Virus record (IMG/VR): IMGVR_UViG_3300044500_000007
Coordinates: 1-41,450 of that record
Strand: one strand, 5' to 3'
From: a virus
Taxonomy: Duplodnaviria > Caudoviricetes
Length of the DNA stretch: 41,450 bases
Positions 1 to 41,450 of the stretch are shown one piece after another. Both the position numbers and the translations under genes were made by a program. Positions within the stretch are counted from its first letter, which is position 1. Every line of letters begins with the position of its first letter. A model generated the notes under the pieces. The model searched no databases and was not told the origin of the DNA. It saw nothing but the letters and a program-made list of their open reading frames with translations.

Positions 1-1
1 G

Positions 2-112
2 CTGGGATGCAAGCCCCGCTATTGTTATCCCACAATTCCAAAGGTGAGCATCCTTGATGACGGCTCCAAAAAGCAGACACGGCCCGTTTATGACTGGAAC
101 GTGAAGCCATGA
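2..112 (+). CDS. 3' part of small Cys-rich early protein (probably continues the ORF starting at 41334)
   Basis: Open frame LGCKPRYCYPT...WNVKP*; its TGA overlaps the next ATG (ATGA at 109-112). Confidence 0.5.
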   Translation: MGCKPRYCYPTIPKVSILDDGSKKQTRPVYDWNVKP

Positions 113-171
113 CCCGCACCGCCGAGTTGGACGTAAAGCTGTTACTGATGGCGCTGGAGAAGCAAACATGA
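109..171 (+). CDS. 20-aa micro-ORF MTRTAELDVKLLLMALEKQT
   Basis: ATGA overlaps at both ends (109-112 and 168-171). Confidence 0.45.
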   Translation: MTRTAELDVKLLLMALEKQT

Positions 172-440
172 CCACGACCCCTGACGACTTGATTCGCGAC
201 GAGCTGCTGACCGCGTCGCAACAGGCGATCGAAGCCATCGGTGCGATGTTGGCGGCGAAAGAGCGGGAGATTGAGCGGCTGAAGGATCAGAACCGTCGAT
301 CATTGAATACCCTGAAGCTGGTGCGTGCCAGCTTGCCGCACACGGACACCATGCGGAGATTGCGTGATGACTTGGGCAGGTTCATAGAAGTATCCGAGTC
401 CAATAATGCCGAAGCGCAGGAAGCGGAGGGGCGGAGGTGA
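168..440 (+). CDS. hypothetical coiled-coil early protein
   Basis: GGAG RBS upstream, ATGA coupling, helical heptad pattern. Confidence 0.7.
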   Translation: MTTTPDDLIRDELLTASQQAIEAIGAMLAAKEREIERLKDQNRRSLNTLKLVRASLPHTDTMRRLRDDLGRFIEVSESNNAEAQEAEGRR

Positions 441-547
441 ACTAACGGTGGACTGAAACGAAAAGAACCACGAGAGGCCAATAACGGCAGTAACCCCACC
501 TGATGACGTTCGGCCAGACAACGGGCCGACGATACAAGGAGAATTCA

Positions 548-1543
548 ATGGCGAGTAAGTTCTTTACCAAAGCAGCATCCAACCAGGCATTCCTCAAGGT
601 CGGCCTCTACGGCAAAGCCGGAACCGGCAAAACCCTCACGTCCCTTCTATTCGCTGAAGGACTCGGCGCACGTGACGGCAAGCGCGTGGCCTACATCGAC
701 ACGGAACGCGGCACCGAGTTCTACAGCCTCGATATCGCGGAGCGCACGGTACATCCCAAAGCGTTTGACTTCGACCGCCTGATTACGCGCTCCATTATGG
801 AAACCGTTGAAGCTGTCGAGTCGCTCGATCCGGCAGAATATGGCGTCATTGTCATCGACTCGATCACGCATCTGTGGGAGGCGGCGATTGCTGCCTATGG
901 TGGCAAGAAAATGTCCAACGGCGGAATTCCGATCCAGGCATGGGGCGCAATCAAGAAGCCGTACAAAAAGCTGATGTCCTTGCTACTGGACGGTAACTTC
1001 CATGCGCTGATTTGTGGACGTGAAGGCGTATCGATGGAAGAGGACGCCGATGGCGAAACGCACATTACCGGAACGAAGATGAAGGCCGAAGGCGAGACGC
1101 CCCACGAGCCGCATATTCTGGGCAGGATGCGTCCGGAGCGCGATCCCGAAGGCGGATACATCATCAAGGTATTCTTTGAGAAGGACCGCTCTGGCATCCT
1201 CTCAGGCCGTACCATCGAATGGCCGAACTACGGAACCATTGCGCCAGTCGTGAACTACCTAAACGGTACGCAGCAAGGCAAGCTCGGCAGCGAGGAAGAG
1301 ATTGCCGAACGTGACGCCGCCGCTCAGGAAACGCAGGCACAGAAAGCCGCAGGAGAGCGCGATTCGCTATTCACTCAGATTCAGACCGCGATCATGAATG
1401 CCGGATCTGTTCAATCGCTGCGCACGGCGTGGGATCTGACGAAGGGTAAGAAGACGAGGCTGGGCGATGAATTGATGACGAAACTGGAAACCGCAAAAGA
1501 AGCCAAGAAAGCCGACCTGATGCGCGTTGCAGAGGTTGCATAA
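548..1543 (+). CDS. Sak4-like AAA ATPase / single-strand annealing protein (AAA_24 type)
   Basis: Walker A GKAGTGKT, YIDTERG, Walker B VIVIDSITH; AAGGAG RBS before ATG 548; followed by an SSB-like gene. Confidence 0.8.
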   Translation: MASKFFTKAASNQAFLKVGLYGKAGTGKTLTSLLFAEGLGARDGKRVAYIDTERGTEFYSLDIAERTVHPKAFDFDRLITRSIMETVEAVESLDPAEYGVIVIDSITHLWEAAIAAYGGKKMSNGGIPIQAWGAIKKPYKKLMSLLLDGNFHALICGREGVSMEEDADGETHITGTKMKAEGETPHEPHILGRMRPERDPEGGYIIKVFFEKDRSGILSGRTIEWPNYGTIAPVVNYLNGTQQGKLGSEEEIAERDAAAQETQAQKAAGERDSLFTQIQTAIMNAGSVQSLRTAWDLTKGKKTRLGDELMTKLETAKEAKKADLMRVAEVA

Positions 1544-1544
1544 C

Positions 1545-1976
1545 ATGAGTATCAAAGCAGGCGTTAAATACCACGGCGAAGTAACGGGCGGCAACATGAT
1601 GGAGACGCAGAAAGGAACGCTCGGCTATCAAGTGTTCCTGAATTGCCACGACGGTGAAACGTCCTACACCATCTGGCTCACAGCGAAGAATCGGGACCGC
1701 GCCCGAGAAACGTTTGTCCAGGCTCTCGGCGTTGACGGGAATAAGCTGTCCGATGCTGCCTATATCGAGAACGGACTGGCTGGAGATATCACCGGCCATC
1801 CAGTGACATTCACGACCGAAGAGGAAGAGTACAACGGCAAGTTCCGAACGAAGGTTGCTTTCCTGATGAAGCGAAGTGCAACTGCGGATGTGCCGGCATC
1901 ACGGGCCGCAGCCGATTTCTTTAGCGGCAAAGTCACGTCGTCAACACCGATCACGGACGAAGACGTTCCGTTCTAG
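1545..1976 (+). CDS. phage single-stranded DNA-binding protein (DUF669-like)
   Basis: Acidic C-terminal tail ending DEDVPF, EEEYNGK motif, adjacent to the Sak4-like gene. Confidence 0.75.
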   Translation: MSIKAGVKYHGEVTGGNMMETQKGTLGYQVFLNCHDGETSYTIWLTAKNRDRARETFVQALGVDGNKLSDAAYIENGLAGDITGHPVTFTTEEEEYNGKFRTKVAFLMKRSATADVPASRAAADFFSGKVTSSTPITDEDVPF

Positions 1977-1992
1977 TACCGGAGAAACGAAC

Positions 1993-2457
1993 ATGCACCT
2001 CCCCTACCTCCACCCCTTCATCGGCATGGCGCTGCTCATCGCGGTACTGGTGCTGTGGCTGGTGTGGGGAGACGGTAGCAAACAACTTAGGAGAATTATG
2101 ACGAACGAGCAGTTGGTTGAATGGAAGAAACGACAGGAGCAGGCCCGAAGTTTGCTACCGCGCTTACAGTCTGGTGATGAGCTTCACCGAGAAGCGGCCA
2201 GCGAAATTCTCAGACTTCGGCAACAGTACCGTGAGGATATGCGGGAAGCTGAGCGTGATTCACGGGACGCCCTGAGAGCGGACAATGGGAGATTGCGGGA
2301 GGCTGTGCTTGAGAACTGGCAGCAGGACAGTGGCGGCCATCCACCGATTGATTCCTGGTGCGCGTTCTGTATGGAATTCAGAACTGACTTTAGGGACTTC
2401 CCGCACACACCCGACTGCATTGTCATCCGCCTGAAGGAGTCGGCGTCTCACACGTAA
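1993..2457 (+). CDS. hypothetical protein: N-terminal TM segment, coiled coil, CxxC...HxxxC Zn-like motif; alternative start at 2098
   Basis: GGAG RBS before ATG 1993 and AGGAG before in-frame ATG 2098. Confidence 0.6.
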   Translation: MHLPYLHPFIGMALLIAVLVLWLVWGDGSKQLRRIMTNEQLVEWKKRQEQARSLLPRLQSGDELHREAASEILRLRQQYREDMREAERDSRDALRADNGRLREAVLENWQQDSGGHPPIDSWCAFCMEFRTDFRDFPHTPDCIVIRLKESASHT

Positions 2458-2545
2458 GGCCGGAGTGAGTTCAGTAGCCACACCAGGCCGAAGATCAGCG
2501 CAGTTCTGGACAATAACGGAAGTTAACGACGCAGACTCAGCGGTG

Positions 2546-2743
2546 TCAGTGCAGGCGTGGCGTTCGCACCAAGTTCAAATAGTCGAAGACGCCGAAAACC
2601 TGCAGAAGCCAGATCACTGTGCAGATGATCACGACGGCCTTCAGTATCCTTTTGATTGAAGGATCGCCGGGAATGTAGGTATCAACCAGCCACAAAAGGA
2701 CCATCACCACAATGAGTGTCAGAACAATCGGAAGTAAAGGCAT
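2546..2743 (-). CDS. small two-TM membrane protein (Thivi_2564-like), end of lysis cassette
   Basis: Two hydrophobic helices with YIP..P.IKRIL linker; GAGG RBS. Confidence 0.75.
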   Translation of the reverse strand: MPLLPIVLTLIVVMVLLWLVDTYIPGDPSIKRILKAVVIICTVIWLLQVFGVFDYLNLVRTPRLH

Positions 2744-2784
2744 TGGAACCTCCTATGTAATTGCCATATGTGAGTGTAGAAATG

Positions 2785-3336
2785 TCACTTATCCGACTTC
2801 ACTTGATCAGCGAGGATGTCCGTCTTTTTCGCAGATGACGAACTGGAGCCAAAGAAGTAGTTATCCTGACCAGTGTAGGAATTCGCAATCGTCGTAATTA
2901 GAATCAACATGATGTCATGGACACTCGGCGGAATATCCCGGAACAGGAAGATGGTGACCAGCGAAATTAGAGCAGCGCGTGTGAAGTAAGCGAGATTGCG
3001 CGGGGTTTTGTCCTTCACCGCAATTTCTCTCGCTCGGGCGTCCGCACGATCGGCACTGTCCAGCGCTAACATCTTTTCCGCAGAATCAAAACCGAGCTGA
3101 GCCATTTGAAGCCGGAAGGAATCTTCCGCCTGCTGGAGCTTCAACAGTGCATCCGGATCGGTCGCCTGTGCGGTCGTAATGGCCGCAGTGACGCCTTCGC
3201 TCGTGGGTTCAACCTTATCAATGCCCAGCGCTTTGCCAACCGCGCTAGAGGCCATCACGCCTAGAGGGCCGCCCATGGAAGCGGCGACTGAGATAAAGGG
3301 AAAGGCAGTTTTTAGTACATCCTTAAATGAACCCAT
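2785..3336 (-). CDS. putative holin (3TM-holin / GTA-holin-like)
   Basis: GGPLG N-terminus, DRADARAREI motif, C-terminal TMs and YFFGSS motif; follows the lysin candidate. Confidence 0.75.
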   Translation of the reverse strand: MGSFKDVLKTAFPFISVAASMGGPLGVMASSAVGKALGIDKVEPTSEGVTAAITTAQATDPDALLKLQQAEDSFRLQMAQLGFDSAEKMLALDSADRADARAREIAVKDKTPRNLAYFTRAALISLVTIFLFRDIPPSVHDIMLILITTIANSYTGQDNYFFGSSSSSAKKTDILADQVKSDK

Positions 3337-3339
3337 GCA

Positions 3340-3759
3340 TCACTCCTCCGTAATCGTCAATTTCACTTCACCATCGAGCAATCCCGCTTTGAGCCGTTCC
3401 ATGAATGCATCGAACGCGATAACCGACTGGCCGATCTGATCATCGCCAGCTTTGACCATCCCAAGCAAAACGCATCCTTCGGTGTCGGCACTGGTATTCC
3501 CGCTGTGAATCCGCACACCTTCAAAGAACGGCACATTGAGGATGTGCGGCATCAGGCAGTTGAAGCGTGCCGATTTGTCGATGATGACTAAATACTCGCC
3601 CGCTGGAATCGCCGTACGGCTTGGGACCTTGCCCTCGCCGTAGTGTCCAAGCCGGCGCACGATATCCTCCAGCGTGAAGCAGTGCCATTGTCCGTCAATA
3701 TAGAGGCTTCCGATTGTCGAATTCGGCGAGGACTTCTGGCGAGTGATCGACAATCTCAC
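3340..3759 (-). CDS. DUF5675-family protein, candidate endolysin
   Basis: TIGSLYIDG..CFTLED, TAIPAGEY, RIHSGNTSADTEGCVLLG motifs; position in lysis cassette. Confidence 0.8.
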   Translation of the reverse strand: MRLSITRQKSSPNSTIGSLYIDGQWHCFTLEDIVRRLGHYGEGKVPSRTAIPAGEYLVIIDKSARFNCLMPHILNVPFFEGVRIHSGNTSADTEGCVLLGMVKAGDDQIGQSVIAFDAFMERLKAGLLDGEVKLTITEE

Positions 3760-4058
3760 GACCGCGCCCTCAGCATGCTTTCGAGCTTGTCAAACCGCTC
3801 GCCCATCTCCTCGAAGCGGGTATTGAGCCAATCGCGTTCACGTCGATTCCAGTGCATGTCGGTATCGGCAAAATGCCGTTGATTGATGGCATCCTGTTCG
3901 CGGGCCTGCTTGTAGTGGAAATCATGATGTTCTTCATGACGCTCCAAAATCGCGGAATGGTTCTTCTGCGTCGACTCGATCTTGCCGGACCAGCGGGAAA
4001 TCAGAGCGATGTTGACGATGAACGAAAGGATGAGGGCGCCAACGGCTATCCATAGCAT
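3756..4058 (-). CDS. membrane-anchored coiled-coil protein, lysis-associated
   Basis: N-terminal TM, helical C-terminus, ATGA-coupled to the DUF5675 gene. Confidence 0.65.
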   Translation of the reverse strand: MLWIAVGALILSFIVNIALISRWSGKIESTQKNHSAILERHEEHHDFHYKQAREQDAINQRHFADTDMHWNRRERDWLNTRFEEMGERFDKLESMLRARS

Positions 4059-4119
4059 TCAAGAATTCCTGCTTTCATTTAATTTTCGGAAGTGGTCGGA
4101 AATGGTATAGGCTCTCGGC

Positions 4120-4299
4120 GTGTTAAGTCGATTTCTCTGGGTGCTCGCCCTGAGCTGGATCATTTTCTGCCTGGCCCTTGATGTGCCGAATCCGAAAGAT
4201 TCCTTCTATGTGGCCGTCGTGCCAGTCCTCATTGGGCTGGCGCTAAAATGGATGGGCCGCTTTGTACTGACGGGGAGTTTTCGGAAGCGGCATTCTTGA
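4120..4299 (+). CDS. 59-aa two-TM membrane protein, candidate superinfection exclusion (not in ORF track)
   Basis: GTG 4120 to TGA 4299: MLSRFLWVLALSWIIFCLALDVPNPKDSFYVAVVPVLIGLALKWMGRFVLTGSFRKRHS; -10-like TAGGCT at 4108-4113. Confidence 0.55.
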   Translation: MLSRFLWVLALSWIIFCLALDVPNPKDSFYVAVVPVLIGLALKWMGRFVLTGSFRKRHS

Positions 4300-6085
4300 C
4301 AATATTCAGCGCCTTCAAAATACCGAAAGCCGTTGCGGCTGTCTGCGGAACCTTCACGGAAAGCTTCAACCCCTCCACGAGCGTCCGTACCACTGCCGGG
4401 GAATGAAGCATTTTCGATAATCCTGCCGCCCCAAGCTGAGTCAGTGCACCCACCAGCGGATTAGCAGCCGCCGCATAGCCCTGAGCACCGAGCGCCGCAA
4501 TATAGCCGCTGCCGCTTGGATTTGGATTTTCCGCGAGTCGCTTCGAGAGCGTGAAGAAATTATCGAGGTCACTGATATAGGCCGGGTCTTTAAAGAGCAG
4601 CGTTTTCGTTTCCGGTCCCAGGGCTTGCCATTTCGCCGCACCGCGTCCTGGAGTAAACCCGCCGTCCTTGGTTGCTGTGTTCAGAATGTCATTGAGGAAG
4701 GCGCTGCCCACCTTCGGCATTTCCTTCGGTGCGTGCTGGGCCACGGCCCGCAGTTGTTCGATCCCCGCATCCTTCGAATAAACCATCTGGTTGAAGGCTT
4801 GCACGGGCTCCTCTCGAACCTTATCCAGAACGCCAGCGACCTGATATTTGAGTGTGGTTGCCTGACGACCCGCACGAAGCGCGTCGATTGCGGGTTTCCC
4901 GCCTTGCTTGATCGCATCATCGACAGCGGTACTGAGTTCGTTGACGGCTTTCGCGGCAAGGCCCTGGCTGACGTTTCGAAGATTCTGGGCATCGGCTCCA
5001 CGCACAATCCCCTTGACGGCCCCGAGGTCGGCATCCACAAGCGAGGCCGGGGCGATATCTGGCCCGTTGACGATGTTTTCGATAGCCTTCAGCCCCGTCG
5101 AGGCATTCTGCTGAGTGAGCGGCATTTGGCGCTTCATCTGGTCATAAATGGGCTGTAGTGCCGCTTTCGCCGCCGTCAGATCCACCGTCATTGGCGTTTT
5201 CGCTTCGATCTGACGAAGTGCGCCATAGGCTTGATTCGCATTCGCGCCGGCAGCCGTGATTTTCGCATCCAAGGCTGTCTGGATCGAAGTGCCAGCCTGT
5301 TCTGGCGTAATTGCGGGGCCGCCCGCATAGACAGGCTTGCCCGCCGCATTCACGCCGGTTGGTCCCGCCGCCATATCCTCAAACTTTGATGCGAGTTGTT
5401 CGGCGGCATTTGCGGCGCGGCCAGTATTGGCCAGACTCCCGCCAATGGATCGGTCGGCAAGCCATTGACCGCCGCGCACTGCGGGGTTGCCGGTTGCCGT
5501 TGCTGCATCGACCGGCAGATTGTTATCGAGTCCGAATCGAACAGCCTCGGCATCGACAGGATTCTTCGTGAGCAGTGAAGGTGCAACCTGTCGGCCTGCC
5601 AGCTTCTCCCCGATATAATGAACGGCGGAAGGTGCCAATAGCGCCGCGCCTTGCCCCATTCCCGACGCCACCTGCCCAGATCCAATGGTCTCGCCCGCCT
5701 GTGCTGCCGCAGGGCCGACAAGAGGAATCATTGCGGCCAAGGTGTGTCCTACCGCTTCAGAGTAATTCCCCTTGCTATAAGAATCCTTCGCCTTCTCATA
5801 CTGCGCTTTCTGCGCATCTGGTATTCCATGCAAGGTATCGAGCGGGTGTTCATAAAGGGATTTCAGCATCGGCAGAGGATTTAGGCCGCTGATAAAGCTT
5901 TTTGTGAAATCGCCTGCCGCACTCATCCAATCGTCGGCAGTTCTGGGAACCAGCGGCTTGACCGTGGATGCCTCGGCGACGGACTGGCGAACGGTATCCT
6001 TTGTCGCCTGATCGACTGTCGGTTTGTTGGAAGCAAACCAATCTTCCGATTTTGGCGCGTTCTCTGTGAACCAATCTTGCGGCAT
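4229..6085 (-). CDS. DNA ejection / internal virion protein (P22 gp16 position)
   Basis: 618 aa, Ala/Gly-rich, DWF repeats at N-terminus, NPNPSGSG motif, third gene of the ejection cluster. Confidence 0.65.
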   Translation of the reverse strand: MPQDWFTENAPKSEDWFASNKPTVDQATKDTVRQSVAEASTVKPLVPRTADDWMSAAGDFTKSFISGLNPLPMLKSLYEHPLDTLHGIPDAQKAQYEKAKDSYSKGNYSEAVGHTLAAMIPLVGPAAAQAGETIGSGQVASGMGQGAALLAPSAVHYIGEKLAGRQVAPSLLTKNPVDAEAVRFGLDNNLPVDAATATGNPAVRGGQWLADRSIGGSLANTGRAANAAEQLASKFEDMAAGPTGVNAAGKPVYAGGPAITPEQAGTSIQTALDAKITAAGANANQAYGALRQIEAKTPMTVDLTAAKAALQPIYDQMKRQMPLTQQNASTGLKAIENIVNGPDIAPASLVDADLGAVKGIVRGADAQNLRNVSQGLAAKAVNELSTAVDDAIKQGGKPAIDALRAGRQATTLKYQVAGVLDKVREEPVQAFNQMVYSKDAGIEQLRAVAQHAPKEMPKVGSAFLNDILNTATKDGGFTPGRGAAKWQALGPETKTLLFKDPAYISDLDNFFTLSKRLAENPNPSGSGYIAALGAQGYAAAANPLVGALTQLGAAGLSKMLHSPAVVRTLVEGLKLSVKVPQTAATAFGILKALNIVKNAASENSPSVQSGPSILAPAQ

Positions 6086-6558
6086 TATTTAACCACCGTG
6101 GCTATATTGACCCGTAGATAAGTTGCGGCCTTTTCAACTAAATCCGCGCTATCCTTAAACCGACCAAGGCCACAATTACACGCATTGCATAAGATTCCGC
6201 GTAGCATTCCAGAATTATGGCAATGATCAATATGCCATTGGTTGTGCTTCCCTCCTGGGGATTCCGTCTGGCAGATTGCGCATTTACCGCCCTGAGTTTT
6301 CAGCAACGAATCGAAGGTTTCAGCAGTAATGCCGTATTTATTAAATACATCCTTCCTGCGTCTCAATTTCATCCGATCTGGATTTGCCTTTTGCCATTTG
6401 CGCACTGACTCCGCATGTCTCTCTTTGTTTCTTCGCCTCCATTCCATTATTTTCCCATGATTTGAGGCTTTTTGTTCTGGAGTTAGGGTGCCTCGATATT
6501 GACGCATATATGCATTCCATTTATTTTTCTGCTCTCTTGAATCTGTTGAATGTGGCAT
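6085..6558 (-). CDS. free-standing Endonuclease VII-family (His-Me) homing endonuclease
   Basis: KYGIT...QGGKCAIC...HIDHCH..G.LRGILCNACNCGLG.FKD; visibly AT-rich relative to flanks. Confidence 0.88.
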   Translation of the reverse strand: MPHSTDSREQKNKWNAYMRQYRGTLTPEQKASNHGKIMEWRRRNKERHAESVRKWQKANPDRMKLRRRKDVFNKYGITAETFDSLLKTQGGKCAICQTESPGGKHNQWHIDHCHNSGMLRGILCNACNCGLGRFKDSADLVEKAATYLRVNIATVVK

Positions 6559-6582
6559 AAATTGCTATTTTACCACCGTGGC
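6086..6582. repeat. 17-bp direct repeat (16/17 identical) flanking the EndoVII gene
   Basis: tatttaaccaccgtggc at 6086-6102 and tattttaccaccgtggc at 6566-6582. Confidence 0.85.
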
Positions 6583-7959
6583 GCCGAGACTCTTATAGTG
6601 CTCGACTTGAGAGGCGGGGACATTGGACACCTGGCCGTTGGGTGCTTTCATTTTGACTGTCGCGGAAGGTACGGCAGCGGGAGACTTCCCAGATGATCCG
6701 CCCGCTTTCGCATAGTCATAATTGGGGATAATGGTTTCAATTGGTACGTTGTATCGATCGGCATTTCGCTTGATGCGTTCCTTTTCGGCGGATAGCAGGC
6801 TGTCGCCCTCTGCAGCCAGTCGATCGTTGATGGTCTGGGCCATTTTCGCAAACTTCTCAAGCTCTGGCAGCGTCATTCCCGCGCCACCATTAAGCAGTTT
6901 ATCGACGGAACCTCGAACCTGATTCAAGAGCGATTGCCCCTCGCCCGAACGTGCATATTCCGACTCCCTGACGACAGATTGAGGATCAAGGAATTTCTGG
7001 AAAGTCACGAGCACGGCCTGAGCCCCCGCATTCAAATCTCCCTTACGTGCGGCAGCCATTCCCGCCTGCATGATCGTATTGGCGCGGTAGAGTTGACTGA
7101 CATCCTTGGAAGCCATTTCCCATTGTTTCGAAAGATTCTGAATCAATCCCGCCTCAGCAGTCGGCGTGATTTCCCCTTTCTGGCGCGGATTCGGAGGCGC
7201 GATATAGGGAGTGATCCGGCCTGTTACCGGCTGCTTGGTGTTCGCATCGAAATAATTACCCTTGGCATCCCGCAAGACTTCCGCGCCGACTCCATTGACC
7301 ATCACTCGATCCGGGGTGAGATTATTCGTAGCGGCTGGAGGATTCGCCGGGTTCGTGAATACCGCCTGCCCCGTATCCTGATTGACCAGCGCGGCACCCG
7401 GCGCTACATCGCTGAATTTTGGAGCCTGTCCGGCCTTTGCCTCTTCTCTCTGAAACTGCAGTTCGTAATCTGCACGTGGCTGCAGATCCTTCGAAGCCAG
7501 CCAGCGGAAATAGCGATCGCGATAAGCCGCTTTCGTTTCGGCGGCAGTCTGCGCTTTCGCCGTATCTGCTGCTTTGGCTTGCTCCAGTCCGTAATTGCGT
7601 TCATCAATTTGGCCCTGAAAGTTCTGCTGCTGGAGTTTTTCTGTTTTCTGAGATTCAAGTTTCTGCTGAATTTCCAGACTCAACTTCTGAGCATTCGGAG
7701 TTCCGAGCGAGTACAGTTCTTCGGCGGCTCCAGCAAGATCTTGCGGCCCATGCTTCACCATGATCTGGGAAAGCTGACGGCCTTCTTGTTCGCTCAATGC
7801 CGCCGCATTCTGCTGCCGTTGCAGATCCGCGAGCTTCATGGAATTCATCTGCTGATTCTGCTGTTGCAGGCGCAGATCGTTCACGCCGCCGATAACTTCC
7901 AGCGTGTTTATTGGTTTGGCGGGTTTGAACTGAAGCGGCAAATTTGTGTCGAGTTGCAT
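6565..7959 (-). CDS. DNA ejection / transfer protein (gp20 position)
   Basis: Gln-rich N-terminus, KFLDPQSVVRESE motif, C-terminal VKMKAPNG...YKSLGA module. Confidence 0.65.
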   Translation of the reverse strand: MQLDTNLPLQFKPAKPINTLEVIGGVNDLRLQQQNQQMNSMKLADLQRQQNAAALSEQEGRQLSQIMVKHGPQDLAGAAEELYSLGTPNAQKLSLEIQQKLESQKTEKLQQQNFQGQIDERNYGLEQAKAADTAKAQTAAETKAAYRDRYFRWLASKDLQPRADYELQFQREEAKAGQAPKFSDVAPGAALVNQDTGQAVFTNPANPPAATNNLTPDRVMVNGVGAEVLRDAKGNYFDANTKQPVTGRITPYIAPPNPRQKGEITPTAEAGLIQNLSKQWEMASKDVSQLYRANTIMQAGMAAARKGDLNAGAQAVLVTFQKFLDPQSVVRESEYARSGEGQSLLNQVRGSVDKLLNGGAGMTLPELEKFAKMAQTINDRLAAEGDSLLSAEKERIKRNADRYNVPIETIIPNYDYAKAGGSSGKSPAAVPSATVKMKAPNGQVSNVPASQVEHYKSLGATVVK

Positions 7960-7970
7960 GTTAGGCTACC

Positions 7971-10043
7971 TTACTTCGCTTGCAGCGCCAAGAGCTGCGC
8001 AAGAGTGTTGCTGATATTGCCCGTCGCGTTCTGCACGGCATTCGCCCCGCCGATCAATCCCGCCGCCGTGGCATTCGCGCCCTGACCCGAAATGTTGCCG
8101 AGGTTTTCCGCATTCTGAAGAAGCGTGTTGCTGCCCTGGTTGGCATAGTTCGCGCCGGTCGAGGCCAGATTTCCGGCTGCGGTCTGCCCCAATCCGCCGA
8201 TGTTCGCCAGCCGATTGTAGCGGTTGGCCTGCTCCTGCTGGAACTGGTTGTAGTTGGTCTGGTAGGTCTGGAGTCCCTGATTGTAGGCGTTCTGCTGGTT
8301 CGCCTGATCCGTGTTGAAATTCGTATTGTAGGCTTGCAGCCCTTGATTGAATTGATTCGCCTGATTGGCCTGCTGTGTGTTGAAGTTGGTATTGTAGGCT
8401 GAGCTTTCGCGGTTGAACTGGTTGGCTTGATTCGCCTGCTGCGTGTTGAAGTTCGTATTGTACGCGCCGGATTCCTGAGCCAGCCGGTTCGCCTGATCCA
8501 AATTGAATTGATTCTGATTCGTGTTGAAGACCGAGTTCTCCCGGTTGAAGACGTTGTTTTGGTTCGTCTGATCGGTATTGAAGTTCGTCCCGTAGATTTG
8601 CGCCTGCTGGTTCAGTTTGTTCATCTGATCCTGCTCATACTGGCTGGCATTGGTCTGGTAGCCCTGCAACTGTTGCGCATAGGCGTCATTGTATTGCTGG
8701 GCCGCCAATCCCTGATCGTACCGCTGCAGCGATTTCAGGGCCGCTCCGCTCAATACCCCCGACTTCGCCGCCGCACTCCGCTGTATCCCCTTCTCGCCTT
8801 CCGCGAGCCGGAACTGATACCCCGGATCATTGACCAGTTGCGAGGGGTCCATGCTGAACTCTTTGCCGTAGGCTTTATACGTGTCCGGGTTGTAGGCTGC
8901 CGAATTCTGGTACGCCGTGGGGTTGAACTGCGCCCCGTTCTGATACGGAGTCGGATTGAATTCAGCAGAGGGGGTGTACGGAGTCGGATTGAATTCCGCA
9001 GACGGCGTGTAGGGTGTCGGATTGAAGGCCGCCGAGGGGTTGTAGGCTGCCGGGTTGAACGTCTGCCCATATCCTGCGGTCAGTCCCGGAAGATCACTTT
9101 GAAGCTGGCTGAGCGCATTCTTTCCAGCATCCAACCACGGCTGCTGATTGGCCTGCGCCTGGTCAAACTGCGATTTCTGGAGCGCGAGCGCATCCTTGGA
9201 CGCGCCGGACTGGAGATCCGCCGCGTACTTGGCGGAATCGGCCTGAATCTTTGCGGCATCGTTGGCCGCATTCGAGCCCTGAATGCCGGAGGCGATGGAG
9301 GCGCCAACGGAGCCGCCCGCGAGAAGGTAGGGTGCAAGCTGGCTGAGCAGGCTTTCGGTTGCTGTTCCTGCCGTACCCGCAGCAGCACTGCCTGCCGCTC
9401 CAGCAGCTCCGGCCGCCGCCCCGCCAACCGCACCGGGAATTGCCGATGCCGGAGAACTTCCCGCTGGTGCATTCGCGGTCGGCTGCGTCGCTGGATTGAA
9501 GATATTGTTCAGACTTCCCGCAAGATTGATGCCAGAGGTAATCCCGCCGATGAGGTTCTGTCCTGCCGGTTGATCCTGAATCGGATTGGAGAACTGCACG
9601 CCGGAATCGTTTCCCTGTGGGTTATTGATCGGCACGCCGAAGGTCTCCAACTGCTTCTGATATTTCGGCAGCGTGTCATTGGCCACGAAGGCTACTGAAG
9701 CATCGGACTGTTGGGCGACTTTGACGGCGTTGTCATCGCCGCTGTTTTTCATCGCAGTCGAGGCTTCCTGATACTGCTGATACAGGTCTTGAAGCGCGTA
9801 ATAGCTTTGAGCCTGCATCTCTGGAGTCAGCGTGCCGTTGTTGGTGGCCGCCGTGATGGGGTCAATGAGTTCGTGTAGCCGCTTCTCAAACGGGCCTTGC
9901 ACGGCTTCCACCCAGGCATCGGCCCAGCGTCGGCCCTGGCCGACGAGTCCACGAAGCGAGTTGACGAGGCCGACACCTGCACTGATCGCCCCGACGTAGG
10001 GGTTGGCCGCAAATCCGCCAATGGAGCCCAAAAGATTCGCCAT
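7971..10043 (-). CDS. DNA transfer/ejection protein (P22 gp7-like) with internal repeats
   Basis: AAKIQA...QQPWLDAG..AL, DPGYQFRL.EG..GIQRSAAAK.G.LSGA.LK.LQRY.QGLA core, GANATAAGLIGGANA C-terminus. Confidence 0.78.
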   Translation of the reverse strand: MANLLGSIGGFAANPYVGAISAGVGLVNSLRGLVGQGRRWADAWVEAVQGPFEKRLHELIDPITAATNNGTLTPEMQAQSYYALQDLYQQYQEASTAMKNSGDDNAVKVAQQSDASVAFVANDTLPKYQKQLETFGVPINNPQGNDSGVQFSNPIQDQPAGQNLIGGITSGINLAGSLNNIFNPATQPTANAPAGSSPASAIPGAVGGAAAGAAGAAGSAAAGTAGTATESLLSQLAPYLLAGGSVGASIASGIQGSNAANDAAKIQADSAKYAADLQSGASKDALALQKSQFDQAQANQQPWLDAGKNALSQLQSDLPGLTAGYGQTFNPAAYNPSAAFNPTPYTPSAEFNPTPYTPSAEFNPTPYQNGAQFNPTAYQNSAAYNPDTYKAYGKEFSMDPSQLVNDPGYQFRLAEGEKGIQRSAAAKSGVLSGAALKSLQRYDQGLAAQQYNDAYAQQLQGYQTNASQYEQDQMNKLNQQAQIYGTNFNTDQTNQNNVFNRENSVFNTNQNQFNLDQANRLAQESGAYNTNFNTQQANQANQFNRESSAYNTNFNTQQANQANQFNQGLQAYNTNFNTDQANQQNAYNQGLQTYQTNYNQFQQEQANRYNRLANIGGLGQTAAGNLASTGANYANQGSNTLLQNAENLGNISGQGANATAAGLIGGANAVQNATGNISNTLAQLLALQAK
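8199..8660 (-). repeat. seven 66-nt tandem coding repeats (YNTNFNTQQANQANQFNRESSA-like)
   Basis: 22-aa periodicity is visible in the translation. Confidence 0.85.
8862..9059 (-). repeat. six 33-nt tandem coding repeats (FNPTPYTPSAE-like)
   Basis: FNPAAYNPSAA/FNPTPYTPSAE/FNPTPYTPSAE/FNPTPYQNGAQ/FNPTAYQNSAA/YNPDTYKAYGK. Confidence 0.9.
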
Positions 10044-10044
10044 T

Positions 10045-10407
10045 TTATCCTCGCTTCACTCGTACTGCGAAAATGCCGGAGGCGGGATTGATCGCCCCGG
10101 CAGAGAAATTACAGAACCGCACCGTTACCTCGTCCACATTGGAGACGAAGGCCCAATAGAAGGAATTGGCCAGAATGGAAGCCAGCGGAGGCGCGACCTC
10201 AACGTAATCCCCGAGTTTGGCCCCGCGTACTGCGATGGTGAGATCCGAAGATGTGGCCGCTGCCGTGTTTGGGAAGTTCAGAGTCGCGTTCGAGTCGAGC
10301 CCCATGCGTTCGAACATTGCCGTGAAGGTTGCCCACCAGCGCCGGGACACAAATTTCCCTTCCAGGACTTCCGCGCCCCGAATATTGTGGTCGATGACTT
10401 GAGCCAT
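10045..10407 (-). CDS. small tail/virion protein (gp26 position)
   Basis: VSRRWWATF N-terminal motif plus beta-rich C-domain; lies between gp10-like and gp7-like genes. Confidence 0.55.
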   Translation of the reverse strand: MAQVIDHNIRGAEVLEGKFVSRRWWATFTAMFERMGLDSNATLNFPNTAAATSSDLTIAVRGAKLGDYVEVAPPLASILANSFYWAFVSNVDEVTVRFCNFSAGAINPASGIFAVRVKRG

Positions 10408-11916
10408 TTAGTGATCGTAAATAACGGGCTGATCGAGATAACAGGCAGTGATCGCCTTCTTGAACTTGGAGAACGTGCGTGTGCGGAAGATCCGGCCCCG
10501 GCTTTTGCCCAGACGGTTCCACCGAATGCGCTGGCGGTAGTCCCCCGAGGCGCCGACCTTACGCGGTACCTCGGGTGTGAAGGTGCGTCCCCCATCATTG
10601 GACCAGCTGAGTTGAATAGTCGGATTCGGGTCGATGGAGCTGCCTTCTCCAGCATCCATCTCCAGTTCTAGACCCGGAAACTCCACGAATTTCTTCTCAC
10701 TCGACAGATACGGCGCTCGACGCTCCGAGCAAATTCGGCCCTCGACGTTATCCGCATCGCTGCGATCGGCGGCAATGGCATCGGAGAAGGTGTCGAGTGA
10801 CATTTCATAGAGTGCCTGCATGCCTTCATGCCCCACCAGATGCTTACCGAAAGCGAAGACGTGACTGGAGATTTTCGAGCCGAGGTAGGCATCATTCGTG
10901 AAGGACCACATCGACCGTTCGTGCCAGATCCCGGTATTCATATCGTAAACATGTGCGGTATCGGTCGTATCCTCGAAGCCCTGCGTGTTGGTGAGGACCC
11001 CCGCGCGAATCAGTGTGAATCCGTAGAAGTCATGTCCGTTCTCCGCGTAGGAGAAAGAGAAGGCAGTAACGACCGCCTCCAGCTTCCGCAGTTTCTCCTC
11101 CAAGGGGTGTGTCGAGATTCGGACCGGCCCGCCACCATCTAGGCGCATGACGGTAAATCCGCGAATCGAATCCTTGGCGACAAATAGCAGCGCTCCACCG
11201 CATTCTTGGAGGCTTCCATTAATCGCGCCGATATGGAAGGTAGCTCCAGGGATCGCTTCGAAGGGGAAATCCGATGCGCCGGTATTGGAAAATTCCTGAA
11301 TGCTTTCGGAACCCGCAAGGAACAAACTGCGGTTGAGCCGCTTCATGGCGGTGATCGGGTCTGGATAGGCTTCGGCACTGGCAAAGTCGAGCGGATCCCA
11401 GGTCAGTCCGTCATATTGTGCGGATATCGCAAAGGTCTGCTGGCCGGTGACGGCGATGAAATAGCCATCCATGGACTCCAGAAAGGTCCCGCTGACATTC
11501 GCAATCGGACCGCCAACACCAAGGCCCACCAGTGCGTGATAGTAAATGTCGACGCCGTTTGCCGCGATCAGCAGTAGCGTGCCGTCCGAGGCCATACTGC
11601 CAAAGCTGCCACCACCGACGGATCCGTGATCGGTCTGGGTCCCATCGGCAAAGAATTCGACCAGATGCCCGCCGACGACGCCGAAGGCTTTATCGAATTC
11701 GTCAATGGTGGACTTGACCACAAAGAGCCCGTGAGGCCAGTCGCCATACGCGGAGAGATCCACGAACCGCGAATATCCCGGCGTGCCCAGCAGCACCCAT
11801 CCGGATTTCCCGTCTCCGCTCTCCACACGCTCCGGGAAGAGATTGATGGTGCGGGAGGCGGCGGCACTGATCGCTCGCGCTTCATACGAACCACTGAGGT
11901 ATTCTGCGAAGATCAT
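10408..11916 (-). CDS. P22 gp10-like tail hub / packaged DNA stabilization protein
   Basis: TINLFPE...LLGTPG, WDPLDFASAEAYPD, LSWSNDGGRTF, RIRWNRLG motifs. Confidence 0.88.
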   Translation of the reverse strand: MIFAEYLSGSYEARAISAAASRTINLFPERVESGDGKSGWVLLGTPGYSRFVDLSAYGDWPHGLFVVKSTIDEFDKAFGVVGGHLVEFFADGTQTDHGSVGGGSFGSMASDGTLLLIAANGVDIYYHALVGLGVGGPIANVSGTFLESMDGYFIAVTGQQTFAISAQYDGLTWDPLDFASAEAYPDPITAMKRLNRSLFLAGSESIQEFSNTGASDFPFEAIPGATFHIGAINGSLQECGGALLFVAKDSIRGFTVMRLDGGGPVRISTHPLEEKLRKLEAVVTAFSFSYAENGHDFYGFTLIRAGVLTNTQGFEDTTDTAHVYDMNTGIWHERSMWSFTNDAYLGSKISSHVFAFGKHLVGHEGMQALYEMSLDTFSDAIAADRSDADNVEGRICSERRAPYLSSEKKFVEFPGLELEMDAGEGSSIDPNPTIQLSWSNDGGRTFTPEVPRKVGASGDYRQRIRWNRLGKSRGRIFRTRTFSKFKKAITACYLDQPVIYDH

Positions 11917-12014
11917 TAGTTACCGGCCCCTAGCAGCGTCAAATAACCGCTTCCGACGACGACGCCGGAACCTGCCGAGGTCGTCCACCTCCAAAAGCAA
12001 TTCAGCCTAAACAC
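11916..12014 (-). CDS. 32-aa peptide MFRLNCFWRWTTSAGSGVVVGSGYLTLLGAGN (not in ORF track)
   Basis: Fills the gap; its TAA overlaps the gp10-like ATG (TAATG). Confidence 0.45.
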   Translation of the reverse strand: MFRLNCFWRWTTSAGSGVVVGSGYLTLLGAGN

Positions 12015-12288
12015 CGTCCATGGCCTCATGAATCAGAATGATGGCTTTGAAAATGTCGCGCTTTGGAATTTCGGGATGCGCTTTCTTAATCTTCGTGGCC
12101 ACGCGACGAAACTTGAGCCATGAATCCCCGAGCACGTCGGAGGAACCATGTACCAAGCCCGCTTCTTCGGTGCACAGTGCCGTGATTTCATCCGCGAAGG
12201 GCAGAACGCTGCCAGGGATTATAAATTCTGGGCTGTATCCGATTTTGGAAAGCACCCAGAGACAGAATCGAGCAATTAGGTTTTTCAT
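12007..12288 (-). CDS. hypothetical protein
   Basis: ATGA-coupled to the upstream gene within the late operon. Confidence 0.6.
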   Translation of the reverse strand: MKNLIARFCLWVLSKIGYSPEFIIPGSVLPFADEITALCTEEAGLVHGSSDVLGDSWLKFRRVATKIKKAHPEIPKRDIFKAIILIHEAMDGV

Positions 12289-13709
12289 GATGGATCAATC
12301 GAGGCGAGCGGGTTGCCCGCAGCGGTCGTAACGGCGGCATCCCACAGTGGTGTGGTGTCATCCACGTCATAGACCGTCAGCGTACCGCCTGCAATCTCCT
12401 GTTTGTTGCGCAGCGCAGCCAGGGCGTGTTTCACCAGACGGCCTGCCGAGGATCCTCCTGAAACATTTCGAGCGATGATGGCATCGGCGATTTCATTTGC
12501 CGCCGTGGCGGCAAGCTCGGAAGACCCGATCGCATCCGCCGCAATCGCCGTGGCGTCAATAGCTCCCGCAGCGAAGGACGCCGCCGCAATCCCACCAGCC
12601 GCGACCGAACCCACTGAGCCCGTGACGTTGCCGCCCACGTTACCCGTCACCGAACCGACCGCCCCTGTCACGGAGCCCACTGCCCCTGTCACGGAGCCCA
12701 CTGCCCCTGTCACGGAGCCGACCGAACCACTGAGATTTCCTGTGATATTGCCCGCGATGTCCATCGTCTGGTTTGGCAGGTCGATATTGGTCAGCCCCGC
12801 TCCGGCAACACCGATTCGAGCGAAGGCGTCCCCCGTCTGTGGCGTGTTGCCGGTATAGGTGGTGACTGTGTCGGTGAGCACGACTCCCTGTACTTTGTTC
12901 GTTGCAGGGTCGTACCCATCATCGGCAAAGTCTTTCAGGTCGGTTGCGGACTGAGCAACGGCGAGAATTTCATCCATCGATGATTTCATCTTGCCACCTG
13001 CGGTAAGTGCCGCCGGTAGACGCGCTTGAATATCATCCGTGTCCGCTTGTATAGCGTCCGTGTTTGCCTTGCTTGCCAATGTGGCCGTTGTCGGGAACGT
13101 GATCGTACCGCCGTTCACGACGGGATTGGTCTTGATCGTCTCCACATCCACCTTTTGGGTGGTCGCAATGGTCGTGCCGGTCAGCGCGAGAGATGTGGTC
13201 GGCGATCCGACATTGGCCCAATCCAGCCCCGCCTCGCCGGTTGCCGAAACGTCCAGCGTACGGCCCGCTGTTGTGGGCACCAGCGGTAGCGCGACGGTGG
13301 AGAGCCCATTCCAAAGCTTCACATTCACATCCGGAGTGCCTGCTGTGCCAGGAGTCAGCCAAGCGGTGCCGAGCAGCTTCTTCACATCTGCAGCAGCGGG
13401 CACCGTCGAGAATTCACCGATGACATACCCCACTGCGGAGACCGAATCGACCGTGCCCGTCGTGATGACCAGGGTATATTCTGTGTCTGCCGCATAGCCG
13501 TTGCCGCCCGAGGCCACCACACGCACGTTATGCAATCCGGTCACACTATCGAAATCGACCGTCAAGGTGATCCCCGCCGTGAGCTGGGTTGTGGAGTTTC
13601 CCGGATATGCCGAAATCACCGGAGATCCCGCGAGCGTAATGGGGGCGCCCGTCGAAGAAATCGTTGTAAATTTCAGGTCGAGCGTGTCGCCGAGTGTAAT
13701 CCGTCTCAT
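12285..13709 (-). CDS. accessory virion / fibre-like protein
   Basis: Thr/Gly/Ala-rich, Ig-like N-domain, GSVTGAV repeats, AIAADAIGSSELA repeats, LRNK...TLTVYD.DDTT C-terminus. Confidence 0.65.
   Translation of the reverse strand: MRRITLGDTLDLKFTTISSTGAPITLAGSPVISAYPGNSTTQLTAGITLTVDFDSVTGLHNVRVVASGGNGYAADTEYTLVITTGTVDSVSAVGYVIGEFSTVPAAADVKKLLGTAWLTPGTAGTPDVNVKLWNGLSTVALPLVPTTAGRTLDVSATGEAGLDWANVGSPTTSLALTGTTIATTQKVDVETIKTNPVVNGGTITFPTTATLASKANTDAIQADTDDIQARLPAALTAGGKMKSSMDEILAVAQSATDLKDFADDGYDPATNKVQGVVLTDTVTTYTGNTPQTGDAFARIGVAGAGLTNIDLPNQTMDIAGNITGNLSGSVGSVTGAVGSVTGAVGSVTGAVGSVTGNVGGNVTGSVGSVAAGGIAAASFAAGAIDATAIAADAIGSSELAATAANEIADAIIARNVSGGSSAGRLVKHALAALRNKQEIAGGTLTVYDVDDTTPLWDAAVTTAAGNPLASIDPS
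12605..12730 (-). repeat. 21-nt tandem coding repeat (GSVTGAV)
   Basis: gcccctgtcacggagccc repeated three times plus degenerate copies. Confidence 0.85.
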
Positions 13710-14566
13710 CGAACTATCATCCCGTGGGACCTCCCGGCAGCACCACTGTTTCCCCCACTGCTACTGACGCTGGCCGTGACGGTCGGAGCAAACAGGGTAA
13801 TTGTTAAATTCTTCGTGCTTGGCGTCACAAACTTGTTGTCGCTGACGGCGACGGTCGGCGCAAAGTTCGTCGTTGTCAGTGACTTTGTACCCGGAGTCAA
13901 CCCGGTATCGGTCGGCGGATGAACCGCAATGGTATAGGCACGCCATGCGGCAGAGACATCCACGTTGAATGCCCCCGCATCTTCACTGGCCGCATTGAGA
14001 CTTCGAGAGGCCGCAAGAATCAATCCGCCGAGATTGGTTCCCGCAACCCCACAGGACTTCTGCGTCGGCGGATTCGGGAGGTAATTCGTGGGCGGCGTGT
14101 TGCCCCACGTATCGTCGTCGGCCTCTTCCCCCGCCATCCCCGCGAAACTAATCCATAGGTAATCCTTTGCGCCGCCTGTGGGTGTGCAGGTGGTGGCATC
14201 GGGTCCCGTCGAGGTGCCCGTGGCCACCGTGCTCAGTTCGGGAGCCCGAACGCTGAATTTCTTATTCCCGGTAATCCGATAGGCAATGGTTGCCGATCGG
14301 GTGCTGGTGGTGTGCGTGAAGGTCACCGTCGAACCTTCCGTGCCGTCCGCGTCCCGATACCAAACGGCGATGCCGTTACCGAGATTTTCGTCTAGTAGTT
14401 CCGTCCATCCGGCGAGGGAATCGAACGTGCCCGAGGTCGAGCCTTTATCCAGCAAAATCAGGATCCCATCGCCCGACGCAATGCTTGCAGGCAGCGTGAT
14501 GACATGCGACGTTCCCGCCGTGCTGACGGCGGTCTCGGCGGTGGTTTGGATTACTGGAAATGCCAA
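13706..14566 (-). CDS. accessory virion protein, beta-rich
   Basis: HVITLPASIASGD, VWYRDADGTEG motifs typical of phage surface proteins. Confidence 0.6.
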   Translation of the reverse strand: MAFPVIQTTAETAVSTAGTSHVITLPASIASGDGILILLDKGSTSGTFDSLAGWTELLDENLGNGIAVWYRDADGTEGSTVTFTHTTSTRSATIAYRITGNKKFSVRAPELSTVATGTSTGPDATTCTPTGGAKDYLWISFAGMAGEEADDDTWGNTPPTNYLPNPPTQKSCGVAGTNLGGLILAASRSLNAASEDAGAFNVDVSAAWRAYTIAVHPPTDTGLTPGTKSLTTTNFAPTVAVSDNKFVTPSTKNLTITLFAPTVTASVSSSGGNSGAAGRSHGMIVR

Positions 14567-14576
14567 TGTTGTTAGA

Positions 14577-14999
14577 TCAGGCGACTGTCAGCACGCCGCT
14601 TGCATGAATCGTGATTGTTAATGTGTTGCCATCCGTTACCGTGACATCGGCTGGCGTGGAATCGAGAAGGAAATACGCCATGACCCGCCCGCTGACTTCA
14701 TAGAGCACACCGAATCGAGCGACAATGGAACCGCCCGAGGCCGTCCACACCGCAGGGTCGGTGGAATCAATCGTCACCGTCGTTGTGCCGGAACGCGAAA
14801 TCGTGACGGACTTTCCACCCGTTGAGTAGCCGTTGGCGGCGGCGTGCTCGTTGGTAACTCCGGCATAGGTCGTGCTCGACGCGCCAATGTTGGACGTGGA
14901 TAGAAAAAGCGCGAGCTTATACGTATCCGCATCAAGCCATTCTCCGTTAGTGAGTTTCGTTCGCCCTTCGTCCGTCAGTACCCAAGCGCCAGCTGCCAT
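14577..14999 (-). CDS. conserved small phage structural protein
   Basis: DTYKLAL, NGYSTGG, WTASGGSIVAR, LLDSTPADVTV motifs; AAGGA RBS. Confidence 0.65.
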   Translation of the reverse strand: MAAGAWVLTDEGRTKLTNGEWLDADTYKLALFLSTSNIGASSTTYAGVTNEHAAANGYSTGGKSVTISRSGTTTVTIDSTDPAVWTASGGSIVARFGVLYEVSGRVMAYFLLDSTPADVTVTDGNTLTITIHASGVLTVA

Positions 15000-15010
15000 G
15001 TTTTATTCCT

Positions 15011-16099
15011 TTATTCGATTTCTTTTTCACGAACCACGAACCCGCCGCCGATTCGGGAGCGGAAGCCAGAACCAGCACCGACCGCAACTTCCGCCCCCAT
15101 CGACCAGAATGCCGAGTTATTGATCAGCGCGTTGTACTTTGTGGTGATCCAATCCTGAGAAATAACCGTATCGGAAAGCTGCGTAACGTCCAGCACACAA
15201 CTTCTTGCTGAAAACCCGCTGTTGGGATCATGTCCAATCTCCGCAGTTCGCCCAGCCGTATTCCATGTGCCGTTCGTGGTATTGGTCGATCCAATTTGCG
15301 TACCATTGAGATACAGTTTTGTGGCCGGTGCTGCGGAATCCCAAGTCAAGTCAATGATATTCCACGCATTCTGGTTCAGCGTGTAGGCTCCGGAATTGAC
15401 AATGACACGGCCATCCGACCCGCCATTGATCCAACCGCAATAGAGCTTGTTATCGGAATATTTCAGGCCCTGGATCAGAGCTGTACCCCCGGCATCACTC
15501 GCATGCAGACCGATGGCATGAGCCACGCTATCCGTGGATGCCCATGATGGCTTCACTGCAAATGAAAAGCTGCCCGTCGTCGGAATAGCGCCGGAACCAA
15601 TCGTGATCGTGTCGGAATCATTAGCGCCAAAACTCGCCCCGCCATCCTCCAAACCCGTTCCCGCCGTGGGTCCGCTTCCACCCGCTGTTCCATTTCTCGC
15701 ATTCGACGTGGAGTCATTCAGGTTCAGAGTCGAACCGTCCGGCATGAGCAGCACTTGTTTGTACTGCGTCGGCCATACCGCATTGCTGCTGCCATCGGAC
15801 GTGAGTGCCGAATCCCCATAACCGAAATAGATGACAAGGCCATCGACGGCATTGACCAACACCCAACCAATCCAAATCCCGTTGACGCCATCATAGAATT
15901 CTTTGACGTAGGTTAACGGAGTCGCCAGTGATGCGTCGGAATAGGGCCGAATGTCATTTCCGTTGTCGGCATGCCCACCATTCGCAATGGTCTTGATGCG
16001 CGCGTCGCTGATAGACACCGGCACAATAAAACTGCTTTGCGTGCCTCCAGCGACCTGGCCGGTCTGGATTGTGAAGGGGGTTTTGTAGGTCTGCGCCAT
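15011..16099 (-). CDS. DUF2341-like plus LamG/ConA-like domain virion protein
   Basis: DIRPYSD...IYFGYG...VW N-domain; DSTSNARNGT; LTWD...KLYLNG...DWI.T.YN LamG pattern. Confidence 0.72.
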   Translation of the reverse strand: MAQTYKTPFTIQTGQVAGGTQSSFIVPVSISDARIKTIANGGHADNGNDIRPYSDASLATPLTYVKEFYDGVNGIWIGWVLVNAVDGLVIYFGYGDSALTSDGSSNAVWPTQYKQVLLMPDGSTLNLNDSTSNARNGTAGGSGPTAGTGLEDGGASFGANDSDTITIGSGAIPTTGSFSFAVKPSWASTDSVAHAIGLHASDAGGTALIQGLKYSDNKLYCGWINGGSDGRVIVNSGAYTLNQNAWNIIDLTWDSAAPATKLYLNGTQIGSTNTTNGTWNTAGRTAEIGHDPNSGFSARSCVLDVTQLSDTVISQDWITTKYNALINNSAFWSMGAEVAVGAGSGFRSRIGGGFVVREKEIE

Positions 16100-16113
16100 G
16101 GACGAACTTAGAT

Positions 16114-18621
16114 TTATGGAATCGGATTGGACTGATAACTACTGGAAATTCCATCCGCGACTGGGATCGTCCGAATGTCGGGCAACAAGGCGCTGCCCTG
16201 AGTGCCGAGCTGCATGAGGTAATCTTGAGCAATGGTTTGGCCCGCCGTCATCACGATATTAGCCGCCGCATATCCCCAGCGTAAGAAATTCTCCCAGCTG
16301 TGCACGGTTCGGCCTCCGTGATAGGGATTGTCGGCTCTCGGGATCAGCAAGATGCTGGCCTTTGAGAAGTCCGTATTGGGTGCCGGCGTGTTGGGACTCC
16401 AATAGGCGAATACATACACCTCCTCCACTTCGGTGTAATTGTATGGATTCTGGCTCGCCGTTGCGCGAATCCATCCCGCCGTATCTGGAGGGATGGAACC
16501 AGTCCCGCCTGGATTCTGCAATCCCATAATGGCGTTGAACCATGTGTCAATCGTCTGCGGATTCTGTGCGGTGATTTCGGAGTGGATGTAGATTCTGCCG
16601 TCCGGATAGATCGTGTATTTCACCTTTCCGGTGATATTGGAGAGCACTCCGGTTGATCCGGCAATCGGATGCGATATGGCCTCAAGGACGATTCGAGCCG
16701 CCGTGTTTTCCAAAATCTGGAATGAACGCGGACTGGACGGAAAGTAATATTTCGCCGCACGGGTATAGAGCTTCGGATCGTTCGGCGTGGTTCCATAAAA
16801 CACCTGCTGGAATAGCCCCGGCTCTGCGACGGTGATGTCGCCTTGATTCACGCCATAGGCCGGACCCGCAAGATTGTTCTGCGCCGATGGGTCGTTGACC
16901 AGATCGTACCACTGACTTAATCCTGCATTGTCACCTGCCTCAAACACGAGTCGAAACTGGCCTGACGATTCAATGGTGATGACCTGGTCGATGTTGCTGT
17001 CTGTAAGTATCAAGCTGCCTCCCGTATGTCCGGCAGGATTGGCCTGCCCGCTGTTTGCATCTACGATCCAACCCGAGGTGTCCACCACCTCGAAGCTATC
17101 GGATGGAATCACCTCGATCAGAATGTGTAGATCGTTATCATCCCAACGGGAATCGGGCACGCCTTGAAAAAACCAGTCGCCCCCGTTATCCGATAGCAGC
17201 GCCCCGTATTTTTTGAATGTATTCAGGATGATCTTATTCGTTGGGGAGTATCCGGATGTGTCGAACCCAGATTTCAATCGCACGCGAAGTCCAAGCGGAG
17301 GATTGTTGAGTCCACCAGAGTTGGCGTCGTGTCGAGCTGGCCAGATGTGCGGACCATGGGTCAGGTCCAAAGTGAACCGCAACGCATGGCCAAGATCGCC
17401 TGTAATTCCGGTGGGATCTACAGCCAATCGAGACTGGATTTCATCGTAGCGCACCAGCCCCGGCAGCACGGGAAGTCCTGCGGCATCCGCAGAGGTGAAG
17501 CCGTCCGGACGCAGGGCATTGGAGTCCAGATCCCAATGAGCGTAAGACGCTGCCATGATCGATCCATCGGGCTGACGGATCGCTTTATAAAGTTCGTGCA
17601 ATAGATGCGTATCGGTGTCGAGCAAAAGCAGATGGTGATCGCCTTCGGTCGTCCACGTCGGCGACGATACCGGATCGCCTTCGATGACCACGTTGGGCGG
17701 GATCGGCAGGAAACCTGTGGTCTGGTCTCCTCCGGGCAGTGCATCGCTTTCCGATGCATAGGTCGTCACGTTCACACGGCGCGGCGGTATCGAGTTTCCA
17801 GCAACCGTGTTCACCGGAATCCCATTGAGTAAGCCGTTATAGATCGTTCCGAAATCCGGATGCAACGGATGTCCGCCGTGATCGTTGATCCCGTCGATTG
17901 GCCGCTGAACGGGTAGAGCATTCACCGGTGTATTCCAAACGTTATCCGGAGGGAAGACCGTAACAATTCCAGGCGGAGGATCGCTTACCGTAATGAGAAC
18001 ATCGTCGCTGGTGGACAACGAACCATCACTGACCGTCAGACGCAACGTATAGACTCCGGCAAGCGTAAAGGACGCCGACGTGTTCAGAGCGCTTGCGCTG
18101 CCGAATGTGACCGAGGCCGGGCCGCTAACGACGCTCCACGCCACCGATAGCCAGCCTCCATTGGGCAGTCCATCATCGGTGGCTGTACCGGATAAATTGA
18201 CAGACGCGGGCAGCGTGATTGCCTGATCCGCGCCCGCATTCACGACGGGAGCGACATTGGCCGGAGGCGTCACGACGGTAAACACAACGGAGTTGGACTG
18301 TGCGTTCCCCACTTGAACATGGACGCCACCAGTCACTGCGCCCGATGGCACTTTCACGGTCAGCTGCGTTGGCGTTGCCGCCAGAACGATAGCCTGCACG
18401 GTTCCCGCCGCGTTATGGAAGAAGACCTTATTGGCTCCCAGTGATGATTTAAATCCAGAGCCAGACAAAATGACGCTCTGTCCGATAGAACCGCTAGGTG
18501 GATTGATGTTTGCTAGAAATACGTTTGGCATAGTTGTGACCAGTACGAATGTTCGTGCATCGATTGAGATGGCGGTCATGGCTGCAACCGTGAACGCCAA
18601 AATGGCGAATATGCGTTTCAT
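16114..18621 (-). CDS. 835-aa signal-peptide protein: IPT/TIG + PKD-like + uncharacterised bacterial secreted domain + beta-sandwich
   Basis: Start re-called at MKRIFAILAFTVAAMTAISIDA; INPPSG.IGQSVILSGSGF (IPT); NVAPVVNAGADQ...GVYTLRLTVSDG (PKD-like); TSADAAGLP.LPGLVRYDE domain. Confidence 0.75.
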   Translation of the reverse strand: MKRIFAILAFTVAAMTAISIDARTFVLVTTMPNVFLANINPPSGSIGQSVILSGSGFKSSLGANKVFFHNAAGTVQAIVLAATPTQLTVKVPSGAVTGGVHVQVGNAQSNSVVFTVVTPPANVAPVVNAGADQAITLPASVNLSGTATDDGLPNGGWLSVAWSVVSGPASVTFGSASALNTSASFTLAGVYTLRLTVSDGSLSTSDDVLITVSDPPPGIVTVFPPDNVWNTPVNALPVQRPIDGINDHGGHPLHPDFGTIYNGLLNGIPVNTVAGNSIPPRRVNVTTYASESDALPGGDQTTGFLPIPPNVVIEGDPVSSPTWTTEGDHHLLLLDTDTHLLHELYKAIRQPDGSIMAASYAHWDLDSNALRPDGFTSADAAGLPVLPGLVRYDEIQSRLAVDPTGITGDLGHALRFTLDLTHGPHIWPARHDANSGGLNNPPLGLRVRLKSGFDTSGYSPTNKIILNTFKKYGALLSDNGGDWFFQGVPDSRWDDNDLHILIEVIPSDSFEVVDTSGWIVDANSGQANPAGHTGGSLILTDSNIDQVITIESSGQFRLVFEAGDNAGLSQWYDLVNDPSAQNNLAGPAYGVNQGDITVAEPGLFQQVFYGTTPNDPKLYTRAAKYYFPSSPRSFQILENTAARIVLEAISHPIAGSTGVLSNITGKVKYTIYPDGRIYIHSEITAQNPQTIDTWFNAIMGLQNPGGTGSIPPDTAGWIRATASQNPYNYTEVEEVYVFAYWSPNTPAPNTDFSKASILLIPRADNPYHGGRTVHSWENFLRWGYAAANIVMTAGQTIAQDYLMQLGTQGSALLPDIRTIPVADGISSSYQSNPIP

Positions 18622-18646
18622 GATGCGTCTATCCAGAAGTTCGGCA

Positions 18647-19006
18647 TTACGTCTGCCTCGAAATGGCTTTGTAGGCAACCACGGAAGCGTAAATCGTCGA
18701 TACTGCATCCAGTGTTGCAATGCTGACGGCTTCATTGTCGGGGAATACGATGGGCATGGGGAACGGGTGAATCGATCCGCCCTTGGCAGCAGGTGCCTGC
18801 AATGGGCCGAAGGTCTTACTGGCCGAAGTCAGATTCAGGCCCGTTCCCGACGTGCTATTGGAATTAAAGATGGAACAGTAAACGATGCACCAGCTGAACC
18901 CGTTGCCCGGCTTCGCCAGCAATGGGACTTCTGCTGTTAGTCCGGCATTGTTCGCCGATGGGGACTCGGAGCCCGGATGCGGCGGTGGTGTGTTGTATCC
19001 GCTCAT
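18647..19006 (-). CDS. small beta-rich virion/decoration-like protein
   Basis: ATGA-coupled, in operon, jelly-roll-like composition. Confidence 0.55.
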   Translation of the reverse strand: MSGYNTPPPHPGSESPSANNAGLTAEVPLLAKPGNGFSWCIVYCSIFNSNSTSGTGLNLTSASKTFGPLQAPAAKGGSIHPFPMPIVFPDNEAVSIATLDAVSTIYASVVAYKAISRQT

Positions 19007-19452
19007 TTTCGGTATGTCAGCACGCCGGTCACCGCCCCAGTTGCGGTCGTGATGCAGAGATCCTTGTCGTAGGCGCCGCTGTTGATGATGACCGCCCCCG
19101 CGCCGCCGTAGGCGACTGGCATTTCATCCGCTAGACGGATCGCGCCTGTCAAATTCACGGTACCTGTGCCGCACGTGGTTCCAGTTCCGATTTTGAATTG
19201 AGCCGTCGTCGCTAAGGTGTCGCCCGAGATCAGGAACCCGCAAATGCTCGGACTGGCGCTGGTTTCTCTTGGAATTAGAATCGCGCTGGTTCCAGAAGAG
19301 ACGGAGATGACCACGCTGTAGTCGCACCCTTGGCCCTGTGCATGAACGGGAACCGGCGACATCCACTCATGAGCCGGAATTCGTGGAGTGAGAAGTAGGG
19401 ATGCGGCAACTACCAATCCAAACAGAAATACTGAAATGTGTTTCATAGCCAT
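19003..19452 (-). CDS. signal-peptide protein with 4 Cys in the mature part
   Basis: MKHISVFLFGLVVAASLLL...VHA|Q; GTGTTCGTGT and DLCIT motifs. Confidence 0.7.
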   Translation of the reverse strand: MAMKHISVFLFGLVVAASLLLTPRIPAHEWMSPVPVHAQGQGCDYSVVISVSSGTSAILIPRETSASPSICGFLISGDTLATTAQFKIGTGTTCGTGTVNLTGAIRLADEMPVAYGGAGAVIINSGAYDKDLCITTATGAVTGVLTYRK

Positions 19453-19459
19453 TCTCCGA

Positions 19460-20188
19460 TTAGAAATTTCGGGACCTGAAGTCGATGGGATCGATACCTC
19501 GGTTTCCTTCGGAGGTCATCGAGATTTGATGTAACGAAATGCGTTGCGGCCTGCTGTTCGCGCTCTGGATCCGGGCGCGCCCATTGCGGGCAAAGTCGCG
19601 GGTGTCCTGAGAGACGGTTTTCCCGAACGATGGTGCCAGACGCAGCGCGAGGTTATAGAACAGGGCTTCCCGGTATCCGGGAGCGAGGTAGATCGTGGTG
19701 CTGAGGCTGGCCACGTCATTTAATGGTGTCGGCACATACAGCGCAATGGTTCCGTTTTCGGTCGCAATCGGCCAGGGATAGATCGTTCCCGCACCCAGAG
19801 GCGCCGTCATCGTCTTTTCATACCGGATTCCGGTCGGTCGCGTGGAGGTCAGCGCCTTGTTGCTGACCATTGCCCACTCTTCGTCATCGAAAATCGCCAG
19901 CGGCGATTCGTTGCCCGAGGCATCGACATAATTTGCGGCTGCAATGAAGTCGGGGCGCGCGATGTTCCACGTGGCACCCGTGGCAATCAGGAAGCTTGCA
20001 ACTGAAGCCGTGAGCGTGACCGTCGATCGCACCCAATGGTCGATCATCAGCTGTTCCAGCTTCCACAGGTCGATCATGGAGTTCAGCCGGCGTAAGCCGA
20101 GATCAAAGTCCGAGCCGCCCTGCTGCTCGAATGGCGAGTACGCGCCGATTTCTTCTAAAGCCTCACGGACGATGTCTTGTGCAATCAT
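19460..20188 (-). CDS. P22 gp4-like head-to-tail adaptor
   Basis: IVREALEEIGA, GLRRLNSMIDLW, PGYREALFYNLALRLAPSFG. Confidence 0.82.
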   Translation of the reverse strand: MIAQDIVREALEEIGAYSPFEQQGGSDFDLGLRRLNSMIDLWKLEQLMIDHWVRSTVTLTASVASFLIATGATWNIARPDFIAAANYVDASGNESPLAIFDDEEWAMVSNKALTSTRPTGIRYEKTMTAPLGAGTIYPWPIATENGTIALYVPTPLNDVASLSTTIYLAPGYREALFYNLALRLAPSFGKTVSQDTRDFARNGRARIQSANSRPQRISLHQISMTSEGNRGIDPIDFRSRNF

Positions 20189-20481
20189 GGGAATTGACTC
20201 ACTACTTCAAATTCGCGTTCACTGGCCCCAGCGCCGGTTCCCGTGCCATAGCCACGGGTGTAATAAATCCCGACCTCGGACGCATCCATATCGACGTAAT
20301 ACTGTCCGACGGCTAGCTGCACCAGGCCTGCATCGACCGCGAAAACCAAGGTGGTGACCGTTCCGCCCGCGCCCCGCTTCCACTTGAAACCCACGGCAAC
20401 GGGATCGACCAAGCTGTTATCGGAGAGCAGCCGGAATTCAAACGACACCCGAACGGTAGAACCCTTGACGTATGTATTCAT
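20185..20481 (-). CDS. small Ig-like virion protein
   Basis: G.TVRVSFEF..LVDP...GQYYVD...G.YY.R..GTG; coupled on both sides. Confidence 0.6.
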   Translation of the reverse strand: MNTYVKGSTVRVSFEFRLLSDNSLVDPVAVGFKWKRGAGGTVTTLVFAVDAGLVQLAVGQYYVDMDASEVGIYYTRGYGTGTGAGASEREFEVVSQFP

Positions 20482-20648
20482 TGCGCGTCGTTCATGAAGC
20501 AGTCGTAGCGGATCGCGTCCGTAATCGTTACCCCGGAGGCTCCGGAAGCCACAGGACCGACGGTTCCTGCCGCCCCGCCCGGCTGCGGATAGGTGAAGCC
20601 CCCCGAGCCACTGACACCGCCAGGAGTGATCGGATCAAAGGATGACAT
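20478..20648 (-). CDS. 56-aa Gly/Pro-rich peptide MSSFDPITPGG...FMNDAQ (not in ORF track)
   Basis: Starts directly after the upstream stop codon and ends in an ATGA overlap. Confidence 0.55.
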   Translation of the reverse strand: MSSFDPITPGGVSGSGGFTYPQPGGAAGTVGPVASGASGVTITDAIRYDCFMNDAQ

Positions 20649-21557
20649 TTAGTGTTGGGGTTTTGAGGTCGCCTGGGACTGCCGGTAGCCCGTGGCGTTG
20701 CACACGATGCTCACATCGTTGGCGTTGGTTTCCGACTGCGTGAGCGTGATGTAATACTCCCCGTGTCCGATTTCGGCCTCCGTCGTGTCGTTGGTCGTCG
20801 CATACGCCGCATGGTCCTTCGATATTTCGCAAGTGATCGCGCCCGTGGTCAGCCCCGTTGTTGGAACTCCGGTCGTGTTATCGAACATGAAGAAGTGAAA
20901 CTCCTGGGAAGCCACATTCTTCTGTAGTCCATAGAGTCCGGTCTGAAACTCGGTCGTCACGTCGGGGTCAAACTTCGATGCCGTGAAGGCGTTCGACGCA
21001 ATCGAGGCGGTGGTGATCACGGCAGACGCCATCGCCGACACATTGGCCTCCGCACGATGCGCGGATGGGTCATAGCCGGTATCGGCAAAGTCCTTGAGAT
21101 CCGTTGCCGACTGCGTCACATCCCCGAGTTTGGAGATATTCACATCGAGCACGTCTGCGCCGAAGAGCGCGTCATAGACATTAGCCGGATAGACAAAGCA
21201 GGTCCGGAAGACAAAGAGAGCACCCGAAACATGCACGTCGATTTCCAGCATGCCGACTGTGGCCGTGTCGGTCGCATCGAGGGTGATCCGGTAATTGCCA
21301 TGCTCTTCGTGGGTCGCACCGCCCGAGTTTTTGGACGCCCAATTCGAACCGTTGACCTTCAGTCGTATATCGGTATTGGCAATGGTCAGACCCGTCTTTT
21401 CGGTATCGCCGTCTGAAGAGTCCAGAAACGGGCCGATGTTGACTTCCTGAGTCGCGGTCGATTGCTTGAGGATGCAGCCGCCTTGAGCCCATGCTAATGA
21501 TGGCAGTGCTACAAACGAAAAGATCAGAATTCCAAGGCAGACTACAAATCGTTTCAT
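20649..21557 (-). CDS. signal-peptide accessory protein with two Ig-like modules
   Basis: MKRFVVCLGILIFSFVALPSLAWA|Q; LKQSTA.Q...GPFLDS.DG...GNY.ITLDATDT.T.G motif. Confidence 0.72.
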   Translation of the reverse strand: MKRFVVCLGILIFSFVALPSLAWAQGGCILKQSTATQEVNIGPFLDSSDGDTEKTGLTIANTDIRLKVNGSNWASKNSGGATHEEHGNYRITLDATDTATVGMLEIDVHVSGALFVFRTCFVYPANVYDALFGADVLDVNISKLGDVTQSATDLKDFADTGYDPSAHRAEANVSAMASAVITTASIASNAFTASKFDPDVTTEFQTGLYGLQKNVASQEFHFFMFDNTTGVPTTGLTTGAITCEISKDHAAYATTNDTTEAEIGHGEYYITLTQSETNANDVSIVCNATGYRQSQATSKPQH

Positions 21558-23383
21558 CGGTTTCTCCGTTGCCGCAGATAGAAAGAAATTCTAGGTAATG
21601 CTGTATCTACATCGTTTGCTACGTCGCCGATATCATCGATCCATGCAGTATGCGCATCGGTGCCCGTATCGGTAAACTTGATGCCGGTAATACTGGAGTA
21701 CCCTGTATAAGAATCAACCCATGAACTATAGGACCCACCATCAAGAGCGACACGGGCTTGATTGGGGTGGCCTACTAGATCAAAATTGACTTCAACCAGA
21801 TATGAGTGATTGATCGTATAGCCAGCAAGTAGCGTTGTGCCTTGAATCGTGATAGCCCCAGCGCTGTTCATTGTAATAAACACTCCGCCATTGCCAGCCT
21901 CATCGAGAAGGGATGCGTAGAAATACCCATTCGTAATCGACTGCGACATTCTAAAGAATCTCGAAAAGACTCCGGTCTGGGCGGTGAATAGCCGCCTCGC
22001 TTCGTCAAGTCCAGATGCGGCGTTAAATCGTGAGGACTTTCCACTCATCCAAGCCGGAGAATTCTCTACCGTTACCGTTCCGTTCAGCAATTGCCAGCTT
22101 TGAGTAAATCCACTTCCCAGGTTGAGTCCGTCAATACTGGTCCCTGCCGAGTAGGAATCAAAATCCTCATCCAATGGATCAGTTGGATTTGAACCGCTTG
22201 GAGTTTCATAGGCCCCTATGGATGGTGGGTCCGGTCGCGTGACGCCATCAAAGTCGACCGTCACTTCCGTAACGGCCACTCCAGCTGCTAACGCATCACT
22301 GGTATCGAGCAGATGGAAATCATGGCCGGAGACATTAACGAAATCCGGATCGGTCGTCAGATTGTTAGAACTATCCGTGGATGTGCCGTCATCGAGAATC
22401 GTGTCGTTGCCGTTCAGATAGAGAATATTGTTTTTGATGCGGTTATTGCTTCCGCCGATTATCCATACGCCACGGTCACTATTTGCGTAAATCGTGTTGA
22501 AGGCTATAAGGCAATCATCCGTTGTGACGGCAATACCGCCGACGCCGGAAGCCGTCAGGCCATTGTTATACATGACATTGTTATAGACTTCAGAGTTTAC
22601 CCCGTCGCGAATGACGAATGCGGCGCCGTAGGAATCGTGCACGATATTGTTTCGATAAATGTTGTTGTCCAGGCCACCGGCTCCGTTGTATTGATGGATA
22701 GCCGCCCCACCCTGTACAGAATTGCCAGTATTGAAAACTTCATTTCCTTCAACCAGGCTATCTTCACCACCCATATAGATGCCATGCGGGGGGAATCCAT
22801 CCGCGCTCGGATTGGTATTGCCGCAATTCCCGATAATGTTGTTGAGGATGAAGTAATGGTGGTTTCCGGTCTTTCCGATAGTGCCACCCCGTCCGAGGCC
22901 AACACAGTATTCGGGGCCGAGCGCGGTGCTATTTTGAAGAGTGATATAAGACGAGCCCTCTCCACCAAAACCGGAAAAATCATCACCGGCGCCAAGCGCC
23001 CAATACATAGTGTCGTCACCAAGGAGGACAAGCCCGTCGATGACAATGAAGTCGCGGTTCTGAATAGTAATGATGGCATTGAATGCGCTGACACCAGTCA
23101 GCGTAACTGCACGGTTATTGATTGCTCGAACTATGGTCGGAGAGCCCGCTGATGCCCCACTCACAATATTGGTGATGGATTCTGCGTAGGTTCCATCATT
23201 GATCAGGAGCGTATCCCCGGCCCCGGATGACAGCAGCGCCAAGCCTGCTGCAATTGTCGTCTTGCCATGCGCAAGAGACAAGCCTGTGGTGTTATCGCCG
23301 GTCTTGGATGTGTAGAAGGTCGTCGCGAGGCTCGGACGCGAGAGTGCCAGCACCACGCCGATGAGGAGCAGGAGGCGTTTCAT
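21554..23383 (-). CDS. signal-peptide right-handed beta-helix protein (pectin-lyase-like) with C-terminal ConA-like domain
   Basis: MKRLLLLIGVVLALSRPSLA|T; GDTLLINDGTYAE; Asn ladders (NNIYRNNIVHD); DP.FV...DFHL...DFDG.TR...IGAYE. Confidence 0.8.
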   Translation of the reverse strand: MKRLLLLIGVVLALSRPSLATTFYTSKTGDNTTGLSLAHGKTTIAAGLALLSSGAGDTLLINDGTYAESITNIVSGASAGSPTIVRAINNRAVTLTGVSAFNAIITIQNRDFIVIDGLVLLGDDTMYWALGAGDDFSGFGGEGSSYITLQNSTALGPEYCVGLGRGGTIGKTGNHHYFILNNIIGNCGNTNPSADGFPPHGIYMGGEDSLVEGNEVFNTGNSVQGGAAIHQYNGAGGLDNNIYRNNIVHDSYGAAFVIRDGVNSEVYNNVMYNNGLTASGVGGIAVTTDDCLIAFNTIYANSDRGVWIIGGSNNRIKNNILYLNGNDTILDDGTSTDSSNNLTTDPDFVNVSGHDFHLLDTSDALAAGVAVTEVTVDFDGVTRPDPPSIGAYETPSGSNPTDPLDEDFDSYSAGTSIDGLNLGSGFTQSWQLLNGTVTVENSPAWMSGKSSRFNAASGLDEARRLFTAQTGVFSRFFRMSQSITNGYFYASLLDEAGNGGVFITMNSAGAITIQGTTLLAGYTINHSYLVEVNFDLVGHPNQARVALDGGSYSSWVDSYTGYSSITGIKFTDTGTDAHTAWIDDIGDVANDVDTALPRISFYLRQRRNR

Positions 23384-23728
23384 TTACTCGGCCTCTTTGG
23401 CTTTCGCGAGTGCTTTCGCAATCATGGGAAGGGATTCCAGCGCCGCCACCCTAGCTTCCAGCGCTGCCAATTGATCTTCGGGAGACATCGGCATGACTGG
23501 CTCGGAAGCCGTGGCTGGCTTATCAAAAGACAGGCCTCGAGATTCGGCTTCCTCGCTGGAATCGACCAAGACGGTCTGACCGTTTGCGTTGTATGCAATA
23601 CGCGGCCAATCCTGCTGAATGAAATGCGCGGAATAGCCTTCGGCCTGAAGCTCAATCACGCGCTTCTCCGTGCTGGGATACTCGACCGTGCAGCCCTCTT
23701 TGTACATGGGTGGAAATTGCAGTTGCAT
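23384..23728 (-). CDS. hypothetical head-region protein
   Basis: AAAGG RBS, QFPPMY/WPRIAY internal repeat, short coiled coil. Confidence 0.65.
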   Translation of the reverse strand: MQLQFPPMYKEGCTVEYPSTEKRVIELQAEGYSAHFIQQDWPRIAYNANGQTVLVDSSEEAESRGLSFDKPATASEPVMPMSPEDQLAALEARVAALESLPMIAKALAKAKEAE

Positions 23729-23756
23729 GGAAATGCCTTTCTGAAGTGTTGAATTG

Positions 23757-23819
23757 GGGCGGGGCCGAGGAGACAGAGCCCCGCCCTCTCACGCTGCCGG
23801 GAGACAACCTTCAGCGCGA
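23757..23819 (-). other. two tandem stem-loops each presenting UGUCUCC
   Basis: Stems 23757-23765/23778-23786 and 23789-23796/23812-23819; GGAGACA on + at 23769 and 23800. Confidence 0.7.
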
Positions 23820-23826
23820 AACCGAA

Positions 23827-24681
23827 CTATTCCGGCAAGAGAGAAATAGTGATTACCATCCCCGTGACCGTATCGGTTGCCGCCGAAGCGTCCCAGGACA
23901 GACGATTTCCAGCCACTAGATGCAAGGCCGCCGTGGTTGATGTCAGCGTACCCACTACCGGAACACGGGTGGTCGATGTGAGGTCAAACGCGGTTGCCAG
24001 CAGGTCCGTACCCGCGCCTGGCGCATCGGTTGAGGTGTCTTTGACCACCTGTACCGATGCCGCCGTGTCTTCAATCGTGTTGTGGACTTCCGTGATGCCG
24101 ATGACCCGGTACGGTCGATCGGCCAGGAAACAGCTGGAATCCACATTCACAATTGCAGCCGTCAGTCCGACGCACTGCACAATCTTGATATTGCTTCCAG
24201 GCCCGCTGATGATGGTAAAGGAGTCGCCGACGCACTGATAACGGTTACCCGTTGGCACATGCACGGTGATGGTGTACCCCTGAGCGGTCGGGCTGCACGG
24301 CCCATACGGCTGAGCTTCCAGCATGACACCGGAGGTCGTGCCGCCGGTTGCCGCTCCTGCAGCCGGGATAAACGAGCCGCTGATCCCGATCGTGACCTTG
24401 GCCAGAGAGATATGCGGAGTCGCCAACCCTTTTTGCGCCCGAACGACGGGAATCGTCGTACCGGAAACATAAGTGGCGCCGACACGCATTAATTCCCGAT
24501 CGACAAAGATAAAACGACCCGCAACAACGCCCGTGGCAGATGTCAGCGTGATCGAGTTCTGCTGTGTGGTCGTGACCGCCGCGGCCAGAGTTGTTTCTGT
24601 CGTGGCAGTCTGCGAGAATCCGGAAACAGCGGCCATTAACGCCAGTGCTGCCCCCAGAATCAGTCTATTCAATACTTTCAT
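23827..24681 (-). CDS. 284-aa signal-peptide protein at the capsid-decoration gene position
   Basis: GGAG RBS then MKVLNRLILGAALALMAAVSGFS|Q; TTLAAAV...IFVDRELMRV...VVRAQ.G module; 4 Cys. Confidence 0.75.
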   Translation of the reverse strand: MKVLNRLILGAALALMAAVSGFSQTATTETTLAAAVTTTQQNSITLTSATGVVAGRFIFVDRELMRVGATYVSGTTIPVVRAQKGLATPHISLAKVTIGISGSFIPAAGAATGGTTSGVMLEAQPYGPCSPTAQGYTITVHVPTGNRYQCVGDSFTIISGPGSNIKIVQCVGLTAAIVNVDSSCFLADRPYRVIGITEVHNTIEDTAASVQVVKDTSTDAPGAGTDLLATAFDLTSTTRVPVVGTLTSTTAALHLVAGNRLSWDASAATDTVTGMVITISLLPE

Positions 24682-24709
24682 GGTGTTCTCCAATTCGAAA
24701 ATTTGGGGT

Positions 24710-24737
24710 TGGGGCCGGTCCCGAAGGACTCGGCCCG
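24710..24737 (-). other. GC-rich C(UUCG)G hairpin after the coat gene (mRNA stabiliser or weak terminator)
   Basis: Minus strand gggccgagtccTTCGggaccggccc; no adjacent U-tract. Confidence 0.6.
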
Positions 24738-24745
24738 TCTGGTGT

Positions 24746-25996
24746 TTAGTTGCCAAGTGCGACCGCGACAGCAGCATCGGAGTACTTGACCCCGAGGCCA
24801 AACGCGCAGTCAATTCGTGTGATCCATTTGCGAGGCCGATTCTCGAAGGTTCGAACCATCGAGAGCGAGAGACCGGTTTCCGGATCCGTCCGAGTCCAGG
24901 AGACTTCGACCGATCCCGGCTTCGGCATCGGCAGATCGACGCCCACTAGGAATCCGAAATCCTTGGTCATCGCAAGGCCCACAGGTCCAATCTTGCCGTT
25001 GGGCGAAGTGGTTCCCGGCCACAGCACCAGGTCTGCGCCATTAGCCGGGAGGGCGTCCACGTTCTGGTACTTGGAACCCGGACCTTCAATGGCCGGATAG
25101 AAAGTGAATGCACCGGACGCGAAAGCGGAAGACGCTGCCGTTGCATCGTTCAATGCGGTAAAAACCTTCAGTCGCCGTGTGCTCTGACGGGTCATCACAT
25201 TGACGGCGTATACATTTTCAAGCGTAAACTTATCTCCACGCTTAACGGTGTCGCCGGTCGTCGCCGTCAGTGCCAGCGTGTTACCCGATTGCCCTGCCGA
25301 TGAGGTCTCCACGGTACCCGCCCATGTGCCGGCGGTATGGAGCTTCAGGTCCATCGACTCAATCCAGTCGAATCCGGCATAGCGATTGATAAAGCCTTCG
25401 CGGAACATCCGTGAGACTTCGTCCATCGGTCCCTGATACGGCAAGGCGGCGACGCCCGAAGACCCCATAGCGTCGGGAGTGATCAGCATTCCGCGCTTGC
25501 CAGGAGCCAGAAGGGACTGCTCGGCGATCCGGGTCCGCGCCCCGTTATAAGTGGTCAACGCTGTCGGGTTGGTCCCGCCAAGATTTCCGATGACGCCTGT
25601 GGCGTAGTCGGCCACATAGCGAGAGAGGATCAGATCGATATCGGTCTTGATCTGTTGAATGCGTGGCTTAATGATCTGCTCGGAGATTTCCGTTTCGGAT
25701 TTCTCCATCTGGAACATTTTTTCAATCGTGTCGTACTCAAAATCCGCGCCGACGATTTTATCGGCCACGATTTGAGTCGTGCGTCGGTCTGCCACATCTC
25801 CGACGTACTCCAACTGATTGCGGGTTACTCCGCGATCGGCATATTTCACGTTGAAGGTGTCACCGAACGCTTTCTTTCCGTTGAATTCCGGCTCATAACT
25901 GGTGTCGAAGAACTGGGGCATGACGGCCATATTCGTCAGCAAACGAATACACTCGTCCGCAACCCAGCCCGTGGTATAGGCGTGAGATCCAGGCAT
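24746..25996 (-). CDS. major capsid protein, P22 coat family
   Basis: 416 aa after scaffold; FGDTFNV, GD.FT..NV..VN, TRIDCAFG motifs. Confidence 0.88.
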   Translation of the reverse strand: MPGSHAYTTGWVADECIRLLTNMAVMPQFFDTSYEPEFNGKKAFGDTFNVKYADRGVTRNQLEYVGDVADRRTTQIVADKIVGADFEYDTIEKMFQMEKSETEISEQIIKPRIQQIKTDIDLILSRYVADYATGVIGNLGGTNPTALTTYNGARTRIAEQSLLAPGKRGMLITPDAMGSSGVAALPYQGPMDEVSRMFREGFINRYAGFDWIESMDLKLHTAGTWAGTVETSSAGQSGNTLALTATTGDTVKRGDKFTLENVYAVNVMTRQSTRRLKVFTALNDATAASSAFASGAFTFYPAIEGPGSKYQNVDALPANGADLVLWPGTTSPNGKIGPVGLAMTKDFGFLVGVDLPMPKPGSVEVSWTRTDPETGLSLSMVRTFENRPRKWITRIDCAFGLGVKYSDAAVAVALGN

Positions 25997-26020
25997 GGTG
26001 TCCTACTTTTTCTGCGTCGT

Positions 26021-27061
26021 TTACCGTCCCTGCTTCATGCGTGCAATGTCGCGTTCGTTGGCCAGGTCTATCATTCGCCGGGTGGCCCCGGGGTCGCCGC
26101 GTTGGGCTCCCTCTCGTGCAGCTTCCAGCGGATCCTTCACAGGCCCCGAACGTCCTCCCACATCGGCAGGGGGTTTCGGCGCGTTTTGGAGAGTCCTTTT
26201 GTGGTCGATGACAGGAGCGGCGGTCTCGAAACCAGCCTCGATCTTCGTGAGGGCGGCGACTTGGCGAACCGGCGAAAGCGCGGCAATCTTCATAATCTCG
26301 TCGTGATGCGACCCGAGGTAATAGGCGAGTTCCGCGTTGGATTCCGACTCTGCAAGGTAGGCACGCATAGCGTCCGTACAGATGGGCCATTTCGTGTCCC
26401 ATACCTTTTCCTGATAATCGGGGTACTTGGCGCGGGCTGCTTTTTCTCGTTCCGCCCACTGTGATTCAATAGTCTCGTTTCGCTTGTTCTGCTCCGCAGC
26501 TTTTTGCTCTTCGCGGGTCCTCGCTTCACGCTGCGTGTGCTTTTGGTCGTATTTCCAATCGGCCAGCTTCTCTTCGTAGATATCGAGGGCGGCTTCCCAC
26601 TTCTCGATGGCGTCTTCGCCGCTAAACTCCGAAGCTTTGGGCCGGATGGGACGACCATCGGCGGTAGTGTTTGCAGGATTCGTCGTCTCAGGGGCTGGCT
26701 TGTTCAACTGCTGCCGCAAACGTGCAATTTCTGCATCGCGTGCCGCAGAGTCGCGCTCAAGCTGGCGTTTTTCAGCGGTGAGGCGTCCGATCTCCCGATT
26801 CATCGTCGCTTGCGTGATCGGCTTTCTGGGTTTCGAGGGGTCCTGTCCAACTTTATCCGGGTCTGACTCCGGGGCATGTTCTGGATCTGCGTCTTTCGAC
26901 GTGTCCGCAGAGGGGAACTCGCCAGTCAGCTTCCAATTGGTGCGCTGCTCGGGTGTCAGCTTCGAGAGCCGATCACTCAAAGGCGCTTCGACAATGGGAG
27001 TCTCGACGGCGGTTTCCTGGGTTGCGGTTGACGGGTCCGCAGCAACAATTGCGTCAGGCAT
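26021..27061 (-). CDS. scaffolding protein
   Basis: GGAGG RBS before MPDA; charged coiled coil; ELAYYLG.H...IAALSP.RQ...L.KIE, APKP motifs. Confidence 0.82.
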   Translation of the reverse strand: MPDAIVAADPSTATQETAVETPIVEAPLSDRLSKLTPEQRTNWKLTGEFPSADTSKDADPEHAPESDPDKVGQDPSKPRKPITQATMNREIGRLTAEKRQLERDSAARDAEIARLRQQLNKPAPETTNPANTTADGRPIRPKASEFSGEDAIEKWEAALDIYEEKLADWKYDQKHTQREARTREEQKAAEQNKRNETIESQWAEREKAARAKYPDYQEKVWDTKWPICTDAMRAYLAESESNAELAYYLGSHHDEIMKIAALSPVRQVAALTKIEAGFETAAPVIDHKRTLQNAPKPPADVGGRSGPVKDPLEAAREGAQRGDPGATRRMIDLANERDIARMKQGR

Positions 27062-27091
27062 TGGGGCCTCCAATGAAGGTGATGGGTCAAT

Positions 27092-27127
27092 AAAAAGGCC
27101 CGCCTCGGATTGCTCCGGGACGGACCT
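27092..27127 (-). terminator. intrinsic terminator-like hairpin between portal and scaffold genes
   Basis: Minus strand aggtccgtcccggaGCAAtccgaggcgggcc followed by TTTTT. Confidence 0.7.
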
Positions 27128-27154
27128 GTAAACGGAAACGGAAATGGTTAACTG

Positions 27155-29383
27155 TTAAGCTGGCTGATTCTCCATGGCATCCTGCCGAGCCTGTTCCTCC
27201 GCGCTCAATTGTCGATCCTGCGTCATGCTGGCATGCTCAAACTGGCGATCTTGCGAGGCATCCGCACGATTCGCGGAGTGCTCGGCAATATTTTCCTTCG
27301 TGGTCAATTCTTCATGGGTCAGTAGCGCCTTGGTTCGATTGTTCAGGTCGGCGACATACTTCGTGGTCTCGGATTTCAGTGTTTCGATTTCCTTGTCGAG
27401 ATCCATTTGCGCCTTCGCAATGCGTTCCTTGGACGCCAGCTCCGCTGTCTTCGCCTTCTGCGCATCTTCGAGTTCGATCAGCTTTTGCTCCAACTGCTTT
27501 GCATGTTGGTTCATCTGATCCATTTGCTGCTTGGCCTGCTGCAGGACCTGCTGCACTTCGGGCGACTGGGGTTTGTCCTTGTTGTAGGCGGCTTGAACCT
27601 CGGGAGGGAGCGTCGCCTTCAGAATATCGAACATTTCATCGCCAACCGGCCCGAGCCGGCGCAGCTTGATGATCAGAGGGCCGAGCACTTTGAAAATATC
27701 CGGCTGTTGCGCCAGCACATCCGCGAATTCTTCCGCCTCTTTGCGCTGCGACTCATGCGACGGCCCGGTGGACAGTGTGACGGTGTGGCGTCCCTTCTCG
27801 AACGAGTAAGGCCGCTCGGCACCGTCCTTGGTTTTGTACGTGTCCTGCATCAGCTTCACGGAGGACGACTGATTCTGCTTATCGATGAGGTTGACCTTGC
27901 GCGGCGTGTTTTCAATCAGCGGTAGCAGTTCTTCGAGGATCTTGTTCTCATACACAATCCCGTTGTTGTAGCCGTAGAAGAAGTGGAACGTGCCCACATC
28001 CTTCTGCGACTCCAGCTGCTCAAGAGCTTTGCCCGATTTCGCTGTACGATCGCGGCGTTCTGCGGAAGTCATGCCCATGGTGTTCTGAAGGGCCTGCTGT
28101 GCAGCAGTCTTGCTCAAATTGATGGCCTGTACGGGCGGCTCGTATTCCGTGCGCTGAGGCAGCGGTAGCACGACATTGGGCGGTGCGCCGTCTACCATAA
28201 GCTCCACTTCGAGGAAGGCTAGGGGAACCTTGTTCGCAATCTTCCACTGATCGCCCACCATTTGGCCCTTGTATCCGATATACGGCGCTTGCGGAATACG
28301 GCCCAGCGTTTCCGCCTCGTTCATGCACGCGAAGTCATACAGCAATTGCGGGTCGCGGGCCTTACGGATAAGGGAATCCAGCATCCTCCCGCTCTTTTCC
28401 CACTTCTCATTGCCCGTGATGAAAATAATGGGAATCGTCGAGCCCAACCATTCCGTCTCATCGAGGATTTCCAATCCGTTGGTGAGGTACTGACACACCC
28501 GCTCCTCGGCCTCCTCGCGCTGCTTGAGAATCGGCAATGTCGGGAGTTTCTGATTCGGGAATTCGACGGACTTTGCACCGATCTTGGCGCCAATGGATTT
28601 CAATTCCTTGCCGGTCACGGTAATGCCCTCTGGCGAGCCATCGTCGAGAAGGTAGACCTTGCCGGGAATTTCCTTGATCTTCCAGTACTCGGCAACAATG
28701 ACCGTTTTCGACGTGATGAATCGGCCAGATCGGCCAACATCCGGAGCCTCGAACGTCTTGAACTGGGTTTTCTTACCGAACTTGGACCGAAACTCCTCGT
28801 GGGTATACTCACTGAACTTGAACGAGCGCCGTTGATCGCTCCAATCCGCCTTCTTGCAGTAGGGATAGACCACAACCGACTTCGGGTCCGTAATCCGCTC
28901 GATGTCGAACTCCTGCTCCATGGTTCCGCGCTTGTACTTGGTCCGCACCATCCAGGCGCCGAAGCCCCCACGCAACGTCGTCTCCAGTGCCGTCAACCGC
29001 GCATCATTGGCGTTGCATTCATAGGCAATCGCACGCAGCCGGTTCTCGGTCATTTCCGCCGTCTTGTCATCCGCTTCCGCATCCGCAGGCGTGCACTCGA
29101 TGCCACGTGGATTCTGTCGCGCCTCACCCATCACCTGATCGATGTTCTGGGTCAACAGGTCGATATGGATGCACGGGCGATTGTTCTTCTTGCGGTCCGC
29201 CCGGTCCTCCGGATCCAACGGGCCTTCGATGGATAGCGCCGCCATGTCCAAGTCGTATTGATCCCACACGGGCTGCCACACGTCGCAGTACTCCGCAAAC
29301 GTCTCCCGTATTTCCTTCAGCAACTCCTCATGGGAGGCGCTCAGGACCGGGGCTTCGGTTGTGTCTTCGGTGTCTTCAGTCAC
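27155..29383 (-). CDS. portal protein, P22 family
   Basis: 742 aa; RPC, QVMGEARQN, DWSD, VAEYW, ARDPQ, SGKA, GPS.ESQR motifs; Gln-rich C-terminal barrel. Confidence 0.92.
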   Translation of the reverse strand: MTEDTEDTTEAPVLSASHEELLKEIRETFAEYCDVWQPVWDQYDLDMAALSIEGPLDPEDRADRKKNNRPCIHIDLLTQNIDQVMGEARQNPRGIECTPADAEADDKTAEMTENRLRAIAYECNANDARLTALETTLRGGFGAWMVRTKYKRGTMEQEFDIERITDPKSVVVYPYCKKADWSDQRRSFKFSEYTHEEFRSKFGKKTQFKTFEAPDVGRSGRFITSKTVIVAEYWKIKEIPGKVYLLDDGSPEGITVTGKELKSIGAKIGAKSVEFPNQKLPTLPILKQREEAEERVCQYLTNGLEILDETEWLGSTIPIIFITGNEKWEKSGRMLDSLIRKARDPQLLYDFACMNEAETLGRIPQAPYIGYKGQMVGDQWKIANKVPLAFLEVELMVDGAPPNVVLPLPQRTEYEPPVQAINLSKTAAQQALQNTMGMTSAERRDRTAKSGKALEQLESQKDVGTFHFFYGYNNGIVYENKILEELLPLIENTPRKVNLIDKQNQSSSVKLMQDTYKTKDGAERPYSFEKGRHTVTLSTGPSHESQRKEAEEFADVLAQQPDIFKVLGPLIIKLRRLGPVGDEMFDILKATLPPEVQAAYNKDKPQSPEVQQVLQQAKQQMDQMNQHAKQLEQKLIELEDAQKAKTAELASKERIAKAQMDLDKEIETLKSETTKYVADLNNRTKALLTHEELTTKENIAEHSANRADASQDRQFEHASMTQDRQLSAEEQARQDAMENQPA

Positions 29384-29585
29384 GGGATGGAGTCGGAAAT
29401 GACGGTTCGAACTTGCGTATAAACGGCTTCATGTGATCGAACATCACACGGCGCTTGAACGGGTCTTCGACGGTGAGCATCAGGCTGTCGAGTGTGGCCT
29501 GGTCAGGTATCTGCGCGGCCAGATGGCGAACTTTCTTATCCCGCGCCACTCTCCGGCGCTTGATGGTGGGGCTAGGCAACCTCAA
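29376..29585 (-). CDS. small basic hypothetical protein
   Basis: In operon; resembles the upstream neighbour. Confidence 0.55.
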   Translation of the reverse strand: MRLPSPTIKRRRVARDKKVRHLAAQIPDQATLDSLMLTVEDPFKRRVMFDHMKPFIRKFEPSFPTPSRD

Positions 29586-29853
29586 ACCTCAGACTCGGTC
29601 GAATTTCTTCCAGCAACTCCGCCCGCAATTCCGGCGGAAAACTCGACAGAATGTCGTTTAACTGTGTCACGTTGCGAATCTCGGCAGCCCGTCGGTTGAG
29701 CTTGGCACGACGCTCGACGGGGTTGTCGGTGATCACGGCGGAAGTGCGGATTAGGGTTTTCTTGATCCCGTCAACAGCAACTGCCGCTGCTTCTGGCTTA
29801 ACGCGAATTTTACGAGCGGTCCCCTTTGGCGCCAGCCGTTTTTTCAGCGGCAC
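29572..29853 (-). CDS. small basic hypothetical protein (start re-called to GTG 29853)
   Basis: GGAGG RBS before GTG CCG CTG AAA. Confidence 0.55.
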   Translation of the reverse strand: MPLKKRLAPKGTARKIRVKPEAAAVAVDGIKKTLIRTSAVITDNPVERRAKLNRRAAEIRNVTQLNDILSSFPPELRAELLEEIRPSLRFEVA

Positions 29854-30011
29854 GATATCCAGCCCTCCAGCGGATTGATCGACACGAACACCGCGCCGTC
29901 TGGGTCCGCGATGATTGTGCCTTCCACGAAATCGAATATCTGGGGTTCGGGCTTGGGCGCTAGTCCGAGAATCCTGTCCCATTTTGCGTTGATGAATAGC
30001 TCGTCGTTCAC
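29844..30011 (-). CDS. 55-aa hypothetical MNDELFINAKWDRIL...WISCR (not in ORF track)
   Basis: GTGA overlap with the upstream stop codon; fills the gap. Confidence 0.5.
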   Translation of the reverse strand: MNDELFINAKWDRILGLAPKPEPQIFDFVEGTIIADPDGAVFVSINPLEGWISCR

Positions 30012-30247
30012 GGCTTCAACCTCGCCACCTTGGCAAATCCCGACTGCTCCGGCTTGCCGAGGTCTTGTATCCGAATCACCTGCTCCAGGGTGAACTTGAC
30101 ACGATTGAACGGCCAGACCTGACCATGGATTCCCGCACGTTCGGCACGCTTGCGGAAGGCATGGCCGGAGATGCCGATGACGGCCCCGGCACGGTCGGCG
30201 TCGTAGAAGTGGGTCACAGACAGTAGTCCTTGCTCAGCTCCATGCAC
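30008..30247 (-). CDS. small HTH-like (excisionase/MerR-like) protein
   Basis: YDADRAGAVIGIS...FRKRA...FTLEQV pattern. Confidence 0.5.
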   Translation of the reverse strand: MHGAEQGLLSVTHFYDADRAGAVIGISGHAFRKRAERAGIHGQVWPFNRVKFTLEQVIRIQDLGKPEQSGFAKVARLKP

Positions 30248-31685
30248 TCACCCTCGGGACGGGCATCGTATTGGCGGGTTTCTTCTCCACTGGCGTCTTG
30301 TGGCGCACGGCCAGGCCACGGAAGGCGTCAGCGCCGTGATCGTGTCCGTCCTTCACCGGAGTCTCCGACATCATGCCGTTTTGCTGCTGCTTCGAATGGT
30401 AATGCCGCAGATTCTCGATTCCCACAGCGCAGAACTGCTCATCGAATACGGTCTTGCCGATGATGAATTGCGCTGCGGTAATGCCCTGAGAGACGCTCAG
30501 CTTCGGCGTGATCTTGAACGAGACGCCCAAGTCAAACGCCATCTTCTGCCGCGTCTTGCCGGAGAATATTTCCGTCGTAGTCGTGTCGTGTGGTCCCCAA
30601 TGCTCGCCGTAGGTGTAGGACTGCCGCCGTGCATTCGCCTTCCGTGACGCTTCAGGGTTGATCAGTTCCGGCATCTGACCCTTAACGGCTTTGATTGCCG
30701 CTTCCATGCCACCGCCAATGTCCTCGTAGTAGTCGATACATCGGATCTCGCCGCTTCGAGTGGACTGAGAAAACCAGATGGCCGTGGCATTCACTCCCAA
30801 ATCCCAGTCGGTATCCACAGGCAGCATCGGATCATGCGGTACTCTACAGATTCGTCCCTGCTCCCGTGCGGCTTTCATCTGCGTTCCGTAGAACGCGCCT
30901 TTGATAGCCGCCTCTGGAGAGAGATACCATTCCTGATCAAACTCGGCCTGCGACATGACACCTTGCAGGACAAGCTTGCGGTCGTCCTCCAGCGCTCGAC
31001 GCAGCATGATAATTGTGGCGCCCTCTTCGGTGGCCAACGACTTGTCGATGTCCTGCCAGAGCGTGAACCATTCCGGGTTGTTCTTCGCCATTTCGTGGAG
31101 CTTGAACAGCTGATCCATACCCTTGATTGTGCCGGAGAAATCCGCGTAGCCCAGATGGTCGGCAAGGGACTTGGATAACACTTCACCGAATGCTGCGGGG
31201 TGAATCTGCGAGTACTCATCGAGAGAACAGCCGCTCAATGGACCGCCACGCAAGGCATCCGGATTATCCCCGCCGACCAGCTGCACGCGGTTTCCGTTGG
31301 GGTAGAGCATCGACATTTCGGCTTGGTTGGGTTTTACGCCCGGAATAGGCCGCGCAATCTCCTGAAGCAAGTCCCAGGCTCCGGTAATCTTCGCCTGGTG
31401 GTACGTGGGCATCACATGCCAGTAGGTTCGACGCTTGAGCAGCGCCTTGATGTCGTTGTCGCTGATGTTGGGCGCCAGGTATCGGAGCCGCGCCATCTCC
31501 CACGCATCGTCCGTTGCGGCCCGCTGATGCTTGTTGATATCGCATGTGGTCTTGCCGCCGCGTCGATGGATGATCTTGACCGAGAATCGTTTAAACGATC
31601 GGTGAAACGGGATCGCCCAATTGCGCGGACGGTAAGGGATCTTGATGCGATTGATCAGGGCTGGCGAGTCCAACACCGCGCTCAT
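30234..31685 (-). CDS. terL: terminase large subunit
   Basis: Start re-called at MSAVLD; HRRGGKT Walker A, SLDE Walker B, DWDLG and HDHGADAFR nuclease motifs. Confidence 0.93.
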   Translation of the reverse strand: MSAVLDSPALINRIKIPYRPRNWAIPFHRSFKRFSVKIIHRRGGKTTCDINKHQRAATDDAWEMARLRYLAPNISDNDIKALLKRRTYWHVMPTYHQAKITGAWDLLQEIARPIPGVKPNQAEMSMLYPNGNRVQLVGGDNPDALRGGPLSGCSLDEYSQIHPAAFGEVLSKSLADHLGYADFSGTIKGMDQLFKLHEMAKNNPEWFTLWQDIDKSLATEEGATIIMLRRALEDDRKLVLQGVMSQAEFDQEWYLSPEAAIKGAFYGTQMKAAREQGRICRVPHDPMLPVDTDWDLGVNATAIWFSQSTRSGEIRCIDYYEDIGGGMEAAIKAVKGQMPELINPEASRKANARRQSYTYGEHWGPHDTTTTEIFSGKTRQKMAFDLGVSFKITPKLSVSQGITAAQFIIGKTVFDEQFCAVGIENLRHYHSKQQQNGMMSETPVKDGHDHGADAFRGLAVRHKTPVEKKPANTMPVPRVSAWS

Positions 31686-32143
31686 TTGGAATCGCTCTCG
31701 CCTTCCCAGCTGATCGATAAGGCGCCGGAGTGCTCGACCTTCTCCGTCAGCATCCCGAAGTGTTTGGCCAGCATCTCTAAGGCTTTGGTTTTGTCCCACG
31801 CCTTGAATTTGTGAATCAAGTCCTGCTTCCCATCCCCAGCGCTGACGTTGCCAATACAGGCTTCAAAGCCGGCGAGTGTGGCGCGTTGATCTTCGTCCAG
31901 GTCAAACGGCTTTTTGAGCGTGCCGTCTGCGTTGAAGAACGACGCGACGTCAGCGTAAGCAATGCGGGCAATTTCCAGCAGTGTTCGATCCGGTGTAATG
32001 TGAGCAAGCTCCAGACGGCGACGAGCTGCGGCCAAAACTTGAGGGGCCTTGCCGCCGTGAATATGACAAACCGTGCCGCCGAGAATTGCGTCTTTCTTGC
32101 AAGCCTTCTTCGATCGCTTGCTGTGCCCGTTGCACTTAGGCAT
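31682..32143 (-). CDS. terS: terminase small subunit with N-terminal Cys/His (HGG-type) module
   Basis: C..........C..........CHIHGG, EIARIAYAD, DKTKALEMLAKH, EKVEHSG; directly upstream of terL. Confidence 0.85.
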   Translation of the reverse strand: MPKCNGHSKRSKKACKKDAILGGTVCHIHGGKAPQVLAAARRRLELAHITPDRTLLEIARIAYADVASFFNADGTLKKPFDLDEDQRATLAGFEACIGNVSAGDGKQDLIHKFKAWDKTKALEMLAKHFGMLTEKVEHSGALSISWEGESDSK

Positions 32144-32244
32144 GTCAAAAACACCATGCGGTTCTGCTCATCCATGAGGTTTGCTGCTTCGGCGTGAGGG
32201 ATTTCACTTCGTCACCTTGCATCCGCGTTCGAATTGTAGGGTTT

Positions 32245-32541
32245 TCATGCGAGGGCCAAAGAGGCGAGAGGAAACGGAAGGATCTTGAACCGCCCGGCCA
32301 CGCAGTTCGAATTGATGCTGAGAAGTGCGGTCACGCCACGCCTGGTGACGAATCTCCTCGCAACCTTGAGCACTGATGGCAGCACCGAGAATTCGAAACT
32401 GTTCTCGGCGATCGGCCTGTTTTGAAGAAATACGCATCTGAGGGGCAGTCGATTCAAGTAACGACGATCTTTGCTATACCGAAACGTATGGTCCGATTGT
32501 TGTATACACATTCCAAATCGACATGCAAACGAAATTATCAT
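32245..32541 (-). CDS. hypothetical protein
   Basis: ATGA-coupled to the 32538 ORF; no motifs. Confidence 0.4.
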   Translation of the reverse strand: MIISFACRFGMCIQQSDHTFRYSKDRRYLNRLPLRCVFLQNRPIAENSFEFSVLPSVLKVARRFVTRRGVTALLSINSNCVAGRFKILPFPLASLALA

Positions 32542-32759
32542 TGCCGGTCTCGCTTCTCACGCAAGCGCTTCAGAATCGCACCGAGCTTAGAAATATCGCG
32601 GTAGCGGAAACGATCGTAGCAGGAACGGCAATATCCGTTCGCGATCGCATGGCAATGGCAGCCATCGGTGAGGCATCGCGTATCGTCCGGATCGGGAGGC
32701 GGGGTGAAACTTCGGTCCCCTGTGGGACTAAGGAGAACATGTACACCCAGATTTTTCAC
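32538..32759 (-). CDS. small Cys-rich Zn-binding protein
   Basis: CLTDGC...ANGYCRSCY.R motif. Confidence 0.6.
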   Translation of the reverse strand: MKNLGVHVLLSPTGDRSFTPPPDPDDTRCLTDGCHCHAIANGYCRSCYDRFRYRDISKLGAILKRLREKRDRQ

Positions 32760-32807
32760 GATAACCTCACGATTGTTGATTCTTTGGGGACAAAACCACT
32801 TGACGGC

Positions 32808-33227
32808 TTATTCACCGCGGCCCGTTAATTCGCCAAATTGCTGTTTCTCAATCTGAAGTCGAATATCGGCGATAGTGGGCTTCTTTCGAGACACGCCGCG
32901 ATACGGCTCTAGCTTTGAGCGATTAAGCGGCGGGCGCAATTTTCGAATGAGAAATACCTCAAGTTTTGCAGCCGCTTTCAGGTCATGGCAGTAGATCAAT
33001 TCCAACTGTGTCATCTCCACGCATTGGCGGGTCCGTGGGTGACCCGTACTGAGAGGGCGAGTCAACCCAACGGCGCTCCTTCCGATATACAACGCCTCAT
33101 ATTTAGGCTTATTTTTCCAGAAAATATAAACCAGCGGTCCGCGCTCCTCATTTAATCGATCAACGTCCCAAGTATCGGTCCGGATCGCCGCTTCGTAGAC
33201 GGCCTCGTCATATCTAATTGCTCTCAA
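32808..33227 (-). CDS. GIY-YIG family nuclease
   Basis: LVYIF...LYIGRS...R...H...LE..LIRKLRPPLN; AAGGAG RBS before TTG; AT-richer than flanks. Confidence 0.78.
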   Translation of the reverse strand: MRAIRYDEAVYEAAIRTDTWDVDRLNEERGPLVYIFWKNKPKYEALYIGRSAVGLTRPLSTGHPRTRQCVEMTQLELIYCHDLKAAAKLEVFLIRKLRPPLNRSKLEPYRGVSRKKPTIADIRLQIEKQQFGELTGRGE

Positions 33228-33260
33228 GTTCTTCTCTCCTTCTCTCGCAAAGTGATCGCA

Positions 33261-33518
33261 TTAAGGGATACGGGTTTTCTTCGTCCCATCCGGCCTCTGC
33301 GTCAACGCCGAAGCGACGGCCGATTGCAGTTCCGCGACACTGCCCAGGTCGGTCACGATGCCCTTCCCCTTACCGATGGTGACCAAGAAGCGCATCAGCC
33401 CGAGCTTCACATTCGCATTCACGGCAATCACCCGATCCGTCTTCGGCACGCCCTTGCTGTTGGCTAGAAACACCGCGGCAAATCCACCCGCACGTTCGCC
33501 CGTCTTTTCGTTTTTCAT
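33261..33518 (-). CDS. hypothetical protein
   Basis: AGGAG RBS. Confidence 0.6.
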   Translation of the reverse strand: MKNEKTGERAGGFAAVFLANSKGVPKTDRVIAVNANVKLGLMRFLVTIGKGKGIVTDLGSVAELQSAVASALTQRPDGTKKTRIP

Positions 33519-33877
33519 AATTCTCCTAATTCAATTTCGACTCTCGGATTCTTCGCATCCACCGATAACGCCTCGATGTGTTCCACGCGAATCCACCGAT
33601 CGTTCGACACCACGCCACACTTTTGCAGCATGTCTTTCACAATCCCAATGTCCACGTCCGAGCGCCACGATTGGTAGTACACGCGCACCGTGAGCTTTAG
33701 GGGCCGCTGCTTCGACCCAAGGTTCAATCGCGCACTAGCGGGGCACTGCAACTCAAAATCCTTCTCGTACTGAATCGCCAGCGGATTCTTAAACACAAAG
33801 CCGCGTCGCGTCTGAATCTTGCGATTCTTAATCGAATGCAGCTGGCCGAAGACGATGAAGGAGACCTGGTCTAACAT
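33515..33877 (-). CDS. rusA: RusA-like Holliday junction resolvase
   Basis: SIKN, RSDVD...DMLQ..GVV.NDR, D.KNPRVEI; start re-called to MLDQV. Confidence 0.8.
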   Translation of the reverse strand: MLDQVSFIVFGQLHSIKNRKIQTRRGFVFKNPLAIQYEKDFELQCPASARLNLGSKQRPLKLTVRVYYQSWRSDVDIGIVKDMLQKCGVVSNDRWIRVEHIEALSVDAKNPRVEIELGEL

Positions 33878-34125
33878 CGGAATCCGTCCGGGCGGTGTAT
33901 TCTTAAATACGCGATGGCTTCGCCGATAATGGCGGTCCCAAAGCCGCAACCCTCCGCCGTGCACCGCAACCCGTTTTCCCCGTTCACATCGAAATAGGCA
34001 TGCGTTTCGAGGTAACCCAGCAGCAGCGCGTTCTTGTAATCCTGATAGTGCGCCTCATCCATTTTTGCGCCTCCCTGGTCGATGTAGGCTTTCACGATCC
34101 GACGGACGGTGCCGGCAGTGCTCAT
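33871..34125 (-). CDS. hypothetical protein (start MSTAG)
   Basis: ATGA coupling at 34122-34125. Confidence 0.55.
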   Translation of the reverse strand: MSTAGTVRRIVKAYIDQGGAKMDEAHYQDYKNALLLGYLETHAYFDVNGENGLRCTAEGCGFGTAIIGEAIAYLRIHRPDGFRC

Positions 34126-34307
34126 TCCGCCTTCTTCGCCGGTCGATTCTGGGTGGCAAGCCGCGATAACCGCACATCGACATCCGGCGAGTATTGGTTC
34201 GTATGCTTGATCACGTCGGTGGCTTTCTTGTTCAGGCTGCGTTTCTTGCGTAGAGCGCGATCCGCAATGCGCCTCCACATGGATTCAAAATTGACTTGGA
34301 CGGTCAT
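34122..34307 (-). CDS. small basic hypothetical protein
   Basis: Coupled on both sides; GGGAG RBS. Confidence 0.55.
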   Translation of the reverse strand: MTVQVNFESMWRRIADRALRKKRSLNKKATDVIKHTNQYSPDVDVRLSRLATQNRPAKKAE

Positions 34308-34726
34308 GGTTGTTCTCCCGTGGGCACTGTAAGCAGTGGGGGATTCGGCGCAGTCTGTCGCTTCAGGTCTTCGGTTCTTCCGAGATGAAGCAGCCTGGCT
34401 TTCACTCCAGCCAAATCGCCGAGAACTTCTTCATTCCGAAATCGAATCACTTGGAGGCCGTAGGAACGCATGACGGCATCCCGCTTGGCGTCTTGCTCTT
34501 TCATGCTGTCGTGATACCCGCCATCGATTTCGATAACGAGCCGTGCTTCCGATGAGTAGAAATCGGCGATATACCCAAGCATTGGGGACTGCCTTCGAAA
34601 CTTGATTCCACCCAGACGTCGAGCCCTCAGAATCTTCCACATGGCCGCTTCCGCCGTCGTCGGTTTCCGTCTCAAGCTTCTGGCGAGCTCTTTTTTACTT
34701 TCAGGCATTCTGTTCCGTAGTGGCAT
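34304..34726 (-). CDS. DUF559 / Vsr-like PD-(D/E)XK endonuclease
   Basis: ARSLRR..T.AE..MW..LR, KFRRQ, YIADF, LVIEIDGGYH, D..RD, VIRF.NEEV. Confidence 0.9.
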   Translation of the reverse strand: MPLRNRMPESKKELARSLRRKPTTAEAAMWKILRARRLGGIKFRRQSPMLGYIADFYSSEARLVIEIDGGYHDSMKEQDAKRDAVMRSYGLQVIRFRNEEVLGDLAGVKARLLHLGRTEDLKRQTAPNPPLLTVPTGEQP

Positions 34727-34777
34727 GGTCCCTTTCTAAAAACGAAGGACGCCGGATGGACGAAGTCCAAATCCGGA

Positions 34778-35210
34778 AGTCCGGAGTGTTTTTTGCTTTT
34801 TCTTTTTTTGGGGGAAGAGTCCGGAAGAGGTATGGAGAAACCGAGAAACCCCCTTTTTGCTAAAAAGAACCGGTTTATTTCCTAACTTATTGATTCTACG
34901 GTAGGCGGACACTTTTCGGACACTCCGGACAACTCCCGAAGGTTGCACCTGGATTTCCGGGTTGATATGTTGAATTTCATGCAAGTGTCCGAAGTGTCCG
35001 AAACTGTCCGCCGATAGTAGAATGTTGCACATAGGACACTCTTCGGTTTTCAGCTTCGAAAGTGTCCGGACTGCGGAATATGTTCCCCGGACCATTCGGA
35101 CACTTGCGTTTTTCAAGAGGCTTCCTCCTGAAGGTAGATACGGTCCCCGTGCTCGCGGAAAAGATTGGGATAGCGCCGCAAGACCCGGGCGATATTGTCC
35201 GGAGTGTCCG
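34778..35210. repeat. iteron cluster (AGTGTCCG, both orientations), putative replication origin
   Basis: Exact copies at 34906, 34917, 34984, 34993, 35061, 35097, 35203; near copies at 34926, 35003, 35033, 35194; T-rich tract ~34788-34809. Confidence 0.72.
34883..34895 (-). promoter_or_regulatory. IHF-consensus site
   Basis: Minus strand AATCAATAAGTTA matches WATCAANNNNTTR exactly; lies between the T-rich tract and the iterons. Confidence 0.55.
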
Positions 35211-37170
35211 GGTCGATTCGATCACAGAGGTCTCGCTTGTATTGCGGGCCAGTCTCTCTAAGGATTCGAATCAGACGCTCGCGCACCGTCAGCTTTGCGG
35301 CCAACTCGTCGGTTTCTGCAATATTTTCCGGAACGATAACGGTTTTGCGTTGGGGTAGGAACATCACGCGCATTCCCACCGCCGGCAGAAGTGGACCCAT
35401 GTTCGCCTTCCGGTTGTAGAACCCGAGGTGTATGGCACGATCGACGGCTGCAGGGATGGATTGGACGTTCCACGTCATACGTGCGCCGTTATGCCAGAAC
35501 GCACTCCCGAATGGACGTTGGTCGGCGTTTTCACTTTTATTGATGTGCGCCACATGGAGGGATCCGCAGTGAATCTCACGGACGGCGCGAAAATACTTTC
35601 CGGCAATCTCTGCCGATTCCGGGGGACCGTCGCAGGCGAAGGCCACCGAGTCGTACACAGCAAAATCAATCTTGTGCTGTTTGGTAATCCGCCGCAGTCG
35701 GTCAAACTCATGCACCAAAGGACGCTCACAGCGACAGTATTGAATCTCCGGCATGTTCACGCCGAACAAGCGCTCCAGGCGGTCCCGGTGGTCCTCTCCG
35801 CTCAACTCCCAATCGAATAACGCCACCTTCAATCCCGCAAGCGCCAGTGTCCCCAGGATGAATAGAGAGACGTAGCTTTTGGCGGAGTTGTGGTGCCAGA
35901 TCCCATTCGCTAAATAGTTGTGGTAGTACGGGACAGTGAGATCGTAGTAGATCGCGTAGTTGATATAAGAGATGGAGGATATGCTGTCATGGTAGAATGA
36001 ATCAGGAGGAATTGTAGATGGCTCGAACTGGTCGCCCGCCTCTTGATCTGCCAATCGATACGATTCGATCGATGGCGTTAGATGGCCGCTCTTTAGACGA
36101 GATGGCCCAGACGTGCAAATGCTCTCGAAATGCGGTCTGGCATGCGATGAAGCGGCATGGAATTCCACGGCTTCCCCCAAAGGCACGTCCGGAAAAGAAT
36201 CACTTCTGGAATGGCGGGGTAATAGTGAGCAGGGGATACATTCTCGTGAAAGACAATCAAAATCCGATGGCCAATTCGAATGGATACGTAAGGGAGCACC
36301 GGAGAGTTGCTTCGGAAATTCTCGGACGCCCGTTAACGCGCAAAGAGGTTGTTCATCATAAGGACGGGAATCCTCAGAACAATGATCCGTCGAATCTTGA
36401 AATATTTTCTGGCAACGGTGCGCATCTGAAAGAAACTCTGACTGGGATTCCTCATGTGCTGTCTGCACCGGGGCGGGAGAAACTGAGACAGACAGCGCAT
36501 CGCCGATGGCGAGCGTTTCGGCAAATCTCCACCCTGAAGGAGTCAAAAAACGATGACGGCCAGTCACAGTAACCGAGCGGCCCGAAGACAGGGTGAACTG
36601 GAATAGTGCTGCATACCCCTTCGCCATCGGAGCCGTCGCCTGAGCGGCAACACGTCCATTCGGTCCCAGCGCCCAAACGGTAATTGGTTGGCCACGTTCC
36701 GCCAGTACATCGACACGTTCTGAAAGTTCCGGGCCTTCGATCAGCGTGTCTGGCGCAATACAGCCACCATCCCCGAAGAGAATGGACGGGTGTCGGCGTG
36801 GGAATACCAGACCGTCCACATTCAACACGTCATCAGGTTCGGGTCGTGGAAGAGTCCCGAGAATTACCGAAGGATCACCTTCACGCTCCGCGCTGAAAAC
36901 CCGCTGGCAAAAATCTTCCAGTAATCCAAACCAATCCATTTCCCCACAGGTTCGGGACCGAGTTGTCAGAACCTTTGCGCGGTCTTGCCGCGCTCGTACA
37001 CTAGAGAAATTGAAGTCTCCCGTGCTGAGATATCCATTGATGGTCTGAGCGCCCGGTATGATGCATTGAATGGATAGTTCGCCGATCAGCTCAGAACGCT
37101 CCCGTCGTAGCCGCACGGCCTCGAACGTCACGCCAAGCCCCGGGGCCTCGAAGGTGTAGGCATCGCTCAC
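35113..37170 (-). CDS. RepA/AAA_25-like replicative helicase containing an intein (685-aa precursor, 393 aa spliced)
   Basis: Splicing restores Walker A GDGG|SAKS; ALFDWE, VYDS (Walker B), HVAH, PFGS..W.N.AR motifs; C-terminal wHTH-like segment. Confidence 0.85.
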   Translation of the reverse strand: MSDAYTFEAPGLGVTFEAVRLRRERSELIGELSIQCIIPGAQTINGYLSTGDFNFSSVRARQDRAKVLTTRSRTCGEMDWFGLLEDFCQRVFSAEREGDPSVILGTLPRPEPDDVLNVDGLVFPRRHPSILFGDGGCIAPDTLIEGPELSERVDVLAERGQPITVWALGPNGRVAAQATAPMAKGYAALFQFTLSSGRSVTVTGRHRFLTPSGWRFAETLAIGDALSVSVSPAPVQTAHEESQSEFLSDAHRCQKIFQDSTDHCSEDSRPYDEQPLCALTGVREFPKQLSGAPLRIHSNWPSDFDCLSRECIPCSLLPRHSRSDSFPDVPLGEAVEFHAASSHARPHFESICTSGPSRLKSGHLTPSIESYRLADQEAGDQFEPSTIPPDSFYHDSISSISYINYAIYYDLTVPYYHNYLANGIWHHNSAKSYVSLFILGTLALAGLKVALFDWELSGEDHRDRLERLFGVNMPEIQYCRCERPLVHEFDRLRRITKQHKIDFAVYDSVAFACDGPPESAEIAGKYFRAVREIHCGSLHVAHINKSENADQRPFGSAFWHNGARMTWNVQSIPAAVDRAIHLGFYNRKANMGPLLPAVGMRVMFLPQRKTVIVPENIAETDELAAKLTVRERLIRILRETGPQYKRDLCDRIDPDTPDNIARVLRRYPNLFREHGDRIYLQEEAS
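35990..36009 (+). promoter_or_regulatory. extended -10 promoter candidate and RBS for the antisense HNH gene
   Basis: TGgTAGAAT at 35990-35998; AGGAGG at 36004-36009; ATG at 36018. Confidence 0.6.
36018..36572 (+). CDS. HNH homing endonuclease (N-terminal HTH + HNH_3) encoded antisense inside the intein
   Basis: RSLDEMA..CKCSRNAVW..MKRHGI (HTH); NHFWNGG..GYI; GYVREHR; VVHHKDGNPQNNDPSNL; strong RBS. Confidence 0.92.
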   Translation: MARTGRPPLDLPIDTIRSMALDGRSLDEMAQTCKCSRNAVWHAMKRHGIPRLPPKARPEKNHFWNGGVIVSRGYILVKDNQNPMANSNGYVREHRRVASEILGRPLTRKEVVHHKDGNPQNNDPSNLEIFSGNGAHLKETLTGIPHVLSAPGREKLRQTAHRRWRAFRQISTLKESKNDDGQSQ

Positions 37171-37394
37171 CGATCCACCTTGCGAAAGATTCGCTTTTCC
37201 AAGAATGCCTGGACCGCTTCAGCTTCAATCGCATCACGCTCTGTCAGCACCTCGGCAATATCGTCCCAATTCTCAGGCCGGTTGCCGGGAGCCATCGCTT
37301 CGTAATACGACCGCATCAGTGCGACGTACCGACGATGCGCCTCCGCGCTCATTTCGACAGGCGCACGATTGGCGAGTTCGATAACAGTACCCAT
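37167..37394 (-). CDS. hypothetical protein
   Basis: GTGA-coupled to the helicase gene. Confidence 0.6.
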   Translation of the reverse strand: MGTVIELANRAPVEMSAEAHRRYVALMRSYYEAMAPGNRPENWDDIAEVLTERDAIEAEAVQAFLEKRIFRKVDR

Positions 37395-37589
37395 TTACTT
37401 ATTCGCTGTTTCCAAAATCCCGAATTTCTTGTGTAGTTCCACGTTCAGATCGGACATAAATCCTGCCAATTCGCGCGCGATTTCTGGCGAGGAGACGGAG
37501 ATTTCCATCAGGAGTATCCGATTCAGCTTCGCCCAGGCATCGCGGGATTGAATCCGGTCAATCAGCGGTACTTTGATGTCAATCGTCAT
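37395..37589 (-). CDS. hypothetical protein
   Basis: GGAGG RBS. Confidence 0.6.
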   Translation of the reverse strand: MTIDIKVPLIDRIQSRDAWAKLNRILLMEISVSSPEIARELAGFMSDLNVELHKKFGILETANK

Positions 37590-37670
37590 ACCTCCCCCTC
37601 ACCCCACACGGCGGTCATGCTGCGGTACTTCCGCCATGGATATCGTCTCTCGTGAGCGACTGTTGACGGA

Positions 37671-37829
37671 TCATGCACGGGTCCACCCCCACCACACCGC
37701 GACCCCCAGAATCAGGAGCAGTGGCCAGAGCGGACACGGTCGGCGCTGGAGGCTGGTGCGGGCGAGCCACGCGTTCGATGGCGTCTGCCGCTGCGGTCGG
37801 TATCTCCACGGGGTCGAGTAGTCGGTCAT
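37671..37829 (-). CDS. 52-aa protein with C-terminal TM (MTDYSTPW...LLLILGVAVWWGWTRA; not in ORF track)
   Basis: AGGAG RBS; better supported than the listed 37615..37809 frame. Confidence 0.55.
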   Translation of the reverse strand: MTDYSTPWRYRPQRQTPSNAWLARTSLQRRPCPLWPLLLILGVAVWWGWTRA

Positions 37830-37892
37830 GTTAATCTCCTATGCAAACTGGATCGAACCGATCGAATTCGTTTTTACCCTCTATCTTTATCT

Positions 37893-38816
37893 TCATGGCT
37901 TAGCACTCGCATTTATTACAGCTCCCGGATCATCTGGCGGGAGCGAATCCAGTATCTCCTTTATTCTGTCGTCAGGATTGCGACGAGTCTCCATATTGGC
38001 AATCAAACCCTGAATGGCGCTTGTACAAATTGACCATAGGCTATTTGCCTCTTGGATACTAAGCGTCACCTCCGGATGAACCATTGGATTCCGGTGTAAG
38101 TCTTTTATTTGCCTGAGTACCTGAATAACCTTCTTATTTGCACCATTGCCTTCGAGGGCTTCAATATATTTACCCCAATTACGCTGGCTTTCCTTCAATG
38201 GCTCACACTTAAACGCTTCCATTGCGGAGGTAATGACGGATTCCGTGGCTCTGGCAATATGAAATCCGGACGCAGTCGGCAATTCAAACGCAAGGCATCT
38301 TCCTGCCTGTTTTGTGTCATCAAGCGCCTTGGGGGGCATTCTCTGCCTGAGTATCCCGAATACGCTATCGGCATGATCTAGCAATGCATCCGTTGAAAAT
38401 ACCCCGACTGGATCAACGGTATAAATTGGAACTAGCGGAAGCTCGTTAGCTACTACAACTTCAAATCGAGCCGCTGCTTGTTGGGCTAATTGTAGATTTT
38501 GTTTTATTACGGCTTCCTCTGTCTGATTGGTTGCCATCAGAGCACCCAATGAAACCTGAAGCTCTAATGCAGATTTGCGCGTTGCCCTCCAATCGATAGT
38601 TAGATCCCCGGATAGGATATGCCCCAAGATCAATTGGACCTGAGAGACAGCAGAGACGATATCGACAAGCTTTGAGGAGTCAACTGTCGATAATGCCTGA
38701 AGATATTTGCCCAGCCCGATCAGGGCGACCGTATTTATTCTGTTCACTCGGGAACCTTCCTTTTTCGCTATTAACCAGAAATAATTGGCGAAGACGGGAG
38801 TGCGCTTATTCAGCAC
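37893..38816 (-). CDS. HEPN-domain protein (DUF4145-like), candidate RNase / defence moron
   Basis: AGRCLAFELPTASGFH..RATE and RNPMVH (R-x4-H) at 38076-38093; AT-rich; alternative GTG start at 38747. Confidence 0.72.
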   Translation of the reverse strand: MLNKRTPVFANYFWLIAKKEGSRVNRINTVALIGLGKYLQALSTVDSSKLVDIVSAVSQVQLILGHILSGDLTIDWRATRKSALELQVSLGALMATNQTEEAVIKQNLQLAQQAAARFEVVVANELPLVPIYTVDPVGVFSTDALLDHADSVFGILRQRMPPKALDDTKQAGRCLAFELPTASGFHIARATESVITSAMEAFKCEPLKESQRNWGKYIEALEGNGANKKVIQVLRQIKDLHRNPMVHPEVTLSIQEANSLWSICTSAIQGLIANMETRRNPDDRIKEILDSLPPDDPGAVINASAKP

Positions 38817-39531
38817 TGTAGTCCTCCCCTCCCTGATTCGGCAAGTATATTATTGCCCACCAGGACGCCATCCAGTCCCAGAACGATTCCCGTGCATGGC
38901 CCTTGAGTCTCCATGTTCCCGTGTTCGCGGTATCATTTAGGAACCAACGGACGAGCATGTCATTCATGGGCATCACGCCGAGAAATTCCGAATGGTTTCC
39001 AAGTTCCGTATGGTCATTGGGCGCGGGAGTTGCCGACGCGGCCATCCTCCAGCGATGCTGGGCGAATGCCTGAATCAGCATGGCAGTCGTTTTACCGGTA
39101 AAGTTTTTTAGGATGCTGGATTCATCAAGCACGACGGCCCCAAATGCGGACGGATCCAACCTATCGAGCCGGTCATAGTTGCAGACATTCAGGCCATGCT
39201 TTGCGTCGGACTGGTCGCGGATCACACGAATGTCGTAGCCCCATCGGCGACCCTCTTTCTCAATCTGGCGAGCGACCGCAAGTGGAGTAAGGATTAACGT
39301 CATGCCGTTCGATGATTCGCCGGCATGGAATCCCCATTCCAATTCGCACGCAGTTTTGCCGAGGCCAGTATCGAGAAAGAGCCCGAACGAACCACATCGC
39401 AGACCGAAATCCACGGAGTCGGACTGGAAGCCGTGAAGATGGGCCGCCAGCGCCGGCGCTTCAGCGAGTCCTCGCATTTGCGGAATCAGAGTTTTGGAAT
39501 CTAGGAATTCGCGATAAGTTGCCGGCTTCAC
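38806..39531 (-). pseudogene. truncated SNF2-like helicase (N-terminal RecA lobe only)
   Basis: DTGLGKT, VLDESS, SATPAPND motifs present; sequence diverges after FWDWMASW and helicase motifs IV-VI are missing. Confidence 0.75.
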
Positions 39532-39695
39532 GCGCACCCCTCTAGCGTCTGGCTCTCAAACCGCTGACAGCCGCACGTCTTCAGCGTGCAAGCCAGTCCG
39601 TAATACGCATGGAATAGCCAGTGGTCGCCACACTTGCAGAACCCGTTCTCGTCGTGACCCTCTGGCCAAGGAAGGGCGGATGTGGTATCAGTCAT
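39528..39695 (-). CDS. small Cys/His Zn-binding protein (start MTDTT)
   Basis: CKCGDH...H....C....CGC..F motif; GGGGAG RBS. Confidence 0.6.
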   Translation of the reverse strand: MTDTTSALPWPEGHDENGFCKCGDHWLFHAYYGLACTLKTCGCQRFESQTLEGCA

Positions 39696-39852
39696 GGAAC
39701 AGCGACTCCCCCGGCAGTCGGCCGGGCTCCACAGCTGGCGGTTCATGCGGCTCCTGCGATCCCATCGACAGCAATGCGCAAGTGAGGAAGCCCGCAGCGT
39801 AGGCCACGAACAGGCCTGTGAATATGGCGATGGTGAGCCAGCCGGCGGTCAT
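39688..39852 (-). CDS. 54-aa single-TM protein MTAGWLTIAIFTGLFVAYAAGFLTCALL... (not in ORF track)
   Basis: ATGA-coupled to the HTH gene; GGAG RBS. Confidence 0.55.
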   Translation of the reverse strand: MTAGWLTIAIFTGLFVAYAAGFLTCALLSMGSQEPHEPPAVEPGRLPGESLFHD

Positions 39853-40061
39853 GCGCGTCTCCGTGAGGGCTTTGGATATTCATATTGTTCCGGCAGGCGC
39901 ACGAGCCCCAACGCCTTCGGGATCTTATCCCCGAGTTCGCGCTTACCGTTGAATACGTCGGACAGGAACGCCTGACTGATTCCGAGGCTCTTGGCGAGGT
40001 CCTTGCTGGAGCCCCTGCCTTTCCTCTCCCACAAGATTTCGATAACATCCTGAGTGTTCAT
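39849..40061 (-). CDS. Cro/XRE-type HTH transcriptional regulator
   Basis: SKDLAKSLGISQAFLSDVFNGKRELG.KI..ALGL; start MNTQD at 40061. Confidence 0.85.
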   Translation of the reverse strand: MNTQDVIEILWERKGRGSSKDLAKSLGISQAFLSDVFNGKRELGDKIPKALGLVRLPEQYEYPKPSRRRA

Positions 40062-40068
40062 GGAGCCT

Positions 40069-40096
40069 ATTATCCACGGGCCCATTCGCAATGCAA
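40069..40096 (-). promoter_or_regulatory. leftward promoter candidate, leaderless for the HTH gene
   Basis: TTGCAT-16 nt-GATAAT, then 7 nt to ATG; no SD in between. Confidence 0.55.
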
Positions 40097-40127
40097 GAAA
40101 ATAATTCCGTTATTCGCTAATTGGCTA

Positions 40128-40156
40128 TTGACATCCGTTTTGACTACGCGTAGATT
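40128..40156 (+). promoter_or_regulatory. rightward sigma70 early promoter
   Basis: TTGACA (40128-40133)-17 nt-TAGATT (40151-40156). Confidence 0.75.
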
Positions 40157-40221
40157 GGTCTCCGTTGCCTGCGTGCATGTGCCGAACGCGAGAAGGCAGA
40201 ACTAGCGAAACAGGAGCCCGC

Positions 40222-40506
40222 ATGAGCACGCACACGCCAGAAGAATTCATGCAGTACTTTCGGTCCAACTATCCGGGGCCGAGCACGATTATCAGTAGTC
40301 CGGATTGGCACGCACCGAAGATTTACCGGGCGGCAATTCACGCCAGCGGCTACAAGCAACTGGTCGAGGCGCTGGAGGCCGCCGCCGCAGTCGTTTGCTC
40401 GCTAAGCTGTGAGAGCGTCAAAACGACGGATCGCCCTTGGCATCATTCACCGCTTTGCGTGCAGGTTACTGCCGCGCTCGCCCTTGCACGAGGTGAACAG
40501 CCATGA
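40222..40506 (+). CDS. hypothetical early protein (start MSTHT)
   Basis: AGGAG RBS; first gene after the rightward promoter. Confidence 0.65.
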   Translation: MSTHTPEEFMQYFRSNYPGPSTIISSPDWHAPKIYRAAIHASGYKQLVEALEAAAAVVCSLSCESVKTTDRPWHHSPLCVQVTAALALARGEQP

Positions 40507-40772
40507 AAGACAATGGCGGATCCGCATTCGCCTCCATTGAATACGACCAGAACGAGGGCCATTGGGAAGGCCGCTACCCAATCCACGAGCAACATCCCGG
40601 CATGTCGCTGCGCGATTACTTTGCGGGTCAGGCAACTATTGGAATGACGGAGCTAGTGAGTTGGACGGAGTCGATGAGCGGTACTCACCATCTGTGGGAC
40701 CCGAAAGACATTGCAAAACGTGCTTATCGTATCGCCGACGCGATGATCGCAGAACGGGAGAAGCAACCATGA
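40503..40772 (+). CDS. conserved phage hypothetical protein
   Basis: GGSAF...GMSLRDYFAGQA...AYRIADAMIAER family motif. Confidence 0.8.
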   Translation: MKDNGGSAFASIEYDQNEGHWEGRYPIHEQHPGMSLRDYFAGQATIGMTELVSWTESMSGTHHLWDPKDIAKRAYRIADAMIAEREKQP

Positions 40773-41017
40773 GCCTCCACCCCCTCTGCGAAGACATGCT
40801 CGATGATTTCTTCGAGGAAGTCGTGATTTCTGATGTGGATTTTGAAATGAAGGCCGAGGCCATCATTGAGCGCCTCGTCGAATGGAGCGCCTTCCTCCGT
40901 CAGATGGAGCGGGCGCCGAGCAGTATTCCGCACCATCAGTTGCCCGAGGCCTGGCAGTGGGAAGAGCGCTCACGGCGGGAGACGCGGGATCAGTTCATTG
41001 GATGGAATTATCGATGA
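40769..41017 (+). CDS. acidic hypothetical protein (start MSLHP)
   Basis: ATGA coupling on both sides. Confidence 0.6.
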   Translation: MSLHPLCEDMLDDFFEEVVISDVDFEMKAEAIIERLVEWSAFLRQMERAPSSIPHHQLPEAWQWEERSRRETRDQFIGWNYR

Positions 41018-41337
41018 ATGAAAAAACGTTATTCGAATCACTTCGACAGTATCGAGTTCCGGAACACCTTCACGGTGCAATCGTCAGGTATGTCCTACGC
41101 GGCATACCGCCCGGAGGATTCCTTTCTGCCGTCATTTGTAATGACCTGAAAGAATCTCTTGGCCGCGCAGATGAAATCAACACTGCCGCCATATTCAATA
41201 TCGTGAGCTGGTTTTACAACTGCGCTCCATCGGAATGCTGGAAATCGCAGCCACACATGAATGCTTGGATTAAATCGCGTCAGTCGGGCGATGAAGCACG
41301 CGACGAAATCAACGAATCGTTCGGGAGGCAGCGATGA
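41014..41337 (+). CDS. conserved phage hypothetical protein (start MNEKT)
   Basis: Y...GIPPGGFL.AV..NDL....RAD..N...Y..AP..CW.S motif. Confidence 0.72.
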   Translation: MNEKTLFESLRQYRVPEHLHGAIVRYVLRGIPPGGFLSAVICNDLKESLGRADEINTAAIFNIVSWFYNCAPSECWKSQPHMNAWIKSRQSGDEARDEINESFGRQR

Positions 41338-41450
41338 GTGAAGCAATGCCAACTCTCAAGGTTGCGAATCATCAGGAGCTTGTCGAGCGTGTCATGACCG
41401 AGCATTGGGATATTGGCGCTTGTCCATGCACGTTCTGCCAGCAAGGCAGG
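41334..41450 (+). CDS. 5' part of Cys-rich early protein running off the window end
   Basis: GGAGG RBS, ATGA overlap; MSEAMPTLKV...ACPCTFCQQGR open to the end. Confidence 0.55.
   Translation, partial: MSEAMPTLKVANHQELVERVMTEHWDIGACPCTFCQQGR

What the first reader, a model, noticed from the sequence alone, without database searches (positions are those of the whole stretch)
16114..24681. Five Sec-type signal-peptide genes embedded in the virion morphogenesis operon
Seen: starts at 24681 (MKVLNRLILGAALALMAAVSGFS|Q), 23383 (MKRLLLLIGVVLALSRPSLA|T), 21557 (MKRFVVCLGILIFSFVALPSLAWA|Q), 19452 (MAMKHISVFLFGLVVAASLLL...VHA|Q) and 18621 (MKRIFAILAFTVAAMTAISIDA|R). Each has a basic n-region, hydrophobic core and small-residue cleavage site. 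They are co-oriented and tightly packed among the coat, gp4-like and gp10-like genes. Three have exactly 4 Cys in the mature part, and the same three would start with Gln. Established: P22-type virions assemble in the cytoplasm, and exported phage proteins are normally lysis or moron products. Inference: a set of late proteins is exported, folds with disulfides in the periplasm, and either decorates virions at lysis (extracytoplasmic maturation) or remodels the host surface.
Basis: partly seen in the sequence, partly recalled or inferred. Interest (0 to 1): 0.85.

Follow-up and report, generated by a model that had tools for sequence, protein, structure and literature searches.

The report
Phage outer parts carry export signals
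An uncultured P22-like phage, likely of Acidobacteria, has five particle-operon genes that begin with secretion-type leaders, and for three of them relatives keep both leader and paired cysteines, so these proteins are predicted to fold in the periplasm and likely join the particle as outer decoration and fibre parts when the cell lyses, instead of being built in the cytoplasm like the rest of a tailed phage.

Summary
Observation confirmed. The window is a P22-type podophage contig; five late genes (SP1-SP5) start with Sec-type leaders (rule-based test; SignalP not available). Export is well supported for SP1, SP3 and SP4. In loci chosen by coat protein alone, the gene after the coat is either the SP1 family with a leader (62 of 86) or a leaderless protein with a capsid-spike fold (24 of 86), and the two swap repeatedly on the coat tree. 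Mature SP1 has an even cysteine number in 86 of 87 sequences (coat: 30 of 55). In SP3, leader and partner cysteine come and go together. SP1 folds like capsid cement plus a tail-tip module; relatives put the same leader on tailspike head-binding domains. Best reading (0.6): periplasm-folded outer virion parts that join the particle at lysis. Virion incorporation is not shown; the binding prediction could not be run. SP5 is host-like, has no cysteines and may act on the host surface. Cultured test systems exist (Tunturi 1, an Acidicapsa prophage). My paper searches found no account of this route. The scan noted the same pattern before on other DNA.

The parts
23827..24681 (-). SP1, 284 aa: leader (1-23), tail-tip/capsid-insertion-like module (24-102), Cys linker (C129-C150), cement-like jelly roll (about 160-284); first gene after the coat
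   Evidence: fold; family, leader, Cys parity
21554..23383 (-). SP2, 609 aa: leader (1-20), right-handed beta-helix, C-terminal domain shared with a leader-bearing tail-module protein of a long-tailed phage
   Evidence: PF13229, E 6e-8; L146, 34% over 251 aa
20649..21557 (-). SP3, 302 aa: leader (1-24) added to a widespread leaderless phage domain; C28/C120 and C243/C286; translationally coupled to SP2
   Evidence: shares a 27-aa motif with leaderless 12285-13709
19003..19452 (-). SP4, 147-149 aa (start 19446 more likely): long leader ending VHA|Q, small domain with four invariant Cys
16114..18621 (-). SP5, 835 aa: leader, TIG and PKD domains, host-type domain (about 212-545), C-terminal beta-sandwich resembling glycoside-hydrolase accessory domains; no Cys
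24746..25996 (-). P22-type coat protein, no leader
   Evidence: PF11651 E 1e-23
27155..29383 (-). P22-type portal, no leader
   Evidence: PF16510 E 1e-93
26021..27073 (-). scaffolding protein, no leader
   Evidence: phrog_8865 E 3e-21
19460..20188 (-). gp4-like head-tail adaptor, no leader, lying between SP3 and SP4
   Evidence: phrog_12985, phrog_637
10408..11916 (-). gp10-like head closure / tail hub, no leader
   Evidence: phrog_578 E 1e-67
12285..16099 (-). four leaderless fibre-like genes (LamG 362 aa, phrog_644 140 aa, 286 aa, 474 aa): the cytoplasmic counterpart cassette
2785..4058 (-). probable lysis genes: membrane protein, DUF5675 protein (endolysin role recalled, not tested), holin-like protein; no lipoprotein spanin found on the late strand

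Best explanation
Five late-operon genes of this P22-type phage begin with Sec-type leaders, and the SP1, SP3, SP4 and probably SP2 products are predicted to be exported and cleaved, to fold with disulfide bonds in the periplasm, and likely to dock on the finished capsid and tail as decoration and fibre parts once lysis opens the inner membrane. Shown by sequence and calls: leaders, operon position, conservation of leader, +1 Gln and even Cys numbers, exchange with a leaderless capsid-spike-fold protein in the same slot, fusion of SP1's domain and of like leaders to tailspike head-binding domains in relatives. Inferred: cleavage, disulfides, pyroglutamate, the meeting at lysis and binding to the particle. 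The core machine (portal, scaffold, coat, gp4, gp10, ejection proteins) stays cytoplasmic. SP1 is most likely the capsid decoration; SP2 with SP3 a coupled receptor-binding or depolymerase unit; SP4 a small accessory. SP5 is the odd one: a captured host-type secreted mosaic, more likely acting on cell-surface sugars, on or off the particle.
For: (1) Coat-selected loci, chosen without regard to leaders: of 97, 86 have room after the coat; 62 carry an SP1-family gene, all with a leader (57 by rule, 5 by eye, two of those with an Asp in the core), 24 carry a leaderless ~145-aa protein, none carries both as separate genes. The two states change at least 4 times on the coat tree (starred branches). 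(2) The leaderless occupant's best fold match in two searches is the Pseudomonas phage Pa223 capsid spike (9ny6; Z 9.3, rmsd 2.5, 99 aligned; Foldseek E 0.002), and L050/L051 fuse leader + SP1 N-module to that very domain (E 3e-36). (3) SP1 model (pLDDT 83): C-domain matches cement proteins of KHP40 (Z 8.7), GP4 (8.5), Pam1 (8.2); N-module matches a VP1 capsid insertion (Z 10.4) and tail-tip proteins, the latter also by sequence (Chi E 2e-6). (4) Even Cys number in 86 of 87 mature SP1 sequences against 30 of 55 coats; +1 Gln in 86 of 90 rows; other leader+Gln late proteins 17 of 19 even, core proteins 122 of 239. (5) SP3 domain, mature-only search, best 120 of 445: 14 with leader, 13 of them with a new N-terminal Cys, 0 of 106 leaderless; P0180, nested in the leader clade, lacks the leader and three of the four Cys. 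(6) SP4, mature-only search: 39 of 41 with leader, four Cys in 33 of 33 aligned. (7) SP1 full family in 1 of 401, SP4 in 0 of 401, SP2 in 0 of 151 Acidobacteriota genomes searched: phage families, not host genes. (8) 11 of 11 ORFs with a Pam1/PBR31-type tailspike head-binding domain in my loci have a leader in front of it; the cultured PBR31 tailspike has none; L160 joins leader + head-binding domain + SP1's C-domain (45% over 107 aa). (9) SP2/SP3 homologues sit right behind tape measure plus one gene in two long-tailed phage contigs. (10) GenBank records mark leader-bearing phi10:1 gp091-094 and phi18:3 gp087 as structural by MS/MS. (11) No promoter or terminator signal above chance sets the five apart.
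Against: No call shows any of the five on a particle. The jelly-roll match is modest and carbohydrate-binding modules score Z 7-7.8 on the same domain; Foldseek found nothing at E<=0.001 in the PDB. The window itself has no head-binding domain and carries four leaderless fibre-like genes that could supply host recognition without export. 24 of 86 close relatives manage with a cytoplasmic post-coat protein. Further leader-bearing genes are no more common beside SP1 (10 of 36 loci) than beside the leaderless form (3 of 12), with some false calls in both. SP5 is host-like (26 of 151 genomes) and has no Cys; SP2 has an odd 3. The Cellulophaga proteins are not clearly homologous to the five (one marginal hit, E 0.01) and MS detection in a preparation can be carry-over; I could not read that paper. 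Related sequences are not independent, so the counts overstate significance.
Confidence: 0.6

Rival explanations
1. The proteins are exported but never join the particle: they act on the host envelope late in infection (cutting or binding capsule to ease release, masking receptors, or acting as free decoys). Most likely for SP5, possible for SP2.
For: SP5's middle domain is 38-51% identical to host proteins in Acidobacteriota genomes, several with leaders; its C-terminal part resembles glycoside-hydrolase accessory domains. SP2 is a beta-helix with a weak chondroitinase-like hit. SP1's jelly roll also resembles lectin and CBM domains. A membrane glycosyltransferase gene follows coat-SP1-SP4 in some relatives.
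Against: A host-acting gene has no reason to hold the first slot after the coat in 62 of 86 loci and to trade places with a capsid-spike-fold protein. Leaders stand directly in front of tailspike head-binding domains in 11 of 11 cases. SP1, SP2 and SP4 were not found as host genes.
Confidence: 0.26
2. The leaders are uncleaved anchors or transient tethers: the proteins stay in the inner membrane and capture maturing particles there or aid a membrane-bound exit.
For: SP4's leader is long with a Pro-rich stretch; two SP1 homologues have an Asp in the core; no lipoprotein spanin was found.
Against: Ala at -1 and Gln at +1 are conserved while the rest of the leader varies freely, as expected of cleavage sites; SP1-SP5 have no further transmembrane segment.
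Confidence: 0.08
3. The working virion form is cytoplasmic, made from a second start or by leaky export; the exported form is a side product.
For: SP3's domain is leaderless in 106 of 120 homologues, so it can work without export.
Against: No conserved internal Met in the SP1 or SP4 alignments; even Cys numbers and coupled gain and loss of leader and Cys point to an oxidising compartment.
Confidence: 0.04
4. Chance hydrophobic N-termini or mis-called starts.
For: My rule gives false calls in shadow frames (16 among 1040 starts); SP5's leader has no homologue support (one search found no relative).
Against: Conservation across dozens of divergent homologues for SP1, SP3, SP4 and one for SP2.
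Confidence: 0.02

Closest known systems
P22-like podophage morphogenesis (P22, Sf6, cyanophage Pam1, Xanthomonas phage PBR31)
   Same: Gene order and families of portal, scaffold, coat, gp4-like, gp10-like and ejection proteins; a small accessory gene straight after the coat.
   Different: PBR31's post-coat protein and tailspike have no leader; here the post-coat protein and three or four fibre-like proteins do. The window has no recognisable head-binding tailspike.
Capsid cement/decoration and spike proteins (KHP40 7dou, GP4 8h89, Pam1 7eel, Pa223 spike 9ny6)
   Same: SP1's C-domain fold (Z 8.2-8.7), the coat-adjacent slot, and the fold of its leaderless substitute (Z 9.3). Late addition of decoration to finished heads is recalled for P22/L Dec, T4 Hoc/Soc and lambda gpD.
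   Different: SP1 adds a leader, a tail-tip-like N-module and conserved Cys pairs; no sequence match to a cement family; capsid binding untested.
Leader-bearing 'structural proteins' of Cellulophaga phages phi10:1 (gp091-094) and phi18:3 (gp087), GenBank KC821618, KC821620
   Same: Leaders ending before Gln on tail-region proteins annotated as found by MS/MS: 4 of 12 and 1 of 10 MS-annotated genes examined.
   Different: Bacteroidota host, few Cys, no clear homology to SP1-SP5; the records do not mention leaders; the source paper could not be read.
Cultured Acidobacteriota podophage Tunturi 1 (PP887698; PMC11924767)
   Same: gp12, gp13, gp14 (annotated tail spike), gp16 and gp17 carry leaders with 2-32 Cys; gp17 has a weak match to SP2 (E 6e-9).
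   Different: No SP1 homologue found. The paper's main text has no hit for 'mass spectrometry' and its 'signal' hit shown is in a reference title (passages only; supplements not read).
Filamentous phage coat proteins pIII/pVIII (recalled)
   Same: Virion proteins made with Sec/YidC leaders; pIII forms disulfides in the periplasm.
   Different: They stay membrane-anchored and the particle is extruded without lysis; SP1-SP5 have no membrane anchor after cleavage and the particle is a cytoplasm-built tailed phage.
Morons and exported lysis proteins of tailed phages (recalled)
   Same: Phage genes with leaders inside late operons; SP5 fits this best.
   Different: No own promoter/terminator signal above chance, translational coupling to virion genes, virion-type folds and fixed position for SP1.

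Membership tests
P22-like podophage late operon | P22-type portal, coat, scaffold, gp4/gp10-type neck, ejection genes in order | tested here: met
P22-like podophage late operon | tailspike with N-terminal head-binding domain | tested here: inconclusive
   no hit in the window with a profile built from relatives; a divergent anchor is not excluded
Sec/SPI substrates | basic n-region, hydrophobic core, small residues at -3/-1 | tested here: met
   rule-based; conserved in homologues of SP1-SP4; SignalP not available
Sec/SPI substrates | actual export and cleavage | not testable with these tools
   needs N-terminomics or reporter fusion
Capsid cement/decoration protein (SP1) | gene next to the major capsid gene | tested here: met
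   window; 13 of 13 motif-selected loci; 62 of 86 coat-selected loci
Capsid cement/decoration protein (SP1) | cement-type fold | tested here: inconclusive
   Z 8.2-8.7 to three cements, but 7-7.8 to carbohydrate-binding modules; no Pfam/PHROG cement hit
Capsid cement/decoration protein (SP1) | binds the mature capsid | not tested
   the complex-prediction queue was full
Moron | own promoter and terminator within the late operon | tested here: inconclusive
   sigma-70 scan at or below chance; other promoter types not covered; gaps mostly -4 to 25 nt
Moron | sporadic, host-derived gene | tested here: not met
   for SP1: fixed slot, 1 of 401 host genomes and that one the prophage. Met in part for SP5
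Filamentous-phage-type exported coat proteins | membrane anchor retained after leader cleavage | tested here: not met
   no transmembrane segment after residue 30 in SP1-SP5
Tailspike depolymerase (SP2) | right-handed beta-helix | tested here: met
   PF13229 above cut-off
Tailspike depolymerase (SP2) | trimeric, virion-bound, cleaves polysaccharide | not testable with these tools
   needs bench work

The most novel reading that the evidence does not exclude
A large group of tailed phages builds its particle in two compartments: head, neck and ejection proteins in the cytoplasm, and capsid decoration, tailspikes and fibres in the periplasm, where they gain disulfides, an N-terminal pyroglutamate and in some lineages phage-encoded O-glycosylation, the two sets meeting only at lysis. 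Individual proteins switch route in evolution by gaining or losing a leader together with their partner cysteines.
Probability: 0.5. Interest if true: 0.9.

Novelty: categorically new. Interest (0 to 1): 0.78.

Why it matters
Tailed-phage particles are held to be assembled wholly in the cytoplasm (textbook knowledge, recalled). If decoration and receptor-binding proteins are routed through Sec, host export and disulfide machinery become phage dependency factors, lysis becomes an assembly step, and signal-peptide filters misfile many receptor-binding proteins as morons. The label 'categorically new' refers to this route and holds only if virion incorporation is confirmed; the parts themselves belong to known structural kinds. 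It is directly testable: Tunturi 1 is in culture (PMC11924767) and Acidicapsa dinghuensis 4GSKX carries a prophage with a leader-bearing SP1 and tailspike.

Tried and rejected
Coat-SP1 complex prediction: never ran, the queue was full; this says nothing on binding. Single-protein locus scans with coat, portal and SP5 found no relative in viral contigs; SP1 had no match among cultured phages, nor had the leaderless class. Profile comparison of the leaderless class with SP1's own C-domain was negative (probability 0.1): they share the slot and a fusion, not that domain. Sequence searches of the PDB gave nothing useful for the leaderless class, SP4 or SP5. The search behind '98 of 100 SP1-like hits have leaders' used a profile that included the leader, and three of the 100 are N-terminally incomplete, one of them falsely called; I rely on the coat-selected count instead. 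The idea that SP1-bearing phages export more of their other late proteins was not borne out (10 of 36 against 3 of 12). My first greedy gene map picked shadow ORFs and was redone. The SP3 tree is a quick tree on 105 columns, with six residues trimmed from leader-bearing rows only. Host: not established; 10 of 17 genome loci are labelled Acidobacteriota, 16 of 17 are bins, and the window's coat is on a long branch; cluster look-ups gave no organism names. In a sample of the Acidicapsa genome 12 of 22 rule-called host proteins had Ala/Gly-Gln near the cleavage region against 2 each for Glu and Asp, though my neutral site caller put Gln at +1 in only 3: weak support for a host Gln preference. Paper searches (listings and abstract starts) found no account of exported virion parts in tailed phages; passages read in PMC11924767, PMC4642752, PMC5723332, PMC5837995 and 10.64898/2026.10.24.761521 do not describe it. 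Most subscription papers and all supplements were outside what I saw.

Full report
Setting. The window is a whole 41,450-nt virus record. The minus strand carries terminase, P22-type portal (PF16510), scaffold, coat (PF11651), gp4-like and gp10-like neck genes, ejection genes and probable lysis genes. The nearest cultured coats are only 24-28% identical. I call the five leader-bearing genes SP1 (23827-24681), SP2 (21554-23383), SP3 (20649-21557), SP4 (19003-19452) and SP5 (16114-18621).

Observation. The N-termini are as described. SignalP was not available; my rule called 6 of 49 genes, the five clearly and one early gene marginally, and gave 16 false or internal calls among 1040 possible starts. 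The genes are interleaved with leaderless virion genes, most gaps are -4 to 25 nt, and a promoter/terminator scan is at chance, so they read as part of the late transcript.

SP1. A profile search found 6277 cluster representatives at E<=0.001, many matching one domain only; of the 174 proteins then in hand, 100 had SP1's N-module and Cys motif and 98 of those were called leader-positive, whereas 2 of 56 proteins with only the C-domain were. That search included the leader, so I repeated the test on loci chosen by coat alone: all 17 genome loci and the best 80 of 394 viral loci. One had no usable coat call and 10 end within 600 nt of the coat. Of the other 86, 62 have an SP1-family gene next, all with a leader (57 by rule, 5 by eye), and 24 have a leaderless ~145-aa protein; by distinct coats the split is 52 to 19. 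The states change five times on a FastTree of coats, at least four forced by well-supported branches. The leaderless protein folds like the Pa223 capsid spike, top in both searches (Z 9.3), and L050/L051 carry leader + SP1 N-module fused to that domain (E 3e-36). SP1's own model (pLDDT 83) matches cement proteins of KHP40, GP4 and Pam1 in its C-domain (Z 8.2-8.7) and capsid-insertion and tail-tip modules in its N-domain (Z 8.4-10.4; sequence support E 2e-6). These Z values are modest and lectin-type domains follow at 7-7.8. Mature SP1 has an even Cys count in 86 of 87 sequences against 30 of 55 coats, and Gln at +1 in 86 of 90 rows. The full family was found in 1 of 401 Acidobacteriota genomes, the prophage itself; three others matched the N-module only.

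SP3. A search with the mature domain only gave 445 hits; among the best 120, 106 begin directly at the domain and 14 have a leader. Thirteen of the 14 have a Cys just after the cleavage site together with the Cys at the domain's end; none of the 106 has the first, 50 have the second alone. Twelve leader-bearing rows and P0180 form a group with SH-aLRT 98 in a quick tree; at least two changes are forced. P0180 lacks the leader and the equivalents of C28, C243 and C286. Leader and disulfide partners therefore appear and vanish together, which is the best evidence that export is real. The rows are related, so this is a few events, not 120 trials.

SP4, SP2, SP5. SP4: 39 of 41 mature-domain hits have leaders and four Cys are invariant in 33 of 33 aligned; look-alike clusters are viral; 0 of 401 host genomes. 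Of 18 SP4 loci fetched I mapped 13, and several place it beside coat, SP1, gp4 or tailspike genes. SP2: beta-helix; 0 of 151 host genomes; its C-domain and leader recur in L146, where it is followed by an SP3 homologue right behind tape measure plus one gene; L148 has an SP3 homologue in the same position. SP5: TIG and PKD domains, then a domain matched in 26 of 151 Acidobacteriota genomes (this tally includes G029, flagged unpublished; 25 of 150 without it), then a sandwich resembling glycoside-hydrolase accessory domains; no Cys, and no phage relative found.

Wider context. A tailspike head-binding domain (Pam1 7eeq E 0.002; PBR31 tail spike 47%, E 6e-19) occurs in 11 ORFs of my loci, two of them copies, and each has a leader in front of it (read by eye); PBR31's does not. 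L160 fuses leader, head-binding domain and SP1's C-domain. The window has no such domain. In cultured Tunturi 1, 7 of 28 genes examined were called; gp12, 13, 14, 16 and 17 look genuine, gp18 and gp34 probably not. In Cellulophaga phages, 4 of 12 (phi10:1) and 1 of 10 (phi18:3) examined genes annotated as structural by MS/MS have leaders; this lead came from earlier scan notes. A PMT_2/TPR membrane glycosyltransferase gene follows SP4 in L140-142, L151 and L155 but is absent from the window.

Mechanism. Shown: leaders, position, conservation, Cys parity, exchange with a capsid-spike-fold protein, fusions to virion anchors in relatives. Inferred: Sec export and SPI cleavage; disulfides; pyroglutamate (known for Bacteroidota from the abstracts of PMC5837995 and PMC10653852; the former's text has no hit for Acidobacteria); docking on particles after holin action mixes cytoplasm and periplasm. 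That decoration proteins and P22 tailspikes can add to finished heads outside the cell is recalled, not checked. No lipoprotein spanin was found; if the outer membrane lingers it would give time for docking, which is speculation. Against: no direct particle evidence, leaderless fibre genes in the same operon, a quarter of relatives with a cytoplasmic post-coat protein, SP5's host-like make-up. The coat-SP1 prediction could not be run.

Host. 10 of 17 genome loci are labelled Acidobacteriota, including the one isolate; 16 are bins. The window's coat has at most 42% identity to any of them and a long branch, so the host is likely, not known.

Novelty and verdict. Nine paper searches and passages from five papers gave no account of Sec-routed outer parts in tailed phages; the library lacks most subscription papers and I read no supplements. 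The scan has noted the pattern on other DNA many times; that is not independent support. Export about 0.95 for SP1, SP3, SP4; virion incorporation about 0.6. Interest 0.78.

Noticed in passing
L005:10206-11570 (-), same in L004: The P22-type coat ORF has no Met at the usual start; the in-frame start gives about 50 extra N-terminal residues with a hydrophobic segment, as if the coat itself had a membrane-type leader.
   Followed up: no
L140:10384-12054, L151:2501-4213, L155, L141, L142: A multi-pass PMT_2/TPR glycosyltransferase gene directly after SP4 (and after coat-SP1-SP4 in L140 and L151); it could glycosylate the exported Ser/Thr-rich proteins. Not in the window.
   Followed up: partly
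L161:14151-14960 (Xanthomonas phage PBR31 gp35): A 'putative structural protein' right after the tailspike of a cultured proteobacterial phage carries a clear leader.
   Followed up: no
L026:11294-12316 and 15479-17599: Prophage in the isolate Acidicapsa dinghuensis 4GSKX with leader-bearing SP1 and a leader-bearing tailspike with 14 Cys: a ready test system.
   Followed up: partly
window 35113-37170 (-): Replication-type gene with an intein (PF14890, E 6e-12).
   Followed up: no
window 6085-6558 (-): Endonuclease VII/HNH gene inserted between two ejection-protein genes.
   Followed up: no
window 1993-2457 (+) and 2785-4058 (-): Weak Rz-like hits (E 4e-4) fall on an early-strand gene; no lipobox protein on the late strand, so the outer-membrane step of lysis is unexplained.
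   Followed up: partly
window 21554-21620 (-) and L146:9850-9910: SP2 and its L146 homologue share a basic C-terminal tail that overlaps the ribosome site of SP3; part of the conservation may be that site, part a possible attachment motif.
   Followed up: no
P0008, P0011, P0044-P0168 (many): A large leaderless family of ~445-aa proteins made of three copies of SP1's C-domain; P0016 joins that domain to a weak Phage_cement_2 match (E 0.0025, under cut-off).
   Followed up: partly
L144, L156: SP4 homologues and other leader-bearing genes also occur in the virion operons of phages with a different capsid family (PF20911), so the pattern is not confined to P22-type heads.
   Followed up: partly
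window 20482-20648: A 167-nt gap after SP3, the largest in the operon, may hold a small ORF of under 60 codons.
   Followed up: no
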